A stretch of DNA of 64,000 nucleotides from assembly GCF_006345805.1 (NCBI RefSeq), contig NC_043014.1, positions 18,414,001 through 18,478,000 of the forward strand, given 5' to 3'. The position numbers and the translations under genes were made by a program. The stretch comes from Octopus sinensis. Lineage: Eukaryota. Below the pieces are notes generated by a model, which saw only the letters and a program-made list of their open reading frames with translations, ran no database searches and had not been told where the DNA came from. Every line of letters starts with the position of its first letter. The stretch's first letter is position 1. This document shows positions 1 to 64,000 of the stretch, piece after piece.

Positions 1-71
1 TATATATAATATATATATATAATCTAATGCATACATGAATATAGAGATAAATAGATACATAGATATAGGGG

Positions 72-165
72 GGTTTCCTTTCATTACCAAATCAACTCAG
101 AATGCTTTGATCGGCTCGCGGCTATATTAGAAGACACTTGCCCAAGGTGTAACGCAGTGAGACAC
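72..165 (-). mobile_element. CORE-SINE fragment (tRNA-derived, octopod OR-like)
   Basis: Contains AGAAGACACTTGCCCAAGGTG, the reverse complement of the CCTTGGGCAAGTGTCTTCT core seen in the fuller copies at 29701 and 54111. Confidence 0.65.
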
Positions 166-230
166 ATCCTGGGACTATGTGATTGGGAAGCAAACTTACC
201 ACACAATAAACGTTTCTGCATCTGTTACAA

Positions 231-298
231 TATATATATATGTATGTACATACTTACATATATATATATATATATACTTACATATATATATACATACT

Positions 299-343
<45 letters not shown>
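231..343. repeat. (TA)n microsatellite; one of dozens of TA, CA and CT arrays across the window
   Basis: Directly visible dinucleotide array; explains the [12 protein letters not shown] ORFs. Confidence 0.98.
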
Positions 344-346
<3 letters not shown>

Positions 347-1247
347 AAAATCATAATGGTAGCCATAATCATCATAACATCATTACAATACTGTGAACTA
401 TGAATACAGTAGGAATAATCAGCTACACCGTCATCTACTTCGTCACCACCTACTCTTCTAGCTCATCATTAGCAACACAAACATCACCACATTTACTTCC
501 AGCAGCAGCAGCAGCAGCAGCAGCACCACCACCACCACCACAATTACACCTTGCAAAACCATCACAACCACAAAATCCATCACCACCCCCATTCTTCTCC
601 ACCTCATCATCATTATCATCATCATCATCCGAGAAGATTAAGAAAGTTCACTATTGTATAGAAAATTAAATAACCTCATCAGGTCTAATAAAGCTATCAA
701 TGTAATTAAAATTGTTTGTGTTTATTAATTGAATCAACAATATCTTGAAATTCCAATATATATACATAAATACACACACACACACGTTCTTATGCATATG
801 TATATATTCAAGTTTATCCATCTATGTATGTATGAACAAATAATACATACATATATATGTGTGTGTGTATGTGTGTGTCTGTGTATACACGTATGCATGT
901 ATGCAAATTAATGTATACAGATATCAATATTGATGACTAACTCTCCTGATTTCTCTAAATATTTATTGTTTGTTGAAATTAAAGTTCAATAACGATAGTA
1001 TTGTTTCTGCTTCACTTGTATCGTATTTCAAATTTCTATTCTTACCATTTCTGTGTCGACGTACGAACGGGCGCTTTCACAAACATAATTCATCCCTCAG
1101 TCTATACGTTTCTGTATTTCTAATATACTTTCTAAAAATCTATTCAACCTTACACCCTCTTTCACTGGAAATAAATATGTGTTTGTCTGTGTGTGTGTAT
1201 AGATGTGTGTGCAAAGTCACATAAAAACATACAACACATACACACAC

Positions 1248-1334
<87 letters not shown>

Positions 1335-2432
1335 CACACACACGGTTCTGTCGTCTGAAAAGACCAAGAAATATATGTTGACGCAGCTCAGAGTCCTGTG
1401 GAAAGAAGGGTGTTATGAGGCCCACGAATTGAAGCGAAAACATGGTAGGTATTACTTTGCCCTGTCGAGGTTGGGTGCAGGGGGTTCCCTGCCCAGTCCG
1501 ATTGTAGGATGCATACTGCCATGGGTGGCTGTGCACAGGATGGGAGAGGCAGCTTGAAAAACCCCATGTTGGCTTTTGAGCAAGAGACAGGAGTTAAGCT
1601 GGTGTTCAGTTTCGAAACAGCCAGTGAACGTTGGATACTGTCTGATGACATCAGATCCTCCTAGCCAAAGATCCAATCCCTTTGGTGAGTGGAAAAAGCA
1701 CCTCCTTATAGGTGTTATTAGCATAGAACGCACACACACACACACACAACACACACACACACACACACACACACTTTCATAACCGCGAGATCATGATTTC
1801 AATTCCTTGATCGGGTGGTGCATTGTGTTCTTGAGCAAAACACTTAAAGCCACAGTGTTCTGCGATCACTTCGACACCTGACGAGTGGTACACAGTGTAC
1901 CTGTTCAGACAGTATCTGAAATAGCGAAGGCTGAGTAATGAGCTTTTATTAAATGTGGAAAATCTTAAACTGTTACTCCAGAGTTTCACGCTACCTTTCG
2001 TCAACTGCCCGACGAACGGTGACGCAGAACTCTGAATAACAGTTTGTAAAGACTTTTTCCTCTGTGTATGTGTGTGTGTGTTTATATGTGTGTGCGCATA
2101 CAATCATAAATATATGTATGCGGTCTTGTCTTAGCTTCAAATCTCACGTATGAGTGTGTGTATGTGCGTGTACGTATGTCCGTGTGTCTGTATGTGTCTG
2201 TATGTGTACGTGTGCGTGTGTGTTGTGTATGCATGTGAGTGTATAAATTTATATATTTTGCAATTATTGTACATCTCACCGTCGTTCACATCTCTGTCTT
2301 AATCTTTATTTCTCTTTCTCTCTCACTCTGGATCTCTTCAATAACCCGAGTATTTCTTCATTCATTGTCCCTTCTACAGAAACACCCACTCACTCACAAA
2401 CATGGATCCGTATATACAAACATGTGTGTGTG

Positions 2433-2494
<62 letters not shown>

Positions 2495-2639
2495 TGCTTC
2501 AGCATGACTACAACCGCTTGGCTGAAACGACTAAAAGTGTATACACACACACACGTTATATTTACGTTATATTCATATAGGTGATAACGGAATTAGATTT
2601 TATAAAGATGTAAATATTGGGCCCACTCTTCTTTATAAT

Positions 2640-3131
2640 TTACATAAATGACCTTTCCAGCGTCGTAAATCACTGCTGATGACACTAAGCTCCAGCAAAT
2701 CATCAATGAAGAAGACCGAACTCTGCTCCAGTCTGATCTATATGCTGTGGGTCAATGGGCAGACAAAAACAAAAAGCAACTGAACGAGGGAAAATTTGAG
2801 TTGATGCATTTTGGAAGAAAGTCTACACGAAAACTGCCATACTCTCTTCCTTCAGGAGAACCGCTCACAGCATCTAATAATATCAAAGACCTGGGTGTAA
2901 TTGTAGATAACAATCTCAGTTGGAGTGCCCACATCAACAATAAGGTCGATATAGCTCGTAGGTTGAGCTCCAGAATCTTAAAAGCTTTCCGGTGCAGAGA
3001 ACAAGGTGTCATCATTCCAATTTTCTCCTTTGCACAGCCACACCTCGAATACTGCTACCCCTTGTGGTCTCCCCATACAAAACAAAACATCTCAAGGATT
3101 GAACCCCCCCAGAGGGCACTCGGGCGATACT
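2640..3131 (+). pseudogene. CR1/L2-type LINE reverse transcriptase C-terminal fragment
   Basis: YINDL..(A)DDTKL remnant at ~2642-2693, then KDLGVIVDNNLSWSAHI and PHLEYCYPLWSPH..QNISRIEPPQR. These are typical CR1/Jockey-group RT-to-C-terminus motifs; frameshifted. Confidence 0.85.
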
Positions 3132-3136
3132 GCTAG

Positions 3137-3167
<31 letters not shown>

Positions 3168-3455
3168 ATGTGTGTACGTATGTTGTATAGATATGAATGT
3201 GTGTGTGCTCTGTTCACAGACACTCCCTCTCTCTCTCACTCGCTCATACACACACACACATAGCTATTGTAATGCAAACAGGAAACCTAGAACTGAAAAT
3301 ATGAGTAAATATATATTTTATTAATATTTAGTAGACGCAACTAAGTGAATCAAGTTCCAAGATTCTGGTGTCTGATAAGTGCTAACACACGAAATTCTCA
3401 TCACTTGAGTCCCTCTGTTGCTTCTGCTAAATATGGATATATATATATACATACA

Positions 3456-3497
<42 letters not shown>

Positions 3498-3776
3498 ACA
3501 TATATATATAACATTTATATGGCAGCATAAATATACTGATTCGTATACAATGTATACCCAAAAGTTTAAGAAGTCCGTTTCGCAATCCCAAGGCACGGAA
3601 TTCGATCTCACTGCATGGAATCTTCGGCAAACCATACTAATAGCCACAGCCTCCCAAGCCTTTCAAGTGAAATAGTGTTGATAGAAACTGCGTGGATTGC
3701 CGCTCTCTCTCTCTATCTATCTAGCTATCTGTCTGCCTGTGTGTTTACGTATTTGTTTATCCATGTGCCCTTCTCT

Positions 3777-3823
<47 letters not shown>

Positions 3824-3825
<2 letters not shown>

Positions 3826-3971
3826 CGCAGAAGTGGGTGTGTGGTAACTAGCTTGCTTACCAACCACATTGTCCCCGGTTCAGTCCCACTGCGTGGTACC
3901 TTGAGCCTCGGGTCGATCAAAGCCTTGTGAGTGGATTTGGTAGAAGGAAACTGAAAGAAGCCCAACGTGTG

Positions 3972-4024
<53 letters not shown>

Positions 4025-4207
4025 CCCCATTACCGCTTGACAACCGATGTTGGTGTGTTTACGTTCCCTTAACTAGCGGTTCGGCGAAAGAGACCAATAC
4101 AATAAGTACTAGGCGTACAAAGAATAAGTCCTGGGGTCAATTTGTTCGTCCAAAGATGGTGCTCCAGCGTGGCCGCAGTCAAATGACTGAAACGAATAAA
4201 AGAATAT
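3824..4207 (+). mobile_element. Near full-length CORE-SINE; empty target variant AACTAGCTTGCT at 3846-3857
   Basis: GGCGCAG head, A-box-like TGGGTGTGTGG, B-box-like GGTTCAGTCCC, internal (TA)(TG) array and 3' GGCCGCAGTCAAATGACTGAAAC tail shared with other copies. Confidence 0.9.
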
Positions 4208-4250
4208 AGACATATATTTATGTGTGTTTGTGTGTGTGTGTGTGTGTGTG

Positions 4251-4305
<55 letters not shown>

Positions 4306-4897
4306 TGCGCGTGCGTATGGAAACTTTTAAATTGAATTTTACCTCTAATTGAGATGTCTAGGCTTGTCACATAATGTGTCACGCTGATTCGGCCTCAGGA
4401 TTAACGAAGGGGAAACATGTTTGCGGAATGCTCAGCCACTTAAAACCGAGTTTAAAATCGAATTCCATACACATCGTGGAAGGCGCCAGAAATCTTTTAA
4501 ACATACATGTGTGTATTTGTGCGTAGGTTTCTCTGTCTTTGTCTGTGCGACCGTGTGTATGTGCGTTTGTGAGTGAGTGAATATGTTTGTATGCAATGTC
4601 TCACATATTGATACACCTCATAATCAAAAATCAATCGTTGTAATATTAATTTCATAAAACGTGTTTCAGTTCACCCTAATACAATTCCTCGCTTTGTCTA
4701 TAATAAAATATTAATTAATTACTAAATTAATTAATTCATTCATTAGAATAATTAATTAAATATTAATACAATATAGAGAAATAATAAAAGAAAAGCTATG
4801 GACTAGATTAATATCAATTATTCTGTTTCCTCCAACAACTACCACTGTACCTCTTGCTACTTCATCTATTATAGTTATTCATACAACTACACTTTGA

Positions 4898-4914
4898 ACA
4901 GAACAACAACAACA

Positions 4915-4948
<34 letters not shown>

Positions 4949-4950
4949 TA

Positions 4951-4982
<32 letters not shown>

Positions 4983-4984
4983 TG

Positions 4985-5046
<62 letters not shown>

Positions 5047-5050
5047 TCTG

Positions 5051-5104
<54 letters not shown>

Positions 5105-5330
5105 AGCTACTAATGCTGCTGCTACTGCTACTGCTTCTGCTGTTATTGTTGTTACTGCCGTTACAGCTTGAAACTTATAACTTAAAGGAACGTAATAAAA
5201 TATTGAAAGATATTTCTCGTCATATATAACGATAATAACCACCACCACCACGACCACCACTACCAACAACAACCACAGCAGCAGCAACAACAACAACAAC
5301 AACAAACGCAACAACAAAAGCAGCAGCAAG
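4898..5330. repeat. Compound trinucleotide array (CAA/CTA/CTG/CCA)
   Basis: Directly visible; source of the poly-L/T/V/A ORFs. Confidence 0.95.
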
Positions 5331-5903
5331 CATATGGACATAGGGACAAAGAATTAATCACATAATCTCTGGTTGCCCAATAACACCCACAGACATGACA
5401 GAGTTGGAACTTACACACGCTGGACTTTATCTCGCCATTATGAAATGCTAACTCGAAAAAGATGGTTTTGGCATACATCGGAAAATGCCTCCTGGAATAC
5501 GAAGCAACCATACTCTGATAGATACTAATATACACACAGGCAGATCAGGACTAACCGAGCGGCTACTGCGCTGGAAGATCATAAGGAAAAGATATGCCTC
5601 CTATGAAACAGATGGAGAAATTACTCAAATGTGAAGATCTGGACATAAAGAAAACCTGAATATGAAGCCTGACAACAGAAATAAACCTTATAATAATAAA
5701 TGCTTTGAAAATGATCAACACATGAAGATAAATACATCACGACAACCCAAGGACATAAATATGCGTAACATGCAGAAAATAGAACTGCTAGATACGGCAT
5801 ACATACTATGAAAGGTGCAGGCAATACAATGAACATAAAACCAAAGGAAACATTGTTTATATATATATATATCGCTTGTAATGCAATTAAATCATTGCAA
5901 TCA

Positions 5904-6658
5904 GGCAATGGCTCTCATGGCTTCTGATCTTAACTGATTGGAAGTGTTATCATATACATGTTTCGTCTTGGTATAAAAGATGGGCTACAGCAGTGGTTCC
6001 CAAACTATGAGTCGTGGCCCACAGATGGGTCGTGAACGGAATCTTAGTGGGTCGCAAAAAGTTATAAAATTACGCATTAGCTTTGATTAACTGCTGTCTA
6101 TCGAGATGGTTCAAGGCTTATAAGTGGGTCATCATAATCCGGTGTGATAAACAGTGGGTTGCGACTCTAAAAAGTTTGGGAACCACTGAGCTACAGCAAA
6201 TATTCTGCTCAATGCCACAGATTTGTTTGTCAGTTACTTGACCATAACCAGTCGAGTGTGTCTCTTGGTGGCTGACGATGTCTACACCTATGGTCACGTG
6301 GAGTAGTAGTTGGAGAGCATCATAGCCATGTGTTGAGAGGAATTCCTTGGGGTTTGAATAATTTACCTCTGGAAACATGGGTGTTTCGTTCAACATCCTT
6401 AAACAACCCTTATCCTGAAACCTTTTGAGCAGGATGGGTTATTCGACCTGAAGAAAATTCTAACAAGTTTCCACCTGCAAGGTAATGCGCTGTTTACCTT
6501 GTTATGTGATCACTATGTCGCGCACATATGGTTCTGATGCATGTGCTTGGTGCACCGTTATCAGACGGTTATCATGATGGGTGTATTGGGCTTCATATGT
6601 TTGTACTCCAGTGTCACTTTGGTGCAAGCATTGCTCTCTCACTCAATAATAACAATAA
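5904..6658 (+). mobile_element. Interspersed repeat with (AAT)n-like 3' tail (probable non-LTR 3' end or long SINE), interrupted by a MITE
   Basis: Sequence reads continuously across the MITE (GGGCTACAG|CAAATATTCTG) and ends ACTCAATAATAACAATAA. The family is recalled from octopod DNA, not verified by search. Confidence 0.5.
5991..6188. mobile_element. hAT-superfamily MITE, 198 bp
   Basis: Perfect 16-bp TIRs CAGTGGTTCCCAAACT / AGTTTGGGAACCACTG; 8-bp TSD GGCTACAG (5983-5990) / AGCTACAG (6189-6196). Confidence 0.92.
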
Positions 6659-7929
6659 AGCAATATTACTAATCAATAATGTCTTAAACGAAGATTGAAA
6701 GAAGAGAATATGTGTCTGAGATAGGTATACAACCACCACCAGAAGGGCTTTGCCATACTTCCTCAGTTGTGGATCTTTGTAACTTTAACTATGAGTAAAG
6801 TATCGCAGCTAATATAAATGCATGAAGCGTATTTTGGGAAAATTGCAAACAATTTTGCAGTTATTGTCAAATGAAGTTTATCTTTAAGACTAAATCCATC
6901 TCCATTCTAGGAAGAATATTCCAAGGGTGGGGTCACTTTTCTTTCTGGTGCGACATATTAAAGAGGACTGCATTCAGGTGCAAACATTACGTTAAGGCAA
7001 CCAAGCGTCTTTGGTAAATGGACTTCCACTAGTTGTACGTTAGAACAATATTGGAGACTAGTATATAGTTTTACTAAACAAATGTAAATGAAATTCAGAT
7101 CGTGTCTAGGCAAACTTAAGGCGATGAAAATTAATCAAAAGTATTATCATGCAAGATAAAATCATTCAACTATTAGAATATCAACAAACACGAGATATAA
7201 ATACTTAAAAGTACAATCACAGAACTTATTCAAATGCAAGAAATGTTTAGGAAGCAACGCTATAAAAGTATTAAGTTAATACTTGAATAAGAACTAAACG
7301 AAAACGTAAGGTAATGTTCAGCAATAATCTAGATGTCTAGATGTCCCAGTAATTACATATTGGTATAATGTTCGTAGTCGGAAGTAGCTAAACAAAATGG
7401 GAGAAAAGCGAGGAAAATACTGACCGAATCTAAAGTACACCATTCAATATCTAACCTAGAAATATTTACCACGAAACATATTTATCAAAAAACGAGGAGA
7501 TAGGGATCTTATACAACGAGAAATCTAAGAAGTACAACACTACCATGTGAATAATAATGGAAAACTAATAGATATATTATAACTAGGAAACATGAACAAA
7601 ATAAAACAAAAGTAGGCTTACTTTCTTCAGAAATGAGAGATTGTTGTAAAGAAAGAGGAAACATCAACAGAAACTATAAAGAGAAAATGTGAAATAAAAT
7701 TGGGGAGAAAATACTAATATAAAACGATGGCATGAAAGGACCAACATTTCAAATACCTGAAAATGTAAACTGGTTGAACTGGAGATAGAAAATTCACAAG
7801 ACTGACTGAATGATTTTAGATTATTGTCTAGTATCAAAGCTGCCCCGAAAGCCATGAAAAGCCTGTAGTGTATCAGAAATACGGTAACTGAGTGCAGAAT
7901 GTTTGGATATGGCTAAAAAGAAATAAATA

Positions 7930-9174
7930 TAGGATCATCCCATGAATAATGCGGCTTTTTCAATTGCATGAACTACAAGTCGGAGGGGAACGGGATAAAC
8001 TACCTCCATCAACTTGCTATACAAGCAGGTAGTAATTCTGCCTTGCCTTATTCGTAGCGCAAGTTTTGAAGAGTGCAGTTCGATTTTAACAGTTAGTTTT
8101 TCAAAGCTATAGTGGAGGTGACAAAGGAGCATATTCGGCATATTTTGCTTTATGAGCTCAATAAAAGCAACAACGCAAAGGAAAGTGCGAGGAATATTAA
8201 TGGGGACTGGGACAATAAGTGTAAGCTAATGTCAACGGTGGTTCCAGAAATTCTGAGCTGGAAATTACAGCTTAGAAGACGAACCCCGTCCTGGAAATCT
8301 GTAGGGCTCGACGAGGACGTCCTGCAAATACTGGTGGAACAAAATCACATCATAGCTGTTAAGGGACTTGCAGAGAAGCTTAGATTTGGTCATTCAACCA
8401 TTCATCCACACATGCGTGCCATCGAAAATGTCATTGAATTGGGTCAATGGGTCCCTCACAAACTTCCCGAACCTAATCGCGCGCAGAGAGTGAATGTGTG
8501 CTCTTTTATGCAGCTACATCTCAGGAATGAACCTTTTTTGGTCCGAATAGTGACTGGTGACGAGAAAAGGGTTTTCTATAATGATGTCAGGGACCGAAGA
8601 CAGTGAGTAAGGAAAGGAGAAACACCGACATCCCAGGCTAAAGAGCGACCTTCACCCACATAAGGTGTTGTTATCTCTTTGGTGGAATATAAAAGGTTTA
8701 GTCCACTTTGAACTTTTTAACCAAAACCAAACGAACGATAGCAAAGGAGATTTACCCCGAGCGAGAAGTTTGAGCGTCTTAAGTCAGGGTTAGAAGCAAA
8801 ACGACCATTTTTGGTTTCAAGACGACAGCGAGGATGACATTCCAAAGGCTGGAACAGTTTGAATGGTAAACGATGCCCACCCACTATATTCACTAGACAT
8901 TGCCCCCTCTGATTATCATTTATTCTGCAGTCTTCAAAATCATTTGAACGGGAAAAATATGAATTCTGTAGACGAGGTCAGAAGAATACGAGAGGAGTAT
9001 TTTTCGTCATGGACAAGTGAATTTTAGGGGCCTTGCAAGTCTACCAGATAGATGGAAGAACAATGTAAAAAAATGAAGGAGAGTATATTTTAGATTAAAA
9101 ATGAACTTTCTTTATCTTAATTTTGAAAAACAAAAGAAGTATAAAAAAACCGCATTATTTATGGGATGACCCAA
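7930..9174 (+). mobile_element. Full-length decayed mariner transposon (1245 bp)
   Basis: 31-bp TIRs matching at 27/31 (TAGGATCATCCCATGAATAATGCGG / TTGGGTCATCCCATAAATAATGCGG), TA on both flanks. The transposase pseudogene from 8112 has WVPHKL, IVTGDEK and YSLDIAPSDYHLF motifs; frameshifts and stops. Confidence 0.95.
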
Positions 9175-10303
9175 TACAATGTTTTTGTTGCCTAGTCATG
9201 CCTGGCATGACAAATTTTGTGCTTACATACTGCCAGCATTATGAAAAACCAACTGAAGACAGATGGTATAGGCACACACCGGAAATGATCTCTGTGAATG
9301 TCAAAGCGACCGTACTTTGAGATACAGAGAAATCATCAAAATTAGTCGAGCGATTATTGTTATCAAATGCCAGAGGACAGAAATTGCCTCTTAATCTAAG
9401 TACCACTCACAACGTATTGTATATCCCTTTCTAAAAAATTTGGAAATTATCCGAATAAAACACCAAGAAAAAGAGATAATTCGAATACGGTGGATACAAA
9501 CAGAAACAATCCCTATAATCATAATTGAGAATGACAAACAATGCACTTAAATACTTAACCATAGCTTCGAAAATATACATAATATACAGAAAATAATGCT
9601 ACTAGAAACTGCGTATGTATTACATAACGTTTTTCCAATACAAAGGAACAACCAAACTGTGTCCGGGTTCTGATGCAAAATATAAAAAAATAAAAAATTA
9701 AACAAACAACAGATTATGAATCGTTGATAATATTCAAAGCAAAAAGATAAAATGGATGTTATTACAATCACCTCCAGTTGAATCACAATAGTATCAGCGG
9801 ATATATGACTACAACAACCATTGAGATGAGTCATAAACAACCGACTCTAATTCGTGTCATTAAAAACACTTTTGGATAGAAGAAAGAAAGCGGATTCTGC
9901 CACTCGAACCCACACCTCCTATAGATATGACAGGCGTTCTTACCCAATATTTACACACTATTATTTGTAACTTAATGTACTTCAAAATCCAGTTCTAAAA
10001 ATGGATGAAACATACACGCACACACATACATGTATACATACATACATACATACATACATACATGCATATATGCATGCATACATACATACATACATACATA
10101 CATGCATATATGCATGAATACATACAAACACAGTCTCTCTCTCACGCACACACAAAAACATATACGTATATCGATCTACATATAGATATATATACAGATA
10201 TACATATAAAACCTCCTATTTTATTATGCCGTCTAATAAAAAAGGAGCTTTTATATGCGTATTCAAAGACGTACCCCATGAGCTTGAAGGACACATACAC
10301 GTG

Positions 10304-10334
<31 letters not shown>

Positions 10335-10339
10335 TTATA

Positions 10340-10382
<43 letters not shown>

Positions 10383-10393
10383 ATACACGCACG

Positions 10394-10452
<59 letters not shown>

Positions 10453-11179
10453 GTTAAAGACTTGTTTTATTTATATTTCCTGAGCGCCATACTAATACAA
10501 TTGTTCGTTTGTTTTCCACCTGCCTTCGTCTTTTGTTTATTTTCATAAAGCTTCCCGTTATATATATATATACGTGTGTGTATGTGTGCGAGAGAGAGAG
10601 AGAGGAGAGAGAGATGGAGTGAGATTAAAAAGAGAGAGAGGGAGAGAGAGGGAGAGAGAAAGAGAGACAGACAGACAGACAGAGAGCGTCTTTGTATTTG
10701 TTAAGGTGTATACTTGTATGGTTATATGCGTCTGTGTATTCGCTCCTCGTTGCTCTCAGTTCAAATCCCACCGGGGTCAAAATCCCGGTCTACAAAAACA
10801 AAAAAATGCATCAATCTAGTGTTGCGAATCGGCACAGCTGCTAAAGCTTCAGAAACGATGCTTTGCAATATCTTATCCGGCTGCATCAATGGCATCCCGA
10901 TATGTCAGCCTTTTGAGTTACTGTTAAATATCACTGGTTGAAGGGTGGCTTAACAAGAAAAATTGAATGCAAAAACAAAGGGATCACCGCACTCCTTTAG
11001 CTGTTGTAAGCCCAGTAAATGACAGTTAATCTGGTCATTCTGTTCGTTTCTCTGTATTTGTCATCGGCTTACGTCGGCTGAAAAAAAGTGGTGATCATGG
11101 TGTCATTGAGACGGAAAGTTAAAGTCCTGTACGTGAGTCTCGGTAACTTTACCATTCAATTAATACAGTCCTAAATAAA

Positions 11180-11430
11180 TATGCATGTGAATGTGGCAGT
11201 GTCTAAGGAGTGTAGCAGTGGTGGTGAAGGTGAAAAAAGCATTTTTATACCCCTTAATCCCATTCACATAAGATGATTTCAGTGTATTCCTCTATGCGTT
11301 TTATTAAACACAACTACAATCAGATTTTCAACGACATTCAGGTCTCCTTCCTTTATCATCACATGCAGTTTGTCTAAAGTGTGGGTGAATTCATGTACAT
11401 TCTCTTCGCTCATCCGCTATGATACTGCTT
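11180..11430 (-). pseudogene. Possible decayed LINE APE-endonuclease fragment
   Basis: Minus frame RMSEENVHEFTHTLDKLHVMIKEGDLNVV loosely resembles the APE 'EEIDEFY...GD(L/F)NA' segment. Confidence 0.3.
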
Positions 11431-11698
11431 TTGTCGCCATAAAAGTCATTAATGGCTAATTGTTCTTCGGGTAATGTTTTTTATTTATATGATAAATTCC
11501 ACTTCATTTTAACTCCTGTCTTAAAACTTACAGAAGATTTGAAGTGAAATGTCTAAGTGTTCGCTATATTTACATATTGTAACACGCCGAAATAAACTCA
11601 TCCCCAAACAACCGTTTGGTCGATCGTACCTTCAAATCGCTACTTCTGAGGACGCGAATGGAATATAAGGTTATAATCACATATCTCCATATAGTTTA

Positions 11699-12015
11699 TG
11701 GATTCCATGAACAGCGGGGCTCACCAATGGAGAAATCCGGATCAAGCCGGAACTGTCGCTAGAAGCTAGGATCACCAAGCATAGATTGACATATTTTGGT
11801 CATATTATGCGGAGAAAATTCCTGGAGAAAGACATCATGCTTGGAATGGTCAGTGGCAAGAGAGGAAGAGGCCGACCAAGAACCCGCTGACTTGACACCA
11901 TCAAGAGTGACACGGGAATGGACAATCTGAAAGAAGCGACCCAGGATAGAACTGGGTGGAGGACACTGATCCATCGAGTAACCGAGAGGCGACTTCGACT
12001 GAGCGGATAGATAGA
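11699..12015 (+). pseudogene. RTE (BovB-like) LINE 3' end
   Basis: Translates IKPELSLEARITKHRLTYFGHIMRRKFLEKDIMLGMVSGKRGRGRPRTR*LDTIK...QDRTGWRTLIHRVT, the typical RTE-BovB C-terminus. Confidence 0.88.
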
Positions 12016-12305
12016 GAGACATAATGTTGTATGGATTGCATAAGATTGTATGGAATAAAAATATAGTCCGTTTATGGGAACAATTTTAATGTCAATTTGA
12101 TTTCTCCTTTCCACATTTAAAATATTTTGCTAACTCTGGGGGCTTATATTAAGCCTACTGGATTTTACCTTGGAGTAGTTTTTTAGTCCTGCCTTTCATA
12201 TCAATCAAAGTATTACAGATCTCCTTTAATTTTGGAATACTACGTTAGCCAGATCCTGCAGGATGTGCATATGAGGCTAGAGTGAGGATTATAGTTATAC
12301 CCTTC

Positions 12306-12443
<138 letters not shown>

Positions 12444-12573
12444 GTACATAAACAAATGGAACCGACGTTACACGTTTTACAGTTTTGTGGGTAGAACTAT
12501 TGAAAGTCTGTGAAGTGATCTCGTGACCACGTGTCTCCTGCGCAGAGTCCAGGTTCTACTGCTGTTGCTGCAG

Positions 12574-12614
<41 letters not shown>

Positions 12615-12673
12615 GAAAAATAAGATATATGTGAATGGGTAGTATGTCAGCTGTTGCACCGTTTAGATCTTAC

Positions 12674-12725
12674 CGATTCGGACATCCGCCAGCCGCCATT
12701 TTAGCAATCAATTAATAGCGGTTAT
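12674..12725 (-). CDS. Candidate host-gene exon (52 nt) carrying a start codon at 12699 (MAAGGCPN, phase 2)
   Basis: Strong acceptor TTTTTTCAATTCCTCTGTTTCCTTTCAG, donor TCG|GTAAGA, AAAATGGCGGC (Kozak/YY1-type) start with an upstream in-frame stop, locally CpG-rich and non-repetitive. Confidence 0.5.
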
Positions 12726-13249
12726 CTGAAAGGAAACAGAGGAATTGAAAAAAATAAAATAAAATAAAAAATACATGAAAAAAAATCTGTGAAAACAAAT
12801 GTAAACTAACAACACAAAATACATAAATGAATAAATGAATTAATGAATGAGCGAATGAGTGAATGAAGAACTTAAAAGAAAAAAATGTTTTGTCTGTGAT
12901 TGTATATATTAATATGGCAGCGTGTATGGATTGTGGAGATGGTGAAACAAGAAGTATTCTTTTATCCCCATTGATGCCGTTCACGTACGATTATTGCAGT
13001 GTACACATCAATGCGCTTTACTAAGCAGATTGCTCAATTCTCATATTCTCTTTCTGTCTCTCTTTCCTTTAACTTTTTCTGTCTTTATGCCAGTCATTCG
13101 TTCTGTTTTACTTCTCGTCCTCTTCGCACCTCTTCCACATATTATTCATTCTTACCTCCTTCCTTTGTTCCCTTTTTTCTTTCCTTCTTTCATTTTCTCA
13201 CTCGTTCCATTTGTTTTCGCCATTCTTCAATTCTCGTCGTTGGCTTCTT

Positions 13250-13321
13250 CTCTTGTGGCTTTTCTTTCTTTCTATCTATCTTTCTATTTTTCTTTCTTTC
13301 TTCCTTTCTTTATTTCTTTGT

Positions 13322-13361
<40 letters not shown>

Positions 13362-13462
13362 TGTTCTTTCTTTCTATTTTTCTTTCTTCTTCCTTCCCTC
13401 CTTTCTTCTTTCTCTTTCCTTCCTTCCTTTCTTTCTTTCTTTCTTCCTTCCGTCCTTCCTTC

Positions 13463-13494
<32 letters not shown>

Positions 13495-13570
13495 TTTCTC
13501 ACATCCATTCATTCTTTCTTGGTCTGTTTCGTTTGGTATATTATCCTATTCGTTTCTTTTCTTTCTTCTT
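13250..13570. repeat. (TTTC/TTCC)n pyrimidine-rich low-complexity tract
   Basis: Directly visible; source of the F/S/L-rich ORFs. Confidence 0.95.
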
Positions 13571-13926
13571 TCTTGCTAAACGAAATTAATTCAGAGACAC
13601 TCTAGTCAATAACAGCGATAGGTATATAGTTAGATTAGGATAAACGAAAGCACGCGCGCACACGAGAGAGAGAGAAAGAGAGAGAGAGAGATAGTGAGAG
13701 AGAGAGGGGGGAAGAGAGATGAAGAAAAAAGCAATCAAGAAAGAGTGAGAAAAACGTACACAGAAAACATATAAGAGCATGCTCACAAACTTATATTGAC
13801 AACCTTAGTTACGTGCATGTACAATTCATCACATACACACACACATAAAAACATCCTCCCCTCTCGCCCTGTCGTCATATCTTGCTTACATTAAACATCT
13901 TAATAGTTTGCTCTCTTTCTCCCTCC

Positions 13927-13965
<39 letters not shown>

Positions 13966-14384
13966 TCTCTCCTTGTCTTGCTCTTTTTCACTCTTTCGCG
14001 CACGCAGTGAATAGAACACATCTAAAGGACACAAACACAGAACACACAATCGCTTATACTCAGTGTACGCTTAGCATATATACACATCCATCATAATTCA
14101 TACACAGCGCGTGCGCACACACACTCATGCACATGTACACACACATACACACATATGCACAAACTCACACATACACACACTCAGTTCTCTTACATACACA
14201 AACGTTTACACAAACGTAGCCTGCAGAGGCATACGGAGCTCATTCACATATACATATACACACAAGCTTAGAGGAAGAAGAAGAGACTGGAGTGTGTGGG
14301 AGGGGGGTGCGAACTGTAGAAAAGGTTGATGAGGGTTTTGAACCAGAAACAAATGGAGTTGACCATAAGTAGGATAACAAAAGA

Positions 14385-14459
14385 ACGACAATGATGATGA
14401 TGATGGTGATGAGGATGGTGATAATAATAATAATAATAATGATAATAATAATAATAATG

Positions 14460-14510
<51 letters not shown>
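14385..14510. repeat. (GAT)/(AAT)n array
   Basis: Directly visible. Confidence 0.95.
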
Positions 14511-14511
<1 letters not shown>

Positions 14512-14728
14512 CCACGAATTAAAAGAAACATTGTAAAAAGAGGAAAGAAAAAGAATAAAAGGAATAAAGAAAGCAACAGGAAGCCACTTAGTTACCGAGA
14601 TAACAACAAAGATCGAATGAAAGGCCGAATTCCATCCCCTTCCTAACAATAAAACTAAAGAAATACAGAAAAATATGCAATATAATATAATATAATATAA
14701 TATAATATAATATAGCATAATATAGTAT

Positions 14729-14759
<31 letters not shown>

Positions 14760-15169
14760 ACGCACACACACATATATGTGTGTCTATATATAAGAATATA
14801 GTTATATAAACCTGTGTAATTATCTCCAAAGATCACTTTAGACTGAACAACAAAAACTGGAAGCAACAATTCAGTATAAAAATGAATAATAATTTGCAGA
14901 CAAGTAGCGTCTGTTTTATTCAAATGTCTGCCATCTTTGTTCGTTATTCTTTTTGGCTACTTCTTTCGTCTGTGGTCTTCTGATTTTTTCCCTCGTCAGC
15001 CTTTCTTGCTGTCGTCGTCATTGATTTCTTCATTTAGTCTGCCAAGACACGGAATTAAGGGTCAAAAGAATTTGGCAGCGGATGAAAAGAACTCCGAAAT
15101 AAGCAACAATCACAACAAATAAACTATTAGAACAAAACAGACGATTTCAACAAAACTTGTATTTATCCA

Positions 15170-15790
15170 TACATGACGTGTATTTCAAAAGTTTTGAGCC
15201 CAGTATACTTTCTGAGAAATAATAGTAGCAAATGAATACATATATTTTAATATATCTTTCACCACCATTAATTTGAATATCATTTTCACATCGCTTGTTC
15301 AGTTACTGAATGACATATAAAAAGAACTTTTTATCTTCCACAGCGTGCCTCTGTTGTGTGACCAACTAAAATTCTGCACTGCTGTAGAATTGTCTGACCT
15401 TCAAATGATACTTCACATGTAGGAATATATTGGAGTAACTACATATGGAATGGGTAGTTGAAATAAATCTTCAAAACCGAATTCACTACTGGCAGTCTTT
15501 GACTCCTGAACCGGGTGTTCTTGCGTATTGTTGTAAAGAAGCAGAACATTAGCACTCAACATTCCACGAATCTTTGTCTTGATATAACCATACAGCTGCC
15601 GCAATGAAGCAGCATAATCGGCACCTATGATTGTGGTCCTGTGCAACTTGTATTCTATTAACAAAACGCATTTAGTTGCAGAGAATTGTCTCTGATCTGG
15701 AATGAGCTTAGAATTTCTTGGGAAATAGAAATTCTTTATGATTCTACTACCTAGAAATTTCTTTGGTCTCGGGTTTAATGTAGAGTATGC
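15170..15790 (-). pseudogene. Mariner transposase C-terminal remnant
   Basis: TIIGADYAASLRQLYGYIKTKIRGMLSANVLLLYNNTQEH...EFGFEDL matches the mariner YY..LL..L...I..KR.G.L...VLLLHDNA..H region. Confidence 0.8.
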
Positions 15791-17224
15791 ACACATTATC
15801 TCCGGGAATGATTCGAGACTTGAGCAGAAGTAGGAACTTTAGATTTTATAGAGAACATCACACCATGATATCTTGTATATACGGAATTTAAACAGGCAAA
15901 CACTTTTGATATGTTGAAATGTTTATGAAAACAGATCTTTATACAAGTACTACTGGTACAGAGTTGAAAGGGAATGGAATACGTACAGTATGATTTATGA
16001 TACATTTTTCGCAACCTCTAGTTTCATGGCTAGTAACATAATGAAATAATAAGATGGTAAACACAATCATGTCCCCGAAAAGATAAAGGACAATATGAAA
16101 AAGAAATTCCGGTGTTGCATGTTTCGTTATAAATATTTTGAGGGTACAGCTACATATTTTCTACGAATTGTAAAAATTTTTGACTTTTTTAAAACATCCA
16201 TCGTGCTTATTCGACATATCATGGTGAATGTAATCCTCGATCAAGACGCGTATGAGCCGCCCCATTCTGAGCATCTCATTAGATCAATAAAACAATAAGG
16301 ACCCAATAGCTAACTCAGTAATTACATGAACAATTGGCTTACTTTTCTCTCTATAATTGAGTATTGTTCCCACTAAGAATGTTGCGAGTGCGAATGTTTT
16401 GACAATGTGGTTGACATTTTCTCCCGCGTCAATTTTAATAAATGGGTGACCCCTTTACAATTGCTTTTCACGTTACTATGTTCAGTTACACTTGATGGCT
16501 TTTTTCCAGACATCTTGATTTGTAGCTAAATTCAACAGTGGTGTTTATCAACAATTTTCCACAACAAAGATGTTGTGGGGAAAGAACACAAAAAGTGTTT
16601 TGTAAGAGCAAATTACTGTGATATTATTTCTATGAATATAACAATGGAAATGAGCTGAAAGGATAAAGGAATGAGGTGGGAGAACATACTACGTTGTTTT
16701 TGTTAGTTGGAGCATTATCAGGTTCATAGAGATTTCGGTTCTTGCACGCCTAACTTGAACCATAAAATTTCCATATTCTAGACTCATAGGTATGTTGACA
16801 TAGAACATATGTTGCTACAGACAATGTTATCATGCTGATACAATTATTGTTTCCAGTTGATAATGCGAAAGTTGTTCGGTTAATTGTGGTGATGGTTGTA
16901 TTGGTTTTGGCGTTAGGAATGATGGTGAAATTAATATAGATGGCGAGGTTATATATTTCTTGTTTATTTGTATTGTTGTTACAATTTAGTCTCAAGTCAA
17001 TTCTCGTTGATCGATTATCAAAGACATCCCATTCAACTCTTGAAATACTTTAGGTACCATCTTTTATTTTAGATGGAATTTGGTGTCATTTTCATAGTAT
17101 TATTGTTGGTTGTATTTGTTCTGATGATAAATAGTGGCAGTAAAGGCTGGTTTACGTATATATATATATATATATTATATATATATATATATATACATAC
17201 ATACACACATCCCGATTATAAATT

Positions 17225-17624
17225 TTTTAATTGTTCGTTACATTGTTCTTAGCTTAATCACCGAGAAGTGGCTATTTGCATAAGAAACAATTGTACTTTG
17301 TAGGTAGTATACGAGTGGGTATATGTTTACAAAAAAGAAGTTTGAAAACGCCACTATATAAGATTAATTTTAATTTTCTTAGAAGAAATTTTACATGTTT
17401 CGGTTCTTCTGGAAAAAACGTACCTTATCAAAAATATTTTAAAAAGTTAAGTGTAATAAAAAAGTTCATAATTGTTTCTTACTTGTCTCAACAGAATCCA
17501 CGTGGTCGTTTTTCGTGGGGGAGAGCATAATAGCTGTCTTGTGTGTAGACTAAATAGCAGTGACCGAAATAGCAATAGCAGCAGTGATTGTTGGTCGTAG
17601 TAGTAGTGACCATGGTGGTTGTAA

Positions 17625-17681
<57 letters not shown>

Positions 17682-18075
17682 CAATAGTAGTAGTAGTAGT
17701 GATCATGGTGGTAGTGGTAGAATTCCATTTTTCTTTTCGGGAGACCAATATATGGTTTTAATATTCCTGGCCCAGGGTTTTTAAACTTGGTCCGAATTTT
17801 CTAATAAAATAGAGTTCTTTACTATGACGTTGAGTGAAAGTTACGGTGTTACTGAATTGGTTAAGTGGGAAAGTTATGAATTTGGGATTTTTATTTGAAG
17901 CACATCTGTGTATGTGGCCGCTGACAGGTATTTTCCTGTATTCAGGATTCCCAATTTGGGATTTATGTACTGCCATCCTTTTTCGTAGGCTGTTTTTTGT
18001 ATGGCCAGTATATTGCCTATTGCACCCTGCGCATGTTAACACGTAAGTTAAGTTTTCTGAAGTTTGTTCTGATGG
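17225..18075 (-). mobile_element. Penelope-like element 3' part: GIY-YIG endonuclease remnant (~17780-18075) and degenerate hammerhead-like terminus (17388-17436)
   Basis: NLTYVLTCAGCNRQYTGHTKNSLRKRMAVHKSQI...SGHIHRC...KELYFIRKF is the PLE GIY-YIG pattern. It is interrupted by a (TAG)n array at ~17590-17715. Confidence 0.85.
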
Positions 18076-20829
18076 TAAAATGATATATATATAATATATA
18101 TATATATATATACATACACCCATATAAACTTTTCATTGTAATGAATATGCTACCCCGCATCTTGAGCGCGTTCTCCATCTTTCCCTCTTCCCTTTTCTCT
18201 CTCTGTCTTTCACTATTTCTCTAAATATTCAACAGAAATTCCTAAACTATATTCTTGGAGGTATTGAGTCATGTCTCCTTTTGTTCTCGGTTCAAATTCC
18301 TCTATGGTCGATTTTTCCCTTTAATTTTTCCGGTGCCAAAGAAATAACAAACAAATATTGGAAGTTTATTTATTCCACTCTCTACCTCTTTCTCCTCACG
18401 CCACCACCATCAACACCACCACCAACACCACCACCAACACCACCACCACCACCATCAACACCATCACCACCACCACCACCACTACTAATACAACTACTCG
18501 AAGTTTTTGTCCTTTTACCATCGTTTGAACTCATTATTTTTCGTTTTGCCTGATTTCTGCAAAAAAAAGCAGCAACAAATAAAAGTAGTAAAGAAAAAAA
18601 ATGGAAAAAATTCTTCACTGATTATTACTTTGTTTGACTTCAAGAAGCAAATGAAAAATATAAAAATAAGATGTAAAATAAAAGCAAATAAAAAACCGAT
18701 TATTGATTTTTAATTCAACAAACGTGTTTGTGAATAATTTCATGCAAGAATTTAATTCGATAAGGTGTTTGTTTGCTTTCGTTCTTTCCTTTCTCTGCAA
18801 ATATTGTCTAGAATATGATTTAAGGTCAAATGGAAGCGTTGAAATCATAACTATATATAAATGAAAACTAAAATATTGAATTTTAATTTGTCGGCTTAGG
18901 GGTCATAAAATTTTAAGAGAGAGAAATGGCGAATAGTTGATTGAATTATCCTTGCAGTTTTACTTATATCGACTGCACAAGGATGAAAGATAAATATGTC
19001 CTTGGAGAGATTCGAACTTAGACCATAACTAAATACAAGCATTTAGTCATAATAAATATTAAGAAAAATGGTGTCTGCATTTAAGCAAAACATCATATAT
19101 TTAGAAGGAGGTTTAGCATCGATGTTATCAACCCGTACATAACTACTCGAATAATACTTATACCATAGGAAAGGGAAAGGTGAAAGGTTGATGAACTGCG
19201 ACGGGATTTGGATAGCAAACATAAAGAGGCGTAACTAAAGTGCGTTAAGTATATATACCGAACAGTCTACCGAATCTGCCAAACCATCACCGTTCGAATT
19301 ATTGTTTCTAATTTAGACATAGGGCATGCACACTTATTAGGTGGAGGAGGCTGGTTTATTAAAAGATCCGAGCATTTAACTGTTACTTTTATTTTAACGA
19401 TTATATATGGTTAAAAGGCGAAGCTAACCATGGCAAAATATGAACGCAGATTGCAAAGAGCACACATGCAAAAATGAAAAAAAAACTCGCTGTATTCTTT
19501 CTACACTATAACGATTGTTTCAAATTCACTGCTCATACCTTTCCATTTCTGATAATTGTTTTTCATTTAGGCACAAGGATAATTAAAATTGAGAAGAGGG
19601 TTTTAGTCGCTTATACTCTTTTCAGTACTTGAGAAGTATTTTACTTTATCGACCCTAAACGATGAAAAGCAAGAATGGCTCCACTGGAATTTTGAACTTA
19701 GAAATGAAAGGGTCAGAAGAAATATCGCAAGCTTCTTTTCTGACGCTTTAAAATTTATGACAATGCATAACCTCACTTGTCTTTCTAATTCAGGTACAAG
19801 ACGGCATATTTAGTAAAAGATTCCCTATTTTTCTTTTAGTCAGTTTCTATCGATATCCCACTCTCGAATCAGGCACATTACGATGTAAGAAGAGTTATGG
19901 GACAACAATCACAGTATCCTTTGTTTTAAATTTTGAGAAGGCTTCGGTAAAGGGACAGCAATCACTTCTCTATAAGACAACTCATCAACTACTGGAATTG
20001 TTCATTGAGTGCACTTTGTGCTTTACAGAAAGAAACATAGAAGTAAGGAAAATTGTCGGATCTGTCAACGGATTTTATGGAGAAATGGAACTCCCCAACG
20101 CACGGGATGATGGCGACTGATCGTTGGATAGATAACGGAAAAAATCCATGTTTAATAGATTCTAATTTTATAAACTAGTTCCATGATGACAAAATATGAA
20201 TGCAAAATCGATTTTATTTTCGTCTTTAACAAATTATTTCTAATTTTGACATCAGACCAGCAATTTTGAGGGTATGGAAGTCGATAAAATCGGACCCAAG
20301 GCTCAGTTGGTTCGTTATCGACCTGAACGTATGAAAGGCAAAGTTGACTTCGGCGGAATTTTGAATTCAGAACGTACCAACGGAAGAAATATCACTAAGC
20401 ATTTTGCCCGACCTGCTGGGGCGCCATTTCTTCCGGCTTAAATTCTAAGTTCAAATTCCACCGAGGTCGATTTTGACTTTCACCCTTTCGAGGTCCTCAT
20501 TAATAAAGACGAGAAAATACCTCAAAATTTCAGTAATAATTGATAGGGACTGGTATGGCTTTACCGGAATACAACCGGGTAAGAATAGCCTCAGTACATG
20601 ACAGGTATTGACATCATCAGTCCTTGAAGAACGAAAGATAAATTGATCAGGAAGAGGCTGGGACTTGCGATGCAATACAAGGTAACTAAACATCATAGTC
20701 TGAGTAGGAGTTAACCGATTTGAACTTAGAACGTGAGAGAATCATTGCTAAATATGACAGCGTTTCCATTCTAAAATCTATACTGAATACAAAAAATAAA
20801 AATCAATAGTGAAAGGAGAAAAGCAACGA

Positions 20830-20959
20830 TGTGGTAGTAGTAGTAGTAGTACTAGTAGTAGTAGTAGTAGTAGTAGTAGCAGTAGAAGTAGTAGTAGTGG
20901 TAGTAGTAGTGGTAGTAGTAGTGGTAGTAGTAGTAGTAGAAGTAGTAGTAGTAGTAGTA

Positions 20960-20990
<31 letters not shown>

Positions 20991-21022
20991 AAATAGACGT
21001 AGTAGTAGTGGTAGTAGTAGTG

Positions 21023-21075
<53 letters not shown>
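20830..21075. repeat. (TAG/TGG)n array
   Basis: Directly visible. Confidence 0.97.
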
Positions 21076-21356
21076 GGTAGTGGTGGAAGTTACTGAAGTA
21101 ACAATAGCTGTGAAACCATTCAATTCCAAAGATTGAATTTTATTTGCACATAGATGGAGTCCCACTGGGTTTAGTGTATAGGGGTGGGAGAGTGTCTGGA
21201 ATCTCAAAAATGGACATCTAAAAAAAGAAAACATTAACACATGGACTGCGCCATTCTTATGTCATGCTGGCTATTGAGTGATTGTCGAGTTGCTCACACA
21301 CACACACACACGCAGATGTATGCATGAACGCTATGTATGTTTCAGGATATATATAT

Positions 21357-21390
<34 letters not shown>

Positions 21391-21628
21391 CATATATATA
21401 CATATATATATATATTCATATATATATATATATGCACATGTACAACGTGATTTGCCACGTCAAGTAGCTGTTCTATGTAACTACTAGTTTAACCCCAGGC
21501 AGATTGTCCACGAGCTGGTCATCGTTGCGATGTTGCACCCTTATATACAATATATATTACTAGCAGGGGGAACTAACCCCTATTATTCTCTGGCACACAT
21601 ATATATATATATTATATATATATATATG

Positions 21629-21668
<40 letters not shown>

Positions 21669-21669
21669 T

Positions 21670-21719
<50 letters not shown>

Positions 21720-21743
21720 GGTATATAAATATATTTGAGTGTG

Positions 21744-21793
<50 letters not shown>

Positions 21794-21798
21794 TATTG

Positions 21799-21989
21799 TG
21801 ACCCCCTTCGGTCATGAATGACCATGGAATTGCACCTAGAAGTTACCCTCCTAGGCACAAGTCTGGGCAAGGTTGTTTATGGAAGACCAGCAGTCGCCCA
21901 CGCATACTGGCCTCCCCTCTCCACGCCACCGATGTTATCCAAGGGAAAGGCAAAGGCCGATACTACTTGGCGCCATTGCCATCGCAGCT
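21799..21989. mobile_element. Interspersed-repeat fragment abutting a SINE
   Basis: GC-richer block GACCCCCTTCGGTCATGAATGACC...AAGGGAAAGGCAAAGGCCGATAC between a TA array and a SINE; family recalled from octopod DNA, not verified. Confidence 0.45.
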
Positions 21990-22295
21990 TATTTATTAAC
22001 ATGCAAGTGGCTGAGCACTCCACAGACATGTGTACACTTAACGTAGTTCTCTAGGAGATGCAGCGTGACACAGAGTGTGACAAGGCTGGCCCTTTGAAAT
22101 ACAGGTACAACAGAAACAGGAAGTAAGAGTGAGAGAAAGTTGTGGTGAAAGAGTACGGCAGGGTTCACCACCACCCCCTGCCGGAGCCTCGTCGAGCTTT
22201 AGGTGTTTTCGCTCAATAACACTCACAATGCCCGTCTGGGAATCGAAACCACGATCCTACGACCGCGAGTGCGCTGCCCTAACCACAGGGCCTCC
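21990..22295 (-). mobile_element. tRNA-derived SINE, third family
   Basis: Minus strand starts GGAGGCCCTGTGGTTAGGGCAGCGCAC...GGTTTCGATTCCC (A/B boxes). Homologous to 58771-58957 and to body fragments near 4350-4440 and 53395-53490. Confidence 0.85.
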
Positions 22296-22350
<55 letters not shown>

Positions 22351-22360
22351 CACGTGACCT

Positions 22361-22398
<38 letters not shown>

Positions 22399-22696
22399 TA
22401 AACAAAGTGAAATCGTGTGTTGTAATAGATATTGCTCACATGGTAATGATCATGTTTTGTCAATTATACACACGCACTATATGTTTGGTCTTCACTACAG
22501 CCTTAATATTAATATTTTAGTATCTTTGTCTTACCTCTTTCGTTTCACATCCTTTGGCTTCATCGGCGAACCTATTTCTTATGTTTCTCTCGTTTTGCGT
22601 ATCCAAGATAGGAATATATACTACAAAAAGTCAACATGGAATAAGCAGAACAGGAGGCAGCATGTGGGATGATTGTCACTGGCACATACATAAATA

Positions 22697-22850
22697 CATG
22701 CATACATACATACATACATACATACATACATACATACATACATACATACATACATAAATACATAGATACATAGATACATACATACATACATACATACATA
22801 CATGCATACATACATACATACATACATACATACATACATACATACATACA
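22697..22850. repeat. (TACA)n array
   Basis: Directly visible. Confidence 0.97.
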
Positions 22851-22873
22851 TAAACATTCATAAACACCAACTC

Positions 22874-22933
22874 AAGGAATACTGGTGGAATATTCCCATC
22901 GAAACTTCTGTCGAATGTAAACATAACAGGCCA
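22874..22933 (+). pseudogene. Short REL-endonuclease fragment of the same family as 36511-37418
   Basis: KEYWWNIPIETSVECKHNRP versus KEYRWNIPMKTSIKCKHDRP in the longer copy. Confidence 0.75.
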
Positions 22934-23111
22934 ACCGGCTCCCTCCTCGGTGGAAAATTTATAATAATTAAAAGATAGAAGAAATACACACACACTCACA
23001 CACATGCACACACACACACACACATATATATACACATATATGTATATATATATTCCCTATATGTGTATATATATATTCCATATACGTATGTATATATATT
23101 TACATATATGT

Positions 23112-23142
<31 letters not shown>

Positions 23143-23174
23143 CACACATACATACATATGTAGTCTATAGGTGT

Positions 23175-23885
23175 CCGATGACGACAGAGTCTGTGTTCTC
23201 GGCGATGAGAGCACATGTATCTCCGAAGTCCAAGCCTGGAAGCACACAGACGCCCACAGATGTCACAACGATAGTCTCATTAATGGACTGAAGCAGATGC
23301 TGCTCTGTGACGCCTTACTCTTGCAGCATTGTGGACGCTGTCTCTGGTCCTGTATTAAGGCAGCTGCTGCTCATGTGGTGTGAGACTCCCACGCTGATAA
23401 TTCTGCGGCAGAGGCTTCGAATTCGGGTGGGTTAATGCCGCTCGGTTTCGGAGTGTCATTGTATTTCAGTTTAGGTCTTCTTCGTTTGCGTGAGCCCTGC
23501 GTGAGCTCGCCGTACAACAGCTGTTGTCAGTCACACACAGTAGTCAGTCATTCTAATGATATGGCCAGTCCAGCGTAACTGATCCTTCAGCAGGATTGAC
23601 TCAATGATTATTGAACAAGTTCCGATCAGCATTTCTTGGTTTGTCACACTGTCCTGCCATCGAATGCCCATCTTCCTACGAAGTGTCCTTGTTTGAAACT
23701 GTTCCAGGTGTTTGATGCGCCGACGGTATTTGGTCCATGATTGACATCCATAGAATACTGTAGATCTTGAGCTTTGTCGATAGTTTGATGCCTTTCTGCT
23801 GCAGGACTTGCACTTCCAGTTTTCCAAATGCTTGACTGGCCTTGTGGATTATGGATAAAATTTCGCTGTCCAATGATCAATCGGC
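23175..23885 (-). pseudogene. RTE-type LINE 3' fragment with a C-terminal C2H2-like finger
   Basis: KASQAFGKL..VLQQKGIKLSTKLKIY / YGCQSWT.YRRRIKHLEQFQTRTLRRKMGIRWQDSVTN / QLRWTGHIIRM; CDICGRLCASRLGLRRYMCSH at 23205-23267. Confidence 0.88.
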
Positions 23886-23935
23886 TGTGTGAATTTATTT
23901 ATACATATACATACAAACAGACACACACATATTCA

Positions 23936-24190
23936 TATTCTTTTACTTGTTTCAGTTATTTGACCGCGGCCATGCTGGAGCACATCGACCCTAGGACTTA
24001 TTCTTTGTAAGCCTAGTTCTTATTCTGTCGGTCTTTTATGCCGAACCGCTGAGTATGGGGACGTAAATACACCAGCATCAGTTGTCAAGCGATGGTTGTA
24101 GTGGTAGGGAAACAGACACGCAAATATATACATATATAAAGCTAAAATTTGCCCTGTTTATATATTATACCATATATGTATATATATATC

Positions 24191-24226
<36 letters not shown>

Positions 24227-24353
24227 ACGCGCTTCTTTCATTTTCGTCTACCAAATCCACTCACAAGTCTTTGGTCGGCCCAGAAGACATTTGCCCAAGG
24301 TGCCACGCAGTGCGACTGAACCCTGAAGCATGTGGATGGTAAGCAAGCTACTT
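23936..24353 (-). mobile_element. CORE-SINE, distal part (B box, core, tail) of a copy split by a 4-kb insertion
   Basis: Minus strand reads AAGTAGCTTGCTTACCATCCACATGCTTCAGGGTTCAGTCGCACTGCGTGGCACCTTGGGCAAATGTCTT... through the GGCCGCGGTCAAATAACTGAAACAAGTAAAA tail. Confidence 0.93.
24342..24353. repeat. Target-site duplication copy 1 (AGCAAGCTACTT)
   Basis: Identical to 28351-28362; one mismatch to 26374-26385. Confidence 0.93.
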
Positions 24354-24725
24354 TATTTCATAACATTTGCCATAAAGGCAGTACATAGAGTAAGTTAGCT
24401 TTGCGGGCTGGACGAGGACATTAATGAAATGAATGATGATGAAAGAAAGATGATGGGGATGGGAGAAGACAAAAAGCGCCCGCCGACTTATGCTTCTCTA
24501 AAACATTGTTCTTTTAAAAACAAACACAAAACGAGGTATAAAACCTCTTACAATTTTACAACTTTTCAATTTTTGGATTTAACAGTCCAATACTAACAAC
24601 AACATAATTCAATAGTTACATATGATATAAATACAATACACAAAGCCCCTCCTCCCAGACCTGGCTTACACTTCCCTTAGGAATGCGCCAGCTCTAGGTC
24701 GGGGCCTCTCAAATCGTATCACAAT

Positions 24726-25128
24726 TTATAACTCGTCCTCAAAATAACTTGTGCCCGCATCCTCCGCCATCCACCACGTCTCCCTCAGAATGTAATCGAG
24801 TTCCGTGTTAGCGTCGCCCGGGACCAAGCTATAATCCTCATTGAGCTCCTTCAGCCCAAGCGTCACGTCGAACGCCACGGCCTCCACAGCTACCAGCGGA
24901 GGCCATTCGGTGTCCTGTGTGAAGGCTGAAGGTGCTCCCTTGTGGTGCTTTTCCATCACCTTTTCAATCTCTCCGCCTCTATGGAAGAGGATCAATATAT
25001 CGTTTTTGCTCGGGTGCGGGATATTCAATTCTTTCGTTGGCGGCACAGTTCCCGCCAACGGTGTTTCTTCTCCTGTCGGTGGCACAACCCCAACCGACGT
25101 AGTTCCGGGACGTTCCGGTATTATGTCA
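24726..25128 (-). CDS. Copy A second ORF (ORF-X, ~130 open codons, +1 frame relative to ORF1, unknown function)
   Basis: Open to the TAA at 24726. ILILFHRGGEIEKVMEK and TQDTEWP align with YVVLYYKGGTLEKEIRK and TEDPEWP of copy B, with synonymous third-position differences. Confidence 0.6.
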
Positions 25129-25689
25129 CCGACTGCCGGTAATGTCTCGTTTCTCTTCCTCTTTTTCTTTTTTTCTTTTCAAAAAATCTGGAAGAACCAG
25201 ATTGGCTGATTGGGTCCAAAGGGTCAAAATTGCTTTTCACCCAACCCAAACAGCCGCAGGAAGAACTTTCACATCAAGGAGCTTAGTTTCGCTGCTACCC
25301 AGACCCCGGCGGATAGTCTCCTCTATCCACTCGGGTTTTATCCCGGGTGGCAGCCCACAGATCCAAGCTTTCGCCAGTCTCTTTTTTTGGTACGTGGGCA
25401 GGAATAAAATTTCCTTACCCTCCAGGGGTTTACTAGCAAATTTGCAAGCCTCTTCAGGGGTGTCAAATAGCAACCACACCGCTGCATATCTGACACCCCT
25501 GGAAATGAATTTAATTGTTGGCAAATACTCTGCCAACTCCTTTTCAATTGCCGTCTTTTCGAATAGGGTGATAGTGTCGAGTGCCTTGGAGTAGATTCTC
25601 AACACCACCGTCCTATCTTCACGGTCTTTTAACCACTTTTTAGGCGGTATAATCTCCCATTCCAAAATTTTGTTATTTTTCATTGCCAT
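25126..25689 (-). pseudogene. Copy A ORF1-like gene (RRM-like region; zinc knuckle deleted in frame; premature TGA at 25237-25239)
   Basis: MAMKNNK...AWICGLPPGIKPEWIEETIRRGL...G*KAILTLWTQSANLVLPDFLKRKKEKEEEKRDITGSR*; 87/140 residues identical to copy B by manual alignment. Confidence 0.8.
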
Positions 25690-26373
25690 GTTTTTTTGGT
25701 TTTTTAAAAATATATTCAAAATAAACTTAAAAAGCGAGAAGAAAAAAGTTCAAAAGTCCAAATAAAATTCAATAGATTTTTTGAAAAAACAATAAGGAGA
25801 AAGCACGACAGAAGGGAAGAAATCAACGGAAAGTCGCAATAAACAAAAAAAACAAAAAGGGGAGTTAAATGATGTTCAAAAGAAAGTTAATAAACAGCAA
25901 AACACAACAAAAATCTTCTGGCCTTACGGTACACCCGGCCTGAGTTGAACCTGGAACGCCGCAACTGGAACACAACCTCCACAAAAATTGGTCCAAAAGG
26001 TAATCCAAAAGTGGCTTATTCTTATAATTTTCTTGCGAGATACGCCCACAAGAAGAATTCTCACTTCACCGTTACGGCCAAAATTTAACACTATTTTCAA
26101 ACGAAAGTTTGGCAGGATACGCCCACCAAACCAATAATTTTCACAATTAAGTGAATATTTTCACTCAGCCTCAGGTAGGCCAGAGTCTAGTGAGGACTTC
26201 TTGCTTGTAAAAATAATTTGCAACATACAACAGGTCCCCTCTAGACCCCCAAAATTCTTACCTTACGGCTGAGTATTCAAAAGTCTTCAATTTAAGACGG
26301 CTTTCAACAGCACGTCTTACATTTACGGTGTCCAGCACCTCATTGACTTACGCATGCGTGGAAGCAACCTGTT

Positions 26374-26385
26374 AGCAAGTTACTT
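26374..26385. repeat. Target-site duplication copy 2 (AGCAAGTTACTT) at the A/B junction
   Basis: 11/12 match to the outer TSDs; preceded by GTT and followed by TATTTCA exactly as at the outer junctions. Confidence 0.88.
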
Positions 26386-26606
26386 TATTTCATATATAAT
26401 TTGCCACTAGGGCAGTACAGAGTAGCTGCGGGCTAGACAAAAGACATTAATGAATGATGGTGATGGGAGAAGACGAAAGCGCCCGCCGACTTCCGCTTCT
26501 CTAAGACATTGTTCTTTTTTTCAAAGATTTTACAAAAATTCCAAAATTTTACATATGTTATAAGAGGCAATAAACCTCCCTCTCAATACAAAAATGTTCA
26601 ATAGGT

Positions 26607-27068
26607 TTACGTTGCCCGGCCGACCAGCGCTTTTGCTTCACCGAGGCAATCGTTCTTCGTCAGGTTTTTATATACCGGTATAAATTGAAATGAGTCCTCC
26701 GGGAAGGAATACGCGATCCTGCACAGATCGTTATTGAGTAGGACCTCCGCAGCCAGCTGCGAAGGCCACTCCGGGTCCTCCGTGCAGGACCGAAGTCCCT
26801 CCCATTGGCCTCTCTTTCTCATTTTACGTATTTCCTTTTCTAATGTTCCTCCTTTGTAGTAGAGGACTACATATTGTTTCTCCGGCGGCACGCCCGCCGG
26901 AGGAGACCTGGGAGACGCCGTCTGCGTGTTACAATCCGCCGCCGGCGTCCCGTTTCTCTTCTTCCTTTTTCTTTTTACCTTGGGCCACGGGAGGTTGAGG
27001 TTCCGGTGTTGTACACACCGGGTCCTCTTTTTCTCCCGCAGCTTCCGGTTCTTTTGGTGGGTCGCCAT
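26607..27068 (-). CDS. Copy B second ORF (ORF-X, 153 aa from ATG, overlaps the ORF1 end in the +1 frame)
   Basis: Uninterrupted ORF with GAAATGG start context; C-terminal half homologous to copy A ORF-X. Confidence 0.6.
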   Translation of the reverse strand: MATHQKNRKLREKKRTRCVQHRNLNLPWPKVKRKRKKRNGTPAADCNTQTASPRSPPAGVPPEKQYVVLYYKGGTLEKEIRKMRKRGQWEGLRSCTEDPEWPSQLAAEVLLNNDLCRIAYSFPEDSFQFIPVYKNLTKNDCLGEAKALVGRAT

Positions 27069-27797
27069 TTCTCCCCACTTTTCTTTTTCTTTTTGTTGAG
27101 GAAGTCACCGCTTCCTCGCTTTGTTTCTCTCCCTCCATTGGGGGGGGCAGGGAGAGGCTCCAACATCAACTGCTCCAGGATCCTACTCTGGTCCCTGGGG
27201 CAGTTCGTCTTAATATGGCCGGTCTCCAGGCACAGGTGACACTTGGGGGGGGGGTCCCTCAAGCATCACCGGATACCTGTACCCGGCCATCCTCAAAAAG
27301 TCCGGTAAAACCAGGCTTTTGGCTGACTGGGTCCATAGGGTCAAAACAGCTTTTGACCCCTCCCAATCAGCCGCAGGCTGCACTTTTACGTTCAGTAGCT
27401 TGGAACTGCTACCATCTAAGCCCCGGCGGATAGAGTCCTCTATACACTCGGGGTCAATGCCTGGTGGTAATCCGCAGGTCCAAGCTCTCAACAGTTTTTC
27501 TCCCATATAATTGGGGAGAAACAATATTTCTTCGCCCTCGATAGGCTGGCTTGCAAATTTGCAAGCTGCTTTAGGGGAGTCAAATAGCAACCAAACCGTT
27601 GCGTATTTAACTCCCCGAGCGATATATTTAACGGCTGGCATCTAGTCTGCCAGCTCGTTTAAAATAGTAGCCTTTGGGAAGACTGCTATGGTGTCGAGCG
27701 ACTTCGAGTATGTCCTCAACACCACGGTCTTCCTTTCCAGCTCTTTGAAATATTTTTTGGGAGGTGTTAGGTCCCACACAATAGGTTCCTTTGCCAT
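26929..27797 (-). pseudogene. Copy B ORF1-like gene (Tx1/L1-type: RRM-like region, CX2CX4HX4C knuckle at 27200-27241, E/K/P-rich tail), ~288 aa when repaired
   Basis: MAKEPIVWDLTPPKK...ELAD*MPAVKY...EGPPP(fs)KCHLCLETGHIKTNCP...(fs)...KKKKEEEKRDAGGGL*. TAG at 27642-27644 and +1 slips in G10 (27245-27254) and G8 (27140-27147). Confidence 0.82.
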
Positions 27798-28350
27798 AAC
27801 GTAAAGTTCAAAAACAGTTCAAACAAAAATAAAATAGGTCACAAAAAGGAGAATGGAAAACACAACAGAAGGGAAGAAATGAAAATAGAAGTTCAAAAAA
27901 AGTTCTTTTTTTTAAAAATAACGATAGCTGGAAGAAGAGTTCAAATTCAGCAAAGGAATTAATTATTTTGGCCGAAAAGGTACTCCTGGCCAAACGTTCA
28001 ACAGTCTTTAGTGCTTCCTGGTAAATCCCAATGAAATCAGTCCTTGGTTGTCGTTAGTAATCTCCTCGAAAGCAAATCATTTTTGAGGAAGGGCTGCGCC
28101 TCCTCAAAAAACACAATTCTCACTGCAAAGTGAGTCTTTACACTCGACTACAGGCAGAAAAATTGTCCGGAGCAAAGTGTAGTCTATTACTTGCTAAAAA
28201 TATTAAATTCAAAGCAATAAACTTCACTAGGCCCCTAAATAAAATTCAACAAATGCCTACTTGTAGTCGAGTCTCAAAAGTTCAACATTTCACGTTGAAA
28301 CACGTGACAACTGGAGCAGCCAAAAAACACGTCTGAACACGTCAGAGGTT

Positions 28351-28384
28351 AGCAAGCTACTTACCACACAGCCACTCCGGCGCC
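28351..28384 (-). mobile_element. CORE-SINE head (A box) of the split copy, including TSD copy 3 (28351-28362)
   Basis: Minus strand GGCGCCGGAGTGGCTGTGTGGTAAGTAGCTTGCT matches the head of the intact copy at 29701 and continues seamlessly into 24341 downward once the insert is removed. Confidence 0.93.
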
Positions 28385-29208
28385 GTTCTATATATCTATA
28401 TATTATATAATATATATATAATAACTATATATATTATATTATATTATATCATATTATATTATATTTATATATTATATTATATTATATTATATTATATTAT
28501 TATATATATATATATATATATATATTGACTTCGGGCAGTAACTAATGTCTGTCTGAGGTCAACCGCGCCAGCCTGCAAACAGTTCAGATTTCAGTTTCAA
28601 AACAACTCACCTCTGAAACCTAACTATGTACTGGGGGTCGATTCACTCGACTACAAATTTTTTAAAGTGTTGCCTGAAACAAGTAAAGGATAAAAGATCA
28701 ATAAAACACACACACGCGCGCGCGCGAACACACACACATTATATATGTTTATTTTGATTGGCAGATTGAAAGAAAATTAAATTGAAATATTTTGAGACTT
28801 CGCCAGAGGCAAATCCTTAACTGATTGTCAACTAAACTCTTTCGAATTTTGCATGAAATAATAAAAACCAAACGTTAACAAATATTTGTTACAACTACAT
28901 GCAGAGGCCATATAGTCTTCTCTAAATGAACTGAAAATTAAAGTACTATACATACATACATATATACATACATACATACGTACATAAGCATTTGCATACA
29001 TGTAGACATACATAGACACACACATATGTCCATGCGCGCCCGCGTGTGTGTAGAAATAATTGTATTTATGTCGATTTGTAAATTGAAGAATTACACAATT
29101 CTTTTAGTAGGGTATATATTTATACTTTTACGAGAACTGGGATGAGGGTGACTACAATATATGGCTTAGCTAGCCTTTGTGAGCCTGTCCGGCGAAGGCT
29201 ACCAGTCC

Positions 29209-29254
<46 letters not shown>

Positions 29255-29289
29255 GTGTGTATATAAATGTACATACATACATACATACA

Positions 29290-29373
<84 letters not shown>

Positions 29374-29560
29374 TAAACACATCTATCTATCTATCTATCT
29401 CTATATATATATATATAATTAAGGATAACCTCTTAATAAGGAATTTTAACAAGAAATTATCAGGTAGATAGCGTGAAAAATCTCATAAGAGAAAAGAATT
29501 CGAAATTAATTTTTTTCTCTTTGAACATATTAATTATTTTATATTGTATAGAGGGCATTA

Positions 29561-29625
<65 letters not shown>

Positions 29626-29700
29626 TATATATATACACATATGCATATATATATGTATGTATAGATATGTAAGTATGTATTTATACAGTTACAAACATAG

Positions 29701-29868
29701 GGGCAGGAGTGGCTGTGTGGTAAGTAGCTTGCTTACCAACCACATGGTTCCGGGTTCATTCCACTGCGTGGAACCTTGGGCAAGTGTCTTCTACTATTGC
29801 CTCGGGCCGACCAGAGCCTTGTGATTAGATTGGCAGACAGAAACTGAATGAAGCCTGTCATATATATG

Positions 29869-29945
<77 letters not shown>

Positions 29946-30152
29946 TTGTGTGTCTATGTTTGTCCCCCCCCAACATCGCTTGACAACCGATCGTGGTATG
30001 TTTACTTCCCCGTAAATTAGCGGTTCGGCAAAGAGACCGATAGAATAAGTACTAGGCTTTTAAAGAATAAATCCTGGTGTCAATTTGCTTGACTAAAGGC
30101 AGTGATCCAGCACGACCGCAGTCAAATCACTAAAACAAGTAAAAGAGAGTAA
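29701..30152 (+). mobile_element. Full-length CORE-SINE with an intact empty target AAGTAGCTTGCT (29722-29733)
   Basis: Head, A/B boxes, CCTTGGGCAAGTGTCTT core, internal TA/TG array, 3' tail. Confidence 0.93.
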
Positions 30153-31049
30153 AGAGATTAATACATTCATGTATACATATGTACATATGTATATATTTAT
30201 AAGTACATATCTGATAATGATGGTTGTCCATTAGTGACCGAAGATTACCTCTTTGGCTATTGCTACCTGTTGGCTTCACCCGTGTTCGCGTCCGAATTTT
30301 CCATGCTTGCCGCGTTGTCTTACTTGACCGGGCATCGGACACCTCACCGGCGAGTGTGCAACTTAAAGATCTCAGTCTAGTAAGGCCTGCACAGCACTTG
30401 GCAGACAATCTCCACCCTATTGACATAATCCAGAGACAAGACTGAGTAAGATACCCAGTGTTAGTATGGGTCACAGGCACAGAAACATCTCCCCAAAGTG
30501 TTCAATGTCATTCTATGCATATTTGGTTTTATATCTGAATGAACTACTCCCAGAGACATGCTTTAGCAGAAACCTGGTAAATATGTTTTACGAACATAAC
30601 TAGTAACACTATTTATAATATTGGTTTCAAATTTTAGGACAAGGCCAGACTCGTATTTTATCGACACCGAAAGGTTGAAAGGCAAAGTCGACCTCGAAAA
30701 GTCGACCCGAAAATTTGAAAGGGAAAGCTGAACTTAGAACGTGAAGACGGGAGAAATGATGCTAATCATTTAATTAACTCTATCAACAACTGATCAACAC
30801 TTATATAAGCATTTTGAGCTTTTCATAAGTAATAAAACATTCTTAAATAGAGAAGAAGTAATCGAAGTATTCGGACAGTTTATCACAGCAAATGAATTTT
30901 TTTAAAGCTGAAATATATGACATAGAGAAACGTTGGACAAACGTCATAAATGAACGGATTGAACCAGTAGAATACCTTGGATTATACAATCTCTAATGAG
31001 GACTTCACTGCATCGAATTTACTACACACACACACACACACACACGCAA

Positions 31050-31096
<47 letters not shown>

Positions 31097-31189
31097 ATAG
31101 TAATGGTAAGACAAGAAAAGAATGAAAGACACCTCGATATTATGTAAATAGAGGAATTTATCTGTAATATATTATATTACAGATATATC

Positions 31190-31810
31190 AGGGGATTAGG
31201 GAGGATGTTGCAAAATCTCATACTTCGGGCTTTGCAACTTTTGGACCGGAGCTTGGGGAGTGTGAGGACGTGCATTGTCATGGAGTAAAATTGGGCCATC
31301 TCTATTCATTAGTGTGGGTAGTTTCTTTTTATAATTCACATGCATACAATCAATTTCCTGGCAATACGATGTTGCTGTTACCATTTTCCCTTGCTGCAGT
31401 GATGAATAATGAATAACTCAGTTTCGCAGACCACCACAAAGTGACCACTAACTTTCTAGGGTGCAATAGTAGATTTGGATAGTATTTAGCTGACTCTCCT
31501 GCATCTAATCACTGTCCTGTCCTCCTGCTGTTGTCAAAGAGTATCCATTCCTCATCAGAAGTAATGACTTGATGCAAAAATCCGTTGGCGAAACTGTTTC
31601 GCCATGGGCTCTTAGGAGCATAGTTCGATTTGTTTTTGCTCCGCCTCTGTTCTGTTTTTGTTTTTCCAACGGATTTCCTATTTTCTTCCTGAAGAGAAAG
31701 ACACAATATGGTCCCATTATTCAATCGGATTTTGGTAATTTGTGCCTTTCGAAACACGTGTAGAATGAAATAAAACGATTTCTGTTCAATCTGCGTTCAG
31801 CTCCATTTCT
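31190..31810 (-). pseudogene. Mariner transposase remnant
   Basis: FLHQVITSDEEWILFDN and GPILLHDNARPH...KLQSPKYEILQHPP motifs in shifted frames. Confidence 0.85.
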
Positions 31811-31827
31811 TCAATTCACCAATAATG

Positions 31828-31864
<37 letters not shown>

Positions 31865-32118
31865 AGATAAATAAAAATATATATATATATATATATAAAA
31901 ATACATATATATATAGGAGATAAATAAAAATATATATATATATATAAAAATATATGCATACATACAAACATATATGTACGTACCTACATCTACATGTATA
32001 TATACATGCATATATAAATAATTATACGGGAGTACAGGACATCACAATAAGACGTAGAAACAGAAAAGACCAAAAAACAAAAAACAAGAAAACGGAAAAC
32101 GAAAAACAAGAAAACGAG

Positions 32119-32208
<90 letters not shown>

Positions 32209-34310
32209 TATATGTGTGTGTGTGTATATATATATATATTGTGCTTATATATGTGTGTATATTTATGTATTTATTGTTAACAAAGTATGTCATATTAACT
32301 AATTACTTGTTTTGAAATGATGACCATGACCATCGAACAGTCTGATCATATGTAATTGTATGTTACATTGGCCATGAAATACATTTTTGACGAGAATTCA
32401 ATGTGTTTAATTTTAGCAAATAGTTGTAGCTGCAACATTCTATAATTTTCGTTGTGAGTATGAAGTTAAATCTTAATTCAACAATCCTCAGATTAATAAT
32501 CTATGGAGATTATCTTGTTATCAAACAAATCTCTGAATCCTTGTATCGTGTTATATCATCTTAACTGGAGAATTTGGTTCTCGTCTTTCGTGTTTCCGAT
32601 TCTTTCGTCTTCCCTCTCGCTCATTTCTTTTCTCACGTATAATTACTTGCAGGTACACTCACACAACTATAAGCTCGTACATTGATATTTGTGCATGCAT
32701 ACAATCATTTGAGCGCACACGCATCCTCAGATTTATGTATCAACATATATAAGAAAAAAAATTAGACACATTGGCGTATATACACGCACACACATATAAA
32801 ACAGATACATACCTACACAGACACAGACACACACGTGCGCTCGCTTTACTATCTGTGCATGTCATGTGTGTGTGTATAAATGTATTATTTTAAACGTATG
32901 GATTCTTGTTCTTGGTCCTTGATTGTTATATTATTTTGGGGAAACTTTTCTGTTGCCTCTTAAACTTCCATGGTCAGTTTGACCTTTTCGTTGTCCTCCC
33001 TCTCATTGTCTTTATCACAATTTTGGATAAGTGAGCCGTGAATATCTCAACATCTTATGAAACATAACACCATATTGTTTCATACTTTGTCAGTATAATC
33101 TTCACAAAGGCTCTGACTATCTTTCTTGTTAGGGTGGATATTATCCAACCCGTCTTTATTGTTATTTTCTGGATTTTTCCGCCAGTCTAACTTTTACATG
33201 TATAAACGCAAGTCTTTGAGCCAGTGCAGCAATTGGTGGTTGTCCTTCTGCTTTTTCGTTCTCAACTTCTTAGTCATTGACCTCCTGTTCAGCTTCCTGT
33301 TCATTGGTTCCCGGGATCGAGGACTAGGGACACCTGAATCTGTAGCCTTATGTATAACAAACAGAATTCCTGCCCAATGCCACCAATATGGCGGCCTTTG
33401 TTGCTGAACCTACGATGAGGCATATATTCAATTTTATTTATCTCAATGCACAAACTCCACCAGTATTGTGCCACAAATGTGTGACAACGAGACTGGGAGC
33501 AACTACGTGCCGCTCTTCCTGAATGTGACTCTGTTACTCTACCGAATTTTATGATTGTAATGTGCATTAACTTGTCCAGTGGTTTCAATTCTACCACAAT
33601 TTTAATGACCAGACACGTATTCACACATGCCTAACTTCATCAATAAAAGAGACACTCTATTAGTGTCCCCTTAAACAGTTCTATTAATAACAGCAGGACA
33701 TATCTTTGTGCGAGAAGCAAAGGTACGTTACCTTCTTTCTTGTTATTTTTTTTTAGAAATGTAAGGACACGTTTGTTTTGTGACAAACCAACACAGCGTT
33801 GTTTAATTACCATCGACAACTTAGTATCTATCTGTTGTCTTTGGCAACTAATACGAGCAAAAGTAACACTGCAAACACTTTTGTTTCCGTTATGTTAATT
33901 AATGTTTTCCCTTATTATACTTGTATTATTTTTTCCTATTTGACAAAGCACACACGCGCGCGCGCGCAATAACTCTTAGTTTCTAATTTTCAGTGCTCAG
34001 AGTCAGTCGTTTTCAAACATCGAAAGGAAAGTGAGTTCGCTTTTCTTTTGAAATATTGAAATATTCAGTTTGTATGTTTTTGAAATATGAAAGTGTGAAG
34101 AAAACTCTTATCTTTATGTTTTTGTCTTTTAGTTAAAAATCATTGTGAATAACACGTAGAAAACGACTGCTTCAAGCACACTTTTTTGACTTTATTTTTG
34201 GTTTTCGTAGTAATGTTACAAACTCCATACGAGCGAAGTCATGAAATTGCTTTGTTGTTTAAACAATGTTTTAAAGTAACATTTCTAAGTAATACTTTTA
34301 ATTAATGTTT

Positions 34311-34453
34311 TTAAAAGCAAGAAGTGTGTGCGGTTCTGTATTTAAGAGATGAGAAATTATGTACATTATTTATATTATTTACATTTGATAGATATTTTGT
34401 TCTCATCTTGATTGTTGTTAACACAACGTTTCGGCTGATATATCCTCCAGCCT

Positions 34454-34514
<61 letters not shown>

Positions 34515-34640
34515 CATTATTATTATTATTCGAAATTTCCCCAAGACATCTGATGAAGGCTGGAGGGTATATCAACCGAAACGTTGTGTTAACAACAAAC
34601 AAGATGAGGACAAATATCCGTCAAATGTAAATAACGTAAG
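34311..34640. mobile_element. Inverted pair of Penelope-type terminal repeats around an (ATT)n spacer
   Basis: 34371-34457 is the near-reverse complement of 34553-34638 (ATGAAGGCTGGAGG.TATATCA.CCGAAACGTTGTGTTAACAAC...CAAATGTAAATAA). Confidence 0.75.
34545..34590 (+). ncRNA. Minimal hammerhead ribozyme motif (PLE type, palindromic helix III)
   Basis: GACAT-CTGATGA-A-GGCTG(loop)CAACC-GAAA-CGTT-GTGTT: intact CUGAUGA/GAAA core, helix I GACAU/GUGUU, helix II with one mismatch, ACGT self-complementary helix III. Confidence 0.65.
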
Positions 34641-36279
34641 AAGTGTGTATGCGGATGTTCATTTTGCATGCACCCGTGACGCCGCATATTTATACACGTA
34701 AGAATACTCGTACAGACACAAATATCCACAAATAGGCACGCGTCCATGTACACATTAGCATATGTACACATACGCAAACATAGACATCTACGTACACATA
34801 TTAAAACATATATCAATAAAACATATTTCGAAAGCAAAGATGGTTGTATTTACAAAAAGAAACTCAGTCGCGTGTATACAAGGCGCTAAGCGCTCAGTTC
34901 TCTTGTACAATCTGCTACTGCTTTGAGTCAAAATTCAAATTTTTTTTGTTCAAGCAAAGGTCACGCAGCACCTTTGATTTGAAGCTCCCCTTCCTGTATG
35001 GTTGGGCAATATCTACAACATAGCGGGTAGAGCAGGTAATTTTGATTTCCCGTAGACTTGTCTCACATAAAACAACATAAAAAAATAGCCAAAGAGTTAA
35101 TATTTCAAACGAAAAAGCAGGCTCGGTTTATCAACTATTGATCGGAAACTAGTAACTCTGAGCACTGGAAACTGGATCCTTTCATTTACAATGTATAAAG
35201 AATACTCTGCTTTTGTTTCGAGCCGTATAATTTATCGCTTCTAGTATATTCATCCATACATATCTTAGTGTGTATGTGTGTGTGTAATAATATGCCAAGG
35301 GAACGCGTGTCTATGAAGTGTTCAGCGTTTTGCACGTTAATTTAACGTGAAGGCTGTTCTGTCAATTGGATCAATAGTAGCACTGGTCATCATAACTGAC
35401 GGCGGAGTTCCATGATGAGAAAAAGAATATACACATATTTTTTCCATTGAATTTCCATTTCAAATATTTTTCGTAGAACACTTTGTGTTTAATTCAAAGT
35501 ACATTTGCCTGAGGGCACTTTTCACCACTCGAAAAGGTGAGGCGACATAGAAATTAAATGTAAACACTAAAAATTAATTATGTGTCTAAAATATATATAT
35601 TTTTTTTATTAACTCTATTAGTATGATTTTTCAATATTACACTAAGTAATATATAGTTTATTTCAAATCACTTCTTTTAGTTCAATTTCGTATGCGGGAA
35701 ACAGTATAATTAAAGACCAGAGCTAATGTCTAGACTAAAGCACTTCCTAACTTGGTGAATATCAATCTTATCCGTCACTTCTGCGGTTATTTCCTTGTTG
35801 CCTTCTTTATTTTTATGTATAGATTGCATTTCTTTAATTCCACTTCTTTTTTTCTTTGCTAACGTACTTTGTTTTTCCTTCTTTCTCACATTCAATCTAA
35901 GCTATTTATTCACCCTCACACAGATATCAATTACTGGTAGTGAGAAGACCAATTTACGATGGAAACGGGTGAATGAGTCTAAGAAACCAGTCGTTAATAG
36001 AGGAACAAAGTGAGCTCTACTTCCTGAAGTATTGTGAGAAGCGTTATACTTATGGCTAGAACCGTAATTCGCATACACACACAGTTTTGTGTGTGTACAT
36101 GTTAATATAGACACACATAAACACACGTATGTATGCACACGCTTTCGTCCATATGTATGGTTCCTTAATTTAAAAAACAATTAATAATGTGTGTACACAA
36201 ATATATGTACGTATATATGTATGTATATATGTATACATGCATATATATGTGTATATATACATACATATATACGTATCTA

Positions 36280-36312
<33 letters not shown>

Positions 36313-36319
36313 TTATCTA

Positions 36320-36378
<59 letters not shown>

Positions 36379-36427
36379 GTCTGTCTGTCTGTCTGTCTGA
36401 CTGTCTGTCTGTCTGTCTATCTTTCTT

Positions 36428-36483
<56 letters not shown>

Positions 36484-36510
36484 CATCTTTTTATCTGCTT
36501 ATGTATGTAT

Positions 36511-37418
36511 ACCAATATTCAATTTATATCAAGATTTCTTGCCAATATAGAAAGAACCGGTTTCTGAACTAGATCCAAGGCTCCTTCATTGGAATTTCAA
36601 CATCAACAACATGGTATTTTTGTTTGTTTGTTTGTATGTATGTATGTATGTGCAGATTTGTATGTTTTATATATGCATTGTCATGCATATAGGTACACAT
36701 CTAGATGTGCTCTTATATATCTAAATAATAAACTTCTGGAAAGTTTTAAAGATTTTTCAGTTCCAGTGATAGATTGTATCTGTAGTCTTCGAATTAGCGT
36801 CCTCCTTTCTGGTTTTGAGAAAACTAATTTCTCAAGAATGGTATTCAGGCAGTGTGTTACATATCCCAGGGTCCCAATAATTACAGGTATAAACCTGAAC
36901 TTGTAATCTGGATAAAGTAACTGCAGATTTCTCAATAGTTCGGCATAGGTGTTCTCTTTTTCACTGTTCTTCAGCTTTATGTTAACATCCACTGGGCAGC
37001 TAATTTCCACAACTGTGCACAGTTTCTCTTCTCTATCCCAAATCATTATATCAGGTCTGTCGTGCTTACATTTTATTGAGGTCTTCATTGGTATATTCCA
37101 TCGGTATTCCTTTTCATTATGAGTATCTATGGCTTCTACCATATTGTGGGTTTTTATTTCTTCGTCTTCGGGATTATTCTTCCGACATATTTCATTATAG
37201 AGTATCCTAGCTACAAAGTTATGTTTCATCGGTAGATAATACCGTGATGACATTTTTGGACAACTGCTTATGAAGAGGGTGATATCTTCAGTATGAAGCC
37301 CACAAAGTCTTCATCGGTTGTCACACTTTACAGATTTTCCCGCATCTCTATCCTTTTTGTGCATCAGGTACTTGGTTGATATTTTCCGTTCCTTGATTGC
37401 AAACGCATACTCTTCAAG
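36511..37418 (-). mobile_element. 5'-truncated REL-endonuclease non-LTR retrotransposon (R4/Dong-like) with 3' UTR
   Basis: EEYAFAIKE..ISTKYL...KCDNR*RLCG..EDITLFISSCPKMSSRYYLP.KHNFVA (decayed CCHC), then RPDIMIWDREEKLCTVVEISCP (PD-(D/E)xK type); ORF 36681-37253. Confidence 0.88.
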
Positions 37419-37663
37419 GTGTATGTATGTATGTATGTATGTATGTATGTATGTATGTATGTATGTATGTATGTATGTATGTATGTGTGTATGTATGTAT
37501 GTATGTATGCATGTATGCATATAATTATTACTATTATATTTTTCTTGCAGTGAATGTTTCAAAACCAAATGCATATGTTTTTACCTTTTGATGGTTCCGG
37601 GAAGAACAATTTCAACAAAGAGAGTAATTCAGCTTATGAAGGAAAACATCTTGGTTCCTTAAT

Positions 37664-37720
<57 letters not shown>

Positions 37721-38142
37721 CTGATGTTACTACTGATGATGATAATGATAATAATGATGATAATGAGATCATGTACTTGTGGTACATTATAAAAAAAATG
37801 TCTGTTTTTCGAAGAAACTTTCTATGAGAAGGAAAAAAATAAGATGTCCTCTTAGTAGGTGAGCCACTGAGTGTAAAGCGAATATCCTCCAACTCCTATG
37901 GATTAATTTTAATGCTAAGGGTATATGACTTCTTCCTGATGTGTTCTCGAGTCTAGGTTCGCAATCAGGCATTCAACTTATAGTCAACTGTCTCATCTAC
38001 AGCTAAAAACATACGCAAATGCTTTAGATTAAAAGCTTTATATTTTCTCAAAAAGTTAATGGACCTTTTGAAATCAAATTTGTTATAAGGCATCGGGATA
38101 CCACTTCCAAGCGGGGGAAAAAAAGAAAAAAAAAAATTAAAC

Positions 38143-38239
<97 letters not shown>

Positions 38240-38333
38240 TATGAACATATGCAACAAAAAAAAAAGAAATTTTGATGATTTTCTAAGAACGTTAAGATTC
38301 TTGAATCTTACTAACGACTGGATTTTACTGAAG

Positions 38334-38394
38334 ATGGCATCGGTTAAAACTCATTGTGGCTTTTGCGGTAAGAAGAAAGGAGTTCTTCCTGCAA
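38334..38394 (+). CDS. Candidate small coding exon MASVKTHCGFCGKKKGVLPA (phase 1)
   Basis: GAAGATGG start context and perfect CAA|GTAAGT donor; T-rich 149-nt putative intron to the CTTACAG acceptor at 38543. Confidence 0.25.
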
Positions 38395-40224
38395 GTAAGT
38401 ACCTTTTGTTGGATGTTTTCTGTTTGTTTAGTGTTTTAATATTTCTTTTATATTGTGAGATAGGAAAATTGGAAGGGTACCGGAGAAGATGTTTTGTGAT
38501 TTGTATTTAAGTTCTGTTCAGTTCTAGATTAAAGTTCTTACAGTTTGTATCGATGCATCCATTTCCAATGAGGAATTGGGGTCGATTCGCTAACCTGAAC
38601 TCTACCCTTAAGTATTTGGCTTGTATCACTGTCAGAAATCATTACTTGCTTCTGTTTTGAGTTAAAATCTTCCTGAGATCAACTTCACCTTTCATATTTA
38701 TGGGAACAGCAAATCAACTAACTGGCAGCTAGCACTTGGGTACTTGGGAGTATGTTTGATAGACAATCACCAGGTTTCATATATGTAATATAATTAATTT
38801 AAAAACATCGATCAAGTCAGACTATCTAAGTAATTAGTGGAGAACAACCCATTCTAGTTTAATTTAAATTATAAAACAAAAATAAAAACAAAAATTACAG
38901 TCAAGTATACAGATAACTCCAATAATAGTCGAACATTTTGGACAATACAGGCGATGCAAATTTAAATGGAACTGGTTTTAAAGCCATCCGTTAAAATCAA
39001 GCACGCTAACCGTAAACATCGCATCATTTCTTATATGCAGAGAATCAGGTCTACATTATCAATCATGTGTTTTCGTAAGGCAGTTGAGGGAATGTGGCTG
39101 TTATTTGCAGTAGGTCCAACGAAATATTAAATGTTGCCAAACCCTTGAAGAAATGCATTGTGTAGAACATGATGTATGGAGTGCTCGCGTGAAATCCTCT
39201 GAAGCGTCAGGGAAGACGGCCAAACTACAAAACTAAACTAAAACTTAACTAACTACCAGTAAAACCCTTTATTTCTCTAATCCTCAATGTATCTCTTCTT
39301 CCAAATTTCACACAGAAAAGCACTTACTCCTAATATTTTCCCCATCGAGACTTCAACTCTGTGAATTTCTTTCATTGCCTGTACATTTTAGGCAAACATT
39401 AACCAACCAATTTTCTGGTTGAACACCAAATATAAAATGACTTCAATCTGGAAACTCATGCAAATATTGTCATAGACACAACCCTTTCTGGTTTGGCTAA
39501 CTTATAAATGAAAGAGAGAGAGGGGGGGGGGTTAAGATATAAAGATGAAGAGGTAGAGGTAAATAGCGTGTAAAGAGAGACATGGAGGGAGAGAAAAGGA
39601 TTGTTATGGATAGAGTGGGATAGAGTGAGGCAGAGAAGGAGAGAGATAGGGGGAAAGAGGGGAAGAAAGGGGTAGAGAAGGTGGGGGAGGTAGTGAGAAT
39701 GACAGACAGGGACAGAAATAGAAAGATAGATAGTGAGAGAGAGGGAGGAAGAGAGATGGATAGAGAGGGAGACAGGTAGAGAGAAAGAGGGAAAGATAGT
39801 AGAAATACTGCATTTTTGTACAAATAAGAAAGAATCGCTGCGCATGATATAAAGCATTGGCCGGGAGACATGGGAAGAGACTGAAAAACAGCAAAGGTAG
39901 TGAGATGCATGTAACAGGAGAAAGAAAAGAAAACGAATAACGGAAGGAAAAAGAAATTGCAAGACGATCAAAGCATGAGCTATTGCACTGAAGAAAGAAA
40001 AGGAGTGAACGGGCGAGATTTAAAACCGTACATGCTGGGGAAACGAAAGGTAGAAAAAATACACACAGACATACATGCGTATGTATGTATGTATGTATGT
40101 ATGTATGTATGTATGTATGTATGTATGTATGTATGTATGTATATATTATATATATATATATAAATATATGTATGTATATATATCTATATCTATATCTATC
40201 TATCTATCTATCTATCTATCCATC

Positions 40225-40287
<63 letters not shown>

Positions 40288-40586
40288 CTTAGGATGTACG
40301 TAGTTACACACGCACAACACACAAAATACCTGAACAGAAGATGATACTCGCCAAATGTGCAGCGCGGTAGAATCGAACCCAAACAACCAGCTTTCGAAGC
40401 AATGTTCGCAAACAGTACGGCGATGGTAGGTTCATGATAGGAACCGTAGTTACTGTTATAAAAACAATCATTAAAACACTGAAATTATTCTATAATTACA
40501 CTACAAAATAGCAAATCCTATTGCTATTCCACCTTTATAAATCTTCTTATTTATAATTTTATGCATAATTTACAAAAATTGATTTA

Positions 40587-40770
40587 AAATTTTGGCACAA
40601 GGCCAGTAATTTCGGGGGAAGGGGTAAGTCGACTAGGTCGACCCCTAATGTTCAACTGGTACATATTTTATTGACCCCGAAAGAATGAAAGGCAAAGTCG
40701 AGGTCGGCGGAATTTGAATTAGAAAACTTAACGGTAGCCGAAATGCCGCTAAGCATTTTCTCCGGCGTAA
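40587..40770 (-). mobile_element. SINE, second family (GGCGGCGAGCTGGCAGAA-head type)
   Basis: Reverse complement of the 48833-49040 copy (GAATGAAAGGCAAAGTCGAGGTCGGCGGAATTTGAA). Further decayed copies near 18880, 19560, 20240, 30630, 56940, 59811, 60362 and 60880. Confidence 0.85.
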
Positions 40771-40902
40771 CATAGCGACATTATGTCGAAGATTTTAGAT
40801 TACGGAACAAGTTTGTTTGAAGTGTGTAACGCACAAACACGTTTCGTATGAAGTACAATAATATAGACGGGGCTGCTGCCGCCGCTGCTGCTGCTGCTGC
40901 TT

Positions 40903-40960
<58 letters not shown>

Positions 40961-41374
40961 GACTACGACTACGACTACTACTACTACTACTACTACTTGG
41001 ATATGAAGGAGACGATCGATAAAGTGAATTGCATAATTCTGACTGAATTACAAACACTTGTGATAAATGCACAAGCCACAATTATTGGTAGCTGCGGCAA
41101 TGAACTATTGTGATAATGTCAATATAAGTCCCAGGATACAAACTGAAAATAATAACAACAACAATAACAATACAAATAATGAAACCAAAACTGTTATATA
41201 TTAATTCTTAATTATATTTACTTAGTAATTAGGCGTAGTAACGATTTATAGTGACATTTGACATTTGACAAAGGATAGATTAATATTACTGTTTGTTGCC
41301 AAGTTTATACTGAGAATGGGCAAGAGAAATCTTTTAATTACACAGACATCTATAGAGAATATGATTTTATGAAT

Positions 41375-41420
<46 letters not shown>

Positions 41421-41439
41421 ACACACACACACACACACA

Positions 41440-41490
<51 letters not shown>

Positions 41491-42974
41491 ATGTGGAGGA
41501 GGTAGGTATGTTGAATTTTCTAATTAACCATCGATCAATAATCTTCCTTAGTGTTATATTCAAGTCTTCAAAACGATAATGATGTGCAGAATCGCTAACG
41601 TATTATTCGTAACCAACCATGAGTTCTTGGAGTATTTCTGCGAGTTTTTCTCCTAATTTGACATATGTCTGCATATAAGCTATGCTCCGACTAATTTAAA
41701 TATCGAAATCATATACACGGCACTATACAATTTGAACTATCAAAACAAGTGCTTGATTCTGTTGACACAACAACTTTCATGACGTCTGTAATAAACCAAG
41801 GCGTTACTTTTAGTATTACTGCCTTCCTTTTCGTAGAGAGACCCACGAAGAAATGTTGAAGCACACTCAGGACTGCTCAACATGGCAACGATGTCGTCTG
41901 CAATTGACCAATGGGTATACGAAATTCATTAGAATTACTGTAGCTTCGCTTCCCTCACACATCTACATATCCAAAGTTGATCTTATTAAACCTACGTTGA
42001 TAAATTTTGTTACATACTGTTTAGAATGAAGGATCTGACACTACATACGTGCATCTGGTTAACTTAGTATCAGACCATTGGCCATCAGTTTATTCCACGT
42101 TCTACACAACTTGTGTTAAACCTGCAAACTGACTGAAGATGGTTCCTTGTGTTACACAATTTACGTATTTTTTCATGTGGGTCATTACCTTGTAATCCAT
42201 GAAAGTTTATACCCACAAAATTCACACTTAAATGCATATTTATTTTGGTTATATTAAAGACGTAAACATCGATGATTTCAGCTTCTATTTCATGAGAAAT
42301 CTCGCTTCACTTGAACCGGAAAATCAGTTCGTATTGTTTTATGAACAAACATCCCCATTTCATGCAACAAGATCGACTGACATGTTATATAGGAGATCTG
42401 GTGTATACCTTCAATGAGCCTCGGTTGTATTACTTCTTAACTTTGGTTAACATTATAAAAATCGAGTAAATGACAAAACGAAAAATCTACAATTCTTGAT
42501 GCACGACATAAATTTGGTTCACTTCCTAATGATGCACTTCTTTTCACGCCACAAATTAAATCATAGTCTTTCGTATCTTGTCCATGTCCACACATTGCTT
42601 TAGATGATGCAACAGCTTCAGTATAACCTCAATAACAAGCTTCGATACAAATAGAATTTTGCTTGAGATGGCAGCGAAGCATCTTAATAATACTTCAACA
42701 AAGTCAGAAAGAATCAGCAACGGTTCAGATATTGTCCATATAAAATATAATTTGTTATGAGCTATGTTGTGTGTGTGTGTGTTTTCTTAGCCATTCATGC
42801 TACAATAGCGACAGTTTAAATTTCTTCCATATTCTTGCTCTGTTAAAATGTTTAAGAAAAATTATATTAATGTATTTTGCCTGTGGAAGTTCCATATTTT
42901 TTGTGCAGCTGAAGATAGCGCTGTATTTTAATTGATGTAATATTTGCATTGTTCAATTAAATAGAGCCGCTTGT

Positions 42975-43470
42975 TCCAATGACATTCTTCGTCGCTCTGA
43001 GGAGCGCGATGTCATCGGTGAAGTCGATGTCTGTCAGGCGCCCCGACCCACACCACGGAATCCCAAATCCGCGTTGGCGCACTGCCTCACGCATGACGAA
43101 GTCGATCGCCATAAGATATAGGAGAGGGGATAGCATGCACCCTTGCCGTACATCGGTCTCAATGGCAAAGAAGTCGGTGTAGCCCGTCTCCGTTCGAACG
43201 CAGCACCAAGACTCGCAGTAAAGGCTCCAAATGGCGTCGATGAAACGCTCAGGAATGCCGAAGTCACGAGCGATTCACCACAACGAACTTCGGTGTATAC
43301 TGTCGAATGCCTTGAGAAAATCAATGAAAATGATTGATTGCCGTTGCTGATATTTAAGGCTTTGTTCGATAAAGTCACGCAACGTGAAAATTTGTTCATT
43401 GCACGAACGTCCGCATCGAAAACCGGCTAGTGCTTTTCGGAGCCTCTCATCCACCGCCCGCTTAAATTCC
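42975..43470 (-). pseudogene. RTE LINE reverse transcriptase core fragment
   Basis: AGFRCGRSCNEQIFTLR..IEQS..YQ....IIFIDFLKAFDSIHR..LW, VRQGC, LTDIDFTDDIALL. Confidence 0.92.
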
Positions 43471-43872
43471 TCTGTTTTAGTCTGGAGGACTATAATAAAC
43501 TAGAGGGAGCTAAGAACTGATCCCTGGTGGATTCCTACTTGTACACTAAATTCCTTGCTATACGGTAATGTTCTCTGGATTATATATATTAGCAATAGTT
43601 ATAACCAGATTGAATATGCAGACTTATTCATCTTTGGAATGTATTTCCCCTTATTTTACAATTTTATATTCCATATTATGATGGGCTTTATGACCTATGT
43701 GTGTTTTCCGTAATCTGCGCAATGGAAACGGGTTTAGGTCACAAGCACCATAATAAATACGGTATATAAAATTATAAAATAAGAGGAAATAAGTTCCGAG
43801 AATGTGCAAGTCTCTATATTCTATATCGTTATAATTATTGCTAACATACATACAAGCAGAGAGAGATACATG

Positions 43873-43955
<83 letters not shown>

Positions 43956-44020
43956 CATACATACATATATATACATACATACATATATATACATACATAA
44001 ATACATAGATATATATACAT

Positions 44021-44104
<84 letters not shown>

Positions 44105-44118
44105 GCATGTGTGAGTGT

Positions 44119-44398
44119 GTAATTTGTGAACGGGGTGAGGGGTCTATTCACCAGTTTGAGATCCACTTATCTTGCAACAGTTAATGATATATAGGCGCAG
44201 GCGTGGTTGTACATTAAGAACTTTGCTTTCCAGCCACACGGTTGTCGGTTCAGTCCCACTGCATGACATCATACGCAAGTGGGCTGAAACTGTGTGGCTG
44301 GAAAGCAAAGTTCTTACCGTAGAACCACACCGCGCCTATATATCATTAACTGTTGCAAGGTAAGTGGATCTCAAACCCTCGCTCTGTTCACAAATTAC
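44119..44398. repeat. 280-bp fold-back inverted duplication containing two convergent SINE heads
   Basis: Arms share GAGATCCACTTA(T/C)CTTGCAACAGTTAATGATATATAGGCGC (40/41) and an identical TAAGAACTTTGCTTTCCAGCCACAC; loop ~44261-44277. Confidence 0.92.
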
Positions 44399-45834
44399 TG
44401 AAAGTTTTAACCCCAGTTTTCTTTAAATGAGTCTAGAAAAAGAGTTTGCATAGATTTATTCTGCATAGTAGAAGGCAACTGCAAATCGCTAATTTTGTCA
44501 AATATGGGATTTTATTCGATCGCTCTTTAAGTCCTCCCTTAGTTCAGTTCAACTCGTCAAGGGGGAGCATGCTTTCATATCTTCCTAGTCTTATGAACGT
44601 ATGATACTGCTGTTTTAAGTCACCCAACTAGGAATGTATGTGTGTGTGTGTGCGCGCGCGCGCGCGCGCGTGTGTGTGTTGTGTTGTGTGCGTTTGCAAT
44701 TTCGCTTCAGTTCATCCGGGGTAATTTCAAAACATTTCAAAACATGAAGCGCTTAGCATGAAATCTGTGTAAATTTTTATCTGTTAATAACAGATGCAAA
44801 TAAAGCTAGTTTCGGTTAACTAAATAAAAAAAAAAGAAAAGCAATATATACAACAATTTAAAGTAAAAATTGGTGAAATGTTGCATAAAATTGAACATTT
44901 ATTTAACTTGATTTGATATCAATGAAGTTATTCTGGCAGCCTTCGTTTCCATGATCAGTTAAATAACGATAGTCAATACGTCATGTTTGCAAACAACTGA
45001 TATCAAAAGAGTCAAATGTAGTCGACTTGTTTTTTGCCATTTCAATGAATTAAATATTATCGAAGTTCAGATTCTGCTGTAACCTTATCGAATTTTTAAC
45101 AGTATAATACTTTACTTCAATAAATAAATCTTCATTGTAGAAAACATTTGTAAACGAAAACAAAAAGATAATAATTTTGAATCCAGCGCTAAATGGTCGC
45201 TATTTTATTGTTTACATTATCGACTGCGTTTGCCTGTAGTTTAGTCATTAAATTCTTTTGCAACTCACTAAACGCTAGTTGTTATAAATTAAATAATTTA
45301 ATGTGTGCGAATGTATTTGTCGGAACAAAATGAATCAAGTTAATTGAAGAATACCAAAGGGGAATTGAAAAACCCCATATGGGACAAGTCAGACGAGTAT
45401 TGTGCCAATACACATCAATAGAAAGATTGGATTAGACGAAATGGAATATAAATAAATGGCGTAAACAAAGAGTAATGCAAGTAACACAAACATCCCGATT
45501 TATAATCGTATAAAAATATAGCATCCATACATGTGTTACCGAGGCAAGCTACGTTACTGTCGAAAATATACTGAAATCTCATCACCTACGACTTAAGTTA
45601 ATTGTATAAGGTTTCCAATCATTGAAGATCACCTTTTATTTTGATTTGACTGTGTACGTCTTTCTGCGTTTCTCTGTGTGTGTGTTTGTGTACCTCTGTA
45701 CTTGTGTAAATGTGCGGGTATGCACATGTTCAAACGCACGCACATATATGTCTACATATTTACACCCCCCACATACACGCGCACACACACAGGTGTGTGT
45801 ATGTATGTGTGTGTTTAATATATTACTTATTTAC

Positions 45835-46480
45835 CTAAGTTTTAAAATCATCTCTATCGAAATAATCACATTGCGCAGCAATACAGCGTTCTTGCATTTG
45901 GAAGTCGATTTCCGTAAGCGAGTCAGGCACCTTCTGTGAATCGTTCTGGTTCTCGGCAAATGTTAAAACTACGACCTTTGAACTGCACTTTCAACTTGAT
46001 GATGAGATGGAAGGCTGCAGGTACTAAATCTGTTAAATGAGGCGGGTGCAAAGCGATACTATGTCGTTTTTGGCGGGAAACTCATTAGTGAGAAAAGCTC
46101 TGTAAAGAATCCAATTGTTCGTGCTCCACAGATACGGTCACTTTAACCGAATGTATTCCCTGAAACGCTTCAAAACGTCGCAGTAAACTCTCGATTGACG
46201 GTCTGGCAACGTGGGACGAATTATCGATGCAAAATACCAAATCTCTGGGGGTGACGCTTGTGGCAAGCCTTCCAGATCGCTCCTCGTCGTCTTCTAGGGA
46301 ATTTTCTCCGCTTTTGAAGCGCCCGTGCCACTTGAAACACTGCGTACGAGCCGTTACCTCATTGTTATAAACTTGCCGAAGCATGCTCAATGTCTCCGTA
46401 GAAGACTTCCTAAGTTTAATGCAAAATTTCACGTTGGATCTTCGTTCCAACTTCCTGTCCATGACATGTGGACAAAGCTG
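45835..46480 (-). pseudogene. Internally deleted mariner remnant
   Basis: N-terminal RSNVKFCIKLRKSSTETLSML.QVY....ARTQCFKWHGRFKSGENSLEDDE.RSGR HTH; C-terminal KGRSF...QNDSQKV.DSLTEIDFQ...RCI remnant. Confidence 0.85.
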
Positions 46481-47208
46481 CGTGTCGTTCAATAATAGAT
46501 AAAAATAATAATAAAAAAAATACTCGTTAAGTACAGGACATCACAAACGAGTGGAAAATACTTAAAGACACGAGAGCTAAGTATAGGATAAAATACCCAA
46601 AACTTCACAATAAGTAAAGGACATCACCAGCGAATGAAAAATACGTAAACACATAACGAGAGACAAGTACGGGGAAAAATACCAAAAGAAATCTAACTCC
46701 TCAGTTGTAACTCCTCATTTTGTACTTTCAGTGACAAAACAGGAAAACTTCATAAGACAGCAAAGTTTACACACACACATATATATATAGATATGACAAC
46801 ATATTTAAACAAACATTTCTTTCTTTCTGGAAGCGTCGAATGTGTATCGTATCATACAGTAATATTTGGAACACAGGATAGCCGTGAAAACAACAGAAAG
46901 ACTGTAATATTTTACCCTTATTTGACGGAAAATGTTGAGTGCAATTGCTCGTTATTTGCAGTGGAGCGGATACTGAGACTCATACTTTCCAGTGTATAGC
47001 ATAAATGGCTAACACAATTTGCAGAAATGAATTGAAAATAAATTAAAAAGAAAGACAATTCGGATTGTCCTGTGACGGGTATTTGAATAAGAGGTATCTC
47101 TCATATGTGTATCTTAGTATGTCGTTGTTCTTTGTTTTTCAAATACATGCCACTTACTGCTGCTAGTTATTTCTCTTAAGCTCTTTTTGTTTTATTCATG
47201 GAAACATA

Positions 47209-48402
47209 ATCTTTATATATGTAAAACTGAGAATGTGTCTGTCTGTCTGTCTGTATGCCTGTCTGTCTGTCTGTGTGTTTCCCTAAAACTTGAGAACTAC
47301 ACGACTATTTTCATTCAAATTTCACACATGCCTTACTTAGGATCCGGGGAGTGTTATCGGCAAATATTTTTTTAACTTTTTGCCTAGGGCGAGCCCACAG
47401 CAATATTATATCCTCTCCACTACGATTCCCTAAAACTTGAGAACTACACAACCAATTCCATTCAAATTTTACACATGCCTTACTTAGGGTCCATGTAGTT
47501 TCATGGGCAAAAAAAATGTTCAACTTCTTGCCTAAAGCGAGCCCATAGCAATATCATATCTTCTCCACTATTTCAGTATTACGTGTTAAAAGTGAAACAA
47601 AAACGTTTCTCTATTTTATGTCAGATACTTTCACTTTAACAATAAAAATAATAATAACAATTGAATTATATATAGTAAGTAATAATTAAAATCAAACTAA
47701 TGTATAATATAATCGTAACATAACAAAAGTAAAAATAGCAATTGGTATAAAATTGCATCAATGACTTGAACTTGAATAAGTGGTTTCACATGAATGGGAA
47801 TAAATTAAAAATAAAATTATCGTGCAGAAATGGAATAGTCCAGATGGATAATAAAAAATTAAATTAAAGAAAAGACTATTGTCTATAAAGTATACAATGT
47901 AGAGAAAAAAGAAGATTAGAACACATGGAGGAAAGCACCTTCGAAAAGTGCCTTGGTGCAACTATGAAAGGTATCTAATCAGAGGCGGTAAATTCGCCAC
48001 AATAGAAGCAAGGTTCGAGTCAACGGAGCGTGCAAGGGAGTACTCGACTCGAACTTGCAAAGTGGAAATATTTTATTTTTACCTTTATATCTGGGACGTA
48101 GGACGTCCCGGAAAAAATTAAAAATTCCCCTTTCACTCAGAAGTAGAGGTAGGCTGGATTGTAGCCACACTTCTATACAAGAGGAAGGACAAGATACAAT
48201 TGATCGAAATTACAAGAGACGGGCTAACAATTCTAGTCTGTTATATATTTTGAGTATTGTTATCGCTAGCGATATCAAGATATAACTTTGTATTTTGTAT
48301 TTTATGTGTAGATGTATATATATAGATGTTCATGTAATATGTACACATATATATACATGCACTAGCACTATGACCCGGCAACGACGGGTCTTTAATGCTA
48401 GT
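47209..48402 (+). mobile_element. Helitron/Helentron-associated non-autonomous element (DINE/HINE-like)
   Basis: 5' ATCTTTATATAT then a (GTCT)n tract; 147-bp tandem duplication (47281, 47428); 3' hairpin GACCCGGCAACGACGGGTC (48372-48390) and terminal CTAGT. Confidence 0.7.
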
Positions 48403-48832
48403 CGGTTATAAAAGAAATCTATTCTGTTTTGAGTATGACTACTTCTCCTGTCTGTTACAAATAAGAATGCACAACTGCTGTACTGATGCCGCCTGTTGAA
48501 GTAGAAACATATACTAATGATTATCCTTTTGTTGTCAGATAATCGGACTCTCTTTTCTTCGAGAAAATTCTTGGTTATGGAGATTATCTCCCCTTCTTAT
48601 ATGGAGTCGGCACCAATAGCTGCCAACGGTTTCTTCTACTATTCCAAAAATCCAAGATAACTTTAAAAATCAAGAAATTATCGTATTTCATATATATTTA
48701 TTGATGATTGTTTTATATATATATACTTCGTTTTTGTATTTGTTTTGCAAGATTATTTATGTGAATTCGTGTGATAAAACAAATTTCGTTGTGTCTAGGG
48801 ACAGTCATCATGCCTATATTAACTCACGTACT

Positions 48833-49040
48833 AATGCGGCGAGCTGCCAGAAACGTTAGCGTGCCGGCGAAATGCTTAGCAGTCGTTCGTCTGTCTTTAT
48901 GTTCTGAGTTCAAATTCCGCCGGGTTTGGCTTTGCCTTTCATCATTTCGGAGTCGATAAATTAAGAACCAGTTCGGTTGATGTAATCGATTGGCCCTCCC
49001 TCACCAAAATTTTCGGGCCTTGTGCTTAAAGTAGAAAAGA
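48833..49040 (+). mobile_element. SINE, second family, with a perfect 17-bp TSD
   Basis: ATATTAACTCACGTACT at 48816-48832 and 49041-49057; B-box-like GAGTTCAAATTCC. Confidence 0.92.
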
Positions 49041-49274
49041 ATATTAACTCACGTACTGGTTTAATTCTACACCTTTATTAGTGAATTAGCTAAATATCCA
49101 ACTAACTAAACGATTGTTTGTTTAACTTGGTTAAACAGTAAGTCCTGTTTTAATAATTTTTTTTTGTCAAAGATCTGCCATTTGCAACATTTTCAATGAC
49201 TTTTCTCTTAAACCGTTGCGGAGGCCACATTTGTATGTCTGAGACGTTGTTGCGTGCCTGTGTGCGCGTGTCTA

Positions 49275-49284
49275 TGCATGTATG

Positions 49285-49318
<34 letters not shown>

Positions 49319-49320
49319 TG

Positions 49321-49354
<34 letters not shown>

Positions 49355-49368
49355 TGTATGTATGTATG

Positions 49369-49402
<34 letters not shown>

Positions 49403-49475
49403 TGTATGTATGTATGTATGTATGTATGTATGTATGTATGCATGTATGTATGTATGTATGTATGTATGTATGTAT
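49275..49475. repeat. (TGTA)n array
   Basis: Directly visible. Confidence 0.97.
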
Positions 49476-50062
49476 ACACACACATATGTTTATAAATATA
49501 TATGTATGCAGTTGAAATTAAAAAAACATAACGAAAGACGAAAATGGGTGTGAAAAACAACAACAGGTGTATTAGTTTAACACTCAGGAAGTGAGAAAGT
49601 CTTTTATGTTTCGAGCCTACGCACTTCAACAGAAAGGAACACTGAAATAAACAGAGAAGTAAAATTTAAAAAAAAGGTTTTATTGGATAAACTGGAAGCA
49701 AGGAAATGTATGGATTACAGTGTGTAAGTATATTGTTAAAAACCCCATTTGGAAATAAAAAGTCGAAAGTCTGCTTGTAAGAATCCAAGCCACATTAACT
49801 TTACACATGACAGGTTATCTACCATGGAATCAAATTATTTCTTCGAATTCTCTATCGCTTTTAGTAACTTTATTCTTGCCAGCTGCATTTGTACGTTGTT
49901 GACGTCTAAGATTTTATAAACTTCTAGGGCACATAAAATAATATATATACATATTTTGTAAATTATAATTATAGGCTTATAAGCGTTCACTGCGTACTGG
50001 CTACAAAAATAGTCAAATATTAGGGCATATAAGTCCTTGATGGAAATATATATATATATATA

Positions 50063-50112
<50 letters not shown>

Positions 50113-50472
50113 AGTACGCGCGGGAATTTCCATGGTAATTGTGCTGAAAGATTGCATCAACGTTCCCTCTAATTTCTTTCCCTTAGATTGATTTAAGAAC
50201 AAAAATTTAATAGTGTTGTGTAAACAAGCAAACAAGTGCGTATTCTGTATTGGAATAAGAAATAGAGACGAATGAAAATTTTGTAAATAATAATTATCAT
50301 TCCCACGCGTACAGTTATCCATTTTTGTTTTCCGTCGAGGTCTTACATGACCCAATATTACACTATTTTCTATAGCCGATACACTGTGATCGTATATAAG
50401 ATTTAAGCTTATAATTATATTTACAGAGTTTTCACTCCTCAGCGTTTCTTAAAAAAACGTAGAATATTATAT

Positions 50473-50871
50473 ACTAGCAGTATCACCCGGCGTTGCTCGG
50501 GTTTGTAAGGGAAATAACTATATAAGCATTTTTAGAGAGTTATAGCCAAAAATAGCAAAAAAATGCATTAAAAATTGAAAAAAAATTAAGGTAAATTTTT
50601 TTTTAAATCGTTGACTCATCGTAGACATTTTTAGAGAGTTACTTCCCTTATATAATGGCGAAAAAAATGCATTAAAATGGACAAATATGATGGTAATTTT
50701 TTTTTAAATCGTAGACTCATCGTAGACGCGCGCTAATACGCAGAAGGGCTCGATATGAATCACGACTATAAGATACCCAGTTTTGGTTAAACTGCACCGC
50801 AAAATATGGGAGTAGTTAGGAATCTAAATCGTAGGAGACAGACACACAACTTCACTCTTATATATAAAGAT
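50473..50871 (-). mobile_element. Helitron/Helentron-like non-autonomous element
   Basis: ACTAG terminus, CCCGGCGTTGCTCGGG hairpin, other end CAGACACAC...TTATATATAAAGAT; first ~110 bp nearly identical to 53549. Confidence 0.75.
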
Positions 50872-50982
50872 ATAAGCCACGTAGTTATATACACATACTT
50901 TGTTATATACACATTCTTAAAAGAAAATGTTATTTTGAACACAACATTTATAAAGAATAAAATATTTTTTGGTTTTTCTTAA

Positions 50983-52067
50983 CCCTTTCGTTACTATATT
51001 TCTGACCAAAATACACCCCTTATGTGTTTCAATTAATTTCTAACGTAATCATAAATTTAGTCTGGTTTCATTAAACAACTATAACTTTTTTATTTATCAA
51101 TATATTAACATGAATTTTGGAAGATAAATTAATGAAATGTTCTCAACCAATTCTATACTATAATTTTTGTCACAAAGTGACTCTAATTGCAGGTAGATAC
51201 AGGTAAATTCAACAATATATACAATTATTAAAATTTTGTTCAAACATCGCTATAGAAAATGGGTTATTAGCTAATATTCAATTGGGTATACAACAAAATT
51301 TTACGATAGAATTTGTTATTCTGTGTAACTTTCTGATACCCATAATAATATTTATGGCAAAATAGTCTTAATTTCATTTAAGATTGTGGGAAATAACAAA
51401 CTATCCTTTCTTTCGCTTTGTTTACGTTTAGCGTAACGGTTCGTTTCCGCCGTAATGATTTCAAATAGGCTCATTCGAAAAAGTAAAAAGAAATAGTCTA
51501 AGGCTTTACTCTTCTGGGAAAGTCCGTGGCTTGGTCCAGTTTCTTCAGAAAAATCACCGAAAGAAACAGTTTTTCAATTTTCACTCCATTCAGGTGCCAA
51601 TTCATTTTCTTTATCGCTGTCGGAGCTCTCGGATTCACTGTTTTCACTTTCGGAAAATGAAACATCAGATTCATTATCAAATACCACATGCTATTTTTTT
51701 CAGTCATAGAGTTAGATTTATGAAGGTCTTCAGTAGAAAATCCTTCGAATTCTGACTCACTGCTTGATATAATGAAATTCGTATCCATTTTTTGTCAGAA
51801 TTACAAATTTTGAAAACACAATAGGAACAAATTTCGGAAAAAAGCTCCCATAATTCACGGAATTAAAATTACACTTCGATTTTTGTACAAAACTGTAGTT
51901 GAACTGTTTACGAAGTATAATACGTGTTTTCACGAATGTACTAAAGAGATTTACTCCGATATTCTCATTTAAATATGAATAGGTAAATTCGGGCGGTTTG
52001 TGGCGGCTTGGTCACATTAACCAAAATTTTTTTCGGGCGGTTTCGGGCGGTTTGGTAACGAATGCAT
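50983..52067 (-). mobile_element. Internally deleted piggyBac element
   Basis: TTAA (50979-50982) + CCCTTTCGTTAC terminus; degenerate GTAACGAA at 52056-52063; acidic N-terminal remnant SSSESEFEGFSTEDL; TTCGGGCGGTTT subterminal repeats. Confidence 0.75.
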
Positions 52068-53099
52068 ACATTTATTAATAACTATATATAAGTGTCGTCT
52101 GTTTATACATAAACACTGTTTCATACTGCAATTATATATACATATATCTATATATAATATTATATAATAAAATATATACAGAATATGTGTATATATTTAT
52201 GTATGTGTAAATATATACTGAAAGAAGCACGGCTCGCTAATTAATACTACCAAAATTTAACGACAGAAAGTAAAATAAAAACCAATTTACCTTTTCTGTA
52301 TTGTTATAGCAATTCGACCGTCCGTGTGTCTTTGCAAATGTGTTGGAATGAGAAGTGAGTTGTGTTTGGCGCGTTTTTTTACTAATAACAAACACACACG
52401 CGTTTGTATGTAGTTGTTTGAAACGTTTGTGTTTGTCACTGTCATATATGTATGTGTATGCGTGTGTGTGAGGAATGACACACACACACTCACGCACGCA
52501 CACATGTACATCAATGCCTTCGGAGTGAAATGTTAAAATATTGAGTTTTCTCGAATTTTGTCTTAATTGGGGGTAAAATTGAAAGAAATTTTGTATGGCA
52601 TGACCCACTGAAAGTACTTTGAAAAATCATGGGTAAACTCTAATTGAAGAAATTGTGTGAGGAGTAAATCGTTATGTATTTATTTGTTTCTGTTCGCTGT
52701 GTTTTTTTTTTAGTAGTGGTTTAAGGTACACTTCTCTCGTGTTATAAAAATAGTTTCACTTTATTCGTTGCAAACTTGCAAAGAGAAAGTCGTAGAAATT
52801 AGAGTGATAGCGTGAGTGAATCAGATCGCTCCCTTTTTGTGTGTGTGTGTGTGCGTGTACTATAGCCCACACTAAGAAAAGCACTTGACTTAAACACAAC
52901 AATGTGAGTTTTCTCTAAATTTTGCTTAATTGGGTTGAAATTTTAAAAACTGGACCTGGTACGACCCGATGCATTCTACTCTTTAAAATACTAGGTAAAT
53001 TGTAATTGAAGAAATCCTATATTGTAGATTTCTATAAGAGACAAAGGGAGGCAGATAAAATCTGCCTTTTATAATGAGAGATATACATACATACATATC

Positions 53100-53350
<251 letters not shown>

Positions 53351-53548
53351 ATATATATATATACGTATGTATGTATATATATATAGAAAGAGACTTGGTC
53401 ACACTTGCTTCACGCTGATTTTATTGGAGGATTGAGTTTCAAGTATAATGGCATTTATGGAATACTCAGCCACATCACGCGTTCATTAAAGGAGAAGATG
53501 TCCTCCTCATTAATTATTCTGCATGCATGCATACACACATATATATAT

Positions 53549-54082
<534 letters not shown>

Positions 54083-54110
54083 ATATATATATATATATAA
54101 ATAAACTACG

Positions 54111-54498
54111 TGGCTGTGTGGTAAGTAGCATGCGTACCAACCCCATGGTTCCGGGTTCAGTCCCACTGCGCGGCACCTTGGCCAAGTGTCTTCTCCTGTA
54201 GCCTTGGGCCGACCAAAGCTTTGTGAGTGGATTTGGTAGACGGAAACTGAAGTGAAACTATCATATATATGTATATGTATATATGTGTTTGTGTGTGTTT
54301 GTATTTCTGTGTTTGTCCCCCCACAACATAGCTTGACAACCGATGCTGGTGTGTTTACGTCGCCGTAACTTAGCGGTTCGGTAAAACAGACCGATAGAAT
54401 AAGTACTGGGCTCACAAAGAATAAGTCCTGGGATCCATTTGCTCGACTAAAGGTCGTGAACAAACATGGCCGCAGTCAAATGACTGAAACAAGTAAAA

Positions 54499-54501
<3 letters not shown>
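54111..54501 (+). mobile_element. CORE-SINE; target variant AAGTAGCATGCG, unoccupied
   Basis: A/B boxes, core, internal microsatellite and tail as in other copies. Confidence 0.92.
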
Positions 54502-54536
<35 letters not shown>

Positions 54537-54691
54537 TATATATATATAATATATATATATAGGTTATAAAATGAGATAGGGGTTGAAAATTCAACCCACC
54601 ATGGGATATGATTTAAGTATGTTTCTCCATTTTCTAATTTTGTAGTATATATATATATATATATATATATTATTATATATATATATATACG

Positions 54692-55073
54692 TTTACTTGT
54701 TTCAGTCATTTGACTGCGGCCATGCTGGATCACTGCCTTTAGTCGAGCAAATCGACCCCCGGACATATTCTTTGTAAGCCTAGTACTTATTCTATCGGTC
54801 ACTTTTTTGAATCGCTAAGTTATGGGGACGTAAACACACCACCATCGGTAGTCAAGAGATGTTGGGAGGGGGGGTCAAACACAGAGACACAAAAATACGC
54901 ACATACACACACACATATATATATAGGGCGGGTTTATTTCAGTTTCCGTTCCCAAAATACATTCACAAGGCTTTGGTCGGCCCGAGGCTATAGTAGACAC
55001 TTGCCCAGTGGAACTGGACCTGGAACCATGTGGCTGGTAAGTAAGCTACTTTCCTCACAGCCACTCTTGCACC
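54692..55073 (-). mobile_element. CORE-SINE in inverted orientation to 54111; target variant unoccupied (55040-55051)
   Basis: Reverse complement of the tail at 54692 and of the head CAGCCACTCTTGCACC at ~55058-55073. Confidence 0.92.
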
Positions 55074-55080
55074 AATGCTT

Positions 55081-55176
<96 letters not shown>

Positions 55177-56049
55177 TATATACATACTTACATACATACA
55201 TACATAAATTCTTACATATATACACATAGAAAAATATGTTTATATATATATATATATATATATAATGCACGCGTGCATATGCGTTTGAAACGTTAAAAAC
55301 CATGAAAAATAAGTAAAATTTATTTGCTGAAATCAGTGAATAGAACTGTTGAATAAATGATTAGAAGCATTATATATTTTACTTGAAATATTTTTGTAAA
55401 TGCTTGGGATTATTTTCCCTGCTTCCTTCATCGTATCCTGTATAACATTTGTGCGTATAAATTCCTTAGCAACATTGTTGATAAGAATGCTCTCGCCATT
55501 AAATTATAATAATCAAAACTTGGCGTGATTTAGGTTAATCAATATATTAAATATTGATATATTAATATTAGTTATACAGCTTTGAAGTTAAGCTGGGCAA
55601 GTGACAATCGGAAATTGCAGTTTCGATACTCGGTCTCATTCATATAATTTGCAGAATAAATGCGGAACAAATCTAAGGGAGACAACTCCTATTGACTTGA
55701 TGCAAATATCTTTACTTTCGTCGCGTCTTCTCTAACTAGGTATTTCTGCGTGAGATAAACAAGGGTAAATGCAAGATGTTTGAGTGGATAGAGGTATTGG
55801 ACGTTCGTATTCTGCATTGGGCAGTGAGCGTGAGTGTAGTTATCGCACGTAAATCAATAAGAAGGTACCAAGTTCTATACACTGCCTCATACACGAAGAC
55901 ACCGATCATATTTTAGTATGGCGAAATAAAATTAGCTTTAAAGAGGGGCCTTGGTAAAGAATGTGCCAGTAGAGAGGGCTATACCACAGCAATGGAGCGG
56001 CTTTCAGTGAGCGATAAGGATGATGATTTGCAGAATTGTGAAGACTACC

Positions 56050-56401
56050 TAATAATGATGATGATAATGATGATGGAGAAGTTGGTGTTGTTGGTGATGT
56101 TGGTGTTGGCAGTGATGACGATAATGATGATGATGATGATAATGATGATGATGATCATTATGACGGTGAGGATGTCGATGATGTTCAAAATGATGATGAT
56201 GACGACCACGCCGATGGTGATGTTCAAGACGCAGATGATGATGATGATGATGACGGCGACGATGATGATGACGATGACGTTCATAATGATGATGTCGATG
56301 ACGACGATGATGATGATCAGGATGCCGATGATGCTGATGATGATGACGATGATGCTGATACTGAGTATGATGTTGACATTTATAATGACGGTTACGATAA
56401 C

Positions 56402-56442
<41 letters not shown>

Positions 56443-56475
56443 CGACGACGACGACGACGATGGCGACGACGTTAG
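56050..56475. repeat. Degenerate (GAT/GAC)n array
   Basis: Directly visible; source of the Met-rich ORF 55992-56492. Confidence 0.95.
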
Positions 56476-57179
56476 TGATGTATATTCATTGAGTGACATT
56501 GCTGTTGCTGATATCAATGATGCTGATCGTATCGCCTGTACATTCGATCATCACTTCGAATACACGAGCAATCAGCAGAACACATAGCGTACATGTAAAT
56601 GGCAAAGGATACAAAAACGTGTATTGTACACTGACTTGACTATGTACAATAAAATACTCAGTCAAACGACAGCCGTGGAATATAGACGATATCTCCTAAG
56701 TATTGCTGTAGTGCGTTACCTTACTTCATTTGGCATGAACACTCCCATAATTGATAAATTAACAACAACAACAACAATAATAATATCAACAATGATAATG
56801 TTATTAATTCTTTCTACTAAAAGCATTGGGGCTGCTAATTTGGGGAAATAGTCAATCATATCGACCCGTTTGCTCATCTTATATTCTCGCTCTCGAAAGG
56901 ATGAAATGCAAAGCAACCTCAGCAAATACATTGCAGAACGTTAATGCCGCTTAGCATTTTGTCCGACGAACAAACAATTCCGTCGGCTCGCCGCCAATGT
57001 TCTCTCTATTAACCAAAACGGGTTAACAAAAAAGATCGAGAAGTGTACAGAATGATATAAAGCTGAGTTTTGTAAACGCGTGTAAACAATAAAATAACAT
57101 AAGTAAAAAGAAAAAAAGAGGAGGAAAATAAAATTCATACAAGAATTCCTTAAAAGTGCTGCTCGTGGAAACTCGACAA

Positions 57180-58372
57180 ACCAGGGTCGTCCTGACCACT
57201 AAAACAAATGTTTTCCCAATTCACCTATTTCCTGTTCACTTTCCCGAGTCTGTAGGCGCATGCTCCGAGCAAAACCGTTCACCCATCATTCCTCTCACTC
57301 ACTTTGCAACAAATTCGGTGAGGCTGCCCTGATTTTCCTTCTCAAGTGAAACTTGGCAAACCTGATAATGAATGTGTCTGATCTCAGGACGAACAGTCTT
57401 CTTCAACATAAACTCTCTTTCGTCAAAGCCACAAGACAGATTACTCTGCTAGTCCTTTGCGGCGAAAGTAAGACAGTGACATGATCTCATCTCTATACGG
57501 AGCAACCAGTGTTTTAAAGAATTTCACAAGTCAACAATATTTGAGCACTTCAGGAGTGCATGCTGAATAGTTATGTTGCTTGCGCCCATTTAAGGTGAGT
57601 ATGAATGACAAATATTACTTGACTGCAGAGCTTATCCCATACCAATAGAGTACCTCGGGAACACTGTCAGGTCAGAGACATTTTGGATTTATGTATTAGT
57701 TTTAGACCGAAAGTTCTCCATAACAGACCAGGCTGTTGATTTTCATCGACGGCCTTTGTGTCCCTGAATAAAGCAGAATGGAACTTCCACAGACCGGATT
57801 GACCTACGTGTTGAGGGCTTTGGACATTTGATGGAACTAGGTGCCAGGTATCCTACTTTACTCTATACTTGATGAAATCGATGAGCTGAAGTAAAGCGAG
57901 CCTGAAAAACTGACCACGACTGCCCACCATCAAGGAAACGCTGAAGATGCCGCAGACAAAGCGCATATCTGCGTATCATCAGACCCGGCATGCCCGATCT
58001 TCCTGGCAGCAGATGTTGAACTGGAGCACAATAGTCAGGTGATAATATATGACGGACGAGATGAAGCTGTTCCTCAATTTTGTCTTGGTTGTTGACCCTG
58101 TGGAAAACTTTCAGTTGATCTAAAGAACCATTTCAGATTAATTTTCATCCTCACCATGATGTATCCAACGAGTTGGGGTTTGTCATGGATAGGTCTATTC
58201 GGAAAGAAACATGTTTGCACATTACTGATCAGACCATCGACAACAATTTCCAAATACTTCGCTAATACCTTGTCCAAAATTTTGAGATCTATAGTTAATA
58301 CATTTAAGGACCGAAAATTGTCACTGTGATCCCTTTGTTTGTGTCTTTTCTCAATAGCGCAATCGGTTCGCT
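57180..58372 (-). pseudogene. Decayed Tx1/L1-clade ORF2 reverse transcriptase fragment
   Basis: NFRSLNVLTIDLKILDKVLAKYLEIVVDGLISNVQTCFFPNRPIHD then, frameshifted, LDQLKVFHRVNNQ; matches the L1/Tx1 RT motifs N.RPI.LL..D.KIL.K.LA..L......Q and LD..KAFDRV. Confidence 0.75.
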
Positions 58373-58770
58373 TGACCATCTTGCTGTCTTCTTCTTCTTC
58401 TTCTTCTCTTCTTCTTCTTCTTCTTCTTCTTCTTCTTCTTCTTCTTCTTCTTCTTCTTCTTCTTCTTCTTCTTCTTCTTCTAATCAGACTCACGCCATTA
58501 GCCACAAATAATAATCTCAAATTCGAGCCTACACTAAGCTACTAAGAATGCGTGTGGCAACTTGAAAATCCACCCACCGCATGTGATAGACTGGCGGTTG
58601 CTCGGGCGCGAAAGCTACGTTGTTATTCTCATACCGTAAACGGTGGCTTTTAACGGGTGGAGAGCTGAACCACCCTAGGGTACAGAGGATTCGCAATCTA
58701 GACTAGGGTCTGAAAGTTTTACCGCACCATAGTGGGTTACACCATGGTTTCTCTGTTTTGTGGCATAAGT

Positions 58771-58957
58771 AGGAAGAAAGAGTGAGAGAAAGTTGTGTTG
58801 GAAGAGTACAGTGGGGTTCACCACCCCTCCCCGCGGGAGCCTCGTGGACCTTAGGTGTTTTTTCTCAATAAACTCTCACAATGCCCGGTCTGGAAATCGA
58901 AACCGGGTTCTTACAACCGCGTGTCCGCTGTTCTAACCACTGGGCCATTGCGCCTCC
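58771..58957 (-). mobile_element. tRNA-derived SINE, third family
   Basis: Homologous to 22120-22295 (GAGCCTCGT.GA.CTTAGGTGTTTT.CTCAATAA, GAAATCGAAACC). Confidence 0.85.
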
Positions 58958-60054
58958 ACACCTGTTGCTGTTGGTTGCGCTTTTTCTATTGTTGTTCTCA
59001 TTGTCGTTGTTGCTGGTTACTGTTGTCTGCAGTAGCTGTGGTTCTTGTTTTATTTTTCTTGTAGTTACTACTTATGTTGCTGCTACTATTGCTGATTATT
59101 GCGTCAGGTTTAGTGATAGGAAGCGTTGACAACGAGCGATAGCTTCACCCTCAAAATTACCTCCTACCTCTCTCTCTTGCTGGTTCTTCAGCAACAAGGA
59201 ATGTTTAGAAGTAATTGTGGAAATTTTGCCTTTGCTTTGAAAAGCTTTCCTAAATATATAAAAACATGGAATTGACCTCGGCGGAATTTGAACTCAGAAC
59301 GTAAAAGGAAAAGCGGTATTAACCTGGTCGGCGTCATATGAACATAGAATCAGCAAATGCATTCCTTTAAAAAGGAAAGAAGTCAAATTCAGGGAGCTTT
59401 CAAAAGATTCAGTTACGGTGATGACGGCAACAGCAAGAACAGCAGTGACAACAATAGCACCATCACCGAAGCCGCCACCACCGCCGCCGCCGCCACCACC
59501 ACAACCACCACCTCACCCCCCTCCATCCCACCCGACAACAACATGAACAATAACAACAAAAGGGAAAATAAAAAAAATAATGATAATTGTTATAGGAATA
59601 AGGGTTGAAAGTGGGGAGAGTTGATTAATTCGACTTTCGGAAGATGACCTGTACTCTAAGAATGAAAAGTAAATTTAACTACGGTAGGATTTGAAATCAG
59701 AATATAAAGAGATGGAACAAATACCGCAAGACATTTCCTCTGAAGTACTAACGATTCTTATTTCTTTATTGCCCACAAGAGATTAAACATAGAGGGGAAA
59801 AACAAGGACATACAAAGGGATTAAGTCGATTACATCGACCCCAGTGAGTAATTGGTACTTAATTTATCGACCCTGAAAAGATGAATGGCAAAATCGACCT
59901 CGGCCGAATTTGAACTCAGAAGGTAAAGACAGACGATATACCTGTCTGCTTGAGGTCCTTGTTGTGACTTGACAAACAGTACAAACCCCCGGTAGATACA
60001 ATCTCTTCAATCAACAACCTCATGAAATTGTATATTGTGATACGTCTAGAATAA

Positions 60055-60055
60055 C

Positions 60056-60102
<47 letters not shown>

Positions 60103-60136
60103 CAACAACAACACAACAACAACAACAACAACAATA

Positions 60137-60212
<76 letters not shown>

Positions 60213-60232
60213 CAACAACAACAACAACAATG

Positions 60233-60287
<55 letters not shown>

Positions 60288-60307
60288 TGATAATAATGAT
60301 GATGATA

Positions 60308-60360
<53 letters not shown>
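60055..60360. repeat. Compound (AAT)/(AAC)/(GAT)n array
   Basis: Directly visible. Confidence 0.97.
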
Positions 60361-60362
<2 letters not shown>

Positions 60363-62402
60363 CAAATTTTGGCGCAAGGCCAGCAAGTTCAGGGGAGGCG
60401 GTGAATCGATTACGTTGATCCAGTACTCAACTGTTACTTATTTTATCGAAGTCGAATTTGGACGTAGAACGTAAGGACGGACGAAACACCGGTGAGCATT
60501 TGCCCCGACGTGCAGTAACAAGAAGAAGAAGAAGAACAACAGCAACAGTAATAATTCTTTTTTTACCACAATGGCAATGACGTGAGAAGACATTACAAAT
60601 AGATGTTGCGGCTCAGTTACGGAGAATAATAAAAATAATCAATTTTATATAAACACAAGTTCCGAGACTTGGTAAGAGGGAAAATTCCATTGCGTAGATC
60701 ACTAGCGAAGAACATGTACCTTATTTTATCGACTCCAGAAAGATAAAAAAAACGACATAAGTGAGATCTGAACTCAGAACCGTAAAGAACTGTAACTATA
60801 TACTGCACGACATTTTGTTCAATGTTCTAATAATTATGAGAATACTGATATTGACACAAAGAAGCACATTTAGAGGGGAGGTTGGCGGTAAGAGTCGATT
60901 ATATCGATTCCAATACTTGTCTGATATTTGTTTTATCGACATCAGCATCATGAAAAACAAAAACTGACCTCGGTGGAATTTGAAATCAGAACATTAATGT
61001 TCCTTATTAAATAACACAATCAAAAATTATCAGCTTCCGCTGCTGACCGGCGATCAGAAGAAAATAACTTATTGATTTCGAACATCGACTAAACGCAAGA
61101 AATTAATAGGGGAAATATACAGTTAATGTAATCGAACACAACATTTGAGTGGTGCTTTGTTTTACCAATCTCAAAAGGAAAAGAAAAAAATTCAGATTAT
61201 TTGAACTTTCAAGTACTTAAGCACCACATATTGCCAAGTGCTCTGCTAAATAAAATTGACTTGTAATAACGGCGCAAAGCATGAAAAAGTTTTACAAGAG
61301 GCTTGAGTCGATTTAACTTCGAAATAGCAATCAAATTTCCACCAAATCACTCTATACTGACGCAAATGACTAAACGACGCATTATATATGGTTGTTTTAG
61401 ATACTGTTATAAAGAACAGAATGGAACATCAGCCTAACATGTAATCATACAATCGCTGAGCTAAGCTTATACAATGACGTCAACAGGAAAAGCTGATCTG
61501 GTACTATATTTAATTGACTCTTAGACAAAGGTAAAGTATATCCCACTTCCGATTGCCTTCAAATATAGACATAAGGGGAAAGCAACTTAACAGAAAGAGA
61601 AAGACTTAATCCGTTAGGCTATCCTGGTATTCACTGCCTTAATTGGGTTTTCGTTTTAACGATCGTTAAAGTATTTAAACTGTGAATAGCTGTGTGTTTA
61701 AAAAGTCAACATCGCAACTACTGAGTTCCGATTTGTATACGGAGGCCTAGAGTAACCAATAAGTCGAACGGAAAAGTGTTAATCGGCGCAGCTCATTGCG
61801 TTTAAACGTCACTGAAGTCAAATCTGCCTTTATCCTCTCGAGGTTATTAATACTGGTACAGCCGAATACTGGCACAGCTTAGTGTCATTCCGGCTGTTAC
61901 ATCTTGGAAGTTACGTTGTTTTATCACTGGAAGATGGTGAAGTCCTATGTTTGCTCTACATGGTATTTAAAACAATTAACAATTAACAAAAGCTTGGTAC
62001 ATTTAATTAGGCCATAACCAATTTCCAGTGATGGTCATGGTTTTAGATTCGAGTCAGCCAAAGCATGGTTGATGAAATTTGAAAAAGGAAAACTATGTTG
62101 TAGCCCGTCGGAGGGACCATTTCGGACCTTAATTGGCAATTAAAGTTATCCGAGGCTTTAAAACCATCTCCTCATCGATGAGTGAATTTAGGGTGTTGTA
62201 TAGGATGTATTATAGTTACACCTTTACTCTGCAGATATATATATATATATGTTACCATCGACAATCATCCGAAGGTATGAGAAAGTCTGTGAGGGCTCCC
62301 ATGTATCCTCTGAGGAAGCAATTCAAGGAGCAGATGACTAAACAATCCAATTCGCACAATGATCGTCCGTTCCATTACTAACAGTCCTATCTACATAAGC
62401 GA

Positions 62403-62452
<50 letters not shown>

Positions 62453-62472
62453 ATATATATATATATATATAC

Positions 62473-62534
<62 letters not shown>

Positions 62535-62543
62535 GTATATATA

Positions 62544-62592
<49 letters not shown>

Positions 62593-63793
62593 CAAATATA
62601 TACATATATATATACATATATATATATATACATATATATATATGTGTATATATGTATGCATGTAAGTATAAACAGATGCGCTCATATATTGCACACATTA
62701 ATCTACAGTTTGCTCACCTAAATTTGAAGCCAATCATTTTAGATACAGGAAGTTAATTCTTGCAGAACGGATGTTATGGTCGAAGAATTATTAAAATTGA
62801 ATTTTCGTGTTGTCAGAGATGTTATGCTTCTTGTAGTTGATTTTTGTTGATATTGAAGTTGCTGTCACTCCTACCATAAGCTATATATACGTATGTACGT
62901 GTGTGTGTATGTATGTATGTATGTATGTATGTATGTATGTATGTATGTATGTATGTATGTATGTATGTATGTATGCATTTATGTATGTATATATGTATGT
63001 ATGTATTTACGTGCATGTAAGTATCTGTATATATGTATGTGTATACATATATTTATATATATGAATATATATATATATTTATACATGTATGTATATATTG
63101 CTTGTGCATTTGTGCATGCGTGTGAGTGTGTGTATTTATATATGTGGATATTTGTATGTGCATCCATTTGTATATATTCGGATGGATTTTATGTGTATGT
63201 TTTTGTATGTAGCCGCTAATGCATCATTTCAGTAGTAATTTATGTGTCTATTGAAAAGTATGTCTGTAAATATACGAATATATATATATATATTTACAAA
63301 CGCACATATTCATATATACATATATATGTATGTCTTTATGTATGTATGCTTGTTGCGTGTGTATGCATATGCGTATATGCATGAATGTATATATGTGTAT
63401 ATTTGTATATGATTTATAGTTATGTTAGTGTGCATGTGTACAAGTGTGTATTTGTCAGTGTCTAAATTCATATATGATAGTACTTGCACTTCACACATAT
63501 ACGCTCAGCGCACATATCCTTTTGTGAACACATACAAACACATAGCAGATACACATAGACACATGCACATATGCACAAATAGAAAAAAAATATTGGCTTT
63601 ATTTATGTTTGTGTTTAGTTTTTTCTCTTCATTTCTCTCTCCATTCACCCTCCTTTTGTTTTTGCTCAAATACACGTAAACCAAAGTATTATACACACAT
63701 ACATACACACACACACATACATACGCACGCATACATACGCACGCATACATACGCACGCATACATACGCACGCACACATACACACACGACACAT

Positions 63794-63827
<34 letters not shown>

Positions 63828-64000
63828 GCACAACTATATATAGATATATATTTGCACATACGTATACGTTTGGAGTGTGTATGTGTGTGTGTCTATGAAT
63901 GCAATCGTATATGTGTGTGTATATATATACATACATATACTTGTACAAACATATATATCCACACACAATATAATATATATATATTTATATATATATATAT

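What the first reader, a model, noticed from the sequence alone, without database searches (positions are those of the whole stretch)
24342..28362. SINE-targeting, RT-less retroelement family: two diverged copies inserted in tandem at the same 12-bp site in a CORE-SINE head
Seen in sequence: one CORE-SINE is split. Its head is at 28351-28384 and the rest at 23936-24353. The 12-mer AGCAAGCTACTT occurs at both outer junctions and, with one mismatch, at the middle junction 26374-26385. Between them lie two ~2-kb units (2020 and 1965 bp) in the same orientation as the SINE. Each starts AAC and ends TGAAATA, and they share homologous 5' motifs, ORFs and 3' tails, yet their proteins are only ~62% identical (87/140, manual). 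Two distinct subfamilies therefore hit the identical nucleotide independently. Established: Tx1-clade non-LTR elements have RRM plus CCHC ORF1s and are often site-specific for multicopy targets (snRNA, tRNA arrays, rDNA, microsatellites, another transposon), and ORF1-only 'half-L1' (HAL1) derivatives are known. Inference: this is a non-autonomous Tx1-like family that uses a very abundant SINE as its landing pad (a hyperparasite). I do not know of a described SINE-specific half-element in cephalopods.
Basis: partly seen in the sequence, partly recalled or inferred. Interest (0 to 1): 0.92.

Follow-up and report, generated by a model that had tools for sequence, protein, structure and literature searches.

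The report
SINE-targeting ORF1-only retrotransposons in octopus
Two old, reverse-transcriptase-less retrotransposon copies from different subfamilies sit head-to-tail at the same nucleotide of one octopus SINE, and two more copies in Octopus sinensis begin at that same SINE position, so this looks like a small family of parasites that lands specifically on another parasite.

Summary
On the minus strand, one tRNA-derived SINE is split by two ~2-kb units: B at 26386-28350 and A at 24354-26373. Each unit is bounded by the 12-mer AAGTAGCTTGCT, with one mismatch in the middle copy. Joining the flanks restores a SINE that aligns without a gap to four intact copies in the window.

A and B are homologous but old relatives: 70% nt and 63% aa identity in ORF1. 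A is closer to two copies I found in Octopus sinensis (84% and 77% nt) than to B, so this is not a local duplication. Both O. sinensis copies begin right after the same 12-mer of other SINE heads, giving 4/4 5' junctions and 2/2 3' junctions at one site.

A, B and copy D share one layout: 5'UTR, ORF1 (two RRM-like domains plus a CCHC knuckle), a small unknown C-terminal ORF, and a conserved 3' tail. None has RT or endonuclease. ORF1 dN/dS between subfamilies is 0.17-0.28.

Distant ORF1 relatives (~25% identity) belong to full-length octopus LINEs whose ORF2 has APE, RT and zf-RVT domains and best matches human L1 ORF2p. The Tx1-like reading is therefore supported only indirectly.

The autonomous partner, copy number and Repbase/Dfam status are unknown. 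I rate it a new variant of a known kind, of moderate interest.

The parts
28363..28384 (-). 5' part of the host SINE's tRNA-like head (GGCGCCGGAGTGGCTGTGTGGT, contains the A-box-like GTGGCTGTGTGG), upstream of the insertion site
   Evidence: Aligns to the heads of four intact SINE copies in the window.
28351..28362 (-). Target-site duplication copy 1, AAGTAGCTTGCT
26386..28350 (-). Element B (1965 bp). It carries a 5'UTR, a degenerate ORF1, a C-terminal ORF and a 3'UTR, with no RT or EN.
27210..27797 (-). B ORF1 region with two RRM-like domains. There is an in-frame TAG at 27642-27644, and the frame is lost in a C10 run near 27250.
   Evidence: The fold is inferred from the model of homologue P0001.
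27200..27241 (-). B CCHC zinc knuckle (CHLCLETGHIKTNC), now in a shifted frame
   Evidence: Pfam zf-CCHC E = 0.035. The family profile hits CCHC knuckles in PDB.
26607..27068 (-). B C-terminal ORF (153 aa) of unknown fold, in the +1 frame relative to the end of ORF1
   Evidence: No homologues were found. The AF2 model has pLDDT 51.
26386..26522 (-). B conserved 3' tail, the presumed recognition element for a partner RT
   Evidence: 91% block and shared terminus with A
26374..26385 (-). Target-site duplication copy 2, AAGTAACTTGCT (1 mismatch), shared junction between B and A
24354..26373 (-). Element A (2020 bp). Same layout as B, but the CCHC region is deleted.
26363..26373 (-). A's first 11 nt, AACAGGTTGCT. 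This is a degenerate extra copy of the target 12-mer that precedes the canonical 5' end TCCAC.
   Evidence: Comparison of the 5' ends of A, C and D. I read it as a 5' read-through signature; that is inference.
25237..25689 (-). A ORF1 (150 aa from ATG to TGA), with two RRM-like domains
24726..25085 (-). A C-terminal ORF (119 aa from GTG; the frame is open further upstream), 28% identical to B's
24354..24525 (-). A conserved 3' tail
24342..24353 (-). Target-site duplication copy 3, AAGTAGCTTGCT
23936..24341 (-). Remainder of the host SINE: TACCATCCAC..., the B-box-like GGTTCAGTCGC, a CORE-like block, an internal microsatellite and the tail

Best explanation
A and B belong to two old subfamilies of one family of non-LTR retrotransposons. 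The family has no reverse transcriptase or endonuclease of its own.

**What each copy carries.** A 0.55-0.7 kb 5'UTR; an ORF1 with two RRM-like domains and a CCHC knuckle; a small extra C-terminal ORF of unknown function; and a conserved ~170-nt 3' tail ending in ...TGAAATA.

**Where the family inserts.** In one orientation, at one position of the tRNA-like head of an abundant octopus SINE, making a 12-bp (possibly 13-bp) target-site duplication.

**Inferred mechanism.**
- An autonomous L1/Tx1-group LINE supplies ORF2p in trans.
- The site is the palindromic, anticodon-stem-like sequence GTGGTAAG-TAGC-TTGCTTACCAAC. It presents CTT^ACC on both strands, about 12-13 bp apart, so one sequence-specific APE endonuclease could make both staggered nicks.
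- Reverse transcription is primed from the bottom-strand nick on an RNA that reads through into the downstream target. The AATAAA signal is completed only across the ...GAAATA|AAGTAG junction.
- Transcripts also start in upstream target sequence. This would explain the degenerate 12-mer copies at the 5' ends of A and C.
- After a first insertion each 12-mer copy still keeps one original SINE flank, so a second element of another subfamily could land there. That would give the TSD-B-TSD-A-TSD array.

**Shown:** the site, TSD, orientation, independence of the insertions, RT-less layout, ORF1 fold and selection on ORF1. **Inferred:** the partner, the nick chemistry and the read-through.
For: - **Split SINE and triple 12-mer.**
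- **Same junction elsewhere.** Two further copies in O. sinensis have their 5' end exactly after ...GTGTGGTAAGTAGCTTGCT (C) and ...GTGTGGTAAGAAGTTTGCT (D). C is L001 9487-~10975 on CM016886. D is L002 15738-~17680 on CM016865. The SINE heads are otherwise different and full-length, and the upstream flanks are unrelated.
- **Chance estimate.** SINEs make up 11.6% of the O. vulgaris genome (PMC13282606) and this SINE is about 470 bp. The chance of one given nucleotide and orientation is then about 1e-4 per insertion, or about 1e-12 for three further hits. This is my arithmetic.
- **Independence.** ORF1 nt identity is A-D 84%, A-C 77%, C-D 77%, and B against all others 70-72%.
- **RT-less layout.** A, B and D all run from ORF1 to a C-terminal ORF, a stop, and a non-coding sequence. 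In all three the C-terminal ORF is in the +1 frame.
- **Selection.** ORF1 dN/dS between subfamilies is 0.17-0.28 with dS up to 1.26. The protein was therefore kept functional while the lineages diverged.
- **ORF1 fold.** The AF2 model has pLDDT above 90 for most of residues 11-180 (mean 78). Foldseek top hits are tandem-RRM proteins. The CCHC knuckle is supported.
- **LINE relatives.** The ~40 relatives that can be sourced are all from Octopus (sources looked up for ten). Three that I inspected are followed by a LINE ORF2. L003 has the ORF2 start CLGCLNVKGLRS. L010 has a 1132-aa ORF2 with Exo_endo_phos, RVT_1 and zf-RVT, best PDB match human L1 ORF2p at 2e-71. L011 also has one.
- **Clade context.** L1-Tx1 is the only L1-group superfamily listed among recently active O. 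vulgaris LINEs (PMC13282606). The Tx1 clade is known for target specificity, including other transposons (PMC4494074).
- **No LTRs or TIRs.**
Against: - Only four copies could be examined, and only A and B show a 3' junction.
- C and D have lost their 3' tails. The rest of their SINEs is not found within 10-29 kb downstream. This is unexplained.
- No autonomous element with the same 3' tail or the same target was found. The octopus genomes could not be searched with these tools.
- The ORF1 link to L1/Tx1-group LINEs rests on ~25% identity, with profile E-values of 1e-10 to 1e-3.
- The C-terminal ORF has no detectable homologue and may not be a real domain.
- All copies are degenerate, so activity is historical.
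- No Rfam ribozyme or tRNA model matches the region. Co-transcription and RNA processing are therefore inferred from junction sequences only.
Confidence: 0.75

Rival explanations
1. A and B arose by local tandem duplication of one insertion plus its TSD, and then diverged in place.
For: Same orientation, adjacent, similar length and shared layout.
Against: A is 84% and 77% identical in ORF1 to copies at other loci (D and C) but only 70% to B. The A-B dS is 1.26, yet the three 12-mers differ at 1 of 36 positions. The 5'UTRs are essentially unalignable at 45%.
Confidence: 0.02
2. The SINE head is not a target but part of the element's transcript. It would be a 5' transduction or captured head, as in some Tx1-Mar and SINEU families, and the copies would insert anywhere.
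For: C and D show head plus element but no SINE body downstream. A and C carry extra target-like bases at their 5' ends. Tx1 families with target-derived heads are documented (PMC4494074).
Against: A has no head in front of it, only the 12-mer. A is followed by the 12-mer and then the rest of the same SINE in register. B's 3' end is likewise followed by the 12-mer. The heads in C and D begin exactly at the SINE 5' end and differ from each other like independent SINE copies. Pol III transcription from the head would stop at the T-runs in the 5'UTR (seen directly in the sequence).
Confidence: 0.07
3. There is no self-propagating RT-less family. A, B and D are separately ORF2-deleted dead copies of autonomous SINE-targeting LINEs.
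For: No copy-number data are available. All copies are degenerate. Internal deletions are common in old LINE copies, and A itself has a private deletion of the CCHC region.
Against: Three copies from two lineages separated by dS ~1 share the same ORF1, +1-frame C-terminal ORF and 3'UTR layout, with no RT or EN remnant. Independent deletions would not share breakpoints.
Confidence: 0.13
4. The family is site-specific and trans-mobilised, but its partner belongs to another APE-type clade (R1 or another group), not Tx1.
For: RRM plus CCHC ORF1s are not exclusive to Tx1 (my own knowledge of ORF1 types). No RT is available for this family. The ORF1 relation to L1-group LINEs is distant.
Against: All detectable ORF1 relatives whose downstream sequence was read have an L1-group ORF2 with zf-RVT. 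No R1-like LINE appears among the recently active O. vulgaris LINE superfamilies listed in PMC13282606.
Confidence: 0.15

Closest known systems
Tx1-clade target-specific non-LTR retrotransposons (Tx1L in the piggyBac element Tx1D; Keno in U2 snRNA genes; Tx1-Mar in Mariner-N4_AMi; others in Harbinger and LTR elements or microsatellites) - PMC4494074
   Same: Orientation- and position-specific insertion into a multicopy sequence, including other transposons. Tandem or nested occupancy of the target. Target-derived bases at 5' ends. No poly(A) tail. ORF1 with RRM plus CCHC. Distant ORF1 relatives sit in L1/Tx1-group LINEs.
   Different: The target is the tRNA-like head of a SINE, which none of the papers I could search reports. 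The copies have no ORF2 at all. Clade membership cannot be tested without an RT.
HAL1 (half-L1), the ORF1-only non-autonomous derivatives of mammalian L1 (mentioned in PMC5753468)
   Same: Retains ORF1 and lacks ORF2, yet propagated as a family. ORF1 is under purifying selection here (dN/dS about 0.2).
   Different: HAL1 is not site-specific and uses the relaxed poly(A)-dependent L1 machinery. This family has a specific, structured 3' tail, a fixed target and an additional small ORF.
SINEU families co-mobilised by Tx1-Mar (PMC4494074)
   Same: A non-autonomous element that shares the target preference of a site-specific LINE.
   Different: SINEU elements are short, non-coding and carry snRNA-derived heads. 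These elements are 2 kb and protein-coding.
R1/R2-type rDNA elements (co-transcription with the target, read-through RNA annealing to the nicked target; discussed in PMC4494074, otherwise my own knowledge)
   Same: Precise junctions, a ~12-14 bp TSD as in R1, and 5' junction variants containing duplicated upstream target.
   Different: Different clades and targets. No ribozyme was detected here.
Dada DNA transposons and NeSL/LIN elements that target tRNA genes (PMC8869645, PMC4640811)
   Same: Use of tRNA-type sequence as a safe landing site.
   Different: Those are DNA transposons or RLE-type LINEs inserting into genuine tRNA genes. Here the target is a SINE head, and no TIRs or RLE are present.

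Membership tests
Non-LTR (TPRT-type) retrotransposon | No LTRs or TIRs; variable 5' end and fixed 3' end; flanking TSD | tested here: met
   No terminal repeats. 12-bp TSD. The 5' ends differ among A, B, C and D while the 3' ends of A and B are shared.
Non-LTR (TPRT-type) retrotransposon | Encodes RT (and EN) | tested here: not met
   No RT or EN in A, B or D by Pfam or by reading all frames. It can therefore only be a non-autonomous member.
Tx1 clade (L1 group) | RT domain clusters with Tx1 in phylogeny | not testable with these tools
   The family has no RT. The relatives' ORF2 is L1-group (APE + RVT_1 + zf-RVT; best PDB match L1 ORF2p at 2e-71), but no clade-level phylogeny was run.
Tx1 clade (L1 group) | ORF1 with RRM domain(s) followed by a CCHC knuckle | tested here: met
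   AF2 plus Foldseek give tandem RRMs. CCHC in B, C and D. A has lost it.
Tx1 clade (L1 group) | Sequence-specific insertion into a repeated target | tested here: met
   4/4 5' junctions and 2/2 3' junctions at the same SINE nucleotide.
HAL1-like ORF1-only non-autonomous LINE derivative | ORF1 kept and ORF2 absent, with the same architecture in several copies or subfamilies | tested here: met
   A, B and D. ORF1 dN/dS is 0.17-0.28.
HAL1-like ORF1-only non-autonomous LINE derivative | Shares its 3' end with, and is mobilised by, an identified autonomous LINE | not testable with these tools
   No octopus genome search was available. No match to the 3' tail in about 170 kb of octopus DNA held.
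tRNA-derived CORE-type SINE (the host element) | tRNA-like head with A and B boxes; CORE block; many dispersed copies | tested here: inconclusive
   Five copies in 64 kb and more in L002. A-box- and B-box-like motifs and a CCTTGGGCAAGT...AGCCTC block resembling the MIR core (my own knowledge). ARAGORN and Rfam find no tRNA. An octopus CORE-SINE, OR2, is documented (PMC4758252), but identity with it was not tested.
   No LTRs. The relatives' downstream ORF is APE-RT. Only the CCHC knuckle resembles NC.

The most novel reading that the evidence does not exclude
This is a long-lived obligate hyperparasite lineage. It would be an ORF1-plus-small-ORF element that has persisted without RT or EN over dS > 1 with its own RNA-binding protein under selection. 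It would use the anticodon-stem-like palindrome of a SINE head as a safe harbour, and depend on the target for its poly(A) signal and for priming. The conserved but unidentifiable C-terminal ORF would be a new adaptor that recruits a foreign ORF2p or the target.
Probability: 0.15. Interest if true: 0.8.

Novelty: new variant of a known kind. Interest (0 to 1): 0.55.

Why it matters
Site-specific LINEs are models for how retroelements choose safe genomic sites, and they are starting points for programmable RNA-templated insertion.

- A family that targets one nucleotide of a SINE would add a new class of target. SINEs make up about 12% of the octopus genome, so there would be hundreds of thousands of near-identical sites.
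- The palindromic target suggests a simple way in which one endonuclease could make both nicks.
- The family would be a clear case of a protein-coding, RT-less element maintained by selection while depending on another element's enzymes.
- For octopus genome annotation, it explains at least two 'uncharacterized protein' RefSeq models in O. sinensis as transposon ORF1s. One of these is a chimeric model.

Tried and rejected
- **Word-indexed protein searches.** Searches with A's ORF1 and B's C-terminal ORF found nothing. The third search, with the broad profile A4, returned only P0001 and P0035 because distant members swamped the candidate list. Using P0001 alone would have been better.
- **Metagenome scans.** A protein-pattern scan and a scan for the 3' junction GAAATAAAGTAGCTTGCTTACC both found nothing. 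Octopus DNA is evidently not in that collection.
- **RNA models.** Rfam at E <= 1 and ARAGORN gave no ribozyme or tRNA.
- **Pfam.** Only a sub-threshold zf-CCHC hit on the ORF pieces, and nothing for P0001.
- **C-terminal ORF.** No similarity to the C-terminal parts of the relatives' ORF1. The AF2 model was too poor to search with.
- **3' tail structure.** With two sequences there is one compensatory pair only, which is not evidence.
- **Loci of distant relatives P0009 and P0003.** No SINE head and no family sequence nearby.
- **Missing 3' ends.** I looked for the 3' ends of C and D and for their SINE bodies downstream, and found neither.
- **Readings rejected.** In-situ duplication, a DNA transposon and an LTR Gag (see the rival explanations and membership tests).

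Full report
**1. The observation**

I read the region on the minus strand. A SINE head (28384-28363) runs into AAGTAGCTTGCT (28362-28351). Then come, in order:
- unit B (28350-26386, 1965 bp)
- AAGTAACTTGCT (26385-26374)
- unit A (26373-24354, 2020 bp)
- AAGTAGCTTGCT (24353-24342)
- the rest of the SINE (24341-23936)

Joining the two flanks with a single 12-mer gives a sequence that aligns across the junction, without a gap, to four uninterrupted SINE copies elsewhere in the window. The 12-mer with up to 1 mismatch occurs six times against 0.26 expected. The three other hits are the same position of other SINE copies. A and B occur once each in the window. Neither has LTRs or terminal inverted repeats.

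**2. A and B are homologous but distant**
- They share 71% nt identity over about 480 bp of ORF.
- They share a 66-bp 3'UTR block at 91% and the last ~75 bp.
- Their 5'UTRs are about 45% identical.
- ORF1 proteins are 63% identical, 105/166.
- Both are degenerate. A has one in-frame stop and has lost the CCHC region. B has one stop and frame shifts in C10 and C8 runs. Those runs could also be assembly errors.

**3. Relatives elsewhere**

Two word-indexed protein searches found nothing. An exhaustive profile search of 1.84 billion representatives found one close hit and one partial close hit:
- P0001, a 281-aa 'uncharacterized protein' of Octopus sinensis, E = 8e-94.
- P0002, an O. sinensis model whose residues 83-129 (47 aa, at the start of the TE's ORF1) belong to this family and are fused to an integrase fragment.

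It also found about 40 distant hits at roughly 25% identity. Ten hits were looked up by source. Six carry Octopus names, one is from UniRef/MetaClust, and three exist only in unnamed Logan run assemblies.

I fetched the two O. sinensis loci.
- **Copy C** (L001) begins right after ...GGCTGAGGCATGGCTGTGTGGTAAGTAGCTTGCT.
- **Copy D** (L002) begins right after ...GGCGCAGGCGTTGCCGTGTGGTAAGAAGTTTGCT.

In both cases this is a complete SINE head ending at the same 12-mer, in the same orientation, on a different chromosome, with unrelated upstream flanks. That makes 4 of 4 5' junctions and 2 of 2 readable 3' junctions at one nucleotide of the SINE.

SINEs are 11.6% of the O. vulgaris genome (PMC13282606) and this SINE is about 470 bp. 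Chance coincidence is then about 1e-4 per insertion.

C and D have both lost their 3' tails, and the SINE bodies are not found downstream. I cannot explain this beyond later rearrangement.

**4. Independence of A and B**

ORF1 nt identities are A-D 84%, A-C 77%, C-D 77%, and B against the others 70-72%. A's nearest relative is therefore at another locus, not its neighbour. Together with near-identical 12-mers, this rules out in-situ duplication.

**5. Architecture and selection**
- A, B and D share one layout: 5'UTR, ORF1, a short K/E-rich end of ORF1, and a further ORF of about 120-150 codons in the +1 frame. The A and B versions of that ORF are 28% identical. A stop and a non-coding 3' region follow. 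There is no trace of RT or endonuclease.
- dN/dS for ORF1 between subfamilies is 0.17-0.28 with dS up to 1.26. For A-D it is 0.58, reflecting neutral decay after insertion.
- The RT-less layout therefore predates the split of the subfamilies, and ORF1 was kept functional meanwhile.

**6. What ORF1 is**
- With the family alignment, AlphaFold2 models P0001 at mean pLDDT 78, and above 90 for most of residues 11-180. The model has two beta-alpha-beta-beta-alpha-beta domains.
- Foldseek's best PDB matches are tandem-RRM proteins: NONO/SFPQ, hnRNP A1 UP1, Npl3 and Hrp1.
- A CCHC knuckle follows.
- The distant relatives are ORF1s of LINEs:
  - In Logan contig L003, ORF1 is followed by an ORF starting MSICLGCLNVKGLRS....
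  - In O. vulgaris locus L010, ORF1 is followed by a 1132-aa ORF2 with Exo_endo_phos, RVT_1 and zf-RVT. Its best solved relative is human L1 ORF2p at 2e-71.
  - L011 is similar.
- L1-Tx1 is the only L1-group superfamily listed among recently active O. vulgaris LINEs (PMC13282606). The Tx1 clade is the L1-group lineage known for target specificity, including insertion into other transposons (PMC4494074, PMC4640811, PMC3747384).
- The 'Tx1-like' label is thus reasonable but indirect.

**7. Mechanism** (inferred from the junctions)
- The target is a palindrome. The top strand reads GTGGTAAG TAGC TTGCTTACCAAC, so CTT^ACC occurs on both strands about 12-13 bp apart. This matches the observed stagger. 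In C and D the junction is compatible with a 13-bp duplication, because the element starts with T.
- The element's last bases plus the first two target bases form AATAAA (...GAAATA|AAGTAG). Transcripts made in situ should therefore be polyadenylated inside the downstream target, giving an RNA 3' end that can anneal to the nicked target.
- At the 5' side, D has the canonical start TCCAC directly after the target. A has AACAGGTTGCT, a 9/12 match to the 12-mer, before TCCAC. C has a 16-nt start-like fragment plus ATTAGTTGCT before TCCAC. These are the marks expected if source copies were themselves in this site and were transcribed from upstream target sequence.
- After one insertion each 12-mer copy still has one native flank. 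This would permit a second hit and would produce the tandem array.

**8. Comparison and novelty**

The behaviour matches Tx1-clade site-specific LINEs and their non-autonomous passengers (PMC4494074). The coding layout matches HAL1-type ORF1-only derivatives. What I did not find in the searchable literature is:
- a SINE head as the specific target;
- a site-specific ORF1-only family;
- any description of this in cephalopods.

Repbase and Dfam could not be checked. I rate it a new variant of a known kind, real and well supported, and of moderate interest (0.55).

**9. Limits**
- Four copies only.
- No autonomous partner found.
- No copy number.
- No empty orthologous site.
- The window's species is not identified, beyond the close family members being Octopus sinensis and all named relatives being Octopus.
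- The function of the C-terminal ORF is unknown.

Noticed in passing
L010 (O. vulgaris OX597840.1), about 2440-17026: At least three head-to-tail units (period ~5.27 kb, 99.4% identical) of a full-length L1/Tx1-group LINE with ORF1 (P0004) and an APE-RT-zf-RVT ORF2. Unit junctions read ...GGGTAAATAAAATAAAACAC(TGATA/CCGAT)|AGGACGTTAC. Tandem arrays are typical of site-specific LINEs. The target was not identified.
   Followed up: partly
L011 (O. sinensis CM016872.1), about 7790-7860: The LINE carrying ORF1 P0013 is preceded directly by an (ATT)n run. This may be a microsatellite-targeting relative.
   Followed up: no
window 24354-24360 with 24350-24353, and 26386-26392 with 26382-26385 (minus strand): A canonical AATAAA signal is completed only across the element|target junction (...GAAATA|AAGTAG) in both A and B.
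   Followed up: no
L001 about 10975 onward; L002 about 17680 onward: Both O. sinensis copies (C and D) lack the conserved 3' tail, and the rest of their host SINE is not found within 10-29 kb downstream. C breaks into a CA/TA-rich stretch. D breaks 8 bp after its stop codon. Unexplained.
   Followed up: partly
L002 10001-36638 (RefSeq XP_029639579.1, 'K02A2.6-like'): This gene model splices a 47-aa stretch from the start of this transposon's ORF1 (model residues 83-129) to an rve-integrase fragment about 20 kb away. It looks like an annotation chimera. XP_029652367-9 (LOC115225585) is simply copy C's ORF1.
   Followed up: partly
window about 27250 (C10 run) and about 27150 (C8 run), minus strand: B's two frame shifts both fall in long C homopolymers. 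They could be sequencing or assembly errors rather than mutations.
   Followed up: no
window 24726-25190, 26607-27140; L002 about 17250-17675: In A, B and D the C-terminal ORF is in the +1 frame relative to the end of ORF1 and overlaps a K/E-rich A/G-rich tract. This could be a conserved overlap or frameshift arrangement, or repeated slippage. Not resolved.
   Followed up: partly
window 36681-37253 (-) and 23531-23880 (-): Two other transposon-like ORF fragments. One is a 190-aa ORF with a ...RPDIMIWD...EISCP... motif reminiscent of restriction-like endonuclease LINEs. The other is an RT C-terminal-like fragment abutting the host SINE's 3' end. Pfam gives no hit for either.
   Followed up: partly
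window 3846-3857, 29722-29733, 55040-55051; L002 about 5856, 7565, 12883: Other SINE copies with an intact or near-intact target 12-mer are unoccupied. Only a small fraction of potential sites carries an insertion.
   Followed up: partly
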